Shown: one piece after another, positions 1 to 64,000 of the stretch | Position numbering within the stretch: the first letter of the stretch is position 1 | Layout: each line of letters opens with the position of its first letter | Assembly (NCBI GenBank): GCA_004297825.1 | Contig: SCSX01000036.1 | Location: forward strand, 172,680-236,679 | Direction: 5' to 3' | Length of the DNA: 64,000 nucleotides | DNA from: Spirochaetota bacterium | Lineage (GTDB): Bacteria; Spirochaetota; UBA4802; UBA5368 | Translations under genes and position numbers: made by a program | Notes under the pieces: model-generated | The model's input: only the letters and a program-made list of their open reading frames with translations | Told to the model about the DNA's origin: nothing | Database searches by the model: none

Positions 1-237
1 GCGGTGATGCGTACGGGCCTGCACGATTACGTGTTCGTCGAGGGGCAGGACGATACGCTCATTCCACGGGAAGTGGCGCTGGGGTTCCGGGCGTCCAACG
101 GCTACTACGAGGTGCTCTCCGGGCTCAAGGCCGGGGAGCGGGTGGTGACCTCCGCGAATTTCCTCATCGATTCGGAGTCTTCCCTCAAGGCGGCGCTTAA
201 AAGCGCGCGGTCGGGATCGCAGGGGCACAAACATTGA
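1..237 (+). CDS. C-terminal fragment of RND efflux periplasmic adaptor (CusB/CzcB-like membrane fusion protein); 5' end lies outside the window
   Basis: Translation ends ...VVTSANFLIDSESSLKAALKS, the typical C-terminal tail of HME-type MFPs. It overlaps the downstream RND pump start by 4 nt (ATGA-type coupling). Confidence 0.6.
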   Translation, partial: AVMRTGLHDYVFVEGQDDTLIPREVALGFRASNGYYEVLSGLKAGERVVTSANFLIDSESSLKAALKSARSGSQGHKH

Positions 238-3200
238 TACAGAAACTGATCCGCTTCTCCGCGCATAACAGGATGCTCGTCATATTCATGATCGCGGCGG
301 CAATGTTATACGCCTCGTACGCGATCCAGAACATCCCGCTCGACGCGATACCGGATTTATCGGACACCCAGGTCATCATCTACACCCGCTGGGACCGGAG
401 CCCCGACATTATCGAGGACCAGGTCACCTTTCCGGTTATCTCGGCGCTCCTGGGCGCGCCCAGGGTGAAGACGATACGCGGCTTTTCGGACTTCGGGTTT
501 TCCTACGTGTACGTGATCTTTCACGACGGCACCGACATCTACTGGGCGCGCAGCCGGGTGACCGAGTATCTCTCGCGCATACAGGGAGCGCTTCCCGCCG
601 GCGCGAAGATGGAGCTGGGGCCCGACGCGACGGGCGTGGGCTGGGTTTACCAGTACGTCCTCGTGGATAAAAGCGGCAAGTTCAACCTCTCACAGCTTCG
701 CTCCTTCCAGGACTGGTACTTAAAATATTCCCTGCAGAGCGTGCAGGGAGTTTCGGAGGTGGCGACCATTGGCGGCTTCGAACGCCAGTACCAGGTGATC
801 GTGGACCCCAATCGGCTGCAAAGCTTCGGGCTCTCGATCATGGACGTGATGGAAGCCGTTAAGAAGGGGAACAATGAATCCGGCGGGAGGCTTCTTGAAT
901 GGAGCGGGCGCGAGTTCATGGTGCGCGCGCGCGGTTACGTGAAGGGGACCGAGGAGCTGGGAAATATCGTGGTGAAAACCGGCAAGGAAGGGACGCCGGT
1001 GATGCTCCGCCATGTGGGGACCGTGACCACGGGGCCGCAGATACGCCGCGGTGTCGCTGAGTATAACGGCCTGGGTGACACCGTGGGCGGGATCGTGGTC
1101 ATCCGCCACGGGGAAAATGCGCTCAACGTGATCGAGCGCGTGAAGGCGCGCATCGAGGAGATAAAGCCTTCGCTTCCCGCGGGCGTCGAGCTCGTCTCCG
1201 TCTACGACCGCTCGGAGCTCATCCATGCGTCCATCGACAACCTCAAGGAAGAACTCATCGTCGAAATGGCGATCGTTTCCCTGGTCATACTCGTGTTCCT
1301 GTGGCACATCCCCTCGGCGCTGGTGCCCATCATCACCATTCCCGTATCGGTCCTGCTCGCCTTCATCCCCATGTTCCACGCGGGGATAAGCTCCAACATC
1401 ATGAGCCTGGCGGGGATCGCGATATCCATAGGCGTGCTCGTGGACGGCGCGATCGTCGAGGTGGAGAACGCGTACAAAAAGATCGAGCTCTGGATCGAGG
1501 GGGGCAGGAAGGGCGACTTCCACGAGGTGCGCCTGCAGGCGCTGGTCGAGGTGGGGCCGTCGGTGTTCTTCTCGCTCCTCGTGATCGCGGTCTCGTTCCT
1601 GCCCATCTTCACGCTCGTGGACCAGGAGGGGCGCCTGTTCACGCCGCTCGCGTGGACGAAAACGCTGGCCCTTGCTCTGGCCGCGCTCCTGGCCGTGACG
1701 CTCGACCCGGCGATACGCATGCTTTTTTCCCGGGCCGATCCGATCAGGATCAAGAATGCCCTGCTGTCCAAGATCGTGAACACCGTCGCGGTGGGAAGGT
1801 ACTTCAAAGAGGAGGAGCACCCCGTCAGCAAAATCCTTTTCGCGTTATACGAAAAGCCTTGCCGCTGGGTGCTCGAACACCCGTTGAAAACCATACTTGC
1901 CGCGATATTCATCGTGGGCGTATCGATCCCCGTATATTTCCGTCTTGGCTCCGAATTCATGCCGCCCCTGAACGAGGGAACCATTCTCTATATGCCGACG
2001 ACCCTTCCCGGCATTTCCGTCACCGAGGCGTATAAACTTCTTCGAATACAGGACCGCATACTCAAGTCCTTTCCCGAGGTCGAGAGCGTGTTCGGCAAGG
2101 CGGGCCGCGCCGAGACAAGCACCGACCCCGCGCCCTTCTCCATGATGGAGACGACGGTGGTTCTGAAATCCCGGCTGGAATGGCGTGAGAAACCGCGCTG
2201 GTATTCGTCGTGGGCACCGGGATGGATGAAACGGGTTTTCCGTACCGTGTGGCATGACCGCATCAGCTATGACGAGCTCATCACACTGATGGATTCCGAG
2301 ATGCGGATACCCGGCGTATCCAATGCGTGGACCATGCCCATCAAGGGACGCATCGACATGCTCACCACGGGCGTACGCACGCCCATAGGCATAAAGGTAT
2401 TCGGTTCCGACTTGAAGGAGATACAGCGTATCGGCGAGGACATAGAACGAGCGCTCAAGGATTTTCCGGGCACGCGCAGCATCTTCGCTGAGCGCGTAGG
2501 CGGTGGCTATTACATGGACATCGTTCCCAAGCGTGAGCTGCTCGCACGCTACGGCCTCACCATTGACGATCTCCAGAACGTCGTCATGTCGGGCATAGGC
2601 GGCGACACGGTCACCACGTCGATCCAGGGCAGGGAGCGCTACTCGGTGAGCGTGCGCTTCCCGCGCGAGCTCAGGGGCGAGCTTGACCAGATGGAGCGCC
2701 TCACGGTGCGGACGATGGACGGCGCGAACATCCCCATCCGTGAGCTCGCGGAGCTTAAACTCACCTACGGACCTGCCATGATCCGCGATGAGAACGGCAT
2801 GCTCGCGGGCTACGTCTACGTGGACGTGACCGGGCGCGACGTGGGCGGGTACGTGGAAGAGGCGAAGGAGATCGTCAAAAAGAGCGTGAAGCTTCCCGCC
2901 GGCTACACCATGATCTGGAGCGGGCAGTATGAAAACATGCAGCGTGTCGCAGAGCGCCTCAAGCTCGTTATTCCCGTGACGCTCTTTCTCATCTTCATGC
3001 TCCTTTACTTTAACACTAAATCGGTGATCAAGACCGGCATTGTCATGCTCGCCGTCCCCTTCTCGCTCGTGGGCGCCGTGTGGCTCCTGTACGCTTTGGG
3101 CTACCAGGTGTCCATCGCCGTGTGGGTGGGCATGATCGCCCTCATGGGCCTGGACGCGGAGACCGGCGTCTTCATGCTGCTCTTCCTGGACCTGTCCTAC

Positions 3201-3476
3201 GAAGACGCGAAGGCGCGCGGCCGCCTCACGAACATGTACGAGCTCGAGGAGGCGATCATCCACGGCGCCGTCAAGCGCATCCGTCCCAAGATCATGACCG
3301 TGATGGCAGCCGCCATGGGCCTTATGCCCATCATGTGGTCCACCGGCGCCGGGGCGGACGTTATGAAGAGGATCGCGGCTCCCATGGTGGGGGGGCTGTT
3401 CACGTCGTTCCTGCTGGAGTTGCTGGTGTATCCGGCGGTGTATTTGCTGTGGAAGAAGAGAGAGTTGGGAGTGTAA
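234..3476 (+). CDS. czcA: Heavy-metal efflux RND permease, CusA/CzcA family (1080 aa)
   Basis: Full-length ~1080 aa, 12-TM RND architecture. Carries the conserved GVLVDGAIVEVEN motif and matches CusA/CzcA end to end. The antisense ORFs 720..1820 and 1845..3482 are artefacts of GC-rich coding DNA. Confidence 0.9.
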   Translation: MIQKLIRFSAHNRMLVIFMIAAAMLYASYAIQNIPLDAIPDLSDTQVIIYTRWDRSPDIIEDQVTFPVISALLGAPRVKTIRGFSDFGFSYVYVIFHDGTDIYWARSRVTEYLSRIQGALPAGAKMELGPDATGVGWVYQYVLVDKSGKFNLSQLRSFQDWYLKYSLQSVQGVSEVATIGGFERQYQVIVDPNRLQSFGLSIMDVMEAVKKGNNESGGRLLEWSGREFMVRARGYVKGTEELGNIVVKTGKEGTPVMLRHVGTVTTGPQIRRGVAEYNGLGDTVGGIVVIRHGENALNVIERVKARIEEIKPSLPAGVELVSVYDRSELIHASIDNLKEELIVEMAIVSLVILVFLWHIPSALVPIITIPVSVLLAFIPMFHAGISSNIMSLAGIAISIGVLVDGAIVEVENAYKKIELWIEGGRKGDFHEVRLQALVEVGPSVFFSLLVIAVSFLPIFTLVDQEGRLFTPLAWTKTLALALAALLAVTLDPAIRMLFSRADPIRIKNALLSKIVNTVAVGRYFKEEEHPVSKILFALYEKPCRWVLEHPLKTILAAIFIVGVSIPVYFRLGSEFMPPLNEGTILYMPTTLPGISVTEAYKLLRIQDRILKSFPEVESVFGKAGRAETSTDPAPFSMMETTVVLKSRLEWREKPRWYSSWAPGWMKRVFRTVWHDRISYDELITLMDSEMRIPGVSNAWTMPIKGRIDMLTTGVRTPIGIKVFGSDLKEIQRIGEDIERALKDFPGTRSIFAERVGGGYYMDIVPKRELLARYGLTIDDLQNVVMSGIGGDTVTTSIQGRERYSVSVRFPRELRGELDQMERLTVRTMDGANIPIRELAELKLTYGPAMIRDENGMLAGYVYVDVTGRDVGGYVEEAKEIVKKSVKLPAGYTMIWSGQYENMQRVAERLKLVIPVTLFLIFMLLYFNTKSVIKTGIVMLAVPFSLVGAVWLLYALGYQVSIAVWVGMIALMGLDAETGVFMLLFLDLSYEDAKARGRLTNMYELEEAIIHGAVKRIRPKIMTVMAAAMGLMPIMWSTGAGADVMKRIAAPMVGGLFTSFLLELLVYPAVYLLWKKRELGV

Positions 3477-3480
3477 GTAC

Positions 3481-3519
3481 AACGGAATTTAACAGGGATA
3501 TACAGGATGAGCAGGATTA
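3481..3519 (-). repeat. ATCCTGT-rich repeat element, copy E1-left (minus orientation)
   Basis: The reverse complement reads AATCCTGCTCATCCTGTATATCCCTGTTAAATTCCGTT. This matches copies at 3891-3930, 4139-4183 and 19105-19143 (rc), consensus AATCCTGTTAATCCTGTcTATCCCTGTTaAAT. Confidence 0.7.
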
Positions 3520-3890
3520 GTTAATTCTTTCAATGACAGTCTTCTATATTCCAGCCGCGAATTACCAAAATTGATAAGCAGTCCAACCTCAATACCGGTT
3601 GCCTTGAGGTAATTTATGATCTGTGCCTGATGTTCCGGTAATAGTTTTTTTATGGCCTTCAACTCGACTATGACCTTATCTTCTATCAATAAATCAGAAT
3701 AATATTCTCCGACACAATGATCTCTGAACATTACTTTGATCGGGAATTGCTTTTTTACGGAAAGTCCTTTTTCCTTTAATGTCAGAAATAGGGCATGTTC
3801 ATAAACAGATTCAAGAAAACCCACCCCAAGTTCGTTGATAACTTCAAACGAACATCCGATGACCATTTTTGATATTTCCTCATATTTCAT
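3489..3890 (-). CDS. GxxExxY family protein (PD-(D/E)XK-like). Start chosen at MKYEEISK; the annotated ORF runs on to 3923 through the flanking repeat.
   Basis: GVGFLESVYEHAL contains the G-x-x-E-x-x-Y motif and ...GIEVGLLINFG is typical of the family. AT-rich codon usage unlike the flanks. Both ends of the ORF run into copies of the ATCCTGT repeat element. Confidence 0.7.
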   Translation of the reverse strand: MKYEEISKMVIGCSFEVINELGVGFLESVYEHALFLTLKEKGLSVKKQFPIKVMFRDHCVGEYYSDLLIEDKVIVELKAIKKLLPEHQAQIINYLKATGIEVGLLINFGNSRLEYRRLSLKELTNPAHPVYPC

Positions 3891-3930
3891 ATCCTGTAAT
3901 CCTATATATCCCTGATAAATCAATTCGTAG
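3891..3930 (+). repeat. ATCCTGT-rich repeat element, copy E1-right (plus orientation)
   Basis: ATCCTGTAATCCTATATATCCCTGATAAATCAATTCGTAG. It is inverted relative to 3481-3519, so the two bracket the GxxExxY gene. Confidence 0.7.
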
Positions 3931-4090
3931 TCATAGCAGTCATATTAAATGAAAATAGATATCTGCATCTATTAATACTTTTCAAAGGGTTTTTTCCTGT
4001 GCTTTTTTCTGGGAAATTTGCCTTTTTTAATTTGTAGCACAGACATAGAGATCAGCGGTTTAGCTGTCGTGGAATTAAAGGAAATTAACA

Positions 4091-4183
4091 AGGCTGTACA
4101 GGATGGTCAGGATGAGTGGATTCTCTCATACCGCCCCCCAATCCTGTTAATCCTGTCTATCCCTGTTGAATCAATTCGTAAAG
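4091..4183. repeat. Complete palindromic copy (E2) of the ATCCTGT element, with no cargo gene
   Basis: Left arm 4091-4119 is AGGCTGTACAGGATGGTCAGGATGAGTGG (minus-type). Right arm 4139-4183 is CAATCCTGTTAATCCTGTCTATCCCTGTTGAATCAATTCGTAAAG. A ~20-nt spacer separates them, and the tail ...AATCAATTCGTA is shared with copy 3891-3930. Confidence 0.7.
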
Positions 4184-4251
4184 TATGTTGTCTTATGAGG
4201 TATATTTCTGTCGCCCGGAGCGAAGTCAGACGACGTCAAATGTTTCTTCCT

Positions 4252-4872
4252 CTATAATTTCAACTGAGTATCAGTCACATGCTTTTCCCTGTAAGGAAAT
4301 CCCTTTTCAAACTCCTCCAGCTCCGTGGTGTCGATCTTAAACACCGGATCTTCATGGAATTTTCCCCGGACCCCCTTCAATCCGTTTTCCTGCAGCTCCA
4401 GCGCCATGAACGCATCGAAATTTGCGCCCTCCGATGTCGATATGCCATATTTCTGGGCATTTTCGAATCCAAATCGGTGGTAATACGCGGGGTTTCCAAA
4501 TATTATAATCGCCTTGTATCCCATGCTTTTCGCGCACGCAATCGAATGCCTCATCAATTGCGATCCGACGCCCTTCCCCTGGTGCGACGGCAGTACGCTC
4601 AAGGGCCCCATGCATAGTACTTCGTGCGCGATGCCTGTATCGTCAACCACGCTCGCTTTCGAATACACGATGTTGCCGATTATTTTGCCTTCATGAATCG
4701 CGACCATATCCAGCTCGGCGATAAAGGCGGGAACCTGACGCAGATTGCGAAGAAGGAGATGCTCGTCGCAGCCGAGTTTATAGATATCCCAGAAGGCTTC
4801 GCGGGTCAGGAATTCTGTTTCCTGGAAGTCGGCGGGGGTTGAGAGGCGTATGGTTGGGTTCATGGTTTTCAT
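4252..4872 (-). CDS. GNAT family N-acetyltransferase (YhbS-like)
   Basis: 206 aa containing the acetyl-CoA-binding motif ...QGKGVGSQLMRHSIACAKSMGYKAIIIFGNPAYYHRFGF. An alternative start at MNPTIRL (4863) is possible. Confidence 0.8.
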   Translation of the reverse strand: MKTMNPTIRLSTPADFQETEFLTREAFWDIYKLGCDEHLLLRNLRQVPAFIAELDMVAIHEGKIIGNIVYSKASVVDDTGIAHEVLCMGPLSVLPSHQGKGVGSQLMRHSIACAKSMGYKAIIIFGNPAYYHRFGFENAQKYGISTSEGANFDAFMALELQENGLKGVRGKFHEDPVFKIDTTELEEFEKGFPYREKHVTDTQLKL

Positions 4873-4995
4873 TCCTTATCTTTAATCGATTGTGTTGTCC
4901 AGTTTTATTGGGGAACGGCATAGTAGCGTCCTGATTGTACTAAATACTCTTTGGAAACAATCTTCTATAGCAGGGCAGCGGCGGTAATTATCAAC

Positions 4996-6234
4996 TCATG
5001 CCTTTTTTATATCCTTTTGAACTTGGTGCCATGATCCTTTGGTTTTTCTAATTTGGCGATTGATAATAATGCTATCATAATCATTGGGATCGAATTCCGA
5101 TTCACATTCTGAGGAAGGGGCATTTTGAATACTTTTTATTTCATCTATGATATCTTTATCATCTGCATGCTTGCTGGAATTACTATCAAAGTTTTTCATT
5201 CTCCAACGTGGTGCGTATGTATCCCACAACCTTGCAACAAGTAATCCGTGCTCCTTCGGTGGGCTGGGGGCGAATGAAAATAATCCTTTATCTTTTTCAC
5301 TCTGCGGATACTCTGAATAATATTTATTAATTTCACGAAGATCAGCTTTCAATTTATTTCCCCATACAAACTCTTGATCATCTCTTAAAAATAAAGGCGC
5401 ACATTTTTGGTGCAATTTGTCAGAAGAAACAAATAACATACAGAATGGAAGGTATAACAGATAAGCCATATCAATACGATTTGATGGCCGATGAGAAGAT
5501 ATTAAATTTGCGGCAATAGCTATTTGGAAAAATATTTCGACTATCATTATATATGCCACATACGGGGCATGCATGACTAGAGGTGGGCAATTAGCTAGAT
5601 AATATCGTTTTAGTATTTTAGGGTGTAAGTGTTCGGGGACGTTAAATAGTATTATGGCATATTTTAACAAATCAATACCATTCTCTCTTTTCGTAACAAT
5701 ATTTTCTGATATTGTTTTTGCTTCTTTGAGAGATCTGCAAGACTTGTTACTTATTCCCAGTTGACGTAATATATTTGCAAAAGACTCCAGATCAAGTGCT
5801 TTTAGTGATTCCCGCCATAAATACGCATAATCACGCTCAATGCTAGAAAACTCGCGTTTTTGCCATCGCGAAAATACTATAGCTTCAGGTGTATTTTCAA
5901 ATACTACATTATGTTTATTATTACTTTTAACATACCGACCCCCTGCAATTGGGATTTGTCCGGTCATAGGAACTCGAGAACCAAGAAGATTATTTATTGC
6001 CAATATATCATGATGAATATTTGGGCCGCCATGCATCTCAGGGAATTTATCAGCAATAATACCAACTTCTTGCTCAGTTGAACGACCTTCTCGAATTGAT
6101 TTGCTTAAATCAGCCAAAGTTTCAATATAAAAAATAGGGCAGATGTTCGCTATAAAAAAATGATCAAACCAAACTGATTCATCAACACTAAGCGATTGCA
6201 GAAATGATTTATCAAAAAGAGATATTGGCCCCAT
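4996..6234 (-). CDS. Hypothetical protein, 412 aa, strongly AT-rich (foreign composition); I recognise no domain
   Basis: Long uninterrupted ORF in DNA far more AT-rich than the ~65% GC background. Lys/Asn/Ile-rich, with no motif I can assign. It lies inside the repeat-bounded island. Confidence 0.6.
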   Translation of the reverse strand: MGPISLFDKSFLQSLSVDESVWFDHFFIANICPIFYIETLADLSKSIREGRSTEQEVGIIADKFPEMHGGPNIHHDILAINNLLGSRVPMTGQIPIAGGRYVKSNNKHNVVFENTPEAIVFSRWQKREFSSIERDYAYLWRESLKALDLESFANILRQLGISNKSCRSLKEAKTISENIVTKRENGIDLLKYAIILFNVPEHLHPKILKRYYLANCPPLVMHAPYVAYIMIVEIFFQIAIAANLISSHRPSNRIDMAYLLYLPFCMLFVSSDKLHQKCAPLFLRDDQEFVWGNKLKADLREINKYYSEYPQSEKDKGLFSFAPSPPKEHGLLVARLWDTYAPRWRMKNFDSNSSKHADDKDIIDEIKSIQNAPSSECESEFDPNDYDSIIINRQIRKTKGSWHQVQKDIKKA

Positions 6235-6284
6235 TGCTTTTTTATCTCATCGGAGATTCAAATATCTTTGGTTAAGTTTTCCAG

Positions 6285-6320
6285 TAATATACAGGAATTT
6301 AACAGATTCACTATCCCCAA
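6285..6320 (-). repeat. Partial copy (E4) of the ATCCTGT element at the right edge of the AT-rich island
   Basis: CAGGAATTTAACAG (6293-6306) is the reverse complement of the CTGTTAAATTCCTG core found in E1-left, and it is followed by ...ATTCACTATCC. Confidence 0.45.
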
Positions 6321-7169
6321 CACACCCCCTTCCCTGGCGGGTCCGGTCTCGGCGTGCAATGGCGCTGCTCTTTATCTTAGTCACTACATATAACAAAAAT
6401 GTAATAAGTCAACCACAATTCCGCCTGTGTTGTGCGGACCCCCACCGGAAGTACAATCAAACAGCCTCCCTCTTGAAAAAAGGGCGGAGGCCGGCGGTTC
6501 CGATGCGCATGAGGGAGGGAAAAGCAGGGAATGCCGGTTGCGTGTAAAAGTTAACGTGCGGAAGGAGAAGATATCTCACCCGATGAGGCCGGGTTCGAAA
6601 TGACAAGGGTGGGGGCGGCCGATGCCGTCATTAAGCAATTCAGTCGATCGCATACAGGCCGGGAGGCTGGTTTTGTAATAGAACTTCTACAACCAGTCGC
6701 GGACACGGATGTCCGCGCAGCCGAGGCGGGCAGGATGCCCATTCGCAGGCTGCCAAATGAGGAGTATTTTTCAGTAACTCCGTTATTGCACATCCGGAAT
6801 CTTAAGCGCCGTCTCATTACAATTTGTAGTGTTTTGCAAACAGACCCTCGATCGCCGCGCCTTTGCGGCAAACCAAATCCGCCCACTGCGATGGACAGGA
6901 TGTCCAAGTGCCGGGCGCGCGACACGATGTCGCGTCTGCGCCCGGCGCTGAGCCAAATCCCACGTAGTGGGTTTGGCGAGAAAGGGCGGCCAAGGCCCTC
7001 GCGCCGCTTGAGCGAGGCCGGCGCTGACGCGACCTCCTGTCGCAGCGCCGGCATTAGGACATCCTGTCCGTCACGGCGGGGGGTGCAGGGGGTGTCCGCC
7101 GCACGACACCCCCTGCAAAAGCACGCTCCTGCCAGGGGCACTCCCGCAGGGGAAAGCGCAGCCCCGCAC

Positions 7170-7508
7170 TCAGCGTTTCTTCTTCCCGCCCTTCTTCACC
7201 ACCAGCTCATACGACATATCGATAAGCCTCTTCACCTCGCCGTCCGGCACCTCACCGTCAAGGATGATGGTGTTCCAGTGCACCTTGTTCATGTGGTACC
7301 CGGGGATGATTGACGAATAGCGCTCGCGCAGCTCCATCGCGAGAAATGGCTCGCACTTGAGGTTGATCCAGAGCGGTTTCGCTTCGAGCGCCACGAGCGC
7401 GAAAATTTTCCCGTTCACCTTCGCCGTGAGCACGTCGATCCCGAAGGGGAAATCCTCGTATGCTCCCTCTTTCGCAAGGAGGTGTGCGCGGAGTTTTTTA
7501 AGGTTCAT
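7170..7508 (-). CDS. MmcQ/YjbR family DNA-binding protein
   Basis: MNLKKLRAHLLAKEGAYEDFPFG...KVHWNTIILDG matches the YjbR family. The start is placed at the internal Met; the ORF extends to 7556. Confidence 0.75.
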   Translation of the reverse strand: MNLKKLRAHLLAKEGAYEDFPFGIDVLTAKVNGKIFALVALEAKPLWINLKCEPFLAMELRERYSSIIPGYHMNKVHWNTIILDGEVPDGEVKRLIDMSYELVVKKGGKKKR

Positions 7509-7552
7509 GGTCCGATACTCCGGTCCTTTTCCAAGATTCGCGTATCCATCCC

Positions 7553-10387
7553 TCACGCCTTCTCGTCCAGCACCTCGCGAATCTTCCTCGCGAACGCCTC
7601 CGGGGCGTACGGCTTGCCGATAAAGTGCAGCCCTTCCTCGAAGATGCCGTGACGCAGGATCACGTCGTCCGTGTAACCGGAGCTGAAAAGGACTTTAATT
7701 CCCGGACGGATATTCGCGATCCGCCTGGCAAGGACCCTGCCGTTCATTCCCGGCAGAACAACATCGGTGACCAGGAGATCGATTTTTGTTTCCGTCCGCT
7801 TCGCGGCCTCGAGCGCGCTCTCCGCATCGGGGTAATGAAGCACCGTGTAACCGAACCTGCGCAGGACCTTGATGGTGAAGTCCCGTACCACGGGCTCGTC
7901 CTCGACCAGCATCACCGTCTCGGTGCCGGTCGCAGGGCCCATCGCCGCCCTGTGCACGGCGCCCGCCGCGGCCGCCCCCGCGGCAGCGGGAAGGAATATC
8001 GTCACCGTCGTCCCCTTCCCCGGTTCCGATTCGATCTCGATCGATCCCTTGTTCTGCTTCACCGATCCGTACACCGTGGCAAGGCCCAGCCCCGTCCCCT
8101 TGCCGCGGCCCTTCGTCGTGTAAAAAGGCTCGAAGAGGTGCTCCAGCGTTTCGGCGGACATGCCGCATCCGCTGTCGCGTACCGTAAGCTTCAGATACGG
8201 ACCGGGGGCGACCTCGGCATGGGAGGCGCAGTACGCGTCGTCCAGGTCGGCATGGGCGGTCTCGATGGTGAGCGCGCCCCCGTCCTGCATCGCGTCCCGG
8301 GAATTTACGACCAGGTTGATGATGATCTGCTCAAACTGCCCCGGGTCGATCCGGACGATCCCGATATCGTCCCGGAGGTTTGTCGTGAGCGTGATGTCTT
8401 CCCCGATGATCCGCTTGAGCATTCTCTGCATCTCGCCCAGCGCGCGATTGATGTCGAGCATCTGCGGCTCGATGATCTGCTTCCTGCTGAAGGCGAGGAG
8501 CTGTTTCGTAAGCGAGGCCGCGCTCACGGAGGCCTTGTGTATCTCCGTCAGGGTGGCGTGGAGCGGATCGTTGGGCGAGAGGTCCAGCAGGGCGAGCGAG
8601 GAATTTCCCATTATGGCCGTTAATAAATTGTTGAAATCGTGCGCGATCCCGCCGGTAAGCCGTCCTATGGAATCCATCTTCTGGGCCTGCCGAAGCTCGT
8701 CCTGGAGCCGCTGCTTCTCCTCCTCCGCGATTTTCTGCTCCGTCACATCGCTGCACACGACGAGGACGGAGATCACCCCGTCGGGACTATGCACTGCGCG
8801 GGCGACCTCGTCCACCCACAGGATGCTCCCGTTCTTCCTGATCTTACGGAACTGCCAGCGGAACGTTTCTCCCGGGTTTTCCAGGCAGATGCCCAGCTTC
8901 CTGACGACCTCACTTTTGTCCGGCTCGTAAAACACCTGCAGCACCGGCCTGCCGACGAGTTCCTCGATGGAATACCCGAGCTGGCTCGCGCCGAAATCGT
9001 TGACCGATACTACCGTTCCCTCCGTATCAAGCGTGAAGTACATCGTGGGGTTGTCGCGGTACAGGGCCCTGTACCGCTCCTCGCTTGCGCGCAGGGCTTC
9101 CTCGGCACGTTTACGCTCCGTGATGTCGCGGATCGATTCGATCGATCCTATTATCGCGCCCTCACCGTCGAAGAGCCGCGATGCAGCGATGAAAATGTAT
9201 GCCCCCCGATTCCCGTACAGCGACGGCACGAACACCTCCGCGTAGATGACGTTCCCGTTCCGCCTGACGTAATCGTACCGGGCGACGAGCGCGGGATCGT
9301 CGTTGTCCAGGAGGTCCATGATGTAGGAGCGCGGCCGGCCGTAGAAGGGAACGGCGCTGTAGTGGTGGTCCATGCCCAGGATGTCCTTTTTCTCGACGCC
9401 CGTCATCACCTCGATCGCGCGGTTCCACGCAATGATCTTTTTTTCGGCGTCGATGATGAACGTCGCGTCCGGAAGGAACTCGATTATATCGGACAGCTGT
9501 CTGTTGGCGTTTCTAAGCTTCTCCTCGGCGCGGGCGCGTTCGGTGATATCCCGGACGAGCACCAGCACCTTATCGTCGTCCATGGCGATCATCCTTGCCG
9601 ACCAGATCTCGGAGTCCTCGGCCATGGAAAGAAAATATTCGAATTCGGTGACTGCTTTTGTCTTGAGGGCGCTCTCTATTTTTTCGAGGACCAGCGCACG
9701 CTGGTCCGGCATGAAGGCCATGTCGCGGATGTTTTTTCCGAGTATCTCGGACGGGGGGAACAGCAGTTCCTCGCTCTTCTCGGCCTTGAAGTCGAGAAAT
9801 ACCCCGTCCCGCGAGAGCACAAACATGAGGTCCGGCATCGCCGCGATGAGGGACCGGTTCCACCGCTCGCTTTCGTGGAGCGACCGTTCCATCAGCTTCC
9901 GTCCGCTGATATCACGGCAGAGCGAAAGGATGCGCAGTTCCCCGCCCTTCCCGTACACGGTCGCGTTGATCTCGACGGTCGTGACGGCGCCGCCGGGTCC
10001 GGCGTAGTCTATTTCAAGATCCCTGATGCGCCCCTGCTCCAGGCATACCTTGACGGCCAGGGCGTTCCGTTCCCTGTCGTACGGCGCCGTCCATTCAATG
10101 ACGCTCCTGTTCATGATATCGGCCAGCGATTCATGGCCGGTCAGCCGCACGTATTGGCTGTTCGCATCCACGACCGTTCCATCGCCTTTCAGGATGACGA
10201 ACCCGGTATCCGTCGTTTCGACGAGTTCCCTGTATTTTTGCTCAATTTCATTCATCGCCGTGCACGCACCCGTCTCGTATTTTCCGCCCCGCGGGAGGCG
10301 GGTTTCCGGTTCAAGGGGAATTTCCCTGGGATATTTGAAAACCCGGTCCCACGTCCCGGGTAATTCGCAATGGTCGAAGGTGCTCAT
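7553..10387 (-). CDS. Multi-PAS hybrid sensor histidine kinase with a C-terminal receiver domain
   Basis: Several PAS/PAC blocks carrying repeated ...DITERKRAEEALR... linkers. H-box IAHDFNNLLTAI, then HATPase N/G boxes (...VRDSGCGMS..., GTGLGLATVY). C-terminal REC domain (VLLVEDEPVVR...DLLVTDVVLPGMNG). Start is uncertain among 10552, 10387 and 10255. Confidence 0.85.
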   Translation of the reverse strand: MSTFDHCELPGTWDRVFKYPREIPLEPETRLPRGGKYETGACTAMNEIEQKYRELVETTDTGFVILKGDGTVVDANSQYVRLTGHESLADIMNRSVIEWTAPYDRERNALAVKVCLEQGRIRDLEIDYAGPGGAVTTVEINATVYGKGGELRILSLCRDISGRKLMERSLHESERWNRSLIAAMPDLMFVLSRDGVFLDFKAEKSEELLFPPSEILGKNIRDMAFMPDQRALVLEKIESALKTKAVTEFEYFLSMAEDSEIWSARMIAMDDDKVLVLVRDITERARAEEKLRNANRQLSDIIEFLPDATFIIDAEKKIIAWNRAIEVMTGVEKKDILGMDHHYSAVPFYGRPRSYIMDLLDNDDPALVARYDYVRRNGNVIYAEVFVPSLYGNRGAYIFIAASRLFDGEGAIIGSIESIRDITERKRAEEALRASEERYRALYRDNPTMYFTLDTEGTVVSVNDFGASQLGYSIEELVGRPVLQVFYEPDKSEVVRKLGICLENPGETFRWQFRKIRKNGSILWVDEVARAVHSPDGVISVLVVCSDVTEQKIAEEEKQRLQDELRQAQKMDSIGRLTGGIAHDFNNLLTAIMGNSSLALLDLSPNDPLHATLTEIHKASVSAASLTKQLLAFSRKQIIEPQMLDINRALGEMQRMLKRIIGEDITLTTNLRDDIGIVRIDPGQFEQIIINLVVNSRDAMQDGGALTIETAHADLDDAYCASHAEVAPGPYLKLTVRDSGCGMSAETLEHLFEPFYTTKGRGKGTGLGLATVYGSVKQNKGSIEIESEPGKGTTVTIFLPAAAGAAAAGAVHRAAMGPATGTETVMLVEDEPVVRDFTIKVLRRFGYTVLHYPDAESALEAAKRTETKIDLLVTDVVLPGMNGRVLARRIANIRPGIKVLFSSGYTDDVILRHGIFEEGLHFIGKPYAPEAFARKIREVLDEKA

Positions 10388-10853
10388 CAAACTACAAGCA
10401 AAAATGAACCAATAATAACCTGTTTTTGCAGGTTTTTCGAGCGCGAATCTCCATCCCGTCCCCATTCGGGATGATCGGGCTCCCGCGCACCTTCGCCCGG
10501 CTTTCATATTAAGGACCGGTTCGTCGAATTTCAGGAACGCGAATCGGCGCAAAAACTATTTGAATTCATCGGGGGGATATGCTACTTTTACCTACGCGGT
10601 TGATGCTCATTTCCCGGTACGGTTCGCGTATCCGCGCCGCGCATCAAGAGAAGCATGTGGCGCCTTGGGCGCCCATGAAAGCGGCGCGACCGGTACGAAG
10701 CCGGGGAATGACGGACCATATATACAGATATGCCTGCCCGTGCCGAAAATCCATTCGCGGGTGCACCAGGAAGCGGGCGCAAATTCTCATCGTTTCGAAA
10801 AATAGCGGACGCGTGCGCCGTAAGCGCCGCGGACAGGAGCGGAGTCGTACGCC

Positions 10854-11960
10854 ATGGGCAATGATGTAAGAAAAATGTTTCTCGAGGTCGTGGTGAATTC
10901 CCTGGACACCCGGCAGGTCGATTTCCTGGGCGAATCGATGAATTCGCGGTTCAGCCTCAAGCGCCTTTCGGGTTTCGGGGAAAGCGTCCCCGTGCCCCGG
11001 CAGACGGCGGCCCAGGTGCTCCTGGATAATTTCCCCGACGAAAACGACATCGTCAAGATGTTCTCGTTCATGCTCGCGCACGAGGGCGAGCGGTTCTATA
11101 ACAGGACCCTCCTCATCTGGGGGAAGGAGGAATTCATCGCCCTGCTCCGGAAGCATAAGTGGATCTTCGACCGCGAGCTGATTCACTTCCTGCGCGACCC
11201 CTTCTACGAGCACGAGATCAATTTCCTGAAAAAGGTGCGCCTCCTGGACCTGCGCGATGAGTTCCCCTTCGACGATATCATCGCCGATATTTCGCGCGTC
11301 AGCACGCGGATGGGAATCCGGGATCTCGAATGGCGGATATCCCTGAGGCTCTACGATATCCTTCCGAAGATCGGCGAGCTGGTAAAAAAAATAATCGAGC
11401 TTCTCCTCACGCGCCAGAACCTCCAGGAATTTCACGGGGAAATTTTCATCTGCCTCAGGGAGCTCGCGACCAACGCGAGCAAGGCGAACTACAAGCTGCT
11501 GTTCGAGAAGTACTTCACGTCGCCCGCGGGGATCACCGCGGAGACCGACTACCCCGAATTCCTGCGCCTGTTCAAGGATGAACTGGGCGAGCACGGGTCT
11601 TCCCGGCTGATCGAGTACGCCCGGAAGGACGACATGTTCTTCACCATCACCTTCCAGTCGACCATGGAGTCCATCGAGGTGTGGGTGACGAACAACCAGA
11701 ATATCACGGTGCTGGAGAAGCAGCAGCTCATGAAAAAAATCGGCATGCGGTACTCGTGGGAGGCCAGCTTCGCCGAAGACAGCGACGAGTTCGTAGAGGG
11801 GGCGGGCCTGGGGCTGATGCTCATACAGAAAATCCTGGGAAATTTTTCGCAAGGCGAGCAGCTTCTCTCGGTCGTGTTCTATCCCGATACGATGAAGATA
11901 GGTTTCAGCCTGGCACGGGCCGATCTCCAGAAAAAGTCGAAGGCCAAAAAAGAAGCCTGA
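10854..11960 (+). CDS. Orphan GHKL-type ATPase domain protein (HATPase_c-like C-terminus, unknown N-terminal domain)
   Basis: The C-terminal half has an N-box-like ...ICLRELATNASKANY and a G2-like GAGLGLMLIQKI. There is no recognisable DHp/H-box. It lies divergent to the hybrid HK. The antisense 454-aa ORF (10644..12008) is rejected. Confidence 0.6.
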   Translation: MGNDVRKMFLEVVVNSLDTRQVDFLGESMNSRFSLKRLSGFGESVPVPRQTAAQVLLDNFPDENDIVKMFSFMLAHEGERFYNRTLLIWGKEEFIALLRKHKWIFDRELIHFLRDPFYEHEINFLKKVRLLDLRDEFPFDDIIADISRVSTRMGIRDLEWRISLRLYDILPKIGELVKKIIELLLTRQNLQEFHGEIFICLRELATNASKANYKLLFEKYFTSPAGITAETDYPEFLRLFKDELGEHGSSRLIEYARKDDMFFTITFQSTMESIEVWVTNNQNITVLEKQQLMKKIGMRYSWEASFAEDSDEFVEGAGLGLMLIQKILGNFSQGEQLLSVVFYPDTMKIGFSLARADLQKKSKAKKEA

Positions 11961-12049
11961 TCCAGGCGCCGATACGCCCTGCCCGGAACCCCCGGCATTC
12001 CCCGGCACCGGTCAGCCCGGGGAATCGTGCTGCCGGTCGCGCGGCGTCC

Positions 12050-12511
12050 CTAAAAAGAAAACATCCCGCCGCTTATCGACACAGTACCGGTTCCTGCCCC
12101 ATCCTCGGGAATGTTATCGCAGGCGAAGGTTGCCATGGAATCGCTCGTGAACATGATCGTGCAGTTCAATGTGGTCCCGTCCGAGGTATAGGTCACACCC
12201 GAAGAGTAGGTGAAGACCATGGTGCCGTCCGTTCCGTTGAGATTGTAGGTTCCGGGCACCGTGTAGTTGTTCAAGTCCAGAGATACGCTGGGATAGCCTC
12301 CCCCATAACCGTAAGCGCCGCTGCACGTAAAATTGTCCGGGGCGCCCATCATCATGCTGGGATTTCCCGAGTACATGGCGCTGTAGTCACCGGATACCGT
12401 GTAATCGCATGTCGATGAACCGTAACCGCTGCTGTCATAGCCCGCGCAGGAAACGAACAAGGCAATGGAGGCTGCCGTGACTGCGACAATTAATGTGCGT
12501 ACTTTCATCAT
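12050..12511 (-). CDS. Small secreted lipoprotein, Gly/Ser/Thr/Tyr-rich
   Basis: Signal peptide ending in the lipobox ...LFVSC. The mature part is low-complexity S/T/G/Y-rich with several Cys. Confidence 0.55.
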   Translation of the reverse strand: MMKVRTLIVAVTAASIALFVSCAGYDSSGYGSSTCDYTVSGDYSAMYSGNPSMMMGAPDNFTCSGAYGYGGGYPSVSLDLNNYTVPGTYNLNGTDGTMVFTYSSGVTYTSDGTTLNCTIMFTSDSMATFACDNIPEDGAGTGTVSISGGMFSF

Positions 12512-12774
12512 CTCCTCCTGGCATATTGGAGTCGAATAATATAGATGAAAGCGAGGCGCGAATCAAGCCGCGGGGTCGATTCGATGACGGTGGGACGATA
12601 CTTTGCGGCCATATTCGGCCAATCTTCTTGCACAGAAGCAGTACAAGAGTGTTAATATTATTTCGCCCCGGGAGTTCTGGACAATCGTAAAGGGAATGGA
12701 TTGATAAAGGAGTGTCTGGCTAAAGCGACGCTGGCGCGTCTCCCGCCATGGCCGTGATTCATATCAAATTTATA

Positions 12775-13527
12775 TCAATGCAAAAACCCGCCCGTCTCTA
12801 AAAACGCCAGCACATTGTCGATAACGCGTCTGTTCAGCAGCAGCAGCGAGTGCTGTCCCTTCACCTGGATGAAATCCTTCATGCCCTCCAGGCGCGTTTC
12901 CTCGACCGAGATGGTCCCGTCGTCGTCGCCGTCAATGAGGGGATTGAGCCCTGTGCTGTTTCCCAGCCCTCCCGCGATCACGCCGAACTCGCAGCGGGGG
13001 GCGGGCAGCGTGCTCACGAGCGAGCGGGGCGCCTGGGCCACCTCGCCGCCGGCGCGCCCGAAGAGCCAGCGGAAGCCGGGCAGCTGCATGAGGCGTCCCG
13101 CGAACGATGAGCCGCGGTTGGGCGGTGCGATCATCACGAAGCGCGCGGGGGTTATGGCCCGGTAATGGGCCAGGTAGTAGCGCACCACGATCGCGCCCAT
13201 GCTGTGGGTCACGAAATGAATCGTGGCGCCCTGCGGGAGCTTCGCCATCTCCCGGCCCAGGAGATCGGCGCTGTCCATGATGGATTCCTTCGTGCTGGGA
13301 TAGCCGAAGTTCAGGACGCGGTACCCGCACGCGAGGAGTGCGTTTTCGAGCTTCTCCATGGACGCGGGGCCGCGCATGATGCCGTGCAGGAGCACGACCC
13401 ACTCGCCGTCGTGGGACTTCGTGCAATCGTATGTGGGTTCCCCTTCAAACATAAGCGCAGTTATCAATACGGCTGCCGTGACAAGTATGCAGCCCAGGAT
13501 GACCAACAGGATAATTTTAGCGCGCAT
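12775..13527 (-). CDS. Alpha/beta hydrolase (lipase/esterase-like) with an N-terminal membrane anchor
   Basis: N-terminal TM helix. The nucleophile elbow VTHSMGA fits GxSxG, with ...VVLLHGIMRG... upstream of it. Confidence 0.8.
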   Translation of the reverse strand: MRAKIILLVILGCILVTAAVLITALMFEGEPTYDCTKSHDGEWVVLLHGIMRGPASMEKLENALLACGYRVLNFGYPSTKESIMDSADLLGREMAKLPQGATIHFVTHSMGAIVVRYYLAHYRAITPARFVMIAPPNRGSSFAGRLMQLPGFRWLFGRAGGEVAQAPRSLVSTLPAPRCEFGVIAGGLGNSTGLNPLIDGDDDGTISVEETRLEGMKDFIQVKGQHSLLLLNRRVIDNVLAFLETGGFLH

Positions 13528-13581
13528 CTTTATGGGCGCGGTGCATTGTATCGGGCGCGTTACCCGGCGCGGGCGGCCGCA

Positions 13582-15099
13582 TCAGTCTCCAATGAGCGTT
13601 TTGAGCGAGTTAGCGTAGTACTCGACGAGCGGCCGGTTCGCGGCGACGATTTTCACGACGCCGCGCCTCACGGTCACGAGCTTCCTGCGCTTTAGTATCT
13701 CGAGCGCGGTTTCCACGGTCTGGGCGGCCTCGTCGCCGGCGATCAGGTCCTCCTCGAAGGAGACGAGCTCCCTGGTGCGGCCGGGCTTCTCGCGCTCAAG
13801 GCTCTGTGAGAGCGCCTGCGTGGTCTCGAATGCCTTGCCGAGCACCACGCGGCCGTTTTTCCGCTTGATGATTTTCCTGAGCTTCTCGACGCGTCCCACG
13901 AGTTCGTCCTTTCCCATCCCGTCCGCCTCGCCGGAGAGGAGCGCCCGTGCGGTGATGCACACGGGCGTGACCGGGATGGTGCGCGCGATACCGGTGAGGA
14001 GAGAATCGGCGAACGCCTGGATCTTTGAAAGACGCTTTTTCCGCGCGAGCCTGAAGATGTCGGTTTTCTGGGCGCGCAGGAACTTCGAGAGAAAGACCGG
14101 CTCCCCGAAGCTCACGCTCGCGTAGCCGTGGCGCCGGAGCCTCCCGGTGAAGTAGCGCACGGCGTTCACCGTCGCGAGGAGCGGACCCTTGAGCGCGATG
14201 CGCGCGAGGGAGGCGGAGTTCTGGAGAAAGCCGCTTTTTTCGCGGCCCTTTTTCCACTCGGCGACCAGCACCTTGTCTTCGAGGACGTGGTCGTAATTGA
14301 TCGCGGCGGGGATGAACACGAGCTCGCGCCGGAACTTGGGATTGCGCTTGATGCCTATGATGTAGTCCAGGATGCCTATCTTCGCGGGACGCAAGCCCCC
14401 GTCGCGCGAGAGACCGCCCTCGATGAAGATGCCCTGGGTCACGCCCTGGAGGCTGATAAGCTGGATGTATTTTTCGAGCACCCTGTGGTAGAGCCCCTCG
14501 CGGTATCTGCGGCGGATGAAATACGCGCCGAACGACTTGAAGATGTACTCGAGCGGCCACACGCGCGCCCATTCGCCCACGGCGTAGGAGAGCGATATCT
14601 GGCGCGCGAGCATGTAGGCGACCAGGATGTAATCGATGTTGGAGCGGTGGTTCATGATGAAGACCACCACGCTGTCCTTGGGAATCTTCTCGAGCTTCGC
14701 GGCGTTTTCCCGGTCGATCACCACCTCGTAGATTAGGTTCAGAAGGGAGTTTGCGATCCAGTACCCGATCTTATAATAGGAGAGCAGGTTGAAAAAGGGA
14801 ACGATCTCCTCGATGTAGTCCCCGACCTGTTTCTGCACGTCCCGTATCTTGAGCCCCTTTTCGCGGGCGTGGTCGATGATCGCCTCGTGGATGTCGTGAT
14901 CGTTCAGGAGGTCCTGCTTCACCGCGATCTTGTGCATGAACTTGTTGCGGTCAAGCCTCGTCCGGTTCTGGTCCATGTACGCGCTCACGGACCGGTAGAG
15001 CCTTCCGCGCAGGCGCGAAAGGGCGAAGGCGCGCAGCGCCTCGTACGCGACAACGGCGCCCAGGGCGTAGAGCAAATAGTGGAGGATGTCCGATATCAT
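13582..15099 (-). CDS. Glycerol-3-phosphate / lysophospholipid acyltransferase (PlsB-like, HX4D family)
   Basis: Acyltransferase motif I ...FIMNHRSNIDYILV... (HxxxxD). Downstream motifs ...FIEGGLSRDG and ...IPAAINYD. 505 aa. Confidence 0.8.
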   Translation of the reverse strand: MISDILHYLLYALGAVVAYEALRAFALSRLRGRLYRSVSAYMDQNRTRLDRNKFMHKIAVKQDLLNDHDIHEAIIDHAREKGLKIRDVQKQVGDYIEEIVPFFNLLSYYKIGYWIANSLLNLIYEVVIDRENAAKLEKIPKDSVVVFIMNHRSNIDYILVAYMLARQISLSYAVGEWARVWPLEYIFKSFGAYFIRRRYREGLYHRVLEKYIQLISLQGVTQGIFIEGGLSRDGGLRPAKIGILDYIIGIKRNPKFRRELVFIPAAINYDHVLEDKVLVAEWKKGREKSGFLQNSASLARIALKGPLLATVNAVRYFTGRLRRHGYASVSFGEPVFLSKFLRAQKTDIFRLARKKRLSKIQAFADSLLTGIARTIPVTPVCITARALLSGEADGMGKDELVGRVEKLRKIIKRKNGRVVLGKAFETTQALSQSLEREKPGRTRELVSFEEDLIAGDEAAQTVETALEILKRRKLVTVRRGVVKIVAANRPLVEYYANSLKTLIGD

Positions 15100-15300
15100 C
15101 GTCTTGAATCCCGTTGCGCGGGGCGTTTAAAAGTTAACCGGGGAGATGAATTAATTCAATAAAAATACGAACGAGGCGAGTAATAATTATCCGCCGATAC
15201 GCTCCCGGGCCCCCGATATCTGCTTGACGCGGCCCGAAGCCTCATGTAACAGCACTTGAACCGGGACGCGCGCCCCGCGCGCGCTATACTGGTATTCCCG

Positions 15301-15666
15301 ATGAAGAACGCGATCCTGAAAGACCACTTCCTCCGCCCGCGCGGTATGGGAGCCGCGCCGGACGCCACGCACCGCGCGGTGGCGAAAAGCGAGGTGTGCA
15401 ACGACATCGTGCGGATGACGGCGCGGATCGAAGACGGCATCCTCGCGGAGGTGCGCACCGAGGTGTACGGGTGCGGCTACGCGATCGCGGGCGCGTCGCT
15501 TTTTAACGAGCGCGCGCGCGGGATGAGCGCGGACGAGGCGGCGCGCCTTGACCCGGCCGGGATCGCCGGCGGGGAAGGCGCGATCCCCGGCCATCACGAA
15601 CACTGCGTGGGGCTTGCCCATCGCGCCTACCTTAAAATCCACGCCGATTACCGGGAGGGAAAATAA
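15301..15666 (+). CDS. NifU/IscU-like Fe-S cluster scaffold protein
   Basis: ...SEVCNDIVRMTARIEDGILAEVRTEVYGCGYAIAGASL...HHEHCVGLAHRAYLKIHADY aligns with the three conserved Cys plus His of IscU. The stop overlaps the fdhD start (TAATG). Confidence 0.75.
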   Translation: MKNAILKDHFLRPRGMGAAPDATHRAVAKSEVCNDIVRMTARIEDGILAEVRTEVYGCGYAIAGASLFNERARGMSADEAARLDPAGIAGGEGAIPGHHEHCVGLAHRAYLKIHADYREGK

Positions 15667-16448
15667 TGGCGCTCCCCCAGGTGAGGCTGATACAGGCGGC
15701 CGAGTACCGGAACGGGCTCATTTCCCCCGCGGAGATCCCCGTGAGCGCCGAGTACGCGGTCACGCTTTCGGTCAACGGAAACCCGTTTGTGTCCATCGCG
15801 TGCTCGGGCTCCGATTTCCGCGAGCTCGCCATGGGCCACCTCCTCGCCGAGGGCGTGATACTCTCCGCCGGCGACGTGGTCTCGCTCGAGATCGACGAGG
15901 GGGCGCTCGCGGTGAACGCGGTCACCGTCCAGTCCGACGAAATGATCGACCGGCTCTTCCGCATACGCTCCATCGCCTCAGGATGCGGCCAGGCGTCCAC
16001 CGGGGACGGGGGCGATGGGCTCGCGCCGATACCCTCCGTTCCGCGCATGAAGGCCGCGCTTCTCACCGAATGCATGGGGACGTTTTTAAAGCTCTCCGAG
16101 GCGCACACGCTCACCCACGGCGTCCACAGCGCCGCGCTCTACTCGGCGGAGGGGGAGCGGATGTTCTTCTTCGACGAGATCGGCAGGCACAACGCCGTGG
16201 ACAAGGTGCTGGGGCGCGCGCTCCTGGAGCGCGTCCAGATCTCCCGGTGCATGCTCCTTTCCACGGGAAGGCTCTCCAGCGAGATCGTGTACAAGGCCGT
16301 GAGGGCCGCGCTCCCCGTCCTCGTGTCGCGCGCCGCGCCCACCACGCGCGCCGTCGAGCTCGCGCGGCGCTACAACGTCATGCTCGTAGGTGGGGTGCGC
16401 TCGTCCTCGTTCAACGTGTTCAGCGCCGTGGATTCGGTGGAATGCTGA
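15666..16448 (+). CDS. fdhD: Formate dehydrogenase accessory sulfurtransferase FdhD
   Basis: Contains the hallmark ...FFFDEIGRHNAVDKVLG... and the catalytic Cys loop ...SIASGCGQ. 260 aa. Confidence 0.85.
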   Translation: MALPQVRLIQAAEYRNGLISPAEIPVSAEYAVTLSVNGNPFVSIACSGSDFRELAMGHLLAEGVILSAGDVVSLEIDEGALAVNAVTVQSDEMIDRLFRIRSIASGCGQASTGDGGDGLAPIPSVPRMKAALLTECMGTFLKLSEAHTLTHGVHSAALYSAEGERMFFFDEIGRHNAVDKVLGRALLERVQISRCMLLSTGRLSSEIVYKAVRAALPVLVSRAAPTTRAVELARRYNVMLVGGVRSSSFNVFSAVDSVEC

Positions 16449-17152
16449 TCCTGCGCGACCTCGAGCGGGGCGAGGAGACCGTGTGCGCGTACCTGCCGGA
16501 CCGGCTGAGCCGGATGGAGTATTTCCTGGCGATAGACGTATCGGCGCACGAGCTCGAGTATCTCCTGGCCGACGGCTGGAGGAAATTCGGGTACTGCTAT
16601 TTCCGCCCGCACTGCAACGGCTGCCGCCTGTGCATCCCGTTGCGCGTGCTCGCGACGAAGTTCCTTCCCTCGAAGGGCCAGCGGCGCGTGGCGCGAAAGA
16701 ACGCGGGGGTGCGGGTGGAGTTCGGGCCCCTGTCCTATTCGGACGAGATTTACGACATCTACGTCGAGCATACGGGGATGCGGTTTGGCGACAGGAATAC
16801 GGCGCACGACGATTTCATGTTCAATTTTTACCAGCGCTCCTGCCCCTCGTTCCAGAGCGAGTATTACGTGGACGGTCGGCTCGCGGCCGTGGGCTTCCTC
16901 GACCGCTCGAGCGAGGGCCTGAGCTCCGTGTATTTCATCTACCGGGAATCCTGCGCGCGCCTGAGCCCGGGGATTTTCAGCGTGATGCGGGAGATCGGGT
17001 TCGCGCGCGAGCTGGGGCTTTCCTACTATTATCTCGGGTACTTCGTGCCGGGATGCGGCCGGATGGAGTACAAGGGAGGCTTCACCCCCCACGAAAAATT
17101 TTCATGGGGGCAAAAAAAATGGTTCACGGTCCGGGGCAGGGCAGTACTTTAA
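16442..17152 (+). CDS. bpt: Arginyl/leucyl-tRNA--protein transferase Bpt (ATE1-like N-end-rule transferase)
   Basis: MLILRDL...CYFRPHCNGCRLCIPLRV...YYVDGRLAAVGFLD...SSVYFIY matches ATE N/C domains. The start overlaps the fdhD stop (ATGCTGA). Confidence 0.8.
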   Translation: MLILRDLERGEETVCAYLPDRLSRMEYFLAIDVSAHELEYLLADGWRKFGYCYFRPHCNGCRLCIPLRVLATKFLPSKGQRRVARKNAGVRVEFGPLSYSDEIYDIYVEHTGMRFGDRNTAHDDFMFNFYQRSCPSFQSEYYVDGRLAAVGFLDRSSEGLSSVYFIYRESCARLSPGIFSVMREIGFARELGLSYYYLGYFVPGCGRMEYKGGFTPHEKFSWGQKKWFTVRGRAVL

Positions 17153-17283
17153 TACCGGGGCCGCGGCGCGCCACGGGGGCGTCGATACGCCAACGGCGCG
17201 ATCACGGGGCGGGAAGGGTATCGGCGCCCGCGCAAAAAAGGGAACGCCCACGGGCCGGACACGGCCGAAGCGGAGACAGTCAC

Positions 17284-17607
17284 ATGCCGGATAAACCACA
17301 GTACGACGAAAACCTCGACAGCGCGCTCATGACCGAGCACCGCCAGGACATCGAGGAGCCCAGGATGTACCGCGTGGTGCTGCACAACGACCACTACACC
17401 ACCATGGACTTCGTGGTGGAGGTGCTCGTAAAGGTGTTCCACAAGCCCGCCGCCGAGGCGACCCAGATCATGCTGGACGTGCACAAGAAGGGCAAGGGCG
17501 TGTGCGGCGTCTATACCTACGACATCGCGGCGACACGCGTCGACATGGTGCACCGGATGGCGAAGGAGCACGAATTCCCCCTGCGCTGCAGCATGGAGGA
17601 GGAATAA
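17284..17607 (+). CDS. clpS: ATP-dependent Clp protease adaptor ClpS
   Basis: ...PRMYRVVLHNDHYTTMDFVVEVLVKVFHK...ATQIMLDVHKKGKGVCGVYTYDIAATRV is canonical ClpS. 107 aa. Confidence 0.85.
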   Translation: MPDKPQYDENLDSALMTEHRQDIEEPRMYRVVLHNDHYTTMDFVVEVLVKVFHKPAAEATQIMLDVHKKGKGVCGVYTYDIAATRVDMVHRMAKEHEFPLRCSMEEE

Positions 17608-17739
17608 CGCACCCCCCGCTTCCCGGCCGCGCCTAATGCATCGGGAACCGCACGAAGGCCCCCAGGAGCAGGACGAGGGCTATCGCGATAACATGCAGCA
17701 CGAACCACCGAACGCCGAAATACCTGAATTTTTCCATAA

Positions 17740-18252
17740 TTACCCCCAGATCATATGGCCGATCGTGTAGACCAGCGTGATTGCCGCCAGGTGAACCATC
17801 CACCAGCCCATATTGGGATAGCGGTACCACAGGCCCCCGCGCGCCGCTTTCAGGTCGCCGCCGAACATTTCAAGATCGAAGAGCGCCTTTCCGATGAAGA
17901 ACTTCGCCCAGAGAATGAGGATGTCGGGCAATGTAGTCCCGAACACGATTACGTAGAGCGTGACCGGCTGGGGCTCGTGCTGATGCATCAGGTGCGCGAT
18001 CGAGAAATGCGCCATGATTACCGTGCCCAGGATGACCGTAAGGCCGTTCAGCACATAGCCGTAGGATATCGTCTTGCGCGACATGAACAAGGCCGGGATC
18101 ACGAAGATGCTCGCCAAGCCCGAGAAAAATGGAATGTAATTGGCGCTCAGCTTTGCGATATCGTGTATCCGGTAATGAAGACCGAAACCGCCCGCCGCGC
18201 ACACGACCATCCCCGCGAGGAGCAGCCTTTGCAGATTCTGCTTCTGTGTCAT
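17740..18252 (-). CDS. Hypothetical integral membrane protein (4-5 TM)
   Basis: 170 aa with several hydrophobic segments; no motif recognised. A possible 34-aa membrane peptide (17633..17737, MEKFRYFGVRWFVLHVIAIALVLLLGAFVRFPMH) begins at an ATGA overlap with its stop. Confidence 0.5.
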   Translation of the reverse strand: MTQKQNLQRLLLAGMVVCAAGGFGLHYRIHDIAKLSANYIPFFSGLASIFVIPALFMSRKTISYGYVLNGLTVILGTVIMAHFSIAHLMHQHEPQPVTLYVIVFGTTLPDILILWAKFFIGKALFDLEMFGGDLKAARGGLWYRYPNMGWWMVHLAAITLVYTIGHMIWG

Positions 18253-18272
18253 ACCCCCTCCATCGTATTATT

Positions 18273-18440
18273 TTTAACCGCGAATGCACGCGAATAGACG
18301 CGAATGGTCTTGGGAAATTCGCGTTTATTGTTGATCATTCGAGGCCTGATTCGCTCGTTCATCCCCAACAGGCTGTGTTAGTAACCGCGAATAGACGCGA
18401 ACGATCTTTTACAATTCGCGTTCATTGGCGTGCATTCGCG
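18273..18440. repeat. Tandem pair of ~55-nt hairpin elements built from CGCGAAT / ATTCGCG units
   Basis: Copy A 18275-18335 is AACCGCGAATGCACGCGAATAGACGCGAATGGTCTTGGGAAATTCGCGTTTATTG. Copy B 18376-18440 is AACCGCGAATAGACGCGAACGATCTTTTACAATTCGCGTTCATTGGCGTGCATTCGCGGTT. Each has an 8-bp stem ACGCGAAT/ATTCGCGT, and the outer ends form a long-range inverted repeat AACCGCGAATGCACGC...GCGTGCATTCGCGGTT. Confidence 0.7.
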
Positions 18441-18457
18441 GTTGCCTTCTTTATCCA

Positions 18458-19075
18458 TTACAGGCAACGCGCTTTTTGCCCGTCCGCCGCCGAGCCCTCG
18501 ACACAGGAAAGGGTTTCCTCGATTCCCGCGACGACGGCCCCGGCGCGCTCCATTTCGCCGACCGCCCGCGCGCCGTCGCCCGGGTTTACGTCGACCGCGC
18601 GCACGGCCTCGCGCACCACTGTTACGCGAAATCCTTCGCGCAGGGCGTCCAGGACCGTGTTCTTCACGCAGTAGTCGGTCGCGAGCCCCGTGACCACGAC
18701 GGAATCGACGTCCTGTTTGCGGAGCCGTTGGGCGAGGTCCGTGCCGCCGAACCCGGAATAGGATTCGGTCTCCCTTTCCATGGCCTTGGAGATGACGGCG
18801 GCCCCCGGGGGTATGTTCAATCCGGGATGAAATTCCGCGCCGCCGGTCCCGGCCACGCAGTGCGGCGGCCAGATGCCTCCCTGCTCCTTGAACGAGCAAT
18901 GGTCCGCCGGGTGCCAGTCGCGCGTGAGGAAGACCGGCATCCCGTCATCCAGGAAGCGCTCGATGAGCCTGTTGGACGGTTCCAGGACCGCGTCGCCCCC
19001 GCTCACCGCCAGGGCGCCCCCGGGGCAGAAATCGTTCTGTATGTCCACGAGTATGAGCGCTTTTTTCTTCTTCAT
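18458..19075 (-). CDS. pncA: Nicotinamidase PncA (isochorismatase-fold)
   Basis: ...ALILVDIQNDFCPGG..., ...TRDWHPADHCSF... and ...WPPHCVAGTGGAEF... carry the catalytic Asp/Lys/Cys and the metal-binding His residues. Confidence 0.85.
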   Translation of the reverse strand: MKKKKALILVDIQNDFCPGGALAVSGGDAVLEPSNRLIERFLDDGMPVFLTRDWHPADHCSFKEQGGIWPPHCVAGTGGAEFHPGLNIPPGAAVISKAMERETESYSGFGGTDLAQRLRKQDVDSVVVTGLATDYCVKNTVLDALREGFRVTVVREAVRAVDVNPGDGARAVGEMERAGAVVAGIEETLSCVEGSAADGQKARCL

Positions 19076-19104
19076 GGGTGCCTCCAGGAACTAACGGCCT
19101 TGCG

Positions 19105-19200
19105 AATTTATTTAACAGGGATATTCAGGATTAACAGGATAGGGTGTCGATATTGAATGAATCCGTTCATCCTGTCTATCCTGTACATCTTTGTTAATTG
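19105..19200. repeat. Complete palindromic copy (E3) of the ATCCTGT element in the pncB-pncA spacer
   Basis: Left arm 19105-19143, read as its reverse complement, is CCCTATCCTGTTAATCCTGAATATCCCTGTTAAATAAAT. A 15-nt spacer follows. Right arm 19159-19200 is AATCCGTTCATCCTGTCTATCCTGTACATCTTTGTTAATTG. Confidence 0.7.
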
Positions 19201-19243
19201 CCTTTTCTTCCATTGTCCTTACCCCGTCATACGCGGTGCATGG

Positions 19244-20455
19244 TCACGCGTTCACCCGCTCGAGGCGCGGGTTGGGACTGAAAGACCGTCCCTCCTTCGC
19301 GCAGTGTCTCCCGGCGACCCGCACGATATCCGCGGTGTAATCGAACTGTCCCCTGACGAGGCAGCTTCCCACGCCGAACACATCCACCGGTGCGCCCATC
19401 TTCACGAACTGCGAAATGCGCTCCGGCGTGAAGCCGCCGGACACGATAATCTTCACGCCGTGGAACCCTTCCCTGTCCAGGGCCTCGCGCGTCATGAAGA
19501 CGAGCTCCGGGACCACGCCCGTGGGCGCGAAGCGCCCCATAACCGGGATGAGCGACCTGTCCACCATGTTCTCGGAGGTGTCCAGGCGCACGCCCCACAG
19601 GCGATCGCCCAGCGCGCGGCAGCACTCGAGCGCCGTGGCAACGCTGTCGTTCGCGAAGTCCACGAGCGCGACCAGGTTCGCCTCCGGGTAGCTCTCGCCG
19701 AACATCCTGACCGCGGTCATCGTGTCTCCCCCCGTCGCGGCGATAAGGGCATGGGGCACCGTTCCCGATCCCTTCGCGCCCCACCACCCCGCCTGCGCGT
19801 CCGTGGAGACGCCGGAGGCGCCGCCAATGTGCGCCGCGTACCCGTCGCCGCCCTGGACGGCCCAGTGGTCGAAGCGCGCCGGGAAATAGAGCACCAGAGC
19901 GCCGTTCGCCGCGCGGACCACGTTGCGCACGTTGGTCGCGATCCTCGTGCGGCGTGCGAGTATGCCCAGGTAAATCGTTTCCAGGTGCGCGAAAAGGCTC
20001 GCGTCGCCCGTTATGTGCATCACGGTTTCCCACGACGCGATCGCATCCCCGTCGTACAGGGCGTTTATCGTAAGCCCGCTAAACCCGTCTTCCCACAGCG
20101 CGTCAAGCTCGCTCGATATCTCGATCTTTTTTCGCACGACCTCCATGTAGGCGTCCTTGTCCGGGAGGAAGAGCGCGCGGCCCGTCTGTTTGAGCTCCAT
20201 GAGCCGGTCGAAGAGCATGTATGCCTTCGCATAATCGGTGTAGCGGCCGCTCGCGAGCTTGAGCACCGCGATCGCCTCGTCGATGCCGCACAGCACCGCG
20301 TCCTTCTTCTGGAAGACCTGCATGGTCACCTCGGGTCGCAGCCCGTGCTCCTCCAGGGTGATCTTTTCCCGCCAGAAGTAGATATCGCTCAGGTAGCCGC
20401 GCCGCAGCTCCTGCGCCGGGAGATCGAACAGGTGGCTTTCCAGGCGTTTTTTCAT
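19244..20455 (-). CDS. pncB: Nicotinate phosphoribosyltransferase (PncB family)
   Basis: ~400-aa NAPRTase-like sequence directly upstream of pncA in the same orientation. Start placed at MKKRLESH; the ORF extends to 20500. The antisense ORF 19157..20557 is rejected. Confidence 0.8.
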   Translation of the reverse strand: MKKRLESHLFDLPAQELRRGYLSDIYFWREKITLEEHGLRPEVTMQVFQKKDAVLCGIDEAIAVLKLASGRYTDYAKAYMLFDRLMELKQTGRALFLPDKDAYMEVVRKKIEISSELDALWEDGFSGLTINALYDGDAIASWETVMHITGDASLFAHLETIYLGILARRTRIATNVRNVVRAANGALVLYFPARFDHWAVQGGDGYAAHIGGASGVSTDAQAGWWGAKGSGTVPHALIAATGGDTMTAVRMFGESYPEANLVALVDFANDSVATALECCRALGDRLWGVRLDTSENMVDRSLIPVMGRFAPTGVVPELVFMTREALDREGFHGVKIIVSGGFTPERISQFVKMGAPVDVFGVGSCLVRGQFDYTADIVRVAGRHCAKEGRSFSPNPRLERVNA

Positions 20456-20595
20456 TTCGTGCGCTCTCCTGCCGCAGACCCGCGTATCGGCCGCGTGCAC
20501 CTAATATACAAAAAATCGGGACGCCTATCACTGCGGGCGCTCAGAAATGCCCGGTGACGCGATCGCACTGCCGGGATGCGGACAGGACCCTTTTC

Positions 20596-20781
20596 TCAGG
20601 AGATCGTGATGGCCTCGACGGGGCAGTCCTCGGCGGCCTGCCGCGCGAGGGTTTCGTGCTCCTCCGGGACCGGGTTCGCATAGGCGACCGCGACGTCGCC
20701 CTCCATCCGGAATACCTCCGGGCATGTCTGCGCGCAGAGCTCGCACCCGGTACACGTGTCCTTGTCGACCGTCGCCTTCAT
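20596..20781 (-). CDS. Small [4Fe-4S] ferredoxin
   Basis: MKATVDKDTCTGCELCAQTCPEVF...DCPVEAITIS: a CxxCxxC...CP motif in a 61-aa protein. The longer annotated ORF is an upstream read-through. Confidence 0.7.
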   Translation of the reverse strand: MKATVDKDTCTGCELCAQTCPEVFRMEGDVAVAYANPVPEEHETLARQAAEDCPVEAITIS

Positions 20782-20893
20782 GAGAACCTCCGTTGAAAAT
20801 GTATTCCTGGAACCATTTAAGTGCCCGCGTTCACGGCCCGGACGGGCGCCGATTCGCGGGGTCCCGGTTCCGCGGCACCCAGGAAGGGCCGTG

Positions 20894-21505
20894 CTAGCGC
20901 GAAAGCTTGAGCGCGATCTCCGCCACCCGTTTCCCCTGGAACCGGGCTGCCGCAAGCTCATTCTCGCTGGGGAGCCGCTCGCCCCGACCGCCGGCTATGG
21001 TGCTCGCCCCGTACGGGGAGCCGCCGGTGATCTCGTCGATGCGCATCTGTCCCTTGAAAGAATACGGCAGTCCCACGATCACCATGCCGAAATGGAGCAG
21101 GTTCACGTGGAAGCCCAGGATCGTGGATTCCTGCCCGCCGTGCTGCGTCGCCGAGCTCGTAAACACGCTGCCCACGCGGCCCTCGAGTACGCCCTTGTCC
21201 CACAGCGCGCCGGTCGAGTCCAGGAAGGAGCGCATCTGCCCAATCATGTTCCCGTAGCGCGTGGGGGTTCCAAAAATTATCGCGTCCGCTTGTTCCAGGT
21301 CGTCGAGCGTGGCGACGGGAACATGCGCGTAGACCTTCGAGGCCGCCTCGATCCCGGTCTTTTTCAGCAGCTCGGGCGACAGGGTTTCGGGCACCCTTTT
21401 TAAAATCGCCTCGGCGCCGGGGACCTCGCGCACCCCCTGCGCGACCGCCTCGGCCATGCGATAGATATGCCCATAGGCCGAGTAAAACAGTATCAGCACC
21501 TTCAT
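20894..21505 (-). CDS. wrbA: NAD(P)H:quinone oxidoreductase WrbA (flavodoxin-like)
   Basis: [25 protein letters not shown]...[12 protein letters not shown]...[13 protein letters not shown] matches WrbA. Start at the internal Met; the ORF extends to 21718. Confidence 0.85.
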
Positions 21506-21638
21506 TGAAGTTCCTCGCTTATTTGCTGTGAAAGATGTGGATGAAACATACAGAGGGCATTGGCCAGAGTCAATTTCCGGCCGGTCGCGATGAGGGCTTC
21601 GAGAATCGCCGGGTAGGGGATATATGGTCAATAACCGT

Positions 21639-21667
21639 TTGACATTTGGATTTTCCGATAGTATCTT
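21639..21667 (+). promoter_or_regulatory. Candidate sigma-70 promoter for sod (TTGACA-17-TATCTT)
   Basis: TTGACA at 21639-21644, a 17-nt spacer, TATCTT at 21662-21667. The sod ATG lies ~200 nt downstream and is preceded by the RBS AAAGGAGG. Confidence 0.5.
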
Positions 21668-21867
21668 CATTTCATCACGCATGGAAAACGTATGGGCTTT
21701 CGCTTCGCGAAGGCTCATATAATTATGTCCGCATCAGGATTCGGTATGAAAGCGGTGCATTTCAACTTCTTCGAATGCCGGGGCGTGCCATGCGATTCCA
21801 GGATGCACCCGTGCCTTCACCGCACGGGAAAACTCAAAACAAGATGTACAGAACCAAAGGAGGAGAA

Positions 21868-22458
21868 ATGGCAATTACGCTTCCAAACCTGCCTTATGAA
21901 ATGAACGCGTTAGAGCCCTATATCAGCGCGAGGACGCTCGAGTTCCACCACGGCAAACATCATAATGCATACGTAACGAACCTCGGGAAGCTCATCGCGG
22001 GCACGGATCTCGAGACAATGAATCTCGAGGACATCATAAAGAAAAGCGCAGGCGACGCGGCCCGGGCGGGCATCTTCAATAATTCCGCCCAGGTGTGGAA
22101 CCACTCATTCTACTGGAAGTGCATGAAGAAAGGCGGCGGCGGAAAGCCCGCGGGAAAAATCGGGGGCATGATCGACAAGGCGTTTGGCGGGTTCGACAAG
22201 TTCGTCGAAGAGATGAAGAACGCCGCGGTCACCCAGTTCGGAAGCGGATGGGCCTGGCTGGTGGAGGAGGGCGGGGCCCTCAAGATCATGAAGACCGGGA
22301 ACGCCGACCTTCCCCTCGTGCACGGGGCGAAGGCGCTCCTCACGATCGACGTATGGGAACACGCTTATTACCTGGACTACCAGAACCGCAGGCCCGATTA
22401 CGCGGCGGCGTTTATGGAGCACCTCGTGAACTGGGAGTTTGTGGAGTCCTGCCTGTAG
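21868..22458 (+). CDS. sodA: Fe/Mn superoxide dismutase
   Basis: ...LEFHHGKHHNAYVTNLN..., ...WNHSFYW... and ...DVWEHAYYLDYQNRRPDY... carry the metal ligands and SOD signatures. The RBS AGGAGG sits 6 nt upstream. I cannot tell Fe from Mn specificity. Confidence 0.9.
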   Translation: MAITLPNLPYEMNALEPYISARTLEFHHGKHHNAYVTNLGKLIAGTDLETMNLEDIIKKSAGDAARAGIFNNSAQVWNHSFYWKCMKKGGGGKPAGKIGGMIDKAFGGFDKFVEEMKNAAVTQFGSGWAWLVEEGGALKIMKTGNADLPLVHGAKALLTIDVWEHAYYLDYQNRRPDYAAAFMEHLVNWEFVESCL

Positions 22459-22520
22459 TAAGAATCTGCCGCCGGGGGGCCGCGGGTAAACCGCGCTCCC
22501 GGCAGCAACAATCCCCTACC

Positions 22521-22799
22521 TCACCCGGATCCACCGGCCTTGATTCCCGGACGTGAGCCCGCGGCGCCGGCCGGCTCATAGGAAATGGCCGCGACGGGAC
22601 ATGAATCGATCACGAGCTCGCAGTCGCAGATAGCGCAGGCCTCCGTGTTCCGGGCCACCGCGCGCCTCTCCGTAAGCGCGAACACCTTCGGCTTGATGAG
22701 CCAGACCTTTTCCTCCCTGAGCTCGAACACCTTCGGGCAGATCTCCACACACAATCCGCAGCCGATGCAAAGATCAGGATCAATAATCAACGAATGCAT
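22521..22799 (-). CDS. 2x[4Fe-4S] ferredoxin
   Basis: CIGCGLCVEICP and CAICDCELVIDSCP motifs in 92 aa. Confidence 0.7.
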   Translation of the reverse strand: MHSLIIDPDLCIGCGLCVEICPKVFELREEKVWLIKPKVFALTERRAVARNTEACAICDCELVIDSCPVAAISYEPAGAAGSRPGIKAGGSG

Positions 22800-22905
22800 A
22801 CGTGTTTCCTCGCTCCCGAAAGCTATTTTTTGCGGTTACGCGACGCTACCCGGCGCTTCTCGCGTCATGATGATGCCCCGATGCATCTTTAAGATAACGA
22901 AACAA

Positions 22906-23913
22906 TCACCCGGTTTCCATTCCGATTTTTTCACGGGCCTCCCCGAAGCTGAGCAGGGTGCCGGTAGCCTCGTCCCACAGGTGGTAGCGCAGCGACCTGA
23001 AGCTCCTGAACAGGGTGATCGGGATCGTGTAATGCAGGTCGGGCACCTCGTCGTAGCACTTCTTGAGCCTGTAACAGGGGATCCTGGGTTTCGCGTGGTG
23101 AATGTTATGGTAGCCGATATTTCCCGAGAACCAGCGCAGCACCGCGGGGAGATTGTAGAACGAGCTCCCGTTCATGGCGGCGCTGATCAGGTCCCATTCC
23201 CCCTGGTGCGCCCAGTACACCTCCCTGAACTGGTGCTGGATGAAAAAAAGCCACATGCCGGTCGAGGTCGCGAGAACCAGGATGGGCATCTGGATCGCGA
23301 AATAGGTTCCGATACCGATCGTGAAGTACGAAGCGATCATGATGGCCGCGAGCACCACGTTGGTGAAAGCGATGCTGAAATAATCCTTGCGCCGGGTGCT
23401 CTTCTGCGGAAAGCGATACATGATGAAAAACAGGAATATGGGGGCGATCACGAAGAGAAACCAGGGATTCCTGAAAAACCGGTAGAGCAGCCTGTACCGG
23501 GGCGCCGATACGCGGTATTCCGCCAGGGTCATGGTCCACACGTCGCCGATGCCGCGCTTGTCGAGATTCGAAACGTTCGCGTGGTGAATGCCGTGGTTCC
23601 GCTGCCAGTCGAAAAACGGCGTGAAGGTGAATACGCCGCACACGTGGCCCAGGATGAAACAGGCGTACTTGGATTTCATGAACGACATGTGGGAACAGTC
23701 GTGCAGTATCATGAACGTGCGAATGTAAAAGCCCGTGGCCAGGACCGCCATGAGCAGCACCGTCCAGTACGGGTACCCCGCATCGAGCACAAAGTACATG
23801 AGCGCCAGCATCGCCAGGTAGGGGACCACTGATGTGCAGATATAAAGGAGCGATCGGCTGATATCGGCGTATGCGTACGGCTGCAATTTATCGAACCAGT
23901 CAGGTCTCTTCAT
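22906..23913 (-). CDS. Membrane fatty-acid desaturase (three His-box family)
   Basis: His boxes HDCSH, HGIHH and HNIHH, plus multiple TM segments. The antisense 415-aa ORF is rejected. Confidence 0.85.
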   Translation of the reverse strand: MKRPDWFDKLQPYAYADISRSLLYICTSVVPYLAMLALMYFVLDAGYPYWTVLLMAVLATGFYIRTFMILHDCSHMSFMKSKYACFILGHVCGVFTFTPFFDWQRNHGIHHANVSNLDKRGIGDVWTMTLAEYRVSAPRYRLLYRFFRNPWFLFVIAPIFLFFIMYRFPQKSTRRKDYFSIAFTNVVLAAIMIASYFTIGIGTYFAIQMPILVLATSTGMWLFFIQHQFREVYWAHQGEWDLISAAMNGSSFYNLPAVLRWFSGNIGYHNIHHAKPRIPCYRLKKCYDEVPDLHYTIPITLFRSFRSLRYHLWDEATGTLLSFGEAREKIGMETG

Positions 23914-24350
23914 GGCATATTTCCCGAATCGTTAAAGGTGCTGGAATTATAAACGGGCCTGCATATAATAAAATACATTTTTCTCGGACCGTCTACTACG
24001 CGAACCGATGCGGGCAAGGGCGGGATGACGCGGGCCGTACCGAGCGGATTGGGGGTGTACCCTGGGAAATGGCGCTTTTTTCAAGCGCGACGCGGGGGAA
24101 GCACGGTTCGATAAGGACGTAGCGAAATTGCATATTAGAATCTCGAATCAGCAGACAGGTTCCCGATTTGGTGTTGACCGTTGGAATTGCATCGGTTATG
24201 GCAGTCAAGCACGGGAGGCGGACGGGCGGTATCGGCGCGTACGCGCCATGATCCTGTCCCGGCGATTCGACCGTTATGCGATAATTAGGGCGGCGCGGGT
24301 GTTCCGTTTCAGGGCCGGTGAAAGGACGCGCGAACCCGGGGAGGCATGAA

Positions 24351-24785
24351 ATGACGAGGACCGAAAAAGCGCTCGCGATGTTCAAAAACGGATCCGCCTG
24401 TTCGCAGGCGATTCTCGCGGCCTTCGGCCCGGGACTGGGGCTGGGGGAGGCCCTCGCGCACAGGCTCGCGACGGGGCTGGGCGCGGGCCTGGGGCGCAAG
24501 CAGTACGTGTGCGGGGCGATCAGCGCGGGGGTGCTGGTGCTGGGACTTAAATACGGCAATGAGCGCCCGGAGGAGGGCGTGATCAAAGAGGAGGCGTACA
24601 CGATCACGCGTGAGTTTATCGACGCCCTGGAGTGCGAGCTGGGCAGCTCCTCGTGCAGGGAGCTCCTGGGCGCGCCGATACTCACCGACGAAGAACGCAA
24701 GGCCGCGCGGGAGCGCGGCCTGTTCGACACGATCTGCCCGCGGTGCGTGGAGGCCGTGGCGAGAAGGCTCGAAGGCCTGGTGTAG
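24351..24785 (+). CDS. C_GCAxxG_C_C family redox protein
   Basis: ...NGSACSQAIL..., ...YVCGAISAGVLVLG... and a C-terminal ...CPRCVEAV fit the family's conserved Cys pattern. RBS GGGAGG lies upstream. Confidence 0.75.
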   Translation: MTRTEKALAMFKNGSACSQAILAAFGPGLGLGEALAHRLATGLGAGLGRKQYVCGAISAGVLVLGLKYGNERPEEGVIKEEAYTITREFIDALECELGSSSCRELLGAPILTDEERKAARERGLFDTICPRCVEAVARRLEGLV

Positions 24786-24898
24786 GAGCGTCGTGCGTTT
24801 TTTACGGGAGGCCGCACGCGTCCTTCGATCCGGGGCGAGCTCCGTTTTCACCGCGCGGCCGGGTCGCGGGTGTGCCGCAGGTCGTTGACCTTCGAGGA

Positions 24899-25768
24899 AT
24901 GCCGATGAGAATAATCTCCATCCTTCTAATAATTCTCGCGACCCTGTGCGCACCGCTCGGTGCGCTCCCTGCAGAAACTGACGGTGTTCAGCCGGAAAAA
25001 ACCGATACGCGAAGCCCGGGCATCTTCGACAACCTGGGGGGCAACATTTACGATTCGTTTATCGGACCCCTTGGGCTTCTGCATCTCGCCGCGATCCCCT
25101 CCACGTATGCGCTCTCCCAGTACGGGACGGATTACCGTGTGCAGAAATATTTCGAGGAGCATGACCGGCTGGGGGCGCTCTACGAACCGGCCGCGTATAT
25201 CGGGTATCTCCTGCCCGTCGTCGTGGCGGGACCCCTCTATCTCCACGGCAGAATCGCGGGCGACAACGAAACGTTGGGCGCGGGGTGCGCGGCGGCGCAG
25301 GCGATGCTCGTCGCGGTTTCGTACACGACGATCCTGAAAGGGCTCACAGGGCGTCCGCACCCGGATGCGTACTACGAAGGCGACCGGCACGCCTACGCCC
25401 GGGAGTTCAATATCGGGCTCGCGCGCGGGAGCCTGCACTGGGGATGGCCCTCCGGCCACACCTGCGTGACCATGGCGACGGCGACCGCGCTCACCGCGTA
25501 CTATCCCGGCAACCCCTGGGTCGCGGCGGGCGGGTATTCGCTCACCGCGTACATGATGGTGGGTATGCTCGGGGCGCACAGGAGCTCAGCGCACTGGTTT
25601 TCGGACATCGTCGCGGGCGCGCTCATGGGCGTGCCCATCGGCTGGACAATAGGAAAATACTACCGGCGCGCGGTGAATGGGCTTGAGGAGCCGGGCGCCG
25701 CCCGCACTGAAGTCATGCCGATCGTCGCGCCGGGGTTTGCGGGGATGGCGGGGATGTGCAGGTTGTAA
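24899..25768 (+). CDS. Secreted PAP2-family phosphatase
   Basis: Signal peptide MPMRIISILLIILATLCAPLGA. PAP2 motifs KGLTGRPHP (KX6RP), WPSGH, and SAHWFSDIVAG (SRX5HX3D-like). Confidence 0.75.
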   Translation: MPMRIISILLIILATLCAPLGALPAETDGVQPEKTDTRSPGIFDNLGGNIYDSFIGPLGLLHLAAIPSTYALSQYGTDYRVQKYFEEHDRLGALYEPAAYIGYLLPVVVAGPLYLHGRIAGDNETLGAGCAAAQAMLVAVSYTTILKGLTGRPHPDAYYEGDRHAYAREFNIGLARGSLHWGWPSGHTCVTMATATALTAYYPGNPWVAAGGYSLTAYMMVGMLGAHRSSAHWFSDIVAGALMGVPIGWTIGKYYRRAVNGLEEPGAARTEVMPIVAPGFAGMAGMCRL

Positions 25769-25774
25769 TTTTCT

Positions 25775-25860
25775 AATTTTGCCGGGAAGGCATGGTACAG
25801 GATTTGGCGGGAATGCTCGCTCTACAAGGGATATTTCCGGCCTGTGAAAAGGGGGCGGGG
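25775..25860. repeat. Repeat family R2, copy 1 (~85 nt, ~85% identical to 53158-53245)
   Basis: AATTTTGCCGGGAAGGCATGGTACAGGATTTGGCGGGAATGCTCGCTCTACAAGGGATATTTCCGGCCTGTGAAAAGGGGGCGGGG aligns with AAATTTCGCGGAGAAGATATGGTGCAGGATATGGAGGGAGTGCTCGCTCTACAAGGGGTATTTCCGGCCCATGAAGCGGGGGCCGT. Confidence 0.7.
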
Positions 25861-25998
25861 GGATTCGCATCCTCCTTTTAAAAGTGCTCCTGATGACCCT
25901 CATGAAGATCGGCCCCCCGTTATCCGGAGCAGATGATGGTTGACAATCTGTACCGAATACAATAATTTTGTATGAGCAACTAAAGGAGTATTACGACC

Positions 25999-26187
25999 AT
26001 GGGTACGGCGTTAAAGAAAGAAGACGCAAAATCATCAATAGGCAACCTGCCGGAAAACGCGACGTGGGAAGACCTCATGTATGAAATATATGTCCGCGAA
26101 GCGGTCGAGGCGGGCCTCGAAGACAGTAAGGCCGGGCGTCTTACCGAGGTCGGAGAGCTTCGAAAGGAATTCGGATTGCCCAAGTGA
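25999..26187 (+). CDS. Putative type II antitoxin (RelB/ParD-like partner of the downstream ParE)
   Basis: 62 aa. Its stop TGA overlaps the GTG start of the ParE-like ORF. The C-terminus ...WEDLMYEIYVREAVEAGLEDSKAGRLTEVGELRKEFGL resembles RelB-type toxin-binding tails. Confidence 0.6.
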   Translation: MGTALKKEDAKSSIGNLPENATWEDLMYEIYVREAVEAGLEDSKAGRLTEVGELRKEFGLPK

Positions 26188-26466
26188 AGGTTTACTGGAC
26201 CGATTCGGCAAGAACCCACCTTCACGGAATAAAGGATTATATTTCCCGCCATTCAGAAACTTATTCGAAAAGGGTGATCGACAGGCTTCTCCGGCGATCG
26301 GAGCAGATAAGCGCGTTTCCCATGTCCGGGAGAATCGTTCCAGAATTCAGAAACGATCAGATCCGGGAGGTCATAGAAGGCCCGTATGAATCATCTATTA
26401 CATTAAGGCTGACAGCATAGAGGTTCTCGCCGTGGTGCACGGATCTAGAAATGTTCTGAGCGGATA
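26184..26466 (+). pseudogene. parE: ParE/RelE-family toxin gene disrupted by a frameshift
   Basis: Frame 1 reads MKVYWTDSARTHLHGIKDYISRHSETYSKRVIDRLLRRSEQISAFPMSGRIVPEFRNDQIREVIEGPYESSITLRLTA then stops at 26418-26420. The overlapping frame reads ...IIYYIKADSIEVLAVVHGSRNVLSG then stops at ~26464-26466. This is consistent with a single-base loss near GPY|RIIY. Confidence 0.6.
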
Positions 26467-26546
26467 AATCCCCCGGCGCTCCGCGCCCGCCCCCTTTGGT
26501 AAAGGGGACTCCAGGTTCGGAGCGGGTTGCCGATAAGCAAGGTTGT

Positions 26547-26575
26547 AAATTTTAAGCCTCTCCCCGAGGGCTTTT
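26547..26575. repeat. Repeat family R3, short copy (AAATTTTAAGCCTCT-N9-GCTTTT) upstream of the serine hydrolase gene
   Basis: AAATTTTAAGCCTCTCCCCGAGGGCTTTT versus AAATTTTAAGCCTCTAGCCTGGGGGCTTTT at 53371 and 54548. Confidence 0.55.
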
Positions 26576-26784
26576 GGACCGGGAGTAATGACTTTTTCGT
26601 GGAGGATGCTTCCGATATTGACCTTATGTTGGGGAGCTTTTCCCGGGAAGAGGACGTAAAAATAGGTAGTACCTTCCCACCCAGACTGAGCCCGCGGAAC
26701 CCGATTTGCTGGTTGACCGGAGCGCCGATGGCATTATAATCGACCTGCCTTCATTATAGTATAAAAACACCAAGGGGAGGAATC

Positions 26785-28017
26785 ATGGCGGAGAATGGCG
26801 GAGCCAAGAAAGGCGGAAGGAAGGGTCTGATAATTCTCGGCGCGATACTGGGCGTCATCGTAATTGCGGGAGCGCTCAACTTCAACCGCGGGCAGCGGCT
26901 GTACCGCGTCCTGAACCTGTTCGAGAAGGACGTGATCCTGGATAATTTCCGGACGATGAGCGATAAGTTCGAATCGCGGACCGTGCATCGCGGGGACGCG
27001 GTCTTCCCGCTCAAGCGCGCGCAGGCGGCGCTGCCCGGTGAGTACATGCACCAGGGAAAGAAGAAATCGGTGAACGAGTTCATCGAGCGCACCTGGACCA
27101 CGGGGCTCCTGGTCATGAGGGACGACACCATACTGTTCGAGAATTACTATCGCGGGAACACGGAGACCTCGAAAGCCATATCCTGGTCGGTCGCGAAGTC
27201 CTTCGTGTCGGCATTGTTCGGCATCGCGATGGCCGACGGGTACATCAAGGACATCCGCCAGGCTGTAACCGACTACGTTCCCTCGCTCAACGAGTCCGGG
27301 TACAAGGGCGTGCCCATCAAGGACGTACTGCAGATGTCGTCGGGAATCCACTTCAACGAGGATTACGCCGATTTCAATTCCGACATCAACAAGATGGGGC
27401 GGTATTTCGCGCTCAACATGCCGCTGGAGAAATTCGTGGCCTCGCTACTGCCCGAAAAAAAGCCGGGGACATTCAACCATTACGTGAGCATGGACACCCA
27501 GGTCATAGGCATGATCATCCGCAACGCTTCGGGAAAGACCATTTCGCAGTACATGGAGGATAAACTCTGGAAGCCGCTGGGTATGGAATCGGACGCCTCC
27601 TGGCTCATCGACAGCGACGGCATGGAGACGGTTTTCGGAGGGTTCAACGTCGTGCTCAGGGACTACGCGCGCTTCGGCAGGCTTTATCTTAAAAACGGCA
27701 ACTGGAACGGGACGCAGCTCGTTCCCGCTGCCTGGGTCAAGGCGTCGGTGACGCCGGACGCGCCGCACCTTCTGCCGGGCAAGCGCGACAACTCGAGCTG
27801 GGTGCTCGGGTACGGCTACCAGTGGTGGATTCCCGAGAACCCGGACGGGGATTTCCTGGCGATCGGCATCTACGGGCAGGCGATCTACATTTATCCGAAA
27901 TATAACATCGTGATCGCGAAGACCTCGGCGTATCCCGACTACAACAAGGACGGGGACGACATGGAAATAGAGTCCATCGAGATGTTCAGGGCGATCGCGA
28001 AGGCGATGGGCCGATAG
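26785..28017 (+). CDS. Beta-lactamase-fold serine hydrolase (class C / esterase-like), membrane-anchored
   Basis: N-terminal TM helix. ...AISWSVAKSFVSALFG carries the S-x-x-K active-site motif. 410 aa. Confidence 0.8.
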   Translation: MAENGGAKKGGRKGLIILGAILGVIVIAGALNFNRGQRLYRVLNLFEKDVILDNFRTMSDKFESRTVHRGDAVFPLKRAQAALPGEYMHQGKKKSVNEFIERTWTTGLLVMRDDTILFENYYRGNTETSKAISWSVAKSFVSALFGIAMADGYIKDIRQAVTDYVPSLNESGYKGVPIKDVLQMSSGIHFNEDYADFNSDINKMGRYFALNMPLEKFVASLLPEKKPGTFNHYVSMDTQVIGMIIRNASGKTISQYMEDKLWKPLGMESDASWLIDSDGMETVFGGFNVVLRDYARFGRLYLKNGNWNGTQLVPAAWVKASVTPDAPHLLPGKRDNSSWVLGYGYQWWIPENPDGDFLAIGIYGQAIYIYPKYNIVIAKTSAYPDYNKDGDDMEIESIEMFRAIAKAMGR

Positions 28018-28106
28018 ACCTATTTGCTGGCTGACACGCGATACGGCCGGACGGCGCCTCCCTGGTACCCTTCCCCTCACTGGGAGCCGTTCTGCCGGGC
28101 CCGGAT

Positions 28107-28156
28107 TCGTGGGGATGGTGGGGATGGTGGGGATGGTGGGGATGGTGGGGATGTGT
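28107..28156. repeat. 9-bp tandem repeat (GTGGGGATG) x5 in an intergenic region
   Basis: TCGTGGGGATGGTGGGGATGGTGGGGATGGTGGGGATGGTGGGGATGTG. It generates spurious HPHHPH / IPTIPT / PPSPPS ORFs on the minus strand. Confidence 0.8.
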
Positions 28157-28396
28157 AGAATGTAGTATCCTCCCATAAACGCGAGCATCCGCAGCAGCTG
28201 ACAATGGTTAAGGGAACAGTGCGTGTAGTGCAGAGAAATCTTATCGGGTATCGGGGCGCGCCCGGAACGACCCCGGCAGGCATGTCGAACGGTTTCTTAA
28301 AATATTATTTTCGTCAAACGGCAAAATGTGTGTACAAGTACCGCCGGGGCTGCTATAAATAAGCCGCACGTGAACCATTATACACAGAGGGCTTCC

Positions 28397-28990
28397 ATGC
28401 GAAACCTCATCGACAGGGCGTTCTGGATTCTGCTGGCGGCGATCGTGGGCGCTTCGATCTACTTCACGCTCGATATCGCCCGGATAAAGAAAAGCATGAA
28501 CGCCTCCGCGGCCAATCTCCGGATCGAGACCGGTCAAAAGGTCACGGTGAAGAAAATCATCGACGGCGACGAAGTCCTCGTGGAGATGGGGAACAAGAAA
28601 TTCATCGTCAGGATACTCGGCATCTCGTCGTTCGATTCGACGCTCAACGATCCGCTCGACAAGGGCGCGGGCGAGGCGGCGCTGTTTTACCTCCAGAAGA
28701 TGATCCTCAACAATGAGATCGAACTTGCATTCGACGAGTTCAAGGTTGATTCCAGCGAGCGGCTGCTGTCGTATATTCACATGAGCTCGGTGGATATCGG
28801 CGAGGACATGGTGTCGGAGGGGCTCACGCTCGCCTTTACCAAGTACCCCTTTTCGCGGATCAATAAATATGAAAAAGCGCAGCGCGCCGCGCGCGAAATG
28901 AAAAAAGGGATATGGGGCAATGCCCGTCTGGAGAAACGCGCGCTCGATCTTCTGAACCTGTGGATGCAGGACAGGGAGCAGCCGCGATGA
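28397..28990 (+). CDS. Thermonuclease (SNase-like) family protein with an N-terminal TM/signal anchor
   Basis: ...VKKIIDGDEVLV...FIVRILGISSFDS...GAGEAALFYLQK...SERLLSYIHM...GLTLAFTKYPFS...MKKGIWGN matches the SNase fold elements. The stop overlaps the K+ channel start (ATGA). Confidence 0.75.
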   Translation: MRNLIDRAFWILLAAIVGASIYFTLDIARIKKSMNASAANLRIETGQKVTVKKIIDGDEVLVEMGNKKFIVRILGISSFDSTLNDPLDKGAGEAALFYLQKMILNNEIELAFDEFKVDSSERLLSYIHMSSVDIGEDMVSEGLTLAFTKYPFSRINKYEKAQRAAREMKKGIWGNARLEKRALDLLNLWMQDREQPR

Positions 28991-30042
28991 TCATTACCCT
29001 GTTCAGATTATTCTCCGGGAAATTGTCCACGACGATGCGCATGAACAGGGTCAAGGCGATGCTTTTCTTTCTCTGCCTTCTCTGGTATTCGGCGTCGGGG
29101 TTCCTCTATTTCGAGCTGGAGTTCAAACCCGACCTGGGCTGGGGCGACGCGATCTGGTGGGCGCTCGTTACCATGGCGACGGTCGGTTACGGCGATCTTT
29201 TCCCGACGACGTTTTTCGGCCGATATCTGGTCGGCGTTCCCTCCATTATTTTCGGTATCGGCTTTCTGGGCTATATCATCACCTCGGTCGCCACAAAACT
29301 CGTCGAAACCAGGTCGCGGAGGTTGCAGGGAATGAGCAGCGTAAGCCTGTCGAACCATATCATCATATTCAACTATTCTCACGTCGACGAGGTCCTGGCG
29401 CTCGTCAGCCAGTTCCAGTCCGATCGGACGATGAGGGACAAGGGCGTCTGTCTTGTGGACGAGCAGCTTGAGGAGATCCCTCCCCGGCTCGCGGAGGTCG
29501 GGGTGCAGTTCGTCAAGGGAAGCCCGACCGATGAGGATACGCTCCGGAACGCGGGGCTGGACCGCGCGACGCACGCCATTGTGCTCTCGCGAGACAGGCT
29601 CGACCGTCACGCGGACGACCAGAACCTGGTGACCGTCATGGTGATCGAGAAAATCAACCCACGGGTATTCACGATCGTCGAGGTGATCGATACTAAGAAA
29701 AAGCACCAGTTCGCACTCGCGGGGGCAAACGATATAATCTGCATCGGGGAGCTTTCCGTCAACCTGATCGCGCGCGAGATAATGGACCCCGGGGTAAACT
29801 CGGTGTTCCTCGAGCTTTCGACCAACGCGCGCGGTTCGGAGATGTATATCGTCGGCATCGATGCGGGAGCGGGTTCGACCTTCAGGGACCTTCAGCTGCG
29901 CGGGATAGAAAAAAGCGTATCGGTAATCGGACTGCTTAAAGAGGAAGTCCCGATGCTGAACTGCGAACCAGGAACTGTACTACGGCTCGGGGACAGGGCG
30001 ATCGTCATCAGCGCGGACAGGGTCGGTGATCTGGTTGTTTGA
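28987..30042 (+). CDS. Two-TM potassium channel with a C-terminal RCK/TrkA-N domain (MthK-like)
   Basis: Selectivity filter ...TMATVGYGDLFP between two TM helices. The C-terminal Rossmann-like RCK domain starts IIIFNYSHVDEVL.... Confidence 0.85.
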   Translation: MIITLFRLFSGKLSTTMRMNRVKAMLFFLCLLWYSASGFLYFELEFKPDLGWGDAIWWALVTMATVGYGDLFPTTFFGRYLVGVPSIIFGIGFLGYIITSVATKLVETRSRRLQGMSSVSLSNHIIIFNYSHVDEVLALVSQFQSDRTMRDKGVCLVDEQLEEIPPRLAEVGVQFVKGSPTDEDTLRNAGLDRATHAIVLSRDRLDRHADDQNLVTVMVIEKINPRVFTIVEVIDTKKKHQFALAGANDIICIGELSVNLIAREIMDPGVNSVFLELSTNARGSEMYIVGIDAGAGSTFRDLQLRGIEKSVSVIGLLKEEVPMLNCEPGTVLRLGDRAIVISADRVGDLVV

Positions 30043-30157
30043 TCCGCGATAAAAGTTCAGGATGCCGGTGCGGGCTTAACAATATTGACTATACCCGGAC
30101 GGCGGTTATACCATATCGCTGCCGGACAAAGACACATTATTCGCGGAGGTACTACTA

Positions 30158-30787
30158 ATGGGCTTGTTGAAAAGAACCGGAACCGTTATATTCTCTTTCT
30201 TGTTTTTGGTCGTGCTCGCCGGATGCTTTTCCTACCCCCTCAAGCCTTCACGGGACGAGTTTACTCATTTTACCGCCGGACAGATGCCGGAATACGCGAA
30301 GTTCCCGGACGGCCAGGATTTCGAAAACCAGAAAAAATTTCTCCTCCAGCAGATACACATAGACGGTACTATAAGCGCGGCCGAAAAAGAGGCGAAACAG
30401 AAAAAGGTGGAAGCCCTCGCCTTCGAGGAATCACGCTACCTGATGTACGGCGTATTCTCGCCGGATCAACTGGCCCCCAATGAGCGAACCTTTAAATTCG
30501 AATTCCCGGGGTATGATATCGGGGAGCTTGTCGGGGAATCGTACCCTGTGGTAATTCAAAAAACGGTTACCAGCAAAATATCTACTTCATCGAGTTATGA
30601 ATACCGCTTCTTTTTAGTGATGAAGAAGCCGCTGATCCCTGCCAACTTCGGTTCGAGTGGTCTGCCGCTGATCCTGCGTGTGACGAACTCCAAAAACCAG
30701 GTTCAGGAATATACCCTGATCGAAGGCCCGGGATCGCCCGCGGGCAAGGAACTTCCGCCTGCGAAATCCGCGCTCACGCTGCCGTAA
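30158..30787 (+). CDS. Hypothetical lipoprotein
   Basis: Signal peptide with the lipobox ...VVLAGC. 209 aa, no recognised domain, lower GC than neighbours. Confidence 0.55.
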   Translation: MGLLKRTGTVIFSFLFLVVLAGCFSYPLKPSRDEFTHFTAGQMPEYAKFPDGQDFENQKKFLLQQIHIDGTISAAEKEAKQKKVEALAFEESRYLMYGVFSPDQLAPNERTFKFEFPGYDIGELVGESYPVVIQKTVTSKISTSSSYEYRFFLVMKKPLIPANFGSSGLPLILRVTNSKNQVQEYTLIEGPGSPAGKELPPAKSALTLP

Positions 30788-30911
30788 TGCACGGCGCAAT
30801 TGTCGTGTCCGCCAGGCGTGGAATTTAGTCCGGGGGCGCGAAACCAGCCCCGCAGGTCTCGATGCGCTCGAAATCGCACCTCCTGCCTATTTCGCACACG
30901 ACGCAACGCCC

Positions 30912-31094
30912 TTACAACCTGAATTGCTTCAGCTTGTCCCTGAGCTCGTTCGACGATAGCGAGAGCTCCTCGGAGCGGGCGGCGAATTCCTGGGCGCCGG
31001 TGTTCACGCTCTCGATGGTCTGGGATATGCGGCGCGCGTTTTCCTTTTGAACCCCCGTGGAATCGGAGAGGTTCTGCGAAAACTTGCTTATCGA
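30912..31094 (-). pseudogene. Remnant encoding only the C-terminal ~59 aa of a methyl-accepting chemotaxis protein
   Basis: ...ISKFSQNLSDSTGVQKENARRISQTIESVNTGAQEFAARSEELSLSSNELRDKLKQFRL* resembles an MCP signalling-domain C-terminus. There is no upstream MCP body. The N-terminal part of the ORF (to 31199) overlaps alr and is not genuine. Confidence 0.45.
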
Positions 31095-31122
31095 TCCAAT
31101 CTTTATCCCCTGCAATGCAACC

Positions 31123-32271
31123 CTACGGGACGTACACCCTAGGCACGCGCATGCTGATGCCGCACAGCATCTCGTACGGAATGGTGCCCGTCTTGTCACA
31201 GAGCTCTTCGATGGGAATCATGCACCCGTCCATCTCGCCGAACAGCAGGACGTCGTCGCCGTTATACGCCGTCCCCCCGGGACCGATATCGACCATCATC
31301 TGGTCCATGCAGATGGTGCCCGCCGCCGGGCAGCGCCGGCCCCGAATGACCACCTCGCTCCTGTTGGACAGGAGGCGCGCGTAGCCGTCGCCGTAGCCTA
31401 CGGGGAGCGTGACCACGCGCGTTTGCTCACTGGTGACGTAGGTATGGTTGTAGCTTATGCCCGTTCCCGCCGGGACCACCTTGAAGTACGACACCTTCGT
31501 CTTGAGCGTCATCGCGGGAAGTATCCTTCTGCCGGCGTATTCCCGCTCCGGGGCATACCCGTACGGGTCGCACCCGTAGAGCATGATGCCGGGGCGGACC
31601 ATTGTGAGATGCGCGTCCGGGTACGACAATATGCCCGCCGAGTTTGCGAGGTGCACGAGGGGCGGCAGGATGTTTCTCTGCGCCATGTAGTTCGCAGTGT
31701 TCGCGAAGCGGGCGATCTGCGTATCGGTGAAGGCGCGGTCCGATTCCGCCTTCGCGAGGTGCGAGAACACCCCCGTGACCGATATGTCGGGAAGGTCGAG
31801 CGTGCCCTGGATGAAGCGCTCGGCGTTGTACCAGTGGACGCCGATACGCTCCATGCCTGTGTCGATCTTCATCTGGACACGCGCGGTCTTTCCCCGGCGC
31901 GCCGCGACCTCCGCAATGGCGCGCGACTTGTCGAGCGACGAGCTCGTGATCTCGATGTCGTGCTCCAGGAAATCGGCGATCTGGTCGGTGTTGATCGCGC
32001 CGCATACAAGGATGGGCGCCGTGGTCCCGGACCGGCGCAGGTACACGGCCTCCTCGAGGTACGCGACTCCCAGGCAGGACGCGCCCGCCGCGAGGAATAT
32101 ATCGGACACCTCCTTAATGCCGTGGCCGTAGGCGTTCGCCTTCACCATTGCCATGACCTGCACCCCGGGTCCCGTGAGCGCGCGCACGGTTTCCATGTTG
32201 TGCCGGAGACGGGAAAGGGACACCTCCGCCCTCGTGGGCCTGTTCTGGTAGGTTTCGATAATGAGTTTCAT
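31123..32271 (-). CDS. alr: Alanine racemase
   Basis: PLP-lysine motif ...AMVKANAYGHGI.... Full-length alignment to Alr, including ...VGYGDGY... and ...RVVTLPVGYGDGY. Start at MKLIIETY; the ORF read-through to 32457 is rejected. Confidence 0.9.
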   Translation of the reverse strand: MKLIIETYQNRPTRAEVSLSRLRHNMETVRALTGPGVQVMAMVKANAYGHGIKEVSDIFLAAGASCLGVAYLEEAVYLRRSGTTAPILVCGAINTDQIADFLEHDIEITSSSLDKSRAIAEVAARRGKTARVQMKIDTGMERIGVHWYNAERFIQGTLDLPDISVTGVFSHLAKAESDRAFTDTQIARFANTANYMAQRNILPPLVHLANSAGILSYPDAHLTMVRPGIMLYGCDPYGYAPEREYAGRRILPAMTLKTKVSYFKVVPAGTGISYNHTYVTSEQTRVVTLPVGYGDGYARLLSNRSEVVIRGRRCPAAGTICMDQMMVDIGPGGTAYNGDDVLLFGEMDGCMIPIEELCDKTGTIPYEMLCGISMRVPRVYVP

Positions 32272-32418
32272 GGGCGCCGCCTTTTCGGAAAGTACGGTAG
32301 GGGCCGGAAAGAATAAAATGCAACCAAATTTCCCCCGGCCGCGGTTGGACCGAAATTTTGAGAAAACCTCGTCGACGCCGTCGGGGCGTGTGTATATTAT
32401 GGTGACGAGGACAAAGAA

Positions 32419-32443
32419 GCCCCCCGACCCCCCGAAGGGGGGC
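32419..32443. repeat. Left G/C-hairpin inverted repeat flanking the DUF559 cassette
   Basis: GCCCCCCGACCCCCCGAAGGGGGGC. It matches the reverse complement of 32856-32880 (GCCCCCCGACCCCCCAGAGGGGGGC) at 23 of 25 positions. Confidence 0.75.
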
Positions 32444-32485
32444 AATAGCGCGATCAAATGTTAAAAGTTCACAAGGTGCGAATAT

Positions 32486-32848
32486 TTGAATGCTGGAATA
32501 AAATCACCTCGATACGTGATTGAGCTTGCAAGGGGAATGAGGAAAAATCCAACTGCGGCAGAAAAGAAGTTATGGGAAGAATTGAAAGAGAAAAGGTTCG
32601 ACGGATTAAAATTCAGGAATCAGCATCCCGTGTTCAGGTATATACTTGATTTCTATTGTCATGAAAAGAAGCTGGCAATTGAGGTTGATGGCGATATCCA
32701 TATTAATCAAAAGGAAACTGATGCGTATCGTGAGGACTACTTGAAAAGTCTTGGAATTGTAACAGTGCGCGTGAAGAATATCGATATTGAAGATAGAATT
32801 GAGGAAGTTCTTATCAGGATAAGAAGCGAATTGCGTGATTTGTATTGA
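32486..32848 (+). CDS. DUF559 (Vsr-like) endonuclease-domain protein
   Basis: ...RKNPTAAEKKLWEELKEKRFDGLKFRNQHPVFRYILDFYCHEKKLAIEVDGDIH... is typical of DUF559. The gene is AT-rich relative to its flanks. Confidence 0.75.
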   Translation: MNAGIKSPRYVIELARGMRKNPTAAEKKLWEELKEKRFDGLKFRNQHPVFRYILDFYCHEKKLAIEVDGDIHINQKETDAYREDYLKSLGIVTVRVKNIDIEDRIEEVLIRIRSELRDLY

Positions 32849-32855
32849 TTGCCAT

Positions 32856-32880
32856 GCCCCCCTCTGGGGGGTCGGGGGGC
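32856..32880. repeat. Right G/C-hairpin inverted repeat flanking the DUF559 cassette
   Basis: GCCCCCCTCTGGGGGGTCGGGGGGC, the inverted partner of 32419-32443. Confidence 0.75.
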
Positions 32881-32901
32881 AGAGCGAATGGAGCGTGAAA
32901 C

Positions 32902-35148
32902 ATGAACATTAGCGACGAACTAAACCAGATAATCATGGCAGCCTTCAACGAGGCGAAAAACCGCAAGCACGAGTTTCTCACCCCGGAGCACATGCTCTAC
33001 GCCTCGCTCTTTTTCAAGGAGGGAATCGATATCGTGAAGGGATGCGGCGGGGACGTCGAGGCGCTCAAGGGCGAGCTCGAGACGCACATGACGGAAAAAA
33101 TTCCCCGTGCGGCGGACGATATCGAGCCCGTGCAGTCGCTGGGCTTCCAGAACGTGATGGAGCGCGCCATCTGGCACACGGCGTCGGCGCAGAAGGAGAC
33201 GCTCGACCTGGGCGACGTGGTCGTCTCGATGTTCCAGGAGCACGAATCCCACGCGGCCTTTTTTTTAAAGAAGCAGGGAATCAGCAGGCTCGACGTGCTG
33301 AACTACATCTCGCACGGTGTGGGCGTCGTCCCCGGCGAGGACGAGGGCAAGGCCGACGAGGCCGGGGCGGGCGAGGCCGCCGAAAAACCGAAGGACGACG
33401 CGAAGATTCTCAAATCGTTCACCGTGGAGCTCACGGCCCGCGCGCGCGCGGGCGAGATCGAGCCGCTCATAGGGCGCGACGAGATTCTCGAACGGACCGT
33501 GCAGGTCCTCTGCCGGCGCTTCAAGAACAACCCGGTGCACGTGGGCGAGCCCGGCGTGGGCAAGACCGCGATCACCGAAGGCCTCGCGCTGCGCATCGCG
33601 GAGGGGAAGGTCCCCGACCTCCTGAAAAACTTCCGCATCTTTTCGCTCGACATGGGCTCGCTCCTGGCCGGGACGCGCTACCGCGGCGATTTCGAGGAGC
33701 GTATGAAGCGGGTGCTTGCCGCCCTTTCGAAGATGGACGACGTGATCCTCTTCATCGACGAGATTCACACCATCGTGGGCGCGGGCGCCGTCTCGGGCGG
33801 CTCCATGGACGCGTCCAACATACTGAAGCCCGCCCTGGCCAGCGGCAAGCTCCGCTGCGTGGGCGCGACGACCGACGACGAGTACCGCAAATACTTCAGC
33901 AAGGACGGCGCCCTCTCGCGCCGCTTCCAGAAGATCGAAGTGCCCGAACCCTCGATAGACGAGACACGGCAGATCCTCGCGGGAATCCGCGACAAGTACG
34001 AGTCCTACCACGGCGTGAAATACACCGAGGACGCCCTCACGGCGGCCTCCGAGCTTTCCGCGAAATTCATCACCGACCGGCACCTCCCGGACAAGGCGAT
34101 CGACGTGATCGACGAGGCGGGCGCGTACGCGCGCCTGTACGGGACCAGCGGGAGCGACGGCGTGATCACGCACCTGGACATGGAGCGCGTCGTCTCGCGT
34201 ATGGCGAAGATTCCGGAGAAGAGCGTCACCTCCTCCGAGCTCGACAAGCTGCGCGACCTCGAAAAGCTCCTTAAAGAGCGCATCTTCGGGCAGGAATCGG
34301 CGGTGAACATGGTGGTCGAGGCGATAAAGCGCTCGCGCGCGGGATTCCGCGAACCGGGCAAGCCCATCGCCTCCTTCCTGTTCGTGGGGCCCACCGGCGT
34401 GGGCAAGACCGAGCTCGCGCGCCAACTCGCCGCGGTGATGGGGGTATCGCTCCACCGCTTCGACATGAGCGAGTACCAGGAGAAGCATACCGTGGCGCGT
34501 CTCATAGGCGCGCCCCCCGGCTACGTGGGCTACGAGGAGGGGGGCCTCCTGACCGAGTACATACGGAAGACGCCGTACGCGGTGCTACTCCTGGACGAGA
34601 TCGAGAAGGCGCACTCCGACATCTTCAACACGCTTCTTCAAGTGATGGATTACGCGACCCTCACCGACAACACCGGCAAGAAGGCTGATTTCCGCAACGT
34701 CGTGATCATCATGACCTCGAACGCGGGGGCGCGTGAAATCGGAAGGCAGCGCATCGGCTTCGAGGAGGCGCCCGTGAACATGGACGCCCTCTCGGCCGCG
34801 GTGGATCGCATCTTCGCCCCCGAGTTCCGCAACCGCCTGGACGCGGTGGTCCAGTTCAACGGCCTCACCCTGGACATCGTGCTGCAGATCGTGAACAAGG
34901 CCCTGGGAGAATTCCGCACGATGCTCGCGGAGAAGAAGGTGGAGCTTCGCGTCACGGACGAGTGCTCATTGTGGCTCGCGAAGAAGGGCTTCTCGCCGGA
35001 ATTCGGCGCGCGCGAGATCGCGCGCCTGGTGCAGGACAAGGTGAAGCGCTTCTTCATCGACGAGGTCCTCTTCGGCAGTCTTTCTAAGGGGGGCGTCGCC
35101 GAGGCGTACGTCGAGAACGACGACGTGGCGATCAGGGTGCTCGAATAG
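32902..35148 (+). CDS. clpA: ATP-dependent Clp protease ATP-binding subunit ClpA
   Basis: N-domain followed by two AAA+ modules with Walker A motifs [10 protein letters not shown] and [10 protein letters not shown], and sensor motifs. 748 aa. The alternative-frame and antisense ORFs 33042..34274 and 33265..34488 are rejected. Confidence 0.9.
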
Positions 35149-35170
35149 AGAATAGCTTTACGGAAAGTTC

Positions 35171-35884
35171 ATGCCTATCTTCCAGCTCCCAAATGAAATC
35201 GTGTTCCCTCCCGTCCATCTCGCCCACGAGAGCGGCATTCTCGCAGTGGGCGGCGACCTCACCCCGGAGCGCCTCCTGGCCGCGTACCGCGAGGGGATAT
35301 TCCCCTGGTACTCCCCGGAGGACCCCATCCTCTGGTGGTCGCCCGATCCGCGATTCGTGCTGTATCCGGCGGAGATCAGGATCGCGCGGACCATGCGCCA
35401 GGTCCTGCGCAGAAATATATTTACCGTTACCTTCGACCGCGCGTTTCGTGATGTGGTTGCCGGGTGCCGAACCCCGCGTAAGACCCAGGCCGGCACGTGG
35501 ATCACCGACGAGATGCTCGAGGCCTATTGCCTCCTTCATGAGCGGGGATACGCGCACTCCGTGGAGGCCTGGCGGGAGGGCGCGCTCGCGGGCGGCCTGT
35601 ACGGGGTCTCGCTGGGTGGCATGTTTTTCGGCGAGTCCATGTTCGCGCGCGAGAGCAACGCCTCGAAGGCCGCGCTCGTCACGCTCGCGGAAGCGCTCGG
35701 AGAAAACGGTTTCGACATGATCGACTGCCAGGTGTACACCGGGCACCTGGAAAGCCTGGGAGCCCGCGAGATTCCGCGGACGGAATTCATGACGATCCTG
35801 CGCTCGTCACTGGAACGCGTGACGCTCCGGGGGAACTGGGGGGAGCTTTCGGAATTCTCCCGCGCGCGGGACAGCGAGGGATGA
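35171..35884 (+). CDS. aat: Leucyl/phenylalanyl-tRNA--protein transferase
   Basis: ...GIFPWYSPEDPILWWSPDPRFVL... and ...GLYGVSLGGMFFGESMF... are canonical Aat motifs. Confidence 0.9.
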   Translation: MPIFQLPNEIVFPPVHLAHESGILAVGGDLTPERLLAAYREGIFPWYSPEDPILWWSPDPRFVLYPAEIRIARTMRQVLRRNIFTVTFDRAFRDVVAGCRTPRKTQAGTWITDEMLEAYCLLHERGYAHSVEAWREGALAGGLYGVSLGGMFFGESMFARESNASKAALVTLAEALGENGFDMIDCQVYTGHLESLGAREIPRTEFMTILRSSLERVTLRGNWGELSEFSRARDSEG

Positions 35885-35885
35885 C

Positions 35886-36614
35886 ATGAGAATAATGGTT
35901 CCGATACTCTTCGTGGCGGGAATCGCCGCCCTTTTAACGGCGATCGCGACGCTTGGCCCGGTCGAAGGCGGAACATCCTCGGCCCGTGAGGGTGCCGGCG
36001 AGGGCATGCAGTTCGGCGCGGTCGTGAAGGTGGACATGCAGACCTTCGAAATCGATATCTCCCGCGAGGGCTTCGCCGACACGAAAGGGATGATCTCCCG
36101 GCTCTATATCAGGCTCCCGAACGGGGTCGTGGAGCTCGCGCTCGTGCGGGGCGGCTGGAAGGAGCAGCGCGCGCGTTTCACGGGCCAGTCGCGCCGGCTT
36201 GCCGCGCAGGTCAGGCCGGGCATGACGATATTCTACGAGCGCGCCCCCTCGATACCAGAAATGAAAACGGTGCTTTTCAGCGAGTATGTCGAGCTCAAGT
36301 GGATGCAGGGGGACCCTGCGTATCTGGAATGGAAGGAGGCGATGAAGTTTTGCGCGGCGCGTGGATTGCGCCTCCCCACCATTCGGGAATGGACCGCCGC
36401 GCACGACCGGCTGGAGCCCGTGGACTGGAACAGGATATTTTTCGGCGCGATATACGAGTGCCTGTACACGCCGTGCTACTGGTCCTCGACGGAGCATGTC
36501 GAGGGACAGTACGACAGCGCCTATTACTTTTACGAGGGAAAGGGAACCCAGTACATGTTCAAGACGTATTCCGCGCTCACGCGCTGCGTGCGCGCGGCCG
36601 CCGCGGGGAATTGA
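35886..36614 (+). CDS. Secreted DUF1566 (Lcl C-terminal-like) domain protein
   Basis: N-terminal signal/TM. ...WKEAMKFCAARGLRLPTIREWTAAHD...YWSSTEH...YYFYEGKG fits DUF1566. Confidence 0.65.
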   Translation: MRIMVPILFVAGIAALLTAIATLGPVEGGTSSAREGAGEGMQFGAVVKVDMQTFEIDISREGFADTKGMISRLYIRLPNGVVELALVRGGWKEQRARFTGQSRRLAAQVRPGMTIFYERAPSIPEMKTVLFSEYVELKWMQGDPAYLEWKEAMKFCAARGLRLPTIREWTAAHDRLEPVDWNRIFFGAIYECLYTPCYWSSTEHVEGQYDSAYYFYEGKGTQYMFKTYSALTRCVRAAAAGN

Positions 36615-36617
36615 ACC

Positions 36618-39242
36618 CTACTTCCCGCCCAGGGAGCCGAACACGACCTCGAGTTTTTCCCTGAACGCCGGGTAGAGGTCGCGGGGCGCGCTCCCGGTTA
36701 TGATGAGTGCGTTTCCGTTGTGCGCCACCGTATACGATTCCCGCACCTGTTTCCCCACTTCGGAGGAGAGCGTCCAGAAGTATTCCGCTCCGTCCCTGTT
36801 CCCCCAGCGCTGTTTCACGATCGTGCCCCCCGTGCCCTTCACCCAGTCCTCGCAGGCCTTGTCCATGGCCCTTCCCTGGAGGGGAACCAGCGCGACCGTG
36901 ATGTCCGCGCGGTTGTCGGCGCTTCCCATGCGGCCCAGCACGCCGTCCCTGGCATCCGCGGAGTCGGGCGCGCGCTCGACCCAGCCTTCGGGCAGCGTGA
37001 TCGAAACGCCCGCGCTTTCAAGCGTGATTTTTCTCCCGGTATCCGCGCGGTCATGCGGGGCCGGCGTCTTCCCCCAGAGCTTCCGGTTGCGCTGGAGGAT
37101 GAGTTTCGCGGCCGCGTTCCGGTCGACCTCCGTGAAATTGGACTCGTTCATCGTCCAGTCGGCGACCTCGACCCGGGTACCGTCCGTGAATGCGTTTCGT
37201 ACGCCCGCGATGCAATCGTCCGCGGGGACGTCCCTGATATCGACGCCCTTCTGCCTGTAAAACGCGACAAGCAGGGATATGCGCGAAACGAGCCCCGCGA
37301 GCGTTTTCCGCAGTTCCTGTTTTGCGGCGTATTCCTTTTTAAGCCTTTCCGCGTCGAAGCCCTGAACGCCGGGAATAAGCGAGCCGGCGGCAAGCGCTTT
37401 TTCAAGCACGGGGCTCGTCTGCCCGCCTTCGAGCTCCTCGCGAAGGGCGCGGTAAGACTTCGCGTACAGGGGAAGCGCCTCGCGCGCGTAACCCAGTTTC
37501 ATGAGCGACGCGTGCTGACGCTCGAGCAGGCCCGTGAGCCCCGAGACCTCGAACTGGGCCAGGGACGCGTCCAGGTCCTTCCCCGCGCTCCGGGTGCGGC
37601 GCGTCGCTGCCGCGCGTGCGTCGGAGAAAGCAGCATGTGCCTTAGCCGCGGCGATATGCGATTCCTCGATCGCCCGGAGAAGATCGCGCTTCGCCGTTTT
37701 CACAGCGGCGGCCTGCTCCCTGCTGAAAAAGCGCAGGCTCTCCTTCCCGATCCCCGCGGCGTGCTTCATGGCTTTATAGAGCTCCCCCGCGCGCGCGTAG
37801 GCCAGCGCGTATCTCCTGTGGAGGGGCGGGCGGTCGATCGCGGCGGCGCCGGCGCATTCCTCTATAAGTCCCCGGATGAACTGCGCGTAACGGCCGTATT
37901 CCGCGGCCCGTTCCCGGTAGAGGGACTCCGCGCGGGCGCCGTCGGTCCGGCGCGCCTGTGAGAGCCACGCGCAGTAGTCCACCGATCGCGCGGCATACTC
38001 GCGCAGCGCCCCGAGCTTTGCCGTGATAAGATCCTTCGCGAGCCCGAATTCTTTTTCATCGATCACGCCAAGTCCTTTCGCCCGGGCCTGCGTGATCTCC
38101 TCATCCGCGCGCGCGATGGCCGCGAGCGGGTCCTTCGCGTAACGCGCGTACAATTCCAGGAGCTTTTTCCTGAGCGCGTCGAAATACTCCGCCCCTTCGG
38201 ATCCGGTGATGGATGCCGCTGCGTCCGTGCGGAACGTATCGGCCTCGCGCATGAAGCGGGCGCACATGGGAAGCGGGGGAAGCTTCACCGATACCCCGTC
38301 CGCGCGCGCGGGACCTTCCGCCGGGACCTCGGGGATATCGGTCCGCGCGAGGCAGGCGGACGAGAGCGCGCCGAATACCGTGCGCTCGAGGTCCGCGGGA
38401 TTTTTTAACAGCGCGCGCTTCCGCGCCGGCGGGAGTTGCGCGGCGTCTTTGCCGAGCGCGCCCATTTTCTCGATGAGCGCCGCCTCGCTGTCAAGGCGCG
38501 CGGTGAGCGCGTGCCAGGCGGGACATCCTGGCAGGTCGTCGGGCCCCATCACGACCGTCGCCGGAATCTCCGCGAGCGCGGCGTTGGCGGCGTCGACGAC
38601 CAGGTCCTCGAGCTCACGCGGCGAGAGGCGTCCCCCCGCGGCCGCGAGGCCTTCCCGTGTTTTCGCGAGGATCCCGTCCAGGTACTTCGCGAGCGTCGCG
38701 TCCCTGGCGGTGATCATGCGCGCCATGTACGCTTCCAGGGCAAGGGGCTGGAGCGCCGCCCGGAAAAAGTCCTCGTCAAGGATCGCCGCGGCGAGTTCAT
38801 CCGCGTCGGTTCCACCGGCAAGGCGCGCGCGAAGCGCCGTCGCGGACGCCGCGCGGACGGCCTCGATGCTCTTCTTTTCGCCGGGCAGCGCGGTAAGCAT
38901 GTCGAGCCGGGCTATTGAAAAGAGGGGCTGGGAAAGGCGTTTCGTCTCGGCGGCGAGTTCTTCGGCAGTAAAGGCCCGTTTTTCGTAGCGCGGCGAGCCG
39001 TCCCCCTTCAATGATCGCTGGAACTGGCCGAGCGTCGCGCGCGCGACCTCTATCTCCGCGTCCATCGATTCAAGGAGCGCCGCGTGCGCCCCCTCGCGGG
39101 CGAGCCGTTCCCTGTCGGCGCTCACCTGTTTCAGGCGCATGTCCCACCAGTCGAGGCGCTGCCCCACGAAGGCGTGCAGGGGACGCGTGATCGGTCCAAG
39201 GACCATAAGTGCGGTCAACGCGAGACAGATGCGTGTTTTCAT
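36618..39242 (-). CDS. Large secreted Ala/Arg/Glu-rich hypothetical protein (874 aa)
   Basis: Signal peptide MKTRICLALTALMVLGPITRPLHA. The body is a highly charged, alanine-rich, predicted helical/coiled-coil protein with no enzymatic motif recognised. Confidence 0.6.
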   Translation of the reverse strand: MKTRICLALTALMVLGPITRPLHAFVGQRLDWWDMRLKQVSADRERLAREGAHAALLESMDAEIEVARATLGQFQRSLKGDGSPRYEKRAFTAEELAAETKRLSQPLFSIARLDMLTALPGEKKSIEAVRAASATALRARLAGGTDADELAAAILDEDFFRAALQPLALEAYMARMITARDATLAKYLDGILAKTREGLAAAGGRLSPRELEDLVVDAANAALAEIPATVVMGPDDLPGCPAWHALTARLDSEAALIEKMGALGKDAAQLPPARKRALLKNPADLERTVFGALSSACLARTDIPEVPAEGPARADGVSVKLPPLPMCARFMREADTFRTDAAASITGSEGAEYFDALRKKLLELYARYAKDPLAAIARADEEITQARAKGLGVIDEKEFGLAKDLITAKLGALREYAARSVDYCAWLSQARRTDGARAESLYRERAAEYGRYAQFIRGLIEECAGAAAIDRPPLHRRYALAYARAGELYKAMKHAAGIGKESLRFFSREQAAAVKTAKRDLLRAIEESHIAAAKAHAAFSDARAAATRRTRSAGKDLDASLAQFEVSGLTGLLERQHASLMKLGYAREALPLYAKSYRALREELEGGQTSPVLEKALAAGSLIPGVQGFDAERLKKEYAAKQELRKTLAGLVSRISLLVAFYRQKGVDIRDVPADDCIAGVRNAFTDGTRVEVADWTMNESNFTEVDRNAAAKLILQRNRKLWGKTPAPHDRADTGRKITLESAGVSITLPEGWVERAPDSADARDGVLGRMGSADNRADITVALVPLQGRAMDKACEDWVKGTGGTIVKQRWGNRDGAEYFWTLSSEVGKQVRESYTVAHNGNALIITGSAPRDLYPAFREKLEVVFGSLGGK

Positions 39243-39485
39243 GCGGGCGCTCCTTTTCGGCCCGGGCGCTCCCGGGCTGCTGTATATAGTATCGAAAAGG
39301 CGGACGATTCTGATTAGCAGGGAATCTGGTCACCCTGCCCCGTAATCGGGGATGATGCCCGGCCGGGATTCAGGCAGGCGCGCGGAATGGGTTGAAGCTT
39401 TTAAGGAGAAGGGGGTCCGATACGCACCGCTGCGGACGGAGAAATCCCTGTGAGGCGAAAGCGTATCGGCCCCCCGATTGCCGTG

Positions 39486-39989
39486 CTAAAAGTACCAGCG
39501 GGCGCCTATGCCCGCGTCCAGGTCGAACGCGGTCGAGGGCAGCAAAGATATCCCGGGAGCGATCTCCGCGAATAATTCGAGCTTCGGGAGTGCCATAAAA
39601 CTGAGTCCAACCGGTATCCGGACGCCGAGTTCCGACGAGGGTTCGTGCCGGGCTCGGCGCCCGTCGTTATCCTCCCACGCGATGAACTTGGCGCCGGCTC
39701 CCGCGTACCAGTCCAGGGTTGCCGCCAGGGGCGCGGTGTACACCCAGTAGTCGCAATGAGCATGAAAATGGTTCTCGATGGACCATGCAAGCCCTATCAC
39801 GGGAAACGAGCGATAGCGGAAGGTGAGTCCTGTCGGCTCGCCGATCATGATTCCTATGCCGGGGCCCTGGGGGGTTGCGGTGCGGGCGGGAAGTGCGGTC
39901 AGGAAGATAAAGAGTACGGTGCATGCTCCGCACAGAGCCGGAATACGAAACTCCCGGATGGATTTCTTTGCGAATTGCGCTTCATTCAT
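39486..39989 (-). CDS. Small outer-membrane beta-barrel protein
   Basis: Signal peptide followed by alternating amphipathic strands, ending in the aromatic C-terminus ...GIGARWYF. Confidence 0.6.
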   Translation of the reverse strand: MNEAQFAKKSIREFRIPALCGACTVLFIFLTALPARTATPQGPGIGIMIGEPTGLTFRYRSFPVIGLAWSIENHFHAHCDYWVYTAPLAATLDWYAGAGAKFIAWEDNDGRRARHEPSSELGVRIPVGLSFMALPKLELFAEIAPGISLLPSTAFDLDAGIGARWYF

Positions 39990-40091
39990 GACAATACCTC
40001 AGCAACAATCGGCATTAATAATTAACTTATAACATCTGAAAAAATCAAAGGTTATTAAAACAAATCAGTGTACGATCAGGCGGGCTCAGCC

Positions 40092-40952
40092 CTAGAAATA
40101 TTCCGGCAGGATCGCCTTCAGCCGCTTCGCCGCCGCGCGGCCCTGCTTTTCCTTCGCCGTGATGACCGCGAATTTCGCGGCGCTGCGGCAGTCGCAGGTG
40201 CGCTCGTGGGACATGTGCGGGATCAGGTTCTTTAACAGGGCCTTCGCGTGGACGGCGTTTTTATTAAGGTTCGCGACCACCAGCTCCACGGATACGTGGG
40301 CCTCGTCCTCCTTCCAGCAGTCGTAATCGGTGCTCATGCAGATGACGGTGTAGCATATCTCGGCCTCGCGCGCGAGCTTGGCCTCGGGGATGGTGCTCAT
40401 GTTGATGACCCCGGCGCCCCAGCCCCGGTAGAGGTTGCTCTCCGCCTTCGTGGAGAACGCGGGTCCCTCCATGCATACCAGGGTCGTCCCGGTGTGCAGC
40501 GTGATGCCCAGCGCCTTCGCCTCCGGCGCCACGAGCCCCTGGAGCCTTCCGCAGAAGGGGTGCCCGAACCCCACGTGCGCGGCGATGCCCTCCCCGAAAA
40601 ACGTCGAGGGGCGCGCCTTTGTCCGGTCAATGATCTGGTCGGGGAGCACGAAATCGAGCGGATGGATCTCCTCCTTGAGGCTTCCCACCGCGGAAAAGGC
40701 GAGGATCTCCTCGACGCCCAGCATCTTGAGGGCGGCGATATTCGCGCGGTAGTTGATCTCGTGCGGAAGCACCACGTGGCCGCGCCCGTGCCGGGGAAGG
40801 AAGGCCGCCGTGCTCCCGTTGATCTCGGCTATCGTGATGGCGTCCGAAGGTTTGCCCCACGGCGTCGAGGGCTTCACCTCGTTGATTACCTTCACGCCCT
40901 CGATTTCATAAAGCCCCGAACCGCCTATAATGCCGATCTTCGCGCCGCCCAT
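40092..40952 (-). CDS. mtnP: S-methyl-5'-thioadenosine phosphorylase
   Basis: MGGAKIGIIGGSGLY...FLPRHGRGH...VGSLKEEIHP...VINMSTIPEAKLAREAEICY is canonical MTAP. The ORF extension to 41303 is rejected. Confidence 0.85.
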   Translation of the reverse strand: MGGAKIGIIGGSGLYEIEGVKVINEVKPSTPWGKPSDAITIAEINGSTAAFLPRHGRGHVVLPHEINYRANIAALKMLGVEEILAFSAVGSLKEEIHPLDFVLPDQIIDRTKARPSTFFGEGIAAHVGFGHPFCGRLQGLVAPEAKALGITLHTGTTLVCMEGPAFSTKAESNLYRGWGAGVINMSTIPEAKLAREAEICYTVICMSTDYDCWKEDEAHVSVELVVANLNKNAVHAKALLKNLIPHMSHERTCDCRSAAKFAVITAKEKQGRAAAKRLKAILPEYF

Positions 40953-41315
40953 GTACGCCTCCGTTGGAAAAGTACGGGCATGATATCGCATACTTTGCCG
41001 CGCGCGCAAGGAAAATTCGGGACTATACACGGATTTGCATAACAACTCATTTCGAGGGGGAAGTAAATATGTTGACTTACCATTCGCCGAATATACTATC
41101 AATAATGTTTTCCGGTTGGATATGAATAGGAACTTGATTCGACAGGCGCGTTTCTGCCGGTCTGCGGCTACGGGTGCCTGAAGGGTCAGTCGGTTTGTGC
41201 GGAGGATCAAGGCCGGGTAAAAATCCGTGTGCGTGAAGATGCGTGTCAATGACGGAAACTGAATTCCTGGGAAATGGACAACGGCGACGGGCGGTACAGC
41301 CATGAAGTCAGAAGA

Positions 41316-43406
41316 ATGAAAATGTTCCTTTTCAATAAACTATCAACACTGCCTCTTTTGCTCATTTTACTCCACGCGTTCCCTCTTTTTGCGTCCGAAA
41401 TCGACCTGGTCAGCGAACCCGTCTATGTGCGGAAAGGCTTCGATCCCTCATTCGTGGATAGTATTCCTCGTGTCGATGAAAAAACTGTTCTTTTCATTCC
41501 GGGGAGCAAAACCGGCAGCCGTAAGATCGTATTAAAAGAACTTTCCCTGGAAGGCCTGCCCCAGAGGGATGTTTTCTCATTAACCGAATATCCCCCTGAG
41601 AGCTTCACTTTTTTAACGGAATTTTCACTTGCCGGAGAGGACCTGGCGGGGTGCTTCCCTAAAGGCGTCTATTTTGCCAACATAGGTGAGAACTGGGCGA
41701 TTTACCTGAACGGGCATCTCCTGGGATCGGAGATTCACCTGGATGAAAAGGGCCGGATAACCGCGTACCGGCATTACCGGAAAGTTCTCATCCCCATCGA
41801 TCCGCGCATCTTCCGCGAGGGCGGGAATATTCTCGCCGTCCGAATTATCGGCGATCCTACCAATATCGATTCGGGATTTCATCGCAGCACCCCGTTTATC
41901 ATCGACTCCATGGACAGGCTGAACAGCCTGCGGTCGGATCAGACGGAGCTCATTCTCATTTTCATTTACCTTTTCGTAGGGCTGTACCACCTGTTCCTGT
42001 TTCTGAGGCGCAGGGGCGAGAGGTATAATTTTTATTACAGCGCGTTTTCCGTCATGCTCTTCACCTACCTCGTCTCGCGTACCAGCGCGGTCTACGCCGT
42101 TATCCCGGATTCAACCGTCCTGCATCGCGTGGAATACTGCTCACTGTACACGCTTATCCCCCTGTTCGGGGCGTTCGCCGACTACCTCCTCGTGGGAAGA
42201 TTCAGCCGAATAATGAAAGCGTATGCGCTGCTCTATTCGGCGCTGATCATCGTAACCGTACTCCCGGTATCCAACCCGTTTGCGATCGACGTATTGCGTA
42301 TCTGGCAGGTAACCTCCCTATTCGCGCTTGTGTTCATCGTGTTTTACAGAATCGGCCGGCCGGTACTGTCCTACTTTAAGAAGCTTTTCTCTGATTATAA
42401 TTCGTTGCCGCGGCTGCACCGCGCAGCCAGGTCTGCGTACCGGTCACTCTTCTTCTCCACCCCGGGAAGCATGTTGATCGGTGCGCTCGTCATGTTCGGA
42501 TGCGCGGTATTCGACATCCTCGATTCGATGTTCTGGGCATACGACCTGGTCCTGGCCCAGTATGGATTTTCCGCGTTCACCCTGGGAATAACCCTGATCC
42601 TGGCAAACCGGTTCATCTCGGTTCACAACACGCTCGAGTCGAGCTGCGAGGTCTCCAGGAAAGAGATGGAGCTCGCGTCGGACATGCACTCCCGGCTGCT
42701 CCCTCCCGCGCCTTCGGGGATCGCCGGCTGGGACATCGCCCTCTCGTTCAAGCCGAGGCACGGCGCTTCCGGGGACTTTTACGATTTTTATGTCGAAGAC
42801 AGCCGTCTTGAGGGGATGACCATCTTCGACGTATCCGGACACGGCGTCTCGTCTGCCCTCATCACCATGATAGTCAAGCCGATAATGTTCAGGCTCTTCA
42901 GCACAATGAAGCAGAGCGGCCTCGATGAAATAATCGGGAAGCTCGACGAACAGGTGTCCCGCGAGATGGCGAGCCTCGACAATTTCGCCTCATGTATACT
43001 GCTCCGGTTTAACGGCCCGAACATTGAATATGTTAACGCGGGCCACCCGGACCTCCTTCATTTGCGCCGGGGTTACGGCGAGGTCGCAATCGCCGGTGAC
43101 GGCGAAGGAGATTTCCACCTGGCGCCGGTCGGCCAGCACATTGCGCAAAAGGCCGCCTCGGTGATCAATCTCACGACGGAAAAGGGGGACGTGTTATTAC
43201 TGTTTACCGACTGTATAATCGAGAGCCGGAACGCGCGCAAAGGTCCCTATGGCCTTAACAGCCTCATGACATCACTTTCGGAAACAAAGGACCTGTCGGC
43301 GCAGGAGATACTTGATGCGATTCTGAAAGATTTTAATTCCTTTATTCCCGAAGCGCAGATTCTCGATGACTTCACCGTTATCTGCCTGAAAAGGACCGCC
43401 GACTGA
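41316..43406 (+). CDS. 7TMR-DISM (extracellular DISMED2 + 7TM) sensor fused to a PP2C/SpoIIE-type serine phosphatase
   Basis: Signal peptide plus a periplasmic domain, seven TM helices, then a PP2C-like domain (...DFYDFY..., ...FDVSGHGVSSAL..., ...VNAGHPD..., ...LLLFTDCIIE). Confidence 0.8.
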   Translation: MKMFLFNKLSTLPLLLILLHAFPLFASEIDLVSEPVYVRKGFDPSFVDSIPRVDEKTVLFIPGSKTGSRKIVLKELSLEGLPQRDVFSLTEYPPESFTFLTEFSLAGEDLAGCFPKGVYFANIGENWAIYLNGHLLGSEIHLDEKGRITAYRHYRKVLIPIDPRIFREGGNILAVRIIGDPTNIDSGFHRSTPFIIDSMDRLNSLRSDQTELILIFIYLFVGLYHLFLFLRRRGERYNFYYSAFSVMLFTYLVSRTSAVYAVIPDSTVLHRVEYCSLYTLIPLFGAFADYLLVGRFSRIMKAYALLYSALIIVTVLPVSNPFAIDVLRIWQVTSLFALVFIVFYRIGRPVLSYFKKLFSDYNSLPRLHRAARSAYRSLFFSTPGSMLIGALVMFGCAVFDILDSMFWAYDLVLAQYGFSAFTLGITLILANRFISVHNTLESSCEVSRKEMELASDMHSRLLPPAPSGIAGWDIALSFKPRHGASGDFYDFYVEDSRLEGMTIFDVSGHGVSSALITMIVKPIMFRLFSTMKQSGLDEIIGKLDEQVSREMASLDNFASCILLRFNGPNIEYVNAGHPDLLHLRRGYGEVAIAGDGEGDFHLAPVGQHIAQKAASVINLTTEKGDVLLLFTDCIIESRNARKGPYGLNSLMTSLSETKDLSAQEILDAILKDFNSFIPEAQILDDFTVICLKRTAD

Positions 43407-43669
43407 CGGGAATTGCCGATGCCCCCATTTTTTTTCACGCCAGGGGAATGCCGGCCGTAATCAGTAGACTTGTTGCATAACTCAATTTTGCGGGGTATAA
43501 GGGGCGAAGCCCCTTAAAAGCCCCCGCAGGGGTTCCCCGCGGGCGTGAGACGGCAGTTTCGCAACAAGTCTGGTATTTATGTGATGATTAATTGACGTTG
43601 ACATGCGAAAGGTAACGTTATATGATATATGGGCATGCTGAAGCATCATGATTCAACGTGGAGGTTGTC

Positions 43670-45265
43670 ATGAAGCTGTCGTGGAAAAATTTAAGCATAA
43701 GTAAAAAGATAATCCTGCTTTCCTCGCTCATCATTCTCTCATTCGCCGTAACGGTGTTCGCCTATCTTATTCCGCTTTTCCAGGACGAGAGCATTAGGAT
43801 GAAAAAGGAAAAGGTCCGCGATATAGTCGCTACCGCCCTGAGCGTGATAGAAGCGATCGACAAGGAATATGCGGCCGCGGGGAAAACGAAGGAGGATGCG
43901 CAGAAAAGCGCCGTCGGGCAGCTGCGCGGTATCAGGTACGGGGACGAGGGCAAGGATTACGTCTGGATAAATGATTTTCAGCCGGTCGTCATCATGCACC
44001 CGTTCGCGAGCGATCTCGAGGGGAAGAACGTCGGTGAAAAAACCGACCCCACGGGGAAAAAGTTTTTCAAGGAAATGGTCCGCATCTGTCAGGAACGAGA
44101 GGCGGGCTATGTCGAATACATGTGGCAGTACAAAGACCAGAAGGAACGTGTGGTGCCCAAAATATCGTTCGTGAAAGCGTACAAGCCATGGGGCTGGATA
44201 ATCGGGACAGGGGTCTATTACGAAGACGTCCGCGAAAGCATCCTGAGCACGGTGGTGCGCATACTCCAGATTTTCGGTGGAATCATCGGGATCTCCATTT
44301 TGCTCTCGCTCTTCGTTTCCAGGAAAATTTCAAAGTCCATCCGCGTGGTGGTGGGGCGACTCCAGGAACTCGCCAGCGCGGAGGGGGACCTCACCGGGAG
44401 GCTGCCTGTGGAATCCGGTGACGAGGTGGGCGAACTCTCGCTGGTGCTCAACCGTTTCCTGGACCAGTTCGAGGGGCTGGTCGTAGAGATCATGGATTCA
44501 TCCCGCGCGCTTTCACAGGCCGTGGGGGAAATCAGCACCGGAAACCAGGACCTTTCGGACCGCACCTCCCGCCAGGCGTCCTCTCTCGAGGAGGTGGCAT
44601 CCTCGCTGGAACAAGCGGTCGCGTCGGTCCGCCAGAACGCTGAAAATACTATGGCCGCGAACGGACTGGCGAGCGAGACGGTGAGGATAGGCGAGGAAGG
44701 GAACCGCATCGTTCTCTCGGCGGTTGAATCCATTCGCGAGCTCAGCCATTCGAGCGAGAAAATCAGCGAGATCGTGGAGGCCATTAACGGCATCGCCTTT
44801 CAGACGAACCTCCTTGCGCTCAACGCGGCTGTCGAGGCGGCCCGGGCGGGAGACAGCGGGCGCGGATTCGCGGTCGTCGCGGCCGAGGTGCGCAACCTGG
44901 CCCAGCGGGTCCAGGGATCGGCGAAAGAAATTGGGGTTCTGATAAAAGAGGCGCTCGAAAAGATGCAGGAGACCAACAGCCGCGCGGGTAAGAGTTCCGA
45001 GGCGCTGCAGAACATCACGGAATCGATCAAGCGCGTGGGAGGTCTAATCTCGGAAATCTCCGCGGCGAGCGAGGAACAGCGCCAGGGCATGGACCAGATA
45101 AACGCCGCCGTCACGGACATGGACAGGATCGGCCAGCAGAACGCCGCGCTCGTGGAGCAGACGGCCGCGGCGAGCGAGGAGATGTCGCGGCAGGTCGAGG
45201 TGCTCCTCGAAAAGGTGAGCCGGTTCAAGACAAGCGAACATTCCAGAGAGCGCTCCCCGGCTTGA
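43670..45265 (+). CDS. Methyl-accepting chemotaxis protein with a periplasmic Cache-like sensor and a HAMP domain
   Basis: TM1, a periplasmic domain (...[16 protein letters not shown]...), TM2, HAMP, then the MCP signalling domain (...[37 protein letters not shown]...). Confidence 0.85.
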
Positions 45266-45286
45266 ACCGGGTTCGATCGAATCGCC

Positions 45287-46675
45287 TTAAAGTATTTTGT
45301 GCGGATTCAGGATGCCCGCGGGATCGAACGCCGTTTTGATGCGCCGCAGCAATTCGATCTCCTCATGCGAAAGCGCCATGTTCAGATAGTCCCGCCGCGT
45401 AAACCCGATTCCATGTTCCCCCGTAATCGTGCCCCCGTGCGCGATCGCGATCTCATAGATCCTGCGCTTCATCCCCGGAAGCATCGCGTTCCAGGCCGGG
45501 TATTCGATTTCGTCTTTTAGGGCGTCGATATGCACATTCCCGTCCCCCGCGTGCCCGAACATTATGGAGCGCAGGCCCAGGGATTCCAGGTATGACTTGA
45601 CCTCTCTCAGGAAGGGGGGAATTTCGGAGCGCGGGACCACGGTATCCTCGGCAAGAAAAACAGGGCTCTCTTTCGTAATGGCCTCGCGAATGGCGCGCCT
45701 TGCTTTCCATATGCGTTCGCTCTGCCGACGGGTTTCCGCGACCAGTACCCGTTCGGGTGAAATGCTCAGGATCCCCGTGAGACGCTCAAGATCGCCGTTT
45801 ACCGATTCTGCCGTCGTCCCGTCAAGCTGGACGAGCAGGTGCGCGCGTGCGCGGGGAAAGGGTATCTCCTGCCCGAAATGCCGCGCCACCAGCCGGATGG
45901 CGTCCTCTTCCATGAATTCCAGGGCCGCAGGGACGATCCTGCCGGATATGATCCGGAAGACGTCTTCTACGGCTTCATCCAGTGATTCGTACGGGATGAG
46001 CAGGTCCATAGTATAGGGGGCCGCGGGGACGAGTCTCAGGAGGATTTTCGTGATAACCGCAAGCGTCCCCTCGGAGCCGGTTAGAATACCGACAAGGTTG
46101 TACCCCGTCGCGTTTTTTACATACTTGCCACCGGTGGTGATTATTGAGCCGTCCGTGAGCACGCATTCGAGACCCAGGATATAATCCTTGGTGGTCCCGT
46201 ATTTCACGGCGCGGGGTCCCCCGGCCCCTTCTGCGACATTGCCTCCAATCGAACAGGATTCCAGGCTGGAAGGATCGGGCGGATACATGAGGCCCATCTC
46301 CAGTGCGGCACGCTGAATGTCACCCGTAATCGCCCCCGGCTCGACAAGCGCCGTCATGTTGCGCGGGTCTATTTCGATAATCCTGTTCATGCGTTCCATC
46401 GAAAGGACCAGGCCGCCGGCGACGGGAATGGCGCCGCCGGTGACGCCGGTACCGGTTCCACGAGGGATGACCGGCACCCGGTGACGCGAGCATGTCTTCA
46501 TGACCTCGCTTACCTCGGCCGCGCTTTGCACATGTACGACAAGGTCGGGAAGATGACTGCAATCCGACGTCTCATCCCTTGAGTACCGCTCCAGTGTATC
46601 GGTGTCTCGGTATATCCGCGCCGGCCCGAGTTTTTGAATTAGTTCTCCCAGCACAGATTCGATCGCACGGGTCAT
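45287..46675 (-). CDS. glcD: FAD-linked oxidase (GlcD / D-lactate dehydrogenase family)
   Basis: FAD-binding PCMH domain (...RVPVIPRGTGTGVTGGA...) and the C-terminal FAD-oxidase domain (...HAGDGNVH...). 462 aa. Confidence 0.8.
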   Translation of the reverse strand: MTRAIESVLGELIQKLGPARIYRDTDTLERYSRDETSDCSHLPDLVVHVQSAAEVSEVMKTCSRHRVPVIPRGTGTGVTGGAIPVAGGLVLSMERMNRIIEIDPRNMTALVEPGAITGDIQRAALEMGLMYPPDPSSLESCSIGGNVAEGAGGPRAVKYGTTKDYILGLECVLTDGSIITTGGKYVKNATGYNLVGILTGSEGTLAVITKILLRLVPAAPYTMDLLIPYESLDEAVEDVFRIISGRIVPAALEFMEEDAIRLVARHFGQEIPFPRARAHLLVQLDGTTAESVNGDLERLTGILSISPERVLVAETRRQSERIWKARRAIREAITKESPVFLAEDTVVPRSEIPPFLREVKSYLESLGLRSIMFGHAGDGNVHIDALKDEIEYPAWNAMLPGMKRRIYEIAIAHGGTITGEHGIGFTRRDYLNMALSHEEIELLRRIKTAFDPAGILNPHKIL

Positions 46676-46848
46676 TATCCCCTCCTGTACGGCAGTATCA
46701 GAACATATCCGGCCATTGATTATTTCAATAAGTTTCTGAAAATCGGAATTTTCATCAATTTCAAATGCGAATGCGCCGTTCCTAAAAAGTTCTTTACTTG
46801 TAACAATTCCACCGGCTATCCTGATAAAGGAAGGAACGAGCAGGAGGA

Positions 46849-47322
46849 TTGGTAAGTCCCATGATTCTCAAGAAGAGCAACATTTTATCCAACAAGTTTG
46901 TTTTACTCATTGAAGATAATATCCAAGAGATCGCCGAGCAGTTTATGAACGACCTGCTGAAAAGCCCGGAAACGATCGCGTACCGGCAGTTGGGCCGACA
47001 GGACGTATACGAGGCTGCCTATAGGCGCCTTCATGAGATTTCGCAATGGATTTCCAAGAATTATCCTAAACAGGAAATAGAGCGCTACTATCGGCAGATC
47101 GGCCGTGAGAGATATGAGCAGGGGATACCGTTTTCCGCCGCGTTCAGGTTCCTTGTATTGTTGAAGAGGCATATGTGGCTTTTTGTATTGAACAAACTGT
47201 ATTACGACGCGACCATATATGAACAGGCCCTCGATCTCAACAACAGGGTCGTGCTATACTTCGACCGGGCCGCCTACTACCTCCTGTGCGGTTACGAAGA
47301 TATGCTTAACAAGAAATGGTAA
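46849..47322 (+). CDS. Hypothetical protein (AT-rich, 157 aa)
   Basis: ORF with an atypically low GC for this window, immediately upstream of the rRNA promoters; no motif recognised. Confidence 0.4.
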   Translation: MVSPMILKKSNILSNKFVLLIEDNIQEIAEQFMNDLLKSPETIAYRQLGRQDVYEAAYRRLHEISQWISKNYPKQEIERYYRQIGRERYEQGIPFSAAFRFLVLLKRHMWLFVLNKLYYDATIYEQALDLNNRVVLYFDRAAYYLLCGYEDMLNKKW

Positions 47323-47339
47323 AAAAACTATTAATATGA

Positions 47340-47452
47340 TTGACAGGTACCTACAATAAATTTTATGGTCATGTCCACGCAAGAGCGTACATAAAAGCAG
47401 GTTAAATTTTTTAAAAAATTTACTTGACGTAGGATGTCACAATCCATATATG
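47340..47452 (+). promoter_or_regulatory. Tandem candidate rRNA promoters P1/P2
   Basis: P1 is TTGACA (47340-45), a 17-18 nt spacer, then TATGGT. P2 is TTGACG (47424-29), a 17-nt spacer, then TATATG (47447-52). P2 is preceded by an A/T-rich UP-like tract AAATTTTTTAAAAAATTTA. Confidence 0.5.
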
Positions 47453-47742
47453 TACTTCACGTTGTCGTGAATCAGGTATGTGTTCTTTAAAAAGTTTTGG
47501 GTGTTTGACGGCATACTGCATTAAGTTACAAAGCAGCTTGACTCCGAGTAGCGGGTCTTGTAACTTGTAACTGCATAGCTTACAAGCTCTATACAGCGAA
47601 ATTTCACATATCGATTCCCAGAACGCTGGGGATTTTTTATCTCCTAATACTGGTTCTTTGAAAACTGAGTAGTATTGTTTTGTTGAAAGTCTCACGTCAA
47701 TTTTCGTAACTAAAACTCTCAATATAGTCTTTTCTATCACGG

Positions 47743-49285
<1,543 letters not shown>

Positions 49286-49442
49286 AAAGGAAGATTTAAT
49301 GAACACAATTAACCCAAGTGGGACTTGGAAAGGCAATACTGCTCAGTTTTGAGAGAACCAGAGTTCTCGAAACCGTTATTAAAATCACGGGTGGAGCGAA
49401 ACTATAGGCCGATGCTTGTAGTTTAGAAGAGAGTAAGGGCAT

Positions 49443-49516
49443 GGGCCTGTAGCTCAGTTGGTTAGAGCGTGCGACTGATAATCGCAAGGTCGGTGGTTCG
49501 ACTCCACTCAGGCCCA
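49443..49516 (+). tRNA. tRNA-Ile (GAT)
   Basis: GGGCCTGTAGCTCAGTTGGTTAGAGCGTGCGACTGATAATCGCAAGGTCGGTGGTTCGACTCCACTCAGGCCCA. The anticodon loop CTGATAA gives GAT. It lies in the 16S-23S spacer. Confidence 0.9.
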
Positions 49517-49557
49517 ATTCGACAAGGTTCTTTGCAAGCTTGAATTGGGGGGTGTAG

Positions 49558-49630
49558 CTCAGTTGGGAGAGCGACTGCCTTGCACGCAGTAGGTCATCGG
49601 TTCGAACCCGTTCACCTCCAGATGCAGAAG
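49558..49630 (+). tRNA. tRNA-Ala (TGC)
   Basis: GGGGGTGTAGCTCAGTTGGGAGAGCG...CTTGCACG.... It has the G3:U70 Ala identity pair and anticodon TGC. Confidence 0.9.
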
Positions 49631-49730
49631 TTGAAATAACTCTGCTATGTTCTTTGAAAATTGTAATAGTCCGAGCACAAACACAAGTACGAGCGACCTG
49701 GTTTGCTGAAAACAGCAGACGAAATAATAT

Positions 49731-52748
<3,018 letters not shown>

Positions 52749-52753
52749 TAAAA

Positions 52754-52790
52754 ACCCCGATGGAATTTTTTCCATCGGGGTTTTTTCATG
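52754..52790 (+). terminator. Intrinsic terminator immediately after the 23S
   Basis: AAAACCCCGATGGAATTTTTTCCATCGGGGTTTTTTC: a 10-bp perfect stem followed by a U-tract. Confidence 0.8.
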
Positions 52791-53157
52791 TGCGCACGGT
52801 AGGGCGCACGCTTGGTGGTGAAAGTCCACTACGGAGGCTGATAGCACCAACCGTTAGCTCAAGGCACCAGAAGTAGGCGCTTGAGGCGAGGGTGTCCATC
52901 GCGAGGTGGCCGGCTTTCTGCCTCGGCCGGCATTAGTGCGTCCATGCACGTCAGAATCCGAAGGAAGCCGGCGGCAAAGTCTCGGCCCGACGAACAGGCA
53001 AGCCGTTTTTGTGCGTCCTGCACCGGTCTTGCACGCCGCCTTCATGGCGGCAGAAATCACATGAGGCCGGTCAGACCGGGCGAGTTTGCCTAACAAAACG
53101 AAGCCCTATGCTATCAAGGGTCTGGCAGGTAGATGTTCCCATCCGTGGTGGTTGCAA

Positions 53158-53245
53158 ATTTCGCGGAGAAGATATGGTGCAGGATATGGAGGGAGTGCTC
53201 GCTCTACAAGGGGTATTTCCGGCCCATGAAGCGGGGGCCGTAGAC
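53158..53245. repeat. Repeat family R2, copy 2
   Basis: See 25775-25860; ~85% identity over ~85 nt. Confidence 0.7.
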
Positions 53246-53370
53246 ATTTCTGATTTCTGTGCGATTCCGATTATGGTTTGACTTTTCATCGCCTTTTCTT
53301 AATATTTTAGAAACGGTCAGGGGCCGTTTTATTCAGTCTTTTAAAAAAAGCGCGATTTTGGGGTTTTAGC

Positions 53371-53436
53371 AAATTTTAAGCCTCTAGCCTGGGGGCTTTT
53401 TGTCGGGGAAGGGCAGCTTCATTATGGAGAACATTA
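53371..53436. repeat. Repeat family R3, long copy upstream of and overlapping the ECF sigma start
   Basis: AAATTTTAAGCCTCTAGCCTGGGGGCTTTTTGTCGGGGAAGGGCAGCTTCATTATGGAGAACA. It is nearly identical to 54548-54613. Confidence 0.7.
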
Positions 53437-54224
53437 CCGAAAAACCGGTTCTCTCACAAGAGCACTTTGCCGAAATCTACACAGACAATTTCAACAAGGT
53501 TTTCTCCTTTTCGCTTCGTATTGTCGGTGACACGCATCTTGCTGAAGATATTACCCAAGAAACGTTTATTCAGGTATATCATAACTACCACACATTCAGA
53601 GAAGAAAGTTTGCTTAGCACATGGATTCTGACAATCACCCGGAACATCTGCTATCGCAATATCAGGAAGGCTAAAAGAAGTTCGTTCCGTTCGATCGAAA
53701 ATCTGATCAAAACAAAAAGTTCACCATATCATGAATCCCCGGATGGTATGTTTGAGAAACAATATTATACCGATCAGATCAAGGAAGGATGCCTGCTCGG
53801 ACTTCTGAGATCTCTCTCATTCTTCCAGCGCAGCGCCTTTATTCTTAATGTTCTGAACGATCTTCCCGTAACCGTGGTTTCGACGATTCTTGAAAAATCG
53901 GATAATTCCACGCGGATTCTGATCCATAGGGCGAGACACAATCTAAAGAATTTTTTGTGCGGCAATTGTTCTCTTTATCAGAAGGGGAATGCTTGCCGAT
54001 GCGAAAATCTGATCGAGTTCTCACTTAAACAAGGATGGATAAAAAAGTATAATCCCGCGATTCCGATTAAAAAGGTCGAACAAGAACTCAAGGAGTTCAA
54101 AGACGAAATTCTCCTTTATAAAACACTCCCCGACAACGGCGCTGACGAAACGCTTGCCGCTCGATGCGCGACGATGATAAAAAATCACGCTTCAATAATA
54201 TTTTCCGACAAAAAAGTGAAATAA
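53424..54224 (+). CDS. ECF-type sigma-70 family sigma factor with a Cys-rich C-terminal extension
   Basis: Region 2 ...DITQETFIQVYHNYHTF...LSTWILTITRNICYRNIRK. Region 4 ...LNDLPVTVVSTILEKSDNSTRILIHRARHNL. An extra ~90-aa tail carries C-x2-C-x9-C-x-C (CGNCSLYQKGNACRC). Start chosen at MENITEKP. Confidence 0.8.
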   Translation: MENITEKPVLSQEHFAEIYTDNFNKVFSFSLRIVGDTHLAEDITQETFIQVYHNYHTFREESLLSTWILTITRNICYRNIRKAKRSSFRSIENLIKTKSSPYHESPDGMFEKQYYTDQIKEGCLLGLLRSLSFFQRSAFILNVLNDLPVTVVSTILEKSDNSTRILIHRARHNLKNFLCGNCSLYQKGNACRCENLIEFSLKQGWIKKYNPAIPIKKVEQELKEFKDEILLYKTLPDNGADETLAARCATMIKNHASIIFSDKKVK

Positions 54225-54271
54225 ACTCCGGCTCACAGTATCCAACGATTATCATATCAGAGGAGCGCATA

Positions 54272-54475
54272 ATGAAATATCTAGTGAGAGTCAGAGTGAA
54301 CCTGGTGACCATGACGGAATTCGGCCAAAGGCTTCAGAAAGGCGAACTCGATAGAAGCTGCATACGAGGTGAGACCTTTTGTCTTGAAGACGATCCCGCT
54401 GTGGGATTCAGCGTCTGGGAAGCTGAATCGGACGAAAAGTTCGACTCTGTGTTTAAATCGTGGAAACCATATTAG
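54272..54475 (+). CDS. Small hypothetical protein (68 aa) in the ECF sigma operon
   Basis: RBS AGGAG lies 7 nt upstream. Sequence: MKYLVRVRVNLVTMTEFGQRLQKGELDRSCIRGETFCLEDDPAVGFSVWEAESDEKFDSVFKSWKPY. Confidence 0.45.
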   Translation: MKYLVRVRVNLVTMTEFGQRLQKGELDRSCIRGETFCLEDDPAVGFSVWEAESDEKFDSVFKSWKPY

Positions 54476-54547
54476 CTAGAGGTTGAAGTCAGAAAAGTAA
54501 TTACACCTATCGAGGCAATGCAATCGCTTCTGTCACAAAAATAATAA

Positions 54548-54613
54548 TTTTTAAGCCTCTAGCCTGGGGGCTTTTTGCCGGGAAGGGAAGCTTCATTACG
54601 GAGAACACTTCCG
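54548..54613. repeat. Repeat family R3, long copy upstream of the lipoprotein gene
   Basis: TTTTTAAGCCTCTAGCCTGGGGGCTTTTTGCCGGGAAGGGAAGCTTCATTACGGAGAACA. Confidence 0.7.
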
Positions 54614-54691
54614 AGAGGCTGGTTTATGTTGGAAAGCTATCACCCTTGTGAGGACGCAGTTTACTATATCATATCATCAGAGGAATGCAGC

Positions 54692-55150
54692 ATGAATGTA
54701 TCGGGAGGAATTCGATTATTTTTAAAAGTCTTTTTTCTGCGGGCGGGATTAATGCTTTCGGTCTTGCCGATTTGCTGCTCCACGACCCTGCAGCAGGAAC
54801 CGGCCCGGGCCGAGAACCCTCTTGCGGGTACGTGGCGTTACGAGGAATGTACAATCAAGAACACCAGCGTGCGGGGAACGATAAGCTTTTCCCCAGGCGG
54901 GAACATGCAGATCGACGCTGTTGCCCGCGACGACTGCCCGGTACCGAAAATTTCCGGGAGGTACAATTACCGTGTTCAAGGAAACGTCCTGAAAACCGAT
55001 TACGACAAGGGCTATGGCTTGAGTCCCTTTTTTCTGGTGAAGGGCGACTACCTGTATTTTTCCAGGGTCGAAATCAAGGAACCGTTTGAGGAATGGGACG
55101 GCGGGCGCCTGAACGCCAATTGGATTTTCAAGCTGAAAAGGGAACGATAG
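54692..55150 (+). CDS. Hypothetical lipoprotein
   Basis: Signal peptide MNVSGGIRLFLKVFFLRAGLMLSVLPICCS (lipobox-like LPIC|C). 152 aa. The upstream part of the annotated ORF overlaps the R3 repeat. Confidence 0.55.
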   Translation: MNVSGGIRLFLKVFFLRAGLMLSVLPICCSTTLQQEPARAENPLAGTWRYEECTIKNTSVRGTISFSPGGNMQIDAVARDDCPVPKISGRYNYRVQGNVLKTDYDKGYGLSPFFLVKGDYLYFSRVEIKEPFEEWDGGRLNANWIFKLKRER

Positions 55151-55287
55151 GTATGCGGAAACAAAGATAAGACTAAGGCTGTCCCGTGTCACAGTCCTGG
55201 CTATGACCGAAGGGACCGAATTGTGGAATCGAGTGGCGCACGCCCGTTGTAAGGATGAAGTTGAAAAGGACCGCTCCGCGCCGCAGC

Positions 55288-56307
55288 TCACGAAGGTATA
55301 AAATTTTCAGGCCGCACCTGGTGCAGGCTGACCGCCCCGGGCACGCAGTGGCTCGCGCACAATCCGCACCCGATACAGCTTTCCTTTGCCGCCGCGATTC
55401 CATCGGTCCCGATAGCGATCGCGCCCACGGGACAGATGTCCGCGCACACTCCGCACGAGGTACAATCGGGGGAGCTGACCGCGGCGATGAACCTGCTGGG
55501 TGCAAGCACGCTGCTCGCTTTCGCCGTGTTCGCGAGACGGAGCATTTCGCAGCAGCAGGTGCAGCAGTTGCAGATCGCGTTGCCCATCCCCGCCTTGTTT
55601 TCGACCATGTGGACCAGGCCGGCGTCTTCCGCTTTTCGTAAAATGGCGAGGGCCTCCCGCGCATCGATCTCCCTGCCGGTTCCGCGCTTTATGGTGTACT
55701 CGGCGCCCTTGTTGATCTGGATGCATGCCTCGAGCGGCGAGTCGCAGTTCTTTTGCGACAGGCGGCATACGCAGGGAACGACCGCGATGCGCTCCGACTG
55801 TTCGATCAGGCGGACGGCGTCCTCGAAGGGAAGCACGCCGCTTTGGGGTTCCAGGGTTCTATTTACGGGGATCACGCGCATGAACGCGGGAAGCTTGACG
55901 GCGGCGGCAAGCTCCACGAGCTGGTTGTAGTCGGTATCCATGAATTCGACCCAGAGCTTCGAAAAACCGGGAGGCGCCTCCGCCCAGAGAAGCGACGAGT
56001 CGTGAAACTGGACGACATGCCGCGGCATGCGGTAAATAATGGCGCCGGCCTTAACCGCCTCGAAGGCCGCGCCCCGGTGGAACAGGGATGCGAGTATTTC
56101 TCCCACGCGCGCCGGATCGATCCCCGTCCGGGCCGAAAGATCCTCAGGGGTTCCGGGCATCGCGTTAAGGACGAGGGCCTCTTCCTCGCTCGCGACCAGC
56201 TCCCAGATGCGCGCGAGCAGCGATGAATTTTCCAGCATGAGCTTTTTGCAGAGTTCCCGATATATGCCCGTCGCCGTCATGGCCCGCCTCCAGGATATTT
56301 TCATCAA
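55288..56307 (-). CDS. Cys-rich iron-sulfur protein with two ferredoxin-type 4Fe-4S motifs
   Basis: ...NAICNCCTCCCEML..., ...CTSCGVCADICP... and ...CIGCGLCASHCVP.... The N-terminal ~200 aa has no motif I recognise. Confidence 0.65.
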   Translation of the reverse strand: MMKISWRRAMTATGIYRELCKKLMLENSSLLARIWELVASEEEALVLNAMPGTPEDLSARTGIDPARVGEILASLFHRGAAFEAVKAGAIIYRMPRHVVQFHDSSLLWAEAPPGFSKLWVEFMDTDYNQLVELAAAVKLPAFMRVIPVNRTLEPQSGVLPFEDAVRLIEQSERIAVVPCVCRLSQKNCDSPLEACIQINKGAEYTIKRGTGREIDAREALAILRKAEDAGLVHMVENKAGMGNAICNCCTCCCEMLRLANTAKASSVLAPSRFIAAVSSPDCTSCGVCADICPVGAIAIGTDGIAAAKESCIGCGLCASHCVPGAVSLHQVRPENFIPS

Positions 56308-56379
56308 GTGTGGTACGTGAATGAAGCCAAGTCAAATGCTATATCGCGAATCGGACCCCGGACGGCTTCCACGTGGGGT

Positions 56380-56982
56380 TTAGAGATTTTCTTCTGCAAG
56401 CGTATCAAGGATCTCGCGCATTTTTTGAATCGCCCGGGAGCGATGGCTCAAGGTGTTTTTTACCGCGAGCGGAATTTCCGCCATCGTCCTGCCCAGCTCC
56501 GGGACCAGGAATATCGGATCATACCCGAACCCGCCTTCACCCCGGGGCCCGGCGGTGATGACGCCATCGCAGGCACCCCGTGCGTGATACACCCTGCCGT
56601 CGGGCAGGGCAAGCGCCAGGTCGCATTCGAAATGCGCGGTCCTCTTCGCCTCGGGGACTCCCGCCATTCTTTCGAGGACAAGGATGCAGTTGTCGGTGTC
56701 GCTCGCGCCGGGTCCGCCATAGCGCGCGGAGTACACGCCCGGTTCGCCGCCAAGCGCATCGACGACGAGTCCCGAGTCGTCGGCGAGGGACGGGAGACCC
56801 GTATACGCGCAGACCGCTTTCGCTTTTTTCTCGGCGTTTTCCGCGAAGCTCCGCCCGTCCTCGACCACCTCCGGCATGGTGTCGAAGTTCGCAAGCGACA
56901 GGATCTCAACGGGCAGATCCCTGAGACGTTCCAGTATTTCGGCGATTTTTCCCTTATTTTTTGTTGCAATTACCAGTTTCAT
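56380..56982 (-). CDS. rdgB: Non-canonical purine NTP pyrophosphatase (RdgB/Ham1 family)
   Basis: MKLVIATKNKGKIAEI..., ...GLVVDALGGEPGVYSARY... and ...GFGYDPIF... are canonical. Confidence 0.85.
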   Translation of the reverse strand: MKLVIATKNKGKIAEILERLRDLPVEILSLANFDTMPEVVEDGRSFAENAEKKAKAVCAYTGLPSLADDSGLVVDALGGEPGVYSARYGGPGASDTDNCILVLERMAGVPEAKRTAHFECDLALALPDGRVYHARGACDGVITAGPRGEGGFGYDPIFLVPELGRTMAEIPLAVKNTLSHRSRAIQKMREILDTLAEENL

Positions 56983-57042
56983 AGTGTTCATTATGTCGTT
57001 TGGAATCTTTTAAATCCCGCTTGTCGGCGGTATACTTAGACC

Positions 57043-59097
57043 ATGAAGCTGGGCTACTTTTTCAAGATATCGCTCTTTTTCTTCCCGGACATGGTGCTTC
57101 TTGTCTACCTGTATTTCCTGTTCAGGTCGGAAAATTTACTGCGCGCTCCCCTGTTCATCGCCGTCTTCCTGCCCGTATTCCTGCTCCTTGTCGTCCAGGC
57201 TTCGATCCTGTACCTGCTGAGCGACCGGTTATATTTCCGGAAGCTCAGGGATATCGGGGAGGTGATCAAGGAGTACAAGAAGGGGAGATTTTTCGCGTCC
57301 GCGAAGGCGATGGAAGGCCGCGACGAGCTTTCCCAGCTGTTCAACGAGCTGGCGATCATGGGCAAGCACATGGACGATATCGTCTCGACGCAGAAGAACG
57401 AGATCGACCAGCTGCGCGAGATGTACAACAACGTGGTGTTCTCGATCACCTCGTACTTCCTGGTGCTGGGCGAAAAAAACGATATCGTCTTCGCGAACGA
57501 CAGCTTCTGCAATAAATTCCAGTACGACCGGGACGAGATATACGGGAAGCGGATCGACGAGGTGTTCGTCTTCCTCACCGGGAGGATTCTCGAATCCGTC
57601 GGGCAGGTGAAGGTTGAGGGCGGAACCACCATCCTTGAAAAGACGCACCTTCTTTCGCGCAACCGCATCAGCGTGATCGCCGATATTAAATTTTCCAGGA
57701 TCGACCAGCGCGGCGCGAGCCAGATAATCATGGTCATCGACGACATCACGAGCCGGTGCCGGAAGGACTACCAGATAAGCCTGATAAGCCAGATCTCCGA
57801 GTCGATACAGCGCGACTCCGAAATCGATACGGTTCTTTATACGATTCTCACGGGGGTGACCTCCGGTTCGGGACTGGGATTCAACCGTGCAATGCTCCTG
57901 CTCGTCGACGGATCCTCGAAGGCGCTCGCGGGAAAGATGGCCGTGGGCCCGGATTCGCTGGACGAGGCCATCGAGATATGGAGCAATCTCCCCTCGGGCA
58001 GGCTGAACGTCCTCTCGCAGCTCAAGGAGAGGGGCGAGCAGCCGCGCAAGGGGCTGAATCTCCTGCGCAAGGTGCTCACGGCCCATTTCCCCCTGGACGA
58101 AGGGAACCTGCTCGTCATGGCGATGCGCGGGGTGGAGAATATACATGTCCTCGACGCGGCGCGGGACGAACGTGTGGACCAGGAGCTGCGCGACTTTGCC
58201 GATGTGAATGAGTTCGTCGTGGTGCCGCTCGTCGCGGGGAATAAGACGATCGGCGTGATCATGGCCGACAACAAGTTCAACCAGATGCCCATAGGCAACG
58301 ACAGCATCGAGCTGCTCTCCATTTTCGCCTTCCAGGCCTCCCTCTCCATAGAAAGCTACAACAACCTTTCGCTCATGAAGAAGGAGATGGAAAAGCTCAC
58401 CGACCGCCAGGAGGCGATCGTGGAATCGGAAAAGCTTGCCGCGGTGGGGCGCATCGCGTCGCACATTGCGCACGAGATCCGCAACCCGCTCGTGACCGTG
58501 GGGGGATACGCGCGGCGCGTGGCCCAGCTCTCGCGCGGGGGAATCAAAAAGGAAGAGATGATATACAGCGCGGCCCAGGTAATCCTGAAGGAATCCGAAA
58601 GGCTCGAGAAGGTGCTCTCGAACGTCATGGATTTCACGCGTCCGGCGCCCTACATACGCGAATTCAACAGCGTGAACGACGTCATACACGACACGGTGGA
58701 CCTGCTGCGCAACCTTTTCCAGGAGAGACGCCTCGAAATCCGGCTTAACCTGATGGAAGACGTTCCCCTCGTGAAATCCGATTTCAACCAGATGAAACAG
58801 GTGATGCTCAACCTGTTACAGAACGCGATCGATATCACGCAGGGCGGCGGCGCGATAGAAATCGCGACGTGCGTAAAGGAAAAGCGCGTGCAGATCGCGG
58901 TCCGCGACACCGGGCCCGGTATACGGCCCGACGACCTGGACAAGCTCTTCGAGCCCTTCTTTACGACCAAGGTCACCGGGGTGGGGCTGGGACTGGCGAT
59001 CGTAAAAAAAATCATCACCGACCACGGGGGCGACATCATCGCGTCGAACCGGCCGGAGGGTGGGGCGGAATTCCTGATTTCGCTGGAGCTGCCCTGA
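57043..59097 (+). CDS. Membrane sensor histidine kinase (HAMP-PAS-GAF-HisKA-HATPase)
   Basis: Two N-terminal TM helices, a GAF-like middle domain, H-box ...IASHIAHEIRNPL..., N box ...LLQNAIDIT..., G boxes ...VRDTGPGIRPDD... and GVGLGLAIVKK. The antisense 486-aa ORF is rejected. Confidence 0.85.
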   Translation: MKLGYFFKISLFFFPDMVLLVYLYFLFRSENLLRAPLFIAVFLPVFLLLVVQASILYLLSDRLYFRKLRDIGEVIKEYKKGRFFASAKAMEGRDELSQLFNELAIMGKHMDDIVSTQKNEIDQLREMYNNVVFSITSYFLVLGEKNDIVFANDSFCNKFQYDRDEIYGKRIDEVFVFLTGRILESVGQVKVEGGTTILEKTHLLSRNRISVIADIKFSRIDQRGASQIIMVIDDITSRCRKDYQISLISQISESIQRDSEIDTVLYTILTGVTSGSGLGFNRAMLLLVDGSSKALAGKMAVGPDSLDEAIEIWSNLPSGRLNVLSQLKERGEQPRKGLNLLRKVLTAHFPLDEGNLLVMAMRGVENIHVLDAARDERVDQELRDFADVNEFVVVPLVAGNKTIGVIMADNKFNQMPIGNDSIELLSIFAFQASLSIESYNNLSLMKKEMEKLTDRQEAIVESEKLAAVGRIASHIAHEIRNPLVTVGGYARRVAQLSRGGIKKEEMIYSAAQVILKESERLEKVLSNVMDFTRPAPYIREFNSVNDVIHDTVDLLRNLFQERRLEIRLNLMEDVPLVKSDFNQMKQVMLNLLQNAIDITQGGGAIEIATCVKEKRVQIAVRDTGPGIRPDDLDKLFEPFFTTKVTGVGLGLAIVKKIITDHGGDIIASNRPEGGAEFLISLELP

Positions 59098-59137
59098 GCC
59101 GCCCGGTACCGCTTACGAAAAAGCGACAGGCTGCGGC

Positions 59138-59260
59138 ATGAAAATAGCGGTCTTCGCCGATACGCACGGCAACGGGCGCGACCTCCCGGACGCACTGCGC
59201 GCTCACGGCGATTACGATGCGTTGATACACCTTGGCGACGGAGCGCCTACCTGTCCTTGA
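59138..59260 (+). pseudogene. 5' fragment (40 codons) of a YfcE-type metallophosphoesterase gene
   Basis: MKIAVFADTHGNGRDLPDALRAHGDYDALIHLGDG matches motifs I-II of calcineurin-like phosphoesterases (DxHG...GD). It then terminates (APTCP*) where the convergent CAP-domain gene ends. Confidence 0.5.
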
Positions 59261-60233
59261 TCGAATCCGCGAAATCCATCACGCAGTTGTTGCGGTACGT
59301 CTTGTGCGGCTTGATCGAAACGCCCACGAAGTTCACGTTCTTCTCGAATATGTTTTTCCGGTGGCCGCGGCTGGGCACCCCGTCGTCTATAAGCAACTGG
59401 AGCATGATCTCGAGCGGGTCGGCGGCCCCGTACGAGCAGTTTTCCCACGGGCCGGTGTAGGGGCCGGTGAAGTCGCCGTATTTTTTTACGCGGGCCGCCG
59501 CGTCCGCGCCGGACGAGCTCGTGTGGCCCGTTCCCCCCGTAGATCCCATGTCGGTCGCGTGATCGCGTGCCGCGAGCGAAAGCGCCTTCGAGGGCGCGAG
59601 TGTATGAAGAGGTTTCGCGGCGAGCATTTCGTTGTAGCACTCAAGGGCATAGCCTCCCGATTCCTTGCGCGTGCCGAGATACATGCGCGCGAAGAGCGGG
59701 GGATTGCTGCGCGCCTTGTTGAGGAAAAGCACCACGTCCTTCTCGGGTCCCGAAAGGTAGGTTTCCCCGCGCGCGGTGTCGAGCGCTGCGATGTCCCAGC
59801 CCGTGAGCTTTTCGGCCTGTGAATCGGTGACGGGCTTGCCGCCGGTCACGTTCACGGTGAGCGCGCCCGCGGTGGCAAGGTGCGCGTAGTTCCCGCGGTT
59901 GGGATAGAGGACGAGCCTGCCGGAGACCGGGCTCGTGTAGGTCAGGCCGTCGGTGACCGTGAATTCCGGGCCGCCCTCCACGCGGCCGATAAGCTGGCCC
60001 AGGTAGAACGAGCCCACTTTCTTGAACGAGGTGTGCCCATTGTAATCCACCGGCGCCCACCGGTCCCACATGGTCCAGGTCCCCTTGACGGCAAACGTGA
60101 TCTTTTCGGCTTTCTCCACCCAGACGGGGTACGGTTTCGCGCCCTGGGAGGAATCCACGGTGAGCTTATCGGCGGCAAATGCGACCGTTACCGCGAGGGT
60201 CACAAGTATGGTCAGGGCTACACGCATTTTCAT
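59247..60233 (-). CDS. Secreted CAP/SCP (PR-1-like) domain protein
   Basis: Signal peptide MKMRVALTILVTLAVTVAFA. C-terminal CAP domain ...HATDMGSTGGTGHTSSSG...GHRKNIFEKNVNFVGVS...NCVMDFA. Confidence 0.7.
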   Translation of the reverse strand: MKMRVALTILVTLAVTVAFAADKLTVDSSQGAKPYPVWVEKAEKITFAVKGTWTMWDRWAPVDYNGHTSFKKVGSFYLGQLIGRVEGGPEFTVTDGLTYTSPVSGRLVLYPNRGNYAHLATAGALTVNVTGGKPVTDSQAEKLTGWDIAALDTARGETYLSGPEKDVVLFLNKARSNPPLFARMYLGTRKESGGYALECYNEMLAAKPLHTLAPSKALSLAARDHATDMGSTGGTGHTSSSGADAAARVKKYGDFTGPYTGPWENCSYGAADPLEIMLQLLIDDGVPSRGHRKNIFEKNVNFVGVSIKPHKTYRNNCVMDFADSIKDR

Positions 60234-61032
60234 GGGTTCCTTCCTGCGTTTTCGGGATAAATGGTGCCGGTGCCCATCGAATAAAAAAATCCGGATAAAA
60301 TCCACAAATTTTTTTTCGAAACCGAATTCGCATTCGTATAAGGAGCAGTGAGTTTGATGGAACTCCTTATAGAGGGTGTGACTTGAACGCGTTGTTTCTT
60401 ACCTCCGTTATGGCCGTATCCTGCGCGGGATTGCTCTTATCGAGCGGTTCCCGCGCGGATGCGGCCTTTTTTTATGCGCCGGATGCCGGGGAATGCGCGA
60501 ATCGAGCGGACCCGATCTACCTCGCGGATGAAGCGGGGGGAACATGCGGCGCGGCCGTCGCCGGGAATGAGACGGGCATGCGTGTTACCCGGCTGGACGT
60601 ACATGCCGCTGTTATGCGGACCGATTCTGAGCTTGAAGGTGCATATTGTCCCTTCATACTGCGGGAATCGCCCGGCCGGAGTAATCTTCTCGCGGCCGGG
60701 GAGTCGCACCCATTCGTCCGAGGAAACGAACGATGCTGTGCCGGCCCGGGAAACAGGGCCCGAGTTGCGAGGCCGCGCCCCGGGGGACCGCGCATCGGCG
60801 CGCGGCGGATGCTGGAAGTTTCGCCGTGTCCCGAGCGGTGCCATTATCGTCTCATCGAGCGTGGACGGAAGGGGGCCATTCCTGTAGTCGGCATGTGCCT
60901 TCCCGGCACGACCCGTCCGAAATCCCGATTCACCACCGATGGCGTCGCCGCTTCGCGAGGGCGTTATCGGTCCCCCCGTCCCCGTCGCTCCTTTGTTGAA
61001 TTCCGCATAACAAGCAAACCGGAGGAATCCAG

Positions 61033-64000
61033 ATGAAAAAACTGTGCATCTGTCTCATCGCGCTGTGCGCGCTCATCGCCGGCAATCATGCCCGGGGCGA
61101 ACTGCGCCTGAAGGAATTTTCCGATACGCGCACGGAGGTCCGGAGGTATCTGGAATCGGCGTCTTCGAGGCGGATGGAGGCGGAATGGGAACGCATGGCC
61201 TCGTACGGCGCATCGGCGGTGCGCGCGCGATGGGAGCGGGAATCGGAGAAGGAGATCGCGCGCGAGGCGGAGGCGCGGACCGCGCAGGGAGAGGACGCGG
61301 CGGGCGTCGAGGATTCCCTGCGCGCGCTTCTCGAGCAGGCGCGCGCGCGTTTCGACAGGGAGCTTGACCGTGAAACGGCGCGGGAAAAGGCGTCATGGTA
61401 CGCGGGCCTTGTCGAGATCGCGGTGCCCCCGTTCGCGCGCGAAACCCTGCGCACGGCGATCCGGGAGGCCGATATGGGAGCCGGCGCGGTGGAGAGCTAT
61501 CGCGACGCGTATGCCCTGTGGGAGGAGGGCGCGGGCGGCGCGTTCATCTCGCTCTGGGAGACGTACGAAAACGGAATACGCGCGCGGCGCGATTTTCTCG
61601 TTTCCGCATGTGCGTACGCGGACGAGATGCGGGACGAGTTTATCGGCGCACTGGACGCGAGGCTTGGAGCGATGAAAGAGCGCGCGAGGGCCGACGAGGA
61701 GATATATCTCGCAGGGGCCCGGAATGCGTTCATCGGCAGGCGGCTGGAGGACACCGATTCGCTGCGTCGCGATACCGAAGAGCGCTCGGCGGAAGCGGTA
61801 TCCAGGAGGATACTGGAGGCGACCCGCGCCCGCGTGGAGGACCTGATGGAGCGCGGGCTCGGGGAACCGGGGGCGCGCGCCGGTTCGACGCCGGCGGACG
61901 GCCTGTCCGGGGCGCGCGCACTCATCGATGCGGGAATTTCGGTATGGAGGGACGCCGAGGAAGAGCTGCTGGCCGCGCGCATGGCGTGGGAACGCGACCG
62001 CGCCGAAAGCTTCGACGCGGCGGAGGGGGAATGGGCCTCGTCCTGGAACCGGATCCGGGAGGAGAGGCGTTTATGGATGGAGGATATCGACGCGCAGATA
62101 GGCCGGGGAGAATCGATGTGGCTCTCCTCGCTCGGAAATTTCGACGAGGACAGGGCGCGGGCCGCGGAGGAGCTTCGGGAGTACGTGCGGACCGAAGGCG
62201 GCCAATGGGACGAGTACATTACCGGCATCAAGCGCATGGTCGACACCGGGTCGGGCGCGCTCACGGGAGCGCGGGAAAGCATCTATTACTTAGACACCCT
62301 TATCGCCCGCTACCGGGACCGTCCGGATAAAAGCGCGCTCATGGACGCGCTCGTCGCGGAAAAGACGCGCTGGGAAAATCAGACCGCGCGCTTCCAGGGA
62401 TTGCTCGTGCGCGCGGAGATCGAGCTCCGGCAGGAATACGCGGGGAGCGGCGGGAACGGAACGCTTACCGACGATCGCGGCGCGACCATGCACGTGGTCT
62501 ACACGGAGCTGGACGCATCGGGAACGCCCTACGTGGTGTTCGAGGGAACGGTCGCCAACGGGCGCGATCCCTATCTCATGACGAAGGCCGAGTACGATCT
62601 CGAGAAGCTCCGGATCGAGGAGGAATACTGGAAACGGCGCATGGCCGCGGCACAGGGGGTCTACGAATACGCGTTCGCGGGCGCGGCGAGGCCGGGCCGC
62701 GATGAGCAGGAGCGCGCCCGGCTGGAGGCGCTGGACGAGCGCGACCGAAAAAGGGCGGACCTGGATCGGGCCGAGACCCGGCTCACGGAGGTGTTTTTAA
62801 ACAGGGTGAACGATGAGGCGAAGGGGGTCGCCGATGCGCAGGAAGCCCTGCAATTGGCGCAGCTCGAGTTTGATCGCGCCGAGGAGCTGTTCGGCAGGGC
62901 GAACGCCCGGCTTATGTACCTGGAAAATCCCGACTCGAGGGAGCTTCTTCTCGAGGAGATCACGGCGCTGGTCCGGCGCGTAAGCGAACTCGAAAGGGTA
63001 AAGGAAAACGGGGAGAGCCTGCTGCTTCGTTATGCCCGCGAGTATTACGCCGCGCGCAGGGTGGAGGAGGGGGTCGCATCCGCGCGCGACTACGAGGCGC
63101 GCCTCGCGGACGCGATCGCGGTGGTTGAGGGAGACGCCGATTCCCAGGGGTACAGGGGAAACCTGGAGGCATTCGGCGCGGCGGTTACCGCCGCCCGGGG
63201 CAAGGACGATGCGGCGGACGCGCTTGCGGCCGAGACGCGTGCGCGCGAAGATGAAATCTTCGCCACGGTCGAAAAGGCCGACCCGTACTACATGGACGGG
63301 GAAAATGTGCGGCTTTCCAGTGCGCGCGCCGGGCTCGCGGAAGCGCATGAGCGTTATGCAATATTTAAAAGAATCGCGGCGGAAATGGACGCAGGGGGGG
63401 CGTGGCTCGATGAAGCGGTGTTCGAGCTCCTGCCGCCGTCCCCGTACGGGGACGGCACACAAAAGCCGGATTTCGAAACGGTCACTTCCTGGATACGTTC
63501 CGCCTCGACAGGCGATTTCCCGGCAGTCGAGGAACTTTGCTCCCTTTCGGGCGGTCGGCTGGGTCCGGAGGAAATCTATTGCAAAGGCGCCGGTGACATC
63601 GCCCGTGCGCTTTCTTCCCTGTGGGCGGCCGATATACTCGGCACCGAAGGCGACACCGCCACAGGCCCGATAAATCCGGAGATCGAGGAACGCGTTCGCG
63701 CGCTGGTACGGAGCGAGCTTTCGGCGCGAAGGGGCGCCCTCATGGGCGCGCTCGCCGAAACGAAGAACGCGCTGGACGGGGCATTCGAGTCCGCGAAAGA
63801 GGTCGTGAAGTACCTGCTGTCCGATTTTACGGGAAGCCGGGAGATCACCGCGGCCACGCCCTACAGCCGGGCCTGGATGCAGGCAGAACTGGACCGGACC
63901 GGGGCGGCTGTTCCGGCCCGCGTCGCGACAAGTAACCTGGAGACGGTAAGGCGAGCGCGAGACTTCTTTATGTCCTCGAGAGGGTCGGATTACGAGACGA
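61033..64000 (+). CDS. Giant secreted Ala/Arg/Glu-rich protein, N-terminal ~989 codons; continues past the window end
   Basis: RBS GGAGG lies 8 nt upstream. Signal peptide MKKLCICLIALCALIAGNHARG. I translated the frame from 61033 to the window edge with no stop. It is not in the ORF track because it has no stop inside the window. Confidence 0.7.
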   Translation, partial: MKKLCICLIALCALIAGNHARGELRLKEFSDTRTEVRRYLESASSRRMEAEWERMASYGASAVRARWERESEKEIAREAEARTAQGEDAAGVEDSLRALLEQARARFDRELDRETAREKASWYAGLVEIAVPPFARETLRTAIREADMGAGAVESYRDAYALWEEGAGGAFISLWETYENGIRARRDFLVSACAYADEMRDEFIGALDARLGAMKERARADEEIYLAGARNAFIGRRLEDTDSLRRDTEERSAEAVSRRILEATRARVEDLMERGLGEPGARAGSTPADGLSGARALIDAGISVWRDAEEELLAARMAWERDRAESFDAAEGEWASSWNRIREERRLWMEDIDAQIGRGESMWLSSLGNFDEDRARAAEELREYVRTEGGQWDEYITGIKRMVDTGSGALTGARESIYYLDTLIARYRDRPDKSALMDALVAEKTRWENQTARFQGLLVRAEIELRQEYAGSGGNGTLTDDRGATMHVVYTELDASGTPYVVFEGTVANGRDPYLMTKAEYDLEKLRIEEEYWKRRMAAAQGVYEYAFAGAARPGRDEQERARLEALDERDRKRADLDRAETRLTEVFLNRVNDEAKGVADAQEALQLAQLEFDRAEELFGRANARLMYLENPDSRELLLEEITALVRRVSELERVKENGESLLLRYAREYYAARRVEEGVASARDYEARLADAIAVVEGDADSQGYRGNLEAFGAAVTAARGKDDAADALAAETRAREDEIFATVEKADPYYMDGENVRLSSARAGLAEAHERYAIFKRIAAEMDAGGAWLDEAVFELLPPSPYGDGTQKPDFETVTSWIRSASTGDFPAVEELCSLSGGRLGPEEIYCKGAGDIARALSSLWAADILGTEGDTATGPINPEIEERVRALVRSELSARRGALMGALAETKNALDGAFESAKEVVKYLLSDFTGSREITAATPYSRAWMQAELDRTGAAVPARVATSNLETVRRARDFFMSSRGSDYET

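Follow-up and report, generated by a model that had tools for sequence, protein, structure and literature searches.

The nearest precedent for the locus described here is the REPIN/RAYT system, in which doublets of REP sequences occur together with REP-associated tyrosine transposases (PMC3116915, PMC3337134). Our locus lies in a window of 64,000 nucleotides of DNA from a Spirochaetota bacterium, the whole stretch that was analysed, and consists of a GxxExxY nuclease gene between inverted arms built from short repeated units. It resembles REPIN/RAYT, in form only, by its short palindromic doublets dispersed intergenically in many copies; it further resembles it in that the small enzyme gene itself lies between inverted copies of its repeat, and in that enzyme lineages differ along with the repeat sequences. 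The differences are nonetheless considerable. The flanked gene here encodes a 130-aa PD-(D/E)XK nuclease (PF13366), whereas a RAYT is an IS200/IS605-type Y1 transposase, and each arm here holds 3-4 tandem 7-nt units, whereas a REP is a single hairpin with a GTAG-type motif. Moreover, GxxExxY genes are multi-copy, highly transferable between phyla and found inside operons, whereas RAYTs are typically single-copy and vertically inherited, and the GxxExxY repeat sequence, unlike that of REPIN/RAYT, is common to many phyla.

Homing endonucleases, which occur as free-standing genes and include a PD-(D/E)XK enzyme, I-Ssp6803I, offer another point of comparison. Like their genes, those of the GxxExxY family are small, co-directional nuclease genes in short gaps between conserved genes, are present or absent at orthologous sites (here at loci L350 versus L249) and show signs of flank co-conversion (here at locus L263), and the restriction-enzyme fold is common to I-Ssp6803I. 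In contrast to homing, the constant feature here is the repeat arms and not a host-gene target sequence, and the genome also retains copies of the arms that enclose no gene. MITEs and their autonomous transposons likewise combine a multi-copy gene-less element, bounded by terminal inverted repeats, with a longer gene-carrying form; unlike in MITEs, there is no transposase of known class here, no target-site duplication was detected, and the GxxExxY gene is also found between complete hairpins.

Short tandem units are known from elsewhere as well. TAACTGA heptamer repeats, a near precedent too, are common to Beggiatoaceae, Cyanobacteria and Bacteroidetes, with 'no mechanism evident' for their transfer (PMC4679880), and these, like the cyanobacterial STRR heptamers, resemble the arms in being intergenic 7-nt tandem units near start codons that are common to distant phyla. 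They are, however, direct repeats for which no associated gene has been proposed, whereas the units here form inverted pairs tied to a nuclease family. The function of that family, PF13366, has been listed as 'Unknown', and multiple transfers between divisions have been reported for it (PMC3424549). In the literature that we searched, GxxExxY is named only in passing and its link to a repeat is not described; the initial annotation of this DNA had noted that GxxExxY genes are not known to have a described mobility mechanism, and none appeared in that literature.

Results

A GxxExxY gene between inverted arrays of 7-nt units

The GxxExxY gene of the window (site 1) occupies positions 3489-3890 of the minus strand, with its ATG at 3890 and its stop at 3489-3491. 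Its 133-aa product matches TIGR04256 over the full length (3e-42) and PF13366 (PDDEXK_3; 9e-43), and is 100% identical to the deposited protein P0001, 'GxxExxY protein [Spirochaetota bacterium]'. The gene has ~35% GC in surroundings of ~60% GC, and no sigma-70-like promoter turned up ahead of it in a scan for promoters and terminators, although spirochaete promoters may differ. As the initial annotation had claimed, the ORF is bracketed by inverted copies of one element. The 3' arm at 3487-3518 (ATTTAACAGGGATATACAGGATGAGCAGGATT; AATCCTGCTCATCCTGTATATCCCTGTTAAAT in gene sense) holds three units of ATCCTG type, joined at 3519-3527 by a degenerate fourth one, and has a conserved outer flank that extends out to 3481. 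The 5' arm at 3889-3920 (ATATCCTGTAATCCTATATATCCCTGATAAAT; ATTTATCAGGGATATATAGGATTACAGGATAT in gene sense, then ATG) holds three CAGGAT-type, AGGA-containing units, with a conserved outer flank out to 3930. The arms are ~32 nt each and 91% complementary across 22 nt, and each consists of three 7-nt units (ACAGGAT, or ATCCTGT on the other strand) that are separated by spacers of 2-3 nt and lie ~9-10 nt apart. In gene sense, the site reads 5'-ATTTATCAGGGAT-AT-ATAGGAT-TA-CAGGAT-AT, followed directly by the ATG and the gene, and then AATCCTG-CTC-ATCCTG-TAT-ATCCCTG-TTAA-3'. A pattern of two units has 5 matches in the window where 0.2 are expected, and 0 of 100 shuffles reach 5.

Both termini of the ORF had been proposed to run into the repeats. 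This holds for the C-terminus, whose last 9 codons (NPAHPVYPC) and stop lie inside the left arm at 3487-3518. It does not hold for the N-terminus as deposited, since the start of the 133-aa protein, ATG 3890, sits on the inner border of the right arm, directly abutting it; the right arm is read through only by a longer ORF starting at TTG 3923, and the proposal extends to the N-terminus only with that start.

The window protein scores 143.7 bits against TIGR04256 (cut-off 35; profile positions 2-115 of 116) and 145.8 bits against PF13366 (cut-off 22), and its GxxExxY motif reads G24-F-L-E27-S-V-Y30. Six residues, E27, D66, E76, K78, Q90 and Y94, are invariant in an alignment of 39 homologues, so that the protein is predicted to be an active nuclease under purifying selection. 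The AF2 model (pLDDT 90) is a bare PD-(D/E)XK core, with Cas4 (SSO0001), lambda and alkaline exonucleases, tRNA-splicing endonucleases and Hjc as its Foldseek neighbours. Profile matches, catalytic residues and modelled fold agree on the PD-(D/E)XK superfamily, to which the gene had initially been assigned, and as judged from sequence and model the protein is a minimal PD-(D/E)XK nuclease whose catalytic residues are all in place, a predicted endonuclease. It has no sequence match in PDB, PADLOC or PHROGs. An exhaustive profile search of a representative library of 1.84 billion proteins placed 27,550 clusters at 50% identity in the GxxExxY/PDDEXK_3 family.

Gene-less hairpins and a second mini-nuclease in the window

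The same palindromic element forms two hairpins without a gene. Site 2 (4083-4171), with arms at 4083-4114 and 4140-4171 and a loop of 25 nt, lies ~80 nt downstream of a minus-strand GNAT acetyltransferase gene, and site 3 (19110-19199), with arms at 19110-19141 and 19168-19199 and a loop of 26 nt, is flanked by two minus-strand genes, one of the isochorismatase family and the other nicotinate phosphoribosyltransferase-like. Compared with shuffled sequences, site 2 folds at -28 to -32 kcal/mol (z -2.2 to -2.6) and site 3 at -31 to -35 kcal/mol (z -4.8 to -5.1). Both pairs had been recognised in the initial annotation with a spacing of 15-20 nt; the pairs are there, but we measure 25-26 nt between 32-nt arms, a gap that shrinks when the degenerate fourth unit is counted. 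The outer flanks of site 2 are common to site 1 (4077-4128, 4148-4180), and the direct repeat formed by 3481-3532 and 4077-4128 (79% across 52 nt) continues past the arm. We considered whether site 2 is a deletion derivative that keeps the last 14 nt of the gene, and rejected this because the same stretch is also present at site 3; the stretch has the form of a fourth, degenerate unit (ATCCACT / ATCCGTT / ATTAACT), and so gives no evidence for a deletion. If homing into gene-less hairpins were efficient, their persistence beside an apparently intact nuclease gene in the window would be unexpected.

A second family of tandem-unit palindromes occurs at 18276-18443, in the same operon as a CAGGAT hairpin. 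It comprises two adjacent hairpins without a gene, built from the unit ACGCGAAT at a 10-nt period, and shares its architecture with the CAGGAT hairpins while its unit differs. Elsewhere in the window, a low-GC gene for a DUF559 protein (32486-32848; PF04480, 1.4e-30) has an alanine racemase gene and a Clp ATPase gene as its neighbours, and a 26-nt inverted repeat of its own, with C6/G6 blocks (92% complementary), encloses it. In our reading DUF559 (PF04480) is a further family of mini-nucleases of PD-(D/E)XK type, and this case suggests that the placement of a mini-nuclease between short-unit arrays is not confined to GxxExxY. The rRNA operon of the window was also considered as a possible carrier of a 23S rRNA intervening sequence; this candidate was rejected, as its ~90 nt of extra sequence amount to small expansions of helices, in which neither an ORF nor arms occur.

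Relatives of the gene are closely associated with arms

We collected the DNA of 80 GxxExxY loci (42-71% identity) from metagenomes, 72 of them with usable flanks, and scored an arm wherever at least 2 exact tandem units occurred within ~110 nt of the gene. Arms flanked 62 of these 72 genes on one side or both, and 42 of them on both. Arm density was 11.0 per kb near the gene (~110 nt) and 0.275 per kb at distances above 300 nt, a 40-fold difference, and gene-arm pairing was seen in most of 76 family loci examined. A lack of association between GxxExxY paralogues and the repeat had been named beforehand as the refuting outcome; on these counts (62/72 loci with an arm; 11.0 versus 0.275 per kb), related GxxExxY genes are instead strongly associated with it.

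The two-sided loci fall into three layouts, namely L-gene-R (25 of 42), which is the arm-gene-arm order of the window, R-gene-L (11), in which the gene lies between complete hairpins, and L-gene-L (6), which reads arm-gene-arm-loop-arm. The proposal that the gene is cargo of, or has homed into, a small palindromic element is partly supported; the gene may be cargo of the hairpin, may home into it or may drive it, and 11 loci place it between hairpins and not within one. The label 'MITE-like' fits the form of the element but not its content, since Pfam and NCBIfam searches found no transposase between the arms of site 1, where the 133-aa nuclease is the sole gene.

Arms tightly abut the ORF in independent clades, and in most of the 120 closest homologues (63-74% identity; Nitrospirota, Verrucomicrobia, Anaerolineales, Delta- and Gammaproteobacteria and Spirochaetota among those named) the protein termini are encoded by the arms. 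MDKQDGQD-like N-termini, present in most of these 120, are the in-frame reading of CATGGAT-AAA-CAGGAT-GGA-CAGGAT, and the C-termini read NPVHPVHPC where an ATCCTG arm follows, or KLNMDTQDEQD or KDFKHG where a second CAGGAT arm does. Distant members keep the architecture with other units (CACGGAT/CGCGGAT, GGGGAT or CACAGAT). On annotated plasmids and chromids, a Sphingomonas GxxExxY gene lies between fabD and fabG with CGCGAAG units, and a Bernardetia locus has CACAGAGA units. Arm-encoded tails recur among the diverse best matches of the family, both from CGCGGAT units (MNADERR, IRVHPRESA) and from CAGGAT units in three frames (NPVNPVNPV, ANPVILSK, DRIGRM), and ~20 diverse family matches are read-through fusions of two tandem copies. 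Unit type follows protein similarity only in part; locus L331, for example, has CACGGAT units and clusters with CAGGAT-type proteins.

The gene is co-directional with its upstream neighbour in 26 of 32 loci and with its downstream neighbour in 27 of 31. The upstream arm is purine-rich and carries AGGA motifs, and in many relatives also the ATG. At one locus (L259), tandem hairpins occur with no ORF between them.

Presence and absence at the hsdR-hsdM junction

Nine of 70 GxxExxY loci lie between hsdR and hsdM, in one family of type I R-M operons. Here the comparison of orthologous loci that the initial annotation had suggested does reveal presence and absence of the GxxExxY insert: the junction is a 12-nt gap without arms at L350, and is filled by arm-GxxExxY-arm at L249 and by arm-gene-arm-loop-arm at L241. 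Other operons hold at the same junction a gene-less hairpin of another unit type (L352), a gene for a four-helix-bundle protein (PF05635) without arms (L349) or a KilA-N gene without arms (L351). Since the orthologous empty site at L350 has no hairpin, the arms came with the gene or before it. The same observation qualifies the earlier view of gene-less sites as 'empty versions' of the arrangement, which is right in that they are the same palindromic element but does not extend to L350, an empty site without any hairpin.

No target-site duplication was seen on comparing L249 with the empty L350, the ends of the element being undefined. At L263, the insert has the first 30 nt of hsdM on either side of it, with synonymous differences, as is expected from co-conversion by a donor operon. 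A search for arms around PF05635 genes yielded one example (L349), with none there; tblastn against plasmids gave a single match, and phmmer on the fetched loci added no more.

Hairpins without the gene are widespread

Scanning one genome per species with the pattern ATCCTGNNNATCCTGNNNATCCCTG, we obtained at least 120 arm loci in at least 10 phyla. The matches listed include Acidobacteriota (many of them Pyrinomonadaceae), Chloroflexota, Desulfobacterota, Lentisphaerota and Latescibacterota, as well as Planctomycetota, Verrucomicrobiota, Bacteroidota, Sumerlaeota and Cloacimonadota. At least 81 arm pairs among the 120 loci listed (~0.9 Mb) are close hairpins, with loops of -8 to 197 nt. They keep the order of units (CAGGGAT..CAGGAT..CAGGAT, loop, ATCCTG..ATCCTG..ATCCCTG) and conserve outer modules, AATTAA/TTAATT or ATTCAAA/TTTGAAT, which are parts of the element and not duplications; their loops often hold nested palindromes of other tandem units. 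A strict polarity of the element defined by outer modules A (TTTGAATC) and B (TTAATTTC) proved not to be a rule, the 55 module pairs including 20 that are A-B or B-A, 12 that are B-B and 0 that are A-A.

The hairpins are intergenic and mostly stand alone, with ordinary housekeeping genes as neighbours. None of the 120 matches listed (~0.9 Mb) has a GxxExxY ORF at the hairpin, and no other cargo lies inside a hairpin at these 120 loci. Small ORFs (<160 aa) are not enriched by the hairpins (34 of 165 near versus 149 of 437 far); on these counts, and given the housekeeping neighbours, we rejected the idea that hairpins preferentially flank small or mobile genes. Their dispersal, their neighbours and the absence of the gene from the loci listed identify the hairpins as a REP-like element that is far commoner than the gene. 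In viral contigs, CAGGGAT- and CATGGAT-type hairpins also occur gene-free, the CATGGAT-outer variant mostly so; a first viral scan with ATCCTGNNNATCCTGNNNATCC was too loose, its matches being mostly coding tandem repeats. Other small selfish modules are flanked by hairpins as well, namely the TA modules higBA and HEPN/MNT (loci L137 and L122).

Conservation follows the units

The two arms of one hairpin share an identity of 0.97 at the positions of the units. In the spacers it is 0.61, compared with 0.55 +/- 0.02 for shuffled partners from unrelated loci. The mismatches of gene-flanking arms show no excess of sense-strand G:U (31 vs 37 and 9 vs 10, relative to antisense-only wobble). The arms of site 1 do pair in both the MFE and the centroid fold of a 455-nt RNA; selection for RNA structure in the arms was nevertheless rejected, being supported neither by the G:U test nor by spacer co-variation. 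Because the units are conserved while the spacers barely co-vary and no G:U bias is seen, sequence-specific recognition of DNA is favoured over RNA structure. At the level of sequence comparison, then, arm conservation points to the unit sequence rather than the stem as its target, with recognition on double- or single-stranded DNA. The unit spacing of 9-10 bp would set successive units on one face of the helix.

Discussion

Our preferred reading, held tentatively and at a little under an even chance, is that the locus is one copy of a selfish partnership of nuclease and repeat that is REPIN/RAYT- or homing-like. In each arm, three to four 7-nt units follow one another at roughly one helical turn, and the two arms are inverted on either side of the gene; these units would be the sequence-specific DNA recognition sites of the nuclease. 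Binding or cleavage at the arrays may then promote recombinational copying of the DNA between or beside them. The gene-bearing unit would be the autonomous form, and the gene-less hairpins in the spacers of housekeeping operons would be non-autonomous copies or targets. The GxxExxY gene itself is apparently promoterless and lies co-directionally in tiny intergenic gaps, with the upstream arm supplying AGGA (Shine-Dalgarno-like) motifs and, in many relatives, the ATG. In favour of this reading are the 40-fold association, the arm-encoded termini, the recurrence of the architecture with other units, conservation at the level of the units, the intact active site, presence and absence at the hsdR-hsdM junction, the tight abutment of arms and ORF in independent clades and the DUF559 case in the window. 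Against it stand the absence of the gene from the 120 hairpin loci listed, the partial agreement between unit type and protein clade, gene-less hairpins that persist beside the window gene, the heterogeneous layouts, the failure to find a target-site duplication or defined ends, and the hairpins that flank higBA and HEPN/MNT. More broadly, GxxExxY and perhaps DUF559 proteins could be the enzymes of an unrecognised minimal class of mobile elements, in which a ~130-aa nuclease recognises arrays of 7-nt units and, through cleavage-induced recombination, copies itself into intergenic spacers along with thousands of palindromic derivatives that lack the gene, across phyla and with no transposase or recombinase of known class; we regard this wider proposal as possible but doubtful.

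Several observations would also fit hairpins that are independent REP-like elements, maintained by the host or moved by another enzyme, inside or beside which small promoterless selfish genes accumulate. On this account the hairpins would be landing pads that offer neutral insertion sites, homology for recombination or expression signals (AGGA, ATG, a stem at the mRNA end), and the function of the nuclease would be unrelated, for example in defence. The hairpins vastly outnumber the genes and sit among housekeeping genes, with a gene at 0 of the 120 hairpin loci listed, and CAGGGAT- and CATGGAT-type hairpins are gene-free in viral contigs. The TA modules of L137 and L122 are hairpin-flanked, the correlation of unit type with protein clade is only partial, and 9 of 70 loci lie within type I R-M operons. 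The hsdR-hsdM junction speaks on both sides: it can hold a gene-less hairpin of another unit (L352), or four-helix-bundle or KilA-N genes that are arm-less, but these two kinds of gene settled there without such arms, and the empty orthologous site has no hairpin. Accumulation at pre-existing hairpins is harder to reconcile with a 40-fold association that spans many unrelated contexts, with arms that abut the ORF tightly in independent clades and leave no variable loop remnants, and with the lack of any other cargo inside the hairpins at the 120 loci listed, and we judge it unlikely, though the main competitor.

Two further explanations concern RNA and site-specific recombination. Paired arms that enclose an ORF recall the intervening sequences of 23S rRNA, and could act in the transcript as an RNase III site, in exonuclease protection or in translational control, with the gene-less hairpins as stabilisers or attenuators inside operon RNAs. 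The pairing of the arms in the MFE and centroid folds of the 455-nt transcript, the folding of the hairpins beyond shuffles (z -2.2 to -5.1), the co-directionality of the gene (26/32 upstream, 27/31 downstream), the lack of a sigma-70-like promoter upstream and an upstream arm with AGGA motifs and often an ATG are all in keeping with this. Against it stand the missing sense-strand G:U excess (31 vs 37 and 9 vs 10), spacers that barely co-vary (0.61 vs 0.55), a unit sequence conserved across phyla that a structure-only constraint does not require, and the absence of any Rfam family at gathering threshold; a role at the RNA level strikes us as improbable. The hairpins might also be attC-like sites, and the GxxExxY genes promoterless cassettes of a tyrosine-recombinase integrase as in integrons. 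The core sites of attC have the consensus RYYYAAC / GTTRRRY (R''/R'), to which the outer ends in the window, ATTTAAC and GTTAAAT, conform, but the outer ends of most other copies (TTAATT, TTTGAAT) do not. Hairpin length (~60-150 nt) and imperfect palindromy resemble attC, hairpin-gene-hairpin layouts occur, and the genes are promoterless and co-directional with their neighbours. Most hairpins, however, stand alone between housekeeping genes and not in cassette arrays, tandem hairpins can lack an intervening ORF (L259), in the layout seen most often the gene lies within the hairpin, and the arm sequence is conserved across phyla, unlike that of attC. Pfam scans of 16 ORFs of the window (10 at 6.6-21.7 kb, three at 3.5-6.2 kb and three at 31-35 kb) found no recombinase, and we give an integron-like origin very little credence.

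The partnership of nuclease and repeat that we prefer bears on annotation as well as on biology. Gene callers routinely extend GxxExxY ORFs, or fuse neighbouring ones, through the arms, which gives rise to the 'MDKQDGQD' and 'NPVHPVHPC' tails and to pilin-like fusions, and recognition of the arms would improve such gene models. GxxExxY/PDDEXK_3 is a very large family with no known function, and tandem-unit palindromes with no known origin are abundant in poorly studied phyla (Acidobacteriota, Chloroflexota, Desulfobacterota, Lentisphaerota). The link between gene and repeat gives testable hypotheses for both, in which the units are the sites of the nuclease and the hairpins its derivatives or targets. 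If true, it would add a new class of enzyme to the few systems that generate REP-like repeats, and would explain heptamer-type repeats common to several phyla.

Genomic surroundings of the GxxExxY unit

The GxxExxY unit, in which a PD-(D/E)XK nuclease gene lies between inverted arms of CAGGAT-type units, is included in a low-GC stretch at 3480-6300 (GC 0.34-0.42). This stretch, which may be a horizontally acquired islet, also contains a GNAT acetyltransferase gene (4252-4872, minus strand) and an ORF of 412 aa (4996-6234, minus strand) that had no match in Pfam or NCBIfam. A GC-rich region to which no gene is assigned contains a long inverted repeat (6879-7083; 64-nt arms, 78% complementary, 77 nt between the arms), and the ORF overlapping this repeat (6600-7313) had no Pfam match.

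A second family of tandem-unit palindromes is represented by two adjacent hairpins of the unit ACGCGAAT, with a 10-nt period, at 18276-18443, downstream of an isochorismatase-family gene. They are one intergenic spacer away from a gene-less CAGGAT hairpin (19110-19199), and no cognate gene for them was found within the window. The CGCGAAG units that flank GxxExxY genes in Sphingomonas resemble these ACGCGAAT units.

Besides GxxExxY, the window carries a low-GC DUF559 gene (32486-32848, plus strand; PF04480, 1.4e-30), whose product we regard as the window's second mini nuclease of the PD-(D/E)XK type. Either side of this ORF stands one arm of an inverted repeat with C6/G6 blocks (32419-32444 and 32855-32880, 92% complementary), and the only two occurrences of the C6-N3-G6 motif in the window are both at this repeat. 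Gene and repeat together (32419-32880) are bordered by an alanine racemase gene on one side and a ClpA/B-like ATPase gene on the other.

A complete rRNA operon (16S, two tRNAs and 23S) lies within 47736-53138, with a group II intron fragment (D1-D4, 53051-53138) just downstream and a sigma-70-family ORF (53400-54224) after that. The 23S exceeds the Rfam model by ~90 nt; an IVS was rejected as the source of the extra nucleotides, which reflect small helix expansions instead.

Nested, mosaic and fused arrangements

In fetched loci from Pyrinomonadaceae and other Acidobacteriota (L123, L159, L184, L195, L200, L209, L221 and L223), the loops of CAGGAT hairpins hold nested palindromes of other tandem units, TGCAAAG, TTCATTG and GAATGATGAAT among them. 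Hairpin centres appear to be sites where modules insert into, or grow from, existing hairpins. On an IMG/VR viral contig (L061, 1180-1640), at least five different tandem-unit modules, including a CAGGGAT/CAGGAT module, make up the spacer preceding a terminase-like gene, and this mosaic is duplicated as a 178-nt block. Elsewhere, three identical hairpins with an 87-nt period adjoin a GxxExxY gene (L259, 3660-4900), and a Chloroflexia MAG has four single arms spaced at a 130-nt period (L167, 4620-5040); such tandem arrays indicate local amplification.

At the protein level, P0241, P0242, P0246, P0249, P0256 and ~15 other proteins carry two GxxExxY domains in ~260-280 aa, and probably originated from tandem gene copies by read-through of the arm between them. 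Read-through via an NPVNPVNPV / ANPVILSK tail has fused P0341 and P0381 to a prepilin-like protein.

Variable inserts at the hsdR-hsdM junction and between hairpins

Among type I R-M operons of one family, the hsdR-hsdM junction is a hot spot for varied small inserts. Across the orthologous junctions compared (L249, L241, L263 and L349-L352), the position holds either GxxExxY with its arms, a gene-less hairpin built from CACGGAATA units, a gene for a PF05635 four-helix-bundle or a KilA-N protein, or no insert at all, in which case the gap is 12 nt. L263 has two copies of the first 30 nt of hsdM, one on each side of the insert.

CAGGAT-type hairpins also surround a higB/higA-like toxin-antitoxin module in a Dehalococcoidia MAG (L137, 840-1750), and a HEPN/MNT toxin-antitoxin module with a PaREP1-like ORF in another MAG (L122, 4700-7500). 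The position between hairpins can therefore be occupied by genes other than GxxExxY.

Follow-up and report, generated by a model that had tools for sequence, protein, structure and literature searches.

An AT-rich tract beside czcA in a Spirochaetota genome is probably a patchwork of modules that includes a palindromic GxxExxY nuclease cassette

The AT-rich tract at positions 3481–6320 of the window (the whole 64-kb stretch of DNA analysed here) is probably a horizontally acquired patchwork of independent modules rather than a single island with ATCCTGT repeats at its borders. The first module would be a ~450-bp palindromic cassette (3481–3929) together with its 105-bp gene-less derivative (4077–4181), the second a GNAT gene of intermediate GC, and the third a very AT-rich gene whose 412-aa product belongs to a widespread uncharacterised family. 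In this reading the ATCCTGT repeats are the ends of the first module and of its derivative. We base this reading on direct observations of the anatomy and composition of the tract, of the recurrence of the cassette across phyla, and of the lack of co-occurrence of the three genes elsewhere. The features are listed in Table 1.

Table 1 Features in and around the AT-rich tract (window coordinates).
Feature	Position	Strand	Remarks
czcA/cusA-type RND efflux permease	234–3476	+	native left flank; GC 0.60, GC3 0.83
Complete GxxExxY cassette, two inverted arms around one small nuclease gene	3481–3929	-	~450 bp
czcA-proximal arm, GGAATTTAACAGGGATATACAGGATGAGCAGGAT	3484–3517	+	nhmmer E=8.5e-9 against cross-phylum arm profile
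GxxExxY / PDDEXK_3 nuclease gene	3489–3890	-	GC 0.36, GC3 0.34
Start-codon-proximal arm, ATCCTGTAATCCTATATATCCCTGATAAATCAATTC	3891–3926	+	partly degenerate; E=4.5 against arm profile
Gene-less, internally deleted cassette copy	4077–4181	-	105 bp; nhmmer E=1.9e-8 and 4.7e-4
GNAT (YhbS-like) N-acetyltransferase	4252–4872	-	GC 0.51, GC3 0.63 (intermediate)
412-aa protein, widespread uncharacterised family	4996–6234	-	GC 0.35, GC3 0.26
'Partial copy' of the initial annotation, exact 12-mer GGAATTTAACAG	6294–6305	+	common to the outer end of the arm
GC-rich non-coding gap	6321–7169	no strand	right flank; GC 0.60
yjbR-family gene	7170–7556	-	native right flank
Histidine kinase (HK) gene	7553–10552		next after yjbR; native right flank
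Third copy, gene-less	19100–19212	+	GC-rich intergenic DNA, no island around

The tract has a GC content of 0.394, against 0.577 for the window as a whole. GC falls from ~0.60 to 0.34–0.40 at ~3480 and rises again at ~6320, and the tract is the longest run of 400-nt windows with GC below 0.45 in the 64 kb. The sharp drop described in the initial annotation is real, with abrupt transitions at both edges. Codon usage differs as well: GC3 is 0.34 in the GxxExxY gene and 0.26 in the 412-aa gene, compared with 0.83 in czcA and 0.79 in both the yjbR and the HK gene. The trough is not uniform, however, since the GNAT gene in mid-tract has a GC of 0.51 and a GC3 of 0.63. The tract lies at the meeting point of czcA, on the plus strand, and the minus-strand island genes and yjbR–HK genes. 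The GC-rich gap on the right flank also holds a near-perfect 205-nt hairpin (6879–7083).

Each of the three tract genes has a patchy distribution across phyla, and in the nearest relatives other genes come after czcA. Taken with the foreign GC and GC3 of the segment, this makes horizontal acquisition, as originally proposed, the best reading of the sequence. The closest CzcA proteins are 76–78% identical, too distant for an empty-site comparison, and the genes downstream of them are unrelated; these loci lack all three tract genes, but they also lack yjbR and the HK gene. An exact search of metagenomes for the right flank gave no match. Because no empty site was found, the whole tract may have been acquired from one donor in one event. 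Another organism's DNA could also have been joined to the host's in silico: the DNA comes from a MAG (Spirochaetes bacterium, locus tag EPN93_07750) and the GC jump is extreme. Such an assembly chimera is hardly credible, however, as an independent Logan contig (L001; SRR8426595, 3,752 bp) crosses both junctions at 100% identity, running from the 3' end of czcA across all three genes and a further 590 nt into the GC-rich right flank. In addition, host-type GC returns on either side within one contig, and another copy of the repeat family lies 15 kb off in host-type DNA.

The motif ATCCTGT has 22 matches in the window, against 4.8 expected. At the left edge the repeat and the GC transition do coincide, as had been claimed, with the czcA-proximal arm beginning 8 nt past the czcA stop codon; they do so because the AT-rich tract begins, on the left, with the 450 bp of the cassette itself. 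Its arms are terminal inverted repeats (3487–3508 and 3899–3920 are 91% complementary over 22 nt), each ~30 bp long with three 7-bp ACAGGAT-type boxes at 9-bp spacing. In the czcA-proximal arm the boxes read CAGGGAT, ACAGGAT and GCAGGAT, with a 9-nt period, and this arm also codes for the C-terminal tail of the GxxExxY protein, NPAHPVYPC, and for its stop codon. The gene starts at an ATG (3888–3890), and an in-frame TTG is present at 3923.

The GxxExxY protein scores 143.3 bits against TIGR04256 (cut-off 35) and 145.4 bits against PF13366 (cut-off 22), and residues G25-F-L-E28-S-V-Y31, D67 and E77-L-K79 are all intact. Every one of 50 homologues has the catalytic residues E...D...ExK, and judged from these sequences, purifying selection on the active site is strong. 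A single-sequence AF2 model reached a pLDDT of only 37, and a PD-(D/E)XK fold is predicted from the sequence motifs. The sole ORF of the cassette encodes the ~130-aa PD-(D/E)XK protein, which matched no transposase family in profile searches. The GxxExxY gene is lower in GC than its flank in 53 of 55 other loci. In the window it is 0.24 below the flanking genes, and a gap of at least 0.20 occurs in just one of those 55.

Both ends of the cassette are collinear with the gene-less copy situated 150 bp from it: 3481–3532 corresponds to 4077–4128 (52 nt, 79%) and 3897–3929 to 4148–4180 (33 nt, 88%), with the ORF absent in between. The shorter copy keeps both arms and ~25 nt matching the 3' end of a GxxExxY gene, and 364 interior nt are gone. 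The third copy in the window is inverted relative to it and 81–83% identical from end to end (reverse-complementary to 4070–4181). As a DNA hairpin this third copy has z=-2.6 against shuffles, and one gene-less copy, folded as DNA, is no more stable than its shuffles (z=-1.2).

The initial annotation had taken the repeats for insertion scars or recombination sites of the whole segment, with a partial copy at the right border. On that view 3481–6320 would be a single horizontally acquired island, inserted between czcA and yjbR and edged by att-like ATCCTGT copies. This model would account for the sharp GC transition at each edge and for the arm 8 nt from the czcA stop codon. On the right, a 12-mer identical to the outer end of the arm is found no more than 15 nt from the transition, with weaker similarity adjoining it (6277–6296), and P would be ~0.005 had the last 100 nt of the island been specified beforehand. 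That choice is post hoc, however, and island-like random sequence yields a shared 12-mer with P=0.10; one shared 12-mer is seen in the window, against a mean of 1.35 in window-like random sequence. The 14-mer originally quoted does not match the arm. BLAST gives the 12-mer E=0.24, the same as an unrelated 12-mer match, an equally good partial arm match lies within an ORF (6042–6058), and the right 'partial copy' goes undetected at E<=10 by a profile made from 134 arms. The right-border 12-mer is indistinguishable from chance. The stretch 6277–6310 looks like two arm fragments that overlap (matches of 16/20 and 13/17) and could be a decayed arm. The right fragment is oriented as a left-type arm, so that its interior would face away from the island.

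Other evidence also makes the single-island model very unlikely. A partner for the left arm lies 400 bp away, and the pair encloses the GxxExxY gene; the arms pair locally, as cassette ends, and not across the segment. The same unit stands alone at 19100–19212, and in many phyla GxxExxY genes lie between these same arms, which is at odds with repeats that delimit one island. The GC3 of the GNAT gene (0.63) stands against 0.26–0.34 in its neighbours. Profile searches of the tract ORFs found no integrase or recombinase family, only the GxxExxY, GNAT and 412-aa genes. No tRNA gene is present at the tract, those in the window being confined to 49442–49620 in the rRNA operon, and a search for flanking direct repeats (att) at the tract borders found none beyond chance.

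The patchwork reading is favoured further by the other two genes. The GNAT protein scores above the gathering score for PF13508 (43.1 bits), PF00583 (39.6) and PF13527 (33). Its best homologues, 60–73% identical, are from Firmicutes, Deltaproteobacteria, Methanomethylovorans and Spirochaetota, and the two homologue contexts we looked up are both unrelated to the window. All three genes named in the initial annotation are present, but the 412-aa ORF is not the orphan it had been called: its family comprises 1,986 database clusters at E<=0.001, which rules out that status, and the best 120 of the 1,986 matches are 50–71% identical over their full length. The homologues either stand by themselves, with housekeeping genes on both sides, or belong to defence or mobile islands. 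In 65 other loci the GC of the family follows that of the host (r=0.71), whereas the window gene lies ~0.25 below the GC of its host, which suggests a recent arrival. In 73 loci of the 412-aa family there is neither a GxxExxY nor a GNAT gene, and no ACAGGAT double box; among the loci examined (these 73 and the two GNAT contexts) the three tract genes never occur together.

The cassette recurs widely among bacteria. About 17 phyla are represented in the 80 closest GxxExxY loci (47–71% identity), and among the 70 that have both flanks, 61 show significant inverted repeats flanking the gene. The arm profile and the cross-phylum consensus, aaTtAACATGGATggACAGGATggACAGGAT, were built from 134 unique arms. 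Elements fall into three size classes: gene-less (60–93 bp), partly deleted (137–368 bp) and full (432–550 bp). Copies also occur in arrays (L034; of mixed classes in the Pirellulaceae SH467 genome) and as tandem hairpins (L026 and L067). Distant subfamilies have other boxes (ACGCGGAT, ACACGGAT, ACGCGAAT, ACACAGAT and ACGCTGAT), each present in both arms with 22–27 of 28 positions matching. Across elements an arm consists of three direct 7–8-bp boxes with a 9–10-bp period.

No target-site duplication was found in 40 element copies (direct repeats of 2–9 nt, at any offset), and the sole direct-repeat enrichment at element ends is a palindromic extension of the arms. Cassettes are rare on plasmids (8 of 72,556) and absent from the phage collection, and 2.9 million viral contigs yielded 3 with the arm pattern. 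Within operons, cassettes occupy the gap that separates the stop codon of one gene from the start codon of the next. At one locus (L015) a segment of the flanking gene is duplicated, which is consistent with recombinational insertion.

While the boxes are conserved, complementarity between the arms in the inter-box spacers is 0.26–0.37, against 0.29–0.38 expected; conserved boxes with non-complementary spacers are easier to explain as sites bound by protein than as a stem. In 42 of 49 loci the N-terminus is encoded within the left arm, with the start codon in the outermost box, and so the conservation of this arm is partly due to coding. Just outside that box lies a Shine-Dalgarno (SD)-like motif in 30 of the 49.

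The placement of these signals would also suit arms that act in RNA, as in the intervening sequences (IVS) of 23S rRNA. A ~30-bp stem would enclose the ORF and bury the SD motif and AUG, serving as an RNase III substrate or a translational lock, and the gene-less copies would be stable hairpins of the terminator or mRNA-stabiliser type, not transposon relics. The Coxiella burnetii IVS is of like size and plan, with 428–444 nt, a 28-bp terminal stem, one small ORF and low GC, and is excised by RNase III (PMC4990558). For the sense RNA of the window cassette (3478–3932), the minimum-free-energy and centroid folds are both predicted to pair the arms and to bring the AUG to the top of the stem, and the lack of target-site duplication and the position of cassettes within operons would fit as well. 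We nevertheless regard this explanation as somewhat unlikely. Spacer complementarity at chance is not the covariation expected of a selected stem, the stability of the whole-RNA fold is modest (z=-2.2), one gene-less copy is as DNA no more stable than shuffled sequence (z=-1.2), and action in RNA would by itself leave the invariant nuclease active site unexplained.

A subset of the loci may reflect a host function. The same EcoAI-type HsdR C-terminus lies upstream of the cassette in 18 of the 80 loci and the same HsdM N-terminus downstream in 14, with the cassette 10–12 nt past the hsdR stop codon and 14–20 nt ahead of the hsdM ATG. This fixed placement in one conserved type I restriction-modification (R-M) operon makes vertical co-inheritance or a host function possible in place of selfish spread. 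The cassette would then be a domesticated module of defence systems, notably of this operon family, transferred along with them, and the window copy a stray remnant. Strong purifying selection on the active site would agree with such a role, as would the remnant of the hsdM 5' end that travels with the cassette in L028 and L015. However, 62 of the 80 loci, the window included, lack such R-M genes in the searched 1.5-kb flanks, gene-less and internally deleted copies are dispersed and in arrays, and a PADLOC search gave no match; we therefore think domestication improbable.

To the alternative that the cassette is a selfish or semi-autonomous unit we would give slightly less than an even chance. 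Its nuclease would recognise the boxes of its own arms, and deletion derivatives would persist and multiply as gene-less hairpins, by analogy with REP/RAYT systems. We further suggest, as a possibility that we rate distinctly lower, that GxxExxY cassettes are an undescribed class of ~450-bp miniature genetic element across bacteria, whose nuclease reads the boxes at its own inverted ends. In such a class the boxes would diverge in step with the protein subfamily. The element would spread or be maintained with no target-site duplication, through nuclease-triggered recombination or hairpin/cruciform processing, and gene-less hairpins shed by it would come to populate intergenic DNA. If true, this would provide a PD-(D/E)XK counterpart to the REP/RAYT relationship and to ORF-bearing rRNA intervening sequences. 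The islet itself is ordinary, with three unrelated accessory genes, and the cassette architecture is an interesting by-product.

In REP/RAYT systems a small gene lies between inverted short repeats, gene-less repeats are dispersed or arrayed, and there is no target-site duplication. The cassette is alike in having one small gene in inverted repeats, gene-less copies elsewhere and no target-site duplication. It differs in that its protein is a PF13366 PD-(D/E)XK nuclease, whereas RAYT is an HUH/Y1 transposase; its arms are three direct boxes, whereas a REP is a GTAG-headed imperfect palindrome; and its boxes are common to many phyla, whereas REPs are species-specific. The analogy is one of architecture, the cassette being known here from sequence. 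The Coxiella IVS (S23p) resembles it in length (~430–450 nt), in ~28–30-bp terminal inverted repeats around one small ORF, in a GC below that of the host and in a sporadic, horizontally transferred distribution (PMC4990558). The window copies, however, are intergenic (3481–3929 lies beside czcA) and outside the 23S rRNA gene (49731–52744), whereas IVS lie in helix 25/45; the IVS cargo is the four-helix-bundle S23p (PF05635) in place of PF13366, and the IVS stem is almost perfectly paired, unlike the unconstrained inter-box spacers of the cassette.

MITEs with autonomous parents, such as Correia-type TIR elements, share terminal inverted repeats, internal-deletion derivatives and several copies per genome with the cassette, which differs in lacking a target-site duplication and a DDE or other recognised transposase. 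At ~450 bp, the gene-bearing cassette is also far below the size of any IS. The tract as a whole resembles an integrase-type genomic island in being compositionally deviant and accessory, its genes not following czcA in the nearest relatives examined, but it has no integrase or recombinase, tRNA or above-chance direct repeats, is heterogeneous in composition and spans 2.8 kb. Free-standing PD-(D/E)XK homing endonuclease genes are likewise small, stand-alone and patchy, with an invariant active site and no integration machinery, and they often lodge in or between the genes of another system. They differ from the cassette in not normally lying within inverted box arrays and in leaving no gene-less hairpin derivatives.

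The initial annotation had described a sharp fall in GC content between ~3480 and ~6320, and both sliding-window GC and the GC3 contrast with the flanking genes bore this out. In 400-nt windows, GC content was ~0.60 up to 3400, 0.34-0.40 over 3600-4200, 0.49-0.52 over 4200-4800 and 0.34-0.39 over 4800-6400, returning to 0.55-0.65 beyond 6400. The trough is two-lobed, with a gene of intermediate composition (GNAT) in between. Overall, the tract 3481-6320 has a GC content of 0.394 compared to 0.577 for the whole window, and the longest runs of windows below 0.45 GC fall within it. The DNA of the tract is foreign. The window comes from a Spirochaetes MAG. A chimeric join is unlikely because an independently assembled Logan contig (L001, from SRR8426595) matches the locus at 100% identity over the 3' end of czcA, the three genes and 590 nt of right flank.

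Composition was the only feature of an integrase-type island that we found. The tract contained no integrase, no tRNA gene lay at it, and a promoter and terminator scan gave no excess over shuffled sequences. To place the tract in context, we sought relatives of CzcA among 5.8 billion protein clusters. The closest proteins were 76-78% identical, and their loci kept the cusC-cusB-cusA operon. The genes after it are unrelated, with DUF5661 and TetR among them in one lineage and an MCP among them in another. None of these loci carried yjbR, the histidine kinase (HK) gene or the island genes, so the presence of the island genes after czcA is not conserved. No exact match to the right flank turned up in JGI metagenomes. 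The islet itself is ordinary: a small mosaic of accessory genes in a permissive intergenic site. Rfam gave nothing over 3400-7300 except a match to Bacillaceae-1 below threshold (30.6 bits; gathering score, 35), on a 205-nt, GC-rich, near-perfect hairpin (6879-7083) in the non-coding gap 6321-7169. Its 64-nt arms are 78% complementary and its RNA fold reaches -146 kcal/mol (z=-9.4). The window holds no second copy of this hairpin, and L001 stops inside it.

Genes of the AT-rich tract and its flanks, and cassette copies in the window
Feature	Position	Strand	GC3	Description
czcA	left flank	+	0.83	
Complete cassette, arm 1	3484-3517			GGAATTTAACAGGGATATACAGGATGAGCAGGAT
GxxExxY gene (TIGR04256/PF13366)	3489-3890	-	0.34	
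Complete cassette, arm 2	3891-3926			somewhat degenerate reverse complement of 3484-3517
First gene-less copy	4077-4181			the complete copy's two ends, order and orientation kept
GNAT gene	within 3481-6320	-	0.63	
412-aa ORF	within 3481-6320	-	0.26	
yjbR	right flank	-	0.79	
Histidine kinase (HK) gene	right flank	-	0.79	
Second gene-less (third) copy	19100-19212			reverse complement of 4070-4181, full length, 81-83% identity, loop included

The ATCCTGT heptamer (the reverse strand of ACAGGAT) occurs 22 times in the window compared to 4.8 expected, and it is structured at only three places. At the first, two arms, each a terminal inverted repeat of ~30 bp with three ACAGGAT-type boxes, enclose exactly the GxxExxY ORF. 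The stop codon and last nine codons of the gene (NPAHPVYPC) lie inside one arm, and its ATG directly adjoins the other. We conclude that this cassette forms a separate unit, bounded by ends of its own. The second place resembles the cassette with its middle removed: its ends match those of the complete copy over 52 nt (79% identity) and 33 nt (88%), the gap between them is 19 nt instead of 364 nt, and similarity to the GxxExxY 3' end persists in the 20-25 nt adjoining its left arm. From these alignments we infer that it is an internally deleted copy. The third copy is intergenic, and its surroundings are GC-rich, without any AT-rich tract. An arm profile built without the window recovered five arms there (3482-3520, 4085-4116, 4139-4175, 19108-19143 and 19166-19189) and no further match at E<0.1. 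We rejected ATCCTGT at 46253/46380 and 56898/57211 as further copies; these, the other heptamers inspected, are single chance matches in coding DNA. Separately, a 26-nt inverted repeat, 92% complementary (GCCCCCCGACCCCCCGAAGGGGGGCA; 32419-32444 and 32855-32880), surrounds a 410-nt stretch in another low-GC patch (32401-33000).

Are these repeats also the borders of the tract? It had been proposed that ATCCTGT copies at both edges were insertion scars or recombination sites of one horizontally acquired segment. The left edge does coincide with an arm. The reason is that the leftmost module is the cassette, itself AT-rich (GC 0.36), and not that the repeat is an island border. At the right edge, the partial copy reduces to an exact 12-mer at 6294-6305; the 14-mer originally quoted does not match. 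Simulated window-like sequence had on average 1.35 such 12-mers in common with the arms. In island-like sequence, a shared 12-mer arose with P=0.10, or P=0.005 under the post-hoc requirement that it lie in the final 100 nt. Its BLAST E-value of 0.24 equals that of an unrelated 12-mer elsewhere, an equally good partial arm match lies inside the 412-aa ORF, and the right 12-mer is oriented as a left-type arm, pointing outward from the island. We found no other direct repeats bracketing the tract. The repeats are the ends of cassette copies and not the scars of a whole segment, and the tract should not be called a repeat-bounded island. For annotation more generally, cassette hairpins break assemblies and mimic island borders.

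All three genes of the tract are as first annotated, but the 412-aa ORF is no orphan: its family comprises 1,986 clusters (E<=0.001). The 120 best hits listed share 50-71% identity along their full length, and those with names include Spirochaetota, Planctomycetota, Gammaproteobacteria and Desulfobacteraceae. An alignment of 25 sequences has 73 invariant columns. The protein had no match in Pfam (even at E<=10), NCBIfam, PADLOC, PHROGs or PDB sequences, and Foldseek searches of PDB and BFVD with its AF2 model (pLDDT 74) gave nothing at E<=0.001. A split PIN-like domain was considered and dropped as unsupported. The gene can stand singly between housekeeping genes (L092) or in defence/mobile islands. 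One such island (L094) also has an Eco57I-type enzyme, TIR_2, HNH and SLATT; another (L002) has transposases, AbiEii and Fic. Across 65 metagenomic loci its GC content tracks that of the host (r=0.71) and is at least 0.10 below the flank in only 9, so that the deficit of 0.25 in the window points to a recent arrival. None of 73 loci of the family contained a GxxExxY gene, a GNAT gene or ACAGGAT double boxes. The best GNAT homologues, 60-73% identical, come from Firmicutes, Deltaproteobacteria, Methanomethylovorans and Spirochaetota, and the two contexts examined had no neighbours in common. Separate distributions and two adjoining compositions favor a patchwork of three genes with independent histories over one transfer, and a single mosaic segment from one donor is the less likely origin; the proposal of horizontal acquisition holds for the DNA but not for a single repeat-bounded unit. 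With ~2,000 clusters and no detectable domain or fold match, the 412-aa family, a solitary gene sometimes found in defence islands, is a second, independent target for study. Exactly at the two ends of this ORF, stop and start, lie the copies of a 17-nt direct repeat (4997-5013 and 6232-6248; 14/17 identical; CATKSCTTTTTTATMTC), which may be a cassette border or a product of chance in T-rich DNA.

To see how general the cassette architecture is, we compared the 80 closest GxxExxY loci (47-71% identity) from a one-genome-per-species scan. Their record titles assign them to about 17 phyla, including Planctomycetota, Acidobacteriota, Chloroflexota, Desulfobacterota, Verrucomicrobiota, Pseudomonadota, Nitrospirota, Bacteroidota, Spirochaetota and Chlamydiota. 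Of the 70 loci that have both flanks, 61 showed significant reverse complementarity between upstream and downstream sequences (z>=4 compared to shuffles), and 134 unique arms gave the consensus aaTtAACATGGATggACAGGATggACAGGAT, three boxes at a 9-nt period. Elements fell into three size classes: gene-less (60-93 bp), partly deleted (137-368 bp) and gene-bearing (432-550 bp). Many phyla have genomes with gene-less derivatives, either scattered or in arrays. In Pirellulaceae bacterium SH467 (CP197412.1: 2884464-2887823), six arm-bounded units lie within 3.3 kb, five of them internally deleted (188-267 bp) and one with a full GxxExxY gene, with a repeated spacer between units. More distant GxxExxY genes also have inverted arms, with other boxes at a 10-nt period (ACGCGGAT, ACACGGAT, ACGCGAAT, ACACAGAT and ACGCTGAT), each type fitting both arms at 22-27 of 28 positions. 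Because triple-box inverted arms are almost always present, boxes are specific to subfamilies and gene-less derivatives recur, repeat and protein family can be treated as one testable unit. The gene has a lower GC content than its flanks in 53/55 loci. It was found on 8 of 72,556 plasmids and in 0 of 50,697 phage records, and the arm pattern in 3 of 2.9 million viral contigs. Steczkiewicz et al. (PMC3424549) assign PDDEXK_3 no known function and list multiple transfers between divisions for it, and our literature search found no description of GxxExxY/PDDEXK_3 genomic architecture or of these arms. The main gain here is the identity of the repeats, as the ends of a cassette whose protein belongs to a large family of unknown function. 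The window also holds two tandem gene-less hairpins at 18276-18443 (DNA fold z=-5.9), which make up a second element family of this kind; their ACGCGAAT boxes, at a 10-nt period, match the arms of a distant GxxExxY gene (L076).

One genomic setting recurred. The C-terminus of an EcoAI-type hsdR lay upstream in 18/80 loci and a common hsdM N-terminus downstream in 14, all belonging to one conserved type I R-M operon (L012, L024, L027, L037 and others) whose HsdM N-terminus is 80-95% identical across phyla. The cassette lies 10-12 nt past the hsdR stop codon and 14-20 nt before the hsdM ATG, and it may be a domesticated R-M accessory. At one locus (L015:1434-1975), the first 31 nt of hsdM flank the cassette on both sides (27/31 identical, differences synonymous), which points to recombinational insertion. 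Elsewhere (L028:1950-2230), a 21-nt remnant of the hsdM 5' end lies between two cassette copies and hsdM itself does not follow. These loci bear on how type I R-M operons carry passengers.

In the reading we favor, the cassette would be a nuclease unit of a selfish or semi-autonomous kind; its ends would carry boxes recognised by the nuclease, and its gene-less derivatives would be REP-like. The catalytic residues E28, D67 and E77-x-K79, and also Q91, N94 and Y95, were invariant in 50/50 GxxExxY homologues, which indicates selection as a nuclease. The protein has no sequence relative in the PDB, and a single-sequence AF2 model was unusable (pLDDT 37). In the ACAGGAT family the boxes are fixed, and complementarity of the 2-nt spacers is 0.26-0.37 within elements compared to 0.29-0.38 between elements; this lack of excess fits repeated protein-binding sites rather than a selected stem. 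Alternatively, the cassette may act at the RNA level in the manner of an intervening sequence: in the predicted sense RNA of the window copy, the arms pair and the ribosome-binding region is buried. The outer box, ACATGGAT, has an ATG in frame with the ORF in 42/49 loci, so the arm encodes MDxQDxQD. A nuclease unit of the favored kind could reveal a nuclease-based route by which mini-elements persist.

The cassette resembles three known systems and is a member of none. As in REP/RAYT, a gene lies between inverted repeats and gene-less copies are dispersed, but the protein and the type of repeat differ. As in MITEs and their parent elements, there are inverted ends and deletion derivatives, but the cassette has no transposase and a scan of its copies for target-site duplications was negative. 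The ORF-bearing 23S rRNA intervening sequence of Coxiella (428-444 nt, 28-bp terminal stem, one small ORF, low GC; PMC4990558) is similar in size, terminal inverted repeats, single small ORF and low GC, but the cassette differs in location and cargo, and its spacers do not covary. The architecture is that of a known type, the palindromic mini-element, in altered form, and is of moderate interest. In the window itself, the 23S rRNA match (49731-52744) spans 3,014 nt compared to a 2,925-nt model, ~90 nt extra. Just 3' of this gene lies a group II intron D1-D4 fragment (53051-53138; Rfam RF02001, 48 bits), followed by an AT-rich stretch and by 87-nt and 39-nt repeats that recur ~27 kb upstream (25770-25856 / 53152-53238 and 26546 / 53370 / 54545).

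Follow-up and report, generated by a model that had tools for sequence, protein, structure and literature searches.

The 462-bp unit at positions 32419-32880 of the window (the whole 64-kb stretch of DNA that was analysed) consists of two inverted arms around one DUF559 gene. Our preferred reading, which we hold with slightly better than even confidence, is that this cassette is a selfish, nuclease-carrying module of the triplex-repeat family, evolutionarily mobile and stably resident here, by a mechanism that we infer. The unit and its surroundings comprise the following features.

31123..32271, minus strand: alr (alanine racemase; Pfam Ala_racemase_N and _C), the divergent left neighbour, with its start codon 147 nt from the left arm
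32372..32400, plus strand: promoter-like site (TCGACG, 17-nt spacer, TATTAT) from a consensus scan, just 5' of the left arm
32419..32444, plus strand: left arm, GCCCCCC-GA-CCCCCC-GAA-GGGGGGC-A, with box A (C6), stem B (C6), loop and stem B' (G6)
32472..32477, plus strand: Shine-Dalgarno-like AAGGTG, read from the sequence, 8 nt 5' of the DUF559 TTG start
32486..32848, plus strand: DUF559 gene (Pfam PF04480), 120 aa, TTG start, AT-rich
32855..32880, plus strand: right arm, T-GCCCCCC-TCT-GGGGGG-TC-GGGGGGC, with B, loop, B' and A', the inverse of the left arm
32890..32904, plus strand: clpA ribosome-binding site (GGAG) and ATG, 10-22 nt past the right arm
32902..35148, plus strand: clpA (Pfam ClpA), the right neighbour

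The left-arm 25-mer, GCCCCCCGACCCCCCGAAGGGGGGC (32419-32443), is matched by its reverse complement with 2 mismatches at 32856-32880, exactly the 23-of-25 inverted repeat claimed in an earlier note on this DNA. The pairing grows to 26 nt (32419-32444 versus 32855-32880; 24/26 paired, 92% complementarity), providing the terminal inverted repeats that serve as a criterion for MITEs and TIR transposons. Each arm also contains its own C6-N3-G6 hairpin, again as the note had read it. In the 64-kb window, matches to the 25-mer at up to 3 mismatches were limited to the two arms, with 0 expected from 100 shuffles, and the looser pattern C5-N1-4-C5-N2-5-G5 likewise occurred only at the two arms. The search for further copies that had been proposed thus had two outcomes: the window holds just the two arms and no dispersed, multi-copy set, while other genomes contain related arms, with and without DUF559, and dozens of copies of the exact motif. 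A generic triplex-motif finder of our own (1 mismatch, block length 6) returned 1-4 matches in shuffled sequence and served only to confirm the two arms.

Both arms display three blocks, C6-GA-C6-GAA-G6 and C6-TCT-G6-TC-G6, of which two form a Watson-Crick hairpin, and their block length of 6 and loops of 2-3 nt lie inside the ITxF search range quoted in PMC4666352. By sequence, they have the three-block architecture of the BoxC/PIT/TM intrastrand-triplex repeats, represented in E. coli by TMECO (Holder et al. 2015, PMC4666352). The TMECO consensus is CCCTCNCCC-N3-6-GGGNGAGGG-N3-GGGNGAGGG, and its triplex formation in vitro was demonstrated by CD and NMR (PMC4666352). A mirror-image third block is the signature of triplex motifs (PMC4666352). 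In the window, this mirror symmetry is trivial because the blocks are 6-nt homopolymers; in non-homopolymeric arms, box A mirrors stem B, with a 77% match versus 45% as a direct repeat (39 arms). BoxC/PIT/TM repeats are plentiful in E. coli, Neisseria, cyanobacteria and many other bacteria and are tied to local genome instability, and no enzyme or mechanism is known for their spread (PMC4666352, which also cites earlier TM-repeat work by Bachellier and by Hoyne/Maher). Among open-access papers, we found none linking DUF559 to these repeats.

The gene between the arms matches the Pfam DUF559 profile with E=1.4e-30 and 105.8 bits (gathering cut-off 20.6) over profile positions 5-108 of 109. The NCBI annotation starts later, with an ATG at 32537 (103 aa; P0001); a start at the TTG gives an N-terminus, LNAGIKSPRYVIELA, to which those of homologues align. 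The PDB match 3HRL (E=3.8e-17) was also returned by Foldseek with the AlphaFold model of the protein (pLDDT 87.4; E=4e-8, target-normalised TM 0.90), together with the homing endonuclease I-Bth0305I (PDB 3R3P; E=1.5e-4, target-normalised TM 0.77) and Vsr (1CW0/1VSR). The modelled protein has a Vsr-like PD-(D/E)xK fold, and its nearest structural relative with a characterised function, by Foldseek, is I-Bth0305I, a true homing endonuclease. Across 39 aligned sequences, D55, E66, G69 and H72 do not vary and D68 is kept in at least 90%, the conserved acidic and histidine residues being presumably those of the Vsr active site (D51/H64/H69). The dN/dS (omega) against the nearest relative is 0.11. 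The gene is, as read from these alignments, intact, with its catalytic residues kept and under purifying selection, and its product is a predicted endonuclease. A PADLOC search for defence systems gave weak matches only.

The cassette stands out from its surroundings in composition, and its gene looks foreign. Over 200-nt windows, GC is 0.38-0.46 across the cassette versus 0.60-0.68 in the flanks; the DUF559 coding sequence itself has a GC of 0.38, versus 0.61 for the flanks, and a GC3 of 0.388, with 0.869 for alr and 0.891 for clpA. Together with the Pfam match, these figures bear out the description of an AT-rich, 120-aa DUF559 (Vsr-like) gene between the arms. DUF559 is the only ORF of the cassette, which contains no transposase, and the ORF list holds no recombinase gene adjoining it. 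The Alr of the window is identical to P0104, 'MAG Spirochaetes bacterium'.

No terminator-like site follows the right arm on the plus strand. Since the clpA ribosome-binding site and ATG lie only 10-22 nt past this arm, clpA transcription must pass through the cassette, and DUF559 is probably expressed by read-through, since it has its own Shine-Dalgarno and TTG start and no terminator intervenes. In the alignment with the relative L089, the promoter-like block is kept though the surrounding spacer diverged; as a consensus match, the site at 32372..32400 is likely the candidate promoter of a cassette-plus-clpA transcript. From its position, the cassette is assigned to the putative transcribed 5' leader of clpA, bounded by the conserved promoter-like site on one side and the ribosome-binding site of clpA on the other. 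The location given in the earlier note, the alr-clpA promoter region, is therefore right as to the spacer, the cassette lying rather in the clpA leader, downstream of the promoter-like site.

This position bears on a different explanation, in which DUF559 serves the host as a solitary Vsr-like mismatch/repair or housekeeping nuclease and the arms are cis-acting expression elements (mRNA-stabilising hairpins, insulators or an RNase III stem) that separate its transcript from clpA and are unrelated to mobility. Caulobacter VsrA, a DUF559 protein, is functionally linked with a cytosine methyltransferase (PMC12907096). Two lineages keep the gene at the same site under purifying selection, as does a trio of Leptospirales, and the two arms, as RNA, form a G/C helix of ~25 bp enclosing the ORF (z=-4.6). 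However, the neighbours of the cassette are alr and clpA, and neither side has a cytosine methyltransferase gene. Neither arm carries an intrinsic terminator (G/C hairpin plus U tract) on the plus strand, a weak terminator-like match being present on the minus strand only, at 32439-32420, and lacking the plus-strand U tract, the arms were ruled out as intrinsic terminators. An Rfam search of the cassette gave no significant match and no intron match: Yfr20, at 32794-32880, scored 31.9 bits versus a threshold of 44, with several non-canonical base pairs, and was judged a chance match. The paper on Yfr20 describes it as an sRNA of Prochlorococcus under light regulation and ties it to no endonuclease gene. 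RNA-level selection on arm pairing was rejected, because sense-strand arm mismatches show no excess of the G:U type (55, versus 74 of the C:A type; p=0.11). This explanation also leaves unaccounted for the lasting AT-richness in a genome with a GC3 of 0.88, the arms found without cargo and, although many in-frame hosts are DNA methyltransferases, the in-frame breaks of MetRS, MetH, PriA and GlgB described below. We regard it as unlikely.

The nearest relative, L089 (Alr 83% identical), carries a DUF559 cassette at the same alr-clpA site. Relatives with DUF559 at this site but no boundary signature, which the earlier note had named as evidence against a mobile cassette, were not found, as L089 keeps both arms. 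The arms are conserved between the two (left 21/26, right 24/26 identical), whereas the cargo is ~3x more diverged than the flanking genes, with a synonymous divergence (pS) of 0.70, which is saturated, versus 0.40-0.44 in alr and clpA. Beside the left arm, the non-coding DNA of the cassette is 13/41 identical, the random level, and the 21 nt after the right arm are 6/21 identical. By this comparison, the lineage has retained the cassette at the alr-clpA site at least since its split from the nearest sampled relative. Another relative, P0106 (Alr 84% identical), has a shorter alr-clpA spacer of 332 bp without the DUF559 ORF; in relatives with 74-76% Alr identity, alr-clpA synteny is absent and no empty-site comparison is possible there. 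Given the same site in the relative and no other arm copy in 64 kb, nothing shows current mobility of the cassette here.

The conserved position also speaks to an invertible switch, in which the 26-nt inverted repeats would be recombination sites that flip the cassette and toggle DUF559 and clpA expression. The segment is indeed bounded by inverted repeats, and 'DUF559 domain-containing protein' is enriched among predicted programmed-inversion targets, with an odds ratio of 14 (PMC9881135). Yet the cassette has one and the same orientation in the window and 3/3 contigs of the relative, and across the family the orientation is non-random, 37/48 loci (77%) having it in line with the upstream gene. 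The cassette adjoins no recombinase gene, and inversion would be intolerable for the in-frame copies. A switch is thus highly improbable.

The preferred reading, a selfish module, draws support from the family at large. Flanking inverted arms (score of at least 30) were detected at 51/80 metagenome DUF559 loci versus 1/225 displaced control windows (p=4e-27), the other 29/80 loci (36%) falling below this threshold. The same arm-DUF559-arm design occurs in many phyla at many unrelated sites, between genes, inside operons and in-frame in conserved genes, and the GC of the DUF559 core is below that of its flanks in 64/71 loci (p=2e-11). No target-site duplication was detected in 36 loci, the longest flanking direct repeat averaging 1.08 versus 1.06±0.21 in shuffled pairings. 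Three DUF559 copies in Leptospirales (L141, L218 and L219), 94-95% identical, were considered as a recent transposition; this was rejected, since they occupy the same locus in related Leptospirales and are hence not new insertions.

At least 13 copies of the DUF559 module are in-frame insertions interrupting conserved genes, their hosts including MetRS, MetH, PriA, HsdM/S, GlgB and a DnaE intein. The insertions interrupt Pfam domains in MetRS and MetH and split the N6_Mtase domain of HsdM, and they lie between domains in PriA, HsdS, GlgB and the N6_N4 methylases. In MetRS, the one case in which the arms were mapped to the insert ends residue by residue, 184 residues stand in for 6 residues of PDB 1RQG, and the arms are both ends of the insert. 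In-frame arms encode PPxPPxGG-like linkers. The in-frame junctions show no intein motifs, with the exception of L121, where a DUF559 copy occupies the endonuclease position of the DnaE intein. The mobile mini-cassette of the earlier note, either homing-endonuclease-like or a cargo-bearing MITE, is thus supported at the level of the family by the unrelated sites, the in-frame insertions and the arms without cargo.

The cargo-less arms also speak for a passenger model. In it, the arms would be the mobile entity, moved by another enzyme of the host or of an element or by replication/repair errors, with DUF559 as recurrently captured cargo or as a gene that preferentially homes between existing doublets, and in neither case as the mobiliser of the arms. 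In GTDB genomes, the exact arm motif has DUF559 nearby at only 7/120 loci, and Neolewinella has at least 37 cargo-less loci of this motif; the single DUF559 copy observed in that genus is flanked by arms that differ from its abundant type. Cargo-less arms are solo or form doublets of 60-250 bp; some occur in related Spirochaetota, and some are in-frame in ORFs, including solo arms in genes without any nuclease. The comparison with L089, in which the arms are conserved and the cargo and inner spacers far more diverged, fits an exchange of cargo between fixed arms. Arm orientation also varies at some loci, with same-orientation or 'inside-out' arms at L001, L125, L030, L066, L067 and L071, a pattern more in keeping with a looser association than with fixed transposon ends. 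On the other hand, chance capture would not keep choosing one protein family across phyla and arm sequence types, and no other gene family was found between such arms in the loci examined. Moreover, conserved genes are interrupted by the whole arm-gene-arm unit, with the arms as insert ends in MetRS, and near TMECO sites, Holder et al. detected neither a transposase nor an integrase (PMC4666352). We consider such a passenger role for DUF559 rather doubtful.

In E. coli K-12, ycjD is the only annotated DUF559 gene; a TM-like hairpin lies at its stop codon, and a complete TMECO follows 165 bp further downstream. The fabI-ycjD-sapF segment was tried as a filled/empty test and set aside: it is polymorphic, but the O157:H7 allele is an 8-kb efflux island and not a clean empty site.

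Returning to the selfish module, the unrelated sites, the arms at the insert ends in MetRS, the low GC, the cargo-less arms and the lack of target-site duplications argue that it moves, or once moved, as a unit. This reading is also in keeping with Caulobacter VsrA, a DUF559 protein that sets off the DNA-damage (SOS) response in vivo (PMC12907096). In the mechanism that we propose, the DUF559 nuclease would act on arm DNA folded into a hairpin, triplex or cruciform, and a break at the arms, followed by repair or recombination, would copy the module or cargo-less arms into new sites. By analogy, DUF559 may stand to triplex-motif repeats as RAYT does to REP/REPIN, but here the whole module would move too. 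We know of no PD-(D/E)xK nuclease that carries out strand transfer alone. BoxC/PIT/triplex repeats have been known since the 1990s and their origin is not known. We tentatively raise a broader idea, possible though short of probable, that the enzyme these repeats have been missing, for mobility or for maintenance, is the DUF559 nuclease. Nuclease and repeats would then make up a bacteria-wide REP/RAYT-like system in which a Vsr-like PD-(D/E)xK enzyme recognises folded (hairpin or triplex) DNA, and whose autonomous arm-nuclease-arm form can insert with no duplication of the target and can enter even essential genes in-frame, with the arms translated as Pro/Gly linkers.

DUF559 is a very large family of 'unknown function', and a link to triplex repeats gives both testable functions: the protein as a structure-specific nuclease on non-B DNA, and the repeats as a family with an autonomous protein-coding member. 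Whole nuclease domains in-frame in MetRS, MetH, PriA, HsdM and a DnaE intein, with neither intein nor intron machinery, make an unusual class of insertions that bears on the survival of selfish elements in essential genes and on genome annotation. A small nuclease recognising a defined folded DNA motif could also serve as a tool.

Among known systems, the Vsr-like/EDxHD homing endonucleases such as I-Bth0305I (Dassa 2009, PMC2677866; Taylor 2011, PMC3239194) have their catalytic fold in common with DUF559 and are likewise small, selfish, AT-rich genes that interrupt conserved genes. They ride introns or inteins, or adjoin one specific target, whereas DUF559 modules occupy many sites, lack ribozyme or splicing motifs and have their own inverted arms. 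Vsr and Caulobacter VsrA have the fold and catalytic residues in common with the DUF559 protein; however, linkage to a cytosine methyltransferase gene is typical of vsr, and neither Vsr nor VsrA is described with triplex-motif arms or as an insertion in other genes.

The Rickettsia palindromic elements, reportedly described by Ogata et al. in 2000, resemble the module, as do in-frame MITEs, in being short palindromic repeats found between genes and in-frame in conserved protein genes; their inserts are translated as an extra peptide segment, but the Rickettsia elements lack an ORF. Neither the target-site duplications nor the cognate DDE transposase of classical MITEs was found for the DUF559 module. 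IS200/IS605 elements encode a Y1 HUH transposase, sometimes together with TnpB, and insert beside a specific tetra- or pentanucleotide. Like the cassette, they have a subterminal hairpin at each end, no target-site duplication and small gene-less derivatives; unlike the cassette arms, their ends are not mutual inverted repeats.

The BoxC/PIT/TM repeats are close to the arms in design: three G/C-rich blocks (two pyrimidine and one purine, or the complement), a hairpin pair with a mirroring third block, and loops of 1-6 nt, the TMECO layout being the same as in the right arm, CCCCCC-TCT-GGGGGG-TC-GGGGGG. TM repeats are associated with variable loci (PMC4666352). Both TM repeats and arms are widespread in Enterobacteria, Cyanobacteria and other groups, neither with a known transposase. 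TM repeats are, however, described as multi-copy, versus two arms in 64 kb here, and published TMs are solitary intergenic repeats, with no mention of a flanked nuclease gene or of in-frame insertion, while DUF559 modules have both.

The REP/BIME-RAYT systems (REPtrons, REPINs), which are said to go back to Nunvar in 2010, Bertels and Rainey in 2011 and Ton-Hoang in 2012, provide the remaining comparison. Their RAYT is an HUH/Y1 (IS200/IS605-like) single-strand transposase, whereas DUF559 has a PD-(D/E)xK fold, and the window holds two arms rather than abundant copies. To our knowledge, RAYT genes are not found in-frame inside other genes, unlike the DUF559 module. Both systems, by contrast with these differences, place one small nuclease gene between inverted copies of a short structured repeat (5' box plus hairpin) that also occurs as solo units and inverted doublets without the gene, and in both the gene is often vertically inherited at a fixed site. 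The recurrence of the arm-nuclease-arm module in many phyla, with copies in-frame in essential genes, suggests that it is an undescribed selfish element and a possible source of the long-unexplained BoxC/triplex repeats.

Both inverted 25-mers lie exactly where the earlier note placed them, each with its own C6-N3-G6 hairpin. The AT-rich DUF559 gene that it described between them was confirmed by Pfam, as were the neighbours alr and clpA by ORF positions and Pfam. The locus is organized as follows:

31123..32271, minus strand: alr (ORF list and Pfam)
32372-32400, plus strand: promoter-like site (TCGACG, 17 nt, TATTAT), 19 nt upstream of the left arm
32486..32848, plus strand: DUF559 ORF, 120 aa, TTG start preceded by AAGGTG (Pfam DUF559, E=1.4e-30)
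32902..35148, plus strand: clpA (ORF list and Pfam)

The inverted repeat reaches 26 nt at 92%. Allowing up to 3 mismatches, the arm 25-mers have two matches in the 64-kb window, the arms themselves, where shuffles expect 0, and the looser pattern C5-N1-4-C5-N2-5-G5 is likewise confined to the two arms within the window. GC content (200-nt windows) falls to 0.38-0.46 over the cassette, against 0.60-0.68 on both sides, and GC3 is 0.388 for the DUF559 gene versus 0.869 for alr and 0.891 for clpA. The closest relative retains the block holding the promoter-like site, whereas the remaining spacer has diverged. The GGAG and ATG of clpA lie only 9 and 21 nt past the right-arm end, and a scan for terminator-like sites found none on the plus strand after either arm. 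Given this upstream site, short gap and lack of a terminator, the sequence suggests that the cassette probably lies inside the clpA leader, in which case clpA would necessarily be transcribed through it. A match to Yfr20, a cyanobacterial sRNA, at 32794-32880 (3' end of DUF559 and right arm) was judged to be chance (Rfam 31.9 bits, below the gathering score of 44).

In the closest sampled relative (loci L089-L091 and L123; Alr 83% and ClpA 90% identical to the window), the cassette occupies the identical alr-clpA position in the same orientation, with DUF559 at the same site and both arms conserved (left 21/26 and right 24/26 identical positions). Identity is 13/41 from the left arm to the start codon, 6/21 from the right arm to the clpA ATG, and 96/157 in the spacer outside the left arm. 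Synonymous sites of DUF559 have reached saturation (pS 0.705, dS ~2.1), compared with pS 0.44 and dS 0.67 for alr and pS 0.40 and dS 0.58 for clpA, and both DUF559 copies have the same GC3 of 0.388 in genomes of GC3 ~0.88. We conclude from these comparisons that the arms are what is conserved in the cassette. For the cargo there are two readings: replacement or renewed acquisition inside the arms, or an evolutionary rate about threefold higher together with maintenance of its AT-richness. In a third relative (protein P0106, Alr 84% identical), 332 bp without a DUF559 ORF separate alr from the divergent upstream gene; in more distant relatives, the alr-clpA adjacency is missing.

The DUF559 protein matches the DUF559 structure 3HRL (E=3.8e-17), and a search with its AlphaFold model (pLDDT 87) returned, in order, 3HRL, homing endonuclease I-Bth0305I (catalytic domain, E=1.5e-4) and E. 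coli Vsr. Residues D55, E66, G69 and H72 are invariant in 39 homologues, and dN/dS against the nearest relative is 0.11. The product is thus predicted to be an intact, selected Vsr-like PD-(D/E)xK nuclease.

Homologues with 57-60% identity reside at other sites, between hsdR and hsdM (L001), cdhC and cdhD (L002), and an epimerase and an AMP-ligase gene (L003-L009), each with arms of like build. Flanking inverted arms (score >=30) were detected at 51 of 80 scorable DUF559 loci but in only 1 of 225 windows shifted to other positions of these loci as controls (Mann-Whitney p=4e-27). Roughly one DUF559 locus in three has no clear arms, and some loci have arms of atypical orientation. Arm sequence varies by locus (C5/G5 runs, CCCCTCTCC/GGAGAGGGG, outer ACCTCACCCC box), with a constant plan of box A, short spacer, stem B, loop and stem B', mirrored at the opposite end. 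In non-homopolymer blocks, box A is the mirror of B (77% match) rather than a direct copy (45%). In 64 of 71 loci, GC content is lower in the DUF559 core than in the flanking DNA (p=2e-11). Of 48 loci with an intergenic cassette, 37 have it in the same direction as the upstream gene (p=2e-4), in agreement with read-through expression. That the cassette is an invertible switch is very improbable: DUF559 genes do appear among the targets flanked by inverted repeats in a published screen (PMC9881135), but the orientation bias and the lack of an adjacent recombinase speak against it.

Individual loci showed further arrangements. The hsdR-hsdM spacer (L001, ENA contig_63475, 2660-3950) holds dense arm-bounded AT-rich units of ~180 nt and 106 nt around the DUF559 gene, whose two adjoining arms share one orientation. 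In a Leptospirales MAG (L219, CAZQCS010000679), a segment of ~808 bp (985-1792) encoding a 237-aa ORF without Pfam match lies ~90 bp beyond the stop codon of DUF559, immediately outside the right arm, and is missing from the orthologous L141 and L218.

At least 13 of 92 unique DUF559 copies are inserted in frame into longer ORFs, within PriA, HsdM, HsdS, GlgB, N6_N4 methylases, MetH (two positions) and MetRS, as assigned by Pfam; in MetH, MetRS and HsdM, the insert splits a host Pfam domain. Compared with structure 1RQG, MetRS has 6 residues replaced by 184, and the insert's ends are translated arms (APPTPQRGE at the start, LPPSGGGG at the end). Since no intein motifs are present at the in-frame insertion junctions, the insert is most simply taken as translated through. 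A reading of DUF559 as a repair nuclease of the host, with the arms as elements of RNA or expression, leaves these insertions unexplained. The arms could pair as an RNA helix of ~25 bp, and Caulobacter VsrA connects DUF559 with cytosine methylation (PMC12907096), but a sense-strand G:U bias is absent, and we consider such a host function unlikely. One copy is in a DnaE intein of Neolewinella lacunae (L121, NZ_JACSIT010000139, ~1200-2600, minus strand; CVTGDTLV...NNILLHN|C), which holds a DUF559 domain in the endonuclease position, flanked by CCCCACCCCCGGCCCCTCCCCACAGGGGAGGGG-type arms; ahead of it are three tandem repeat units of ~58 aa each, in frame and lacking cargo.

Arms also occur alone. 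The earlier note had suggested looking for further copies; the 64-kb window holds none, and GTDB genomes contain at least 120 CCCCCCGACCCCCCNNNGGGGGG loci (at least 37 in N. lacunae), with DUF559 present in 7 of 120 among the matches listed. Cargo-less inverted doublets span 60-100 bp in a Caldilineaceae MAG and ~170 bp in a related Spirochaetes MAG, and at six loci (L204, L132, L109, L128, L160, L185) triplex-motif arms or doublets devoid of cargo are found in frame within long ORFs, including a ValRS-like gene (...LYYLRYKIA-PPTPQGG-DGSDYIVVATTRPET) and a MeaB/ArgK-like GTPase. Such abundant cargo-less arms, like conserved arms around diverged cargo, fit well with DUF559 being a passenger, carried along by arms that move by other means or homing between existing doublets, a possibility we hold to be doubtful, less so than a host function. 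A Lewinellaceae MAG (L139, 1749-3200) carries the arm motif ten times in a tandem array of regular ~156-bp period.

Since mirror symmetry and a hairpin define the BoxC/PIT/'TM' intrastrand-triplex repeats, the arms are recognizable from their sequence as members of this known class. The E. coli TM consensus is CCCTCNCCC-N3-6-GGGNGAGGG-N3-GGGNGAGGG; E. coli K-12 has 23 copies, triplex formation was demonstrated in vitro, the repeats are tied to variable loci, and the authors never found a transposase or integrase nearby (PMC4666352). In E. coli, TM repeats (TMECO) are described as 'always intergenic', whereas cargo-less arms here are also in-frame. At the K-12 DUF559 gene ycjD, a TM-like hairpin is located at the stop codon and a complete TMECO follows 165 bp downstream; similar flanks surround a DUF559 gene of Picosynechococcus plasmid pAQ6. 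In K-12 (L215, 1351200-1351830), a duplicated fragment of the ycjD 3' end precedes this TM repeat. The K-12-type fabI-TMECO-ycjD-sapF segment is covered to at least 80% in 3346 of 5426 complete E. coli genomes; in O157:H7 MB9-1 (L217/L220), an 8-kb TetR/RND/MFS efflux cluster replaces it.

Other low-GC islands of the window (4700-6300, 46500-47600 and 53000-54500; GC 0.33-0.45 versus a window mean of 0.58) and a further small gene of GC 0.34-0.40 contain or adjoin:

3489-3923, minus strand: PDDEXK_3/GxxExxY-family nuclease gene (PF13366, E=1e-42; TIGR04256), immediately downstream of the stop codon of an ORF of 1080 aa
4252-4872: GNAT gene, near the 412-aa ORF
4996-6234, minus strand: 412-aa ORF without Pfam match
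46849-47322: RsbRD_N-like ORF (weak match)
53400-54224: ECF-type sigma factor

The PDDEXK_3 gene is bracketed by CAGGAT-rich inverted repeats unlike the DUF559 arms (region 3487-4171), 3487-3518 pairing with 4140-4171 (32 nt, 88%) and 3899-3920 (22 nt, 91%). The pairing of a small AT-rich PD-(D/E)xK gene with short inverted repeats on either side may recur as a design.

Taken together, these results show that arm-DUF559-arm is a discrete module, moved as a unit, with an intact predicted nuclease gene. The mobile mini-cassette proposed in the earlier note thus stands at the family level, on the modules' unrelated sites, the in-frame inserts and the cargo-less arms; the window cassette itself has long been resident at its site, and nothing in the 64-kb window points to present movement. 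No target-site duplication was found around the modules. We lean towards a mechanism in which the predicted structure-specific nuclease would act on the folded arms, and repair-mediated copying would spread the module.

The DUF559 family and the BoxC/PIT/TM repeats are each already known, and we found no paper connecting them in open-access text. Because the window cassette is long-resident and clear or typically oriented arms are not universal, we place it in line with selfish nucleases and structured-repeat elements, though the chance that it represents something more distinct is considerable. REP/RAYT is the functional analogue we propose, with the difference that in the DUF559 system the whole module moves.
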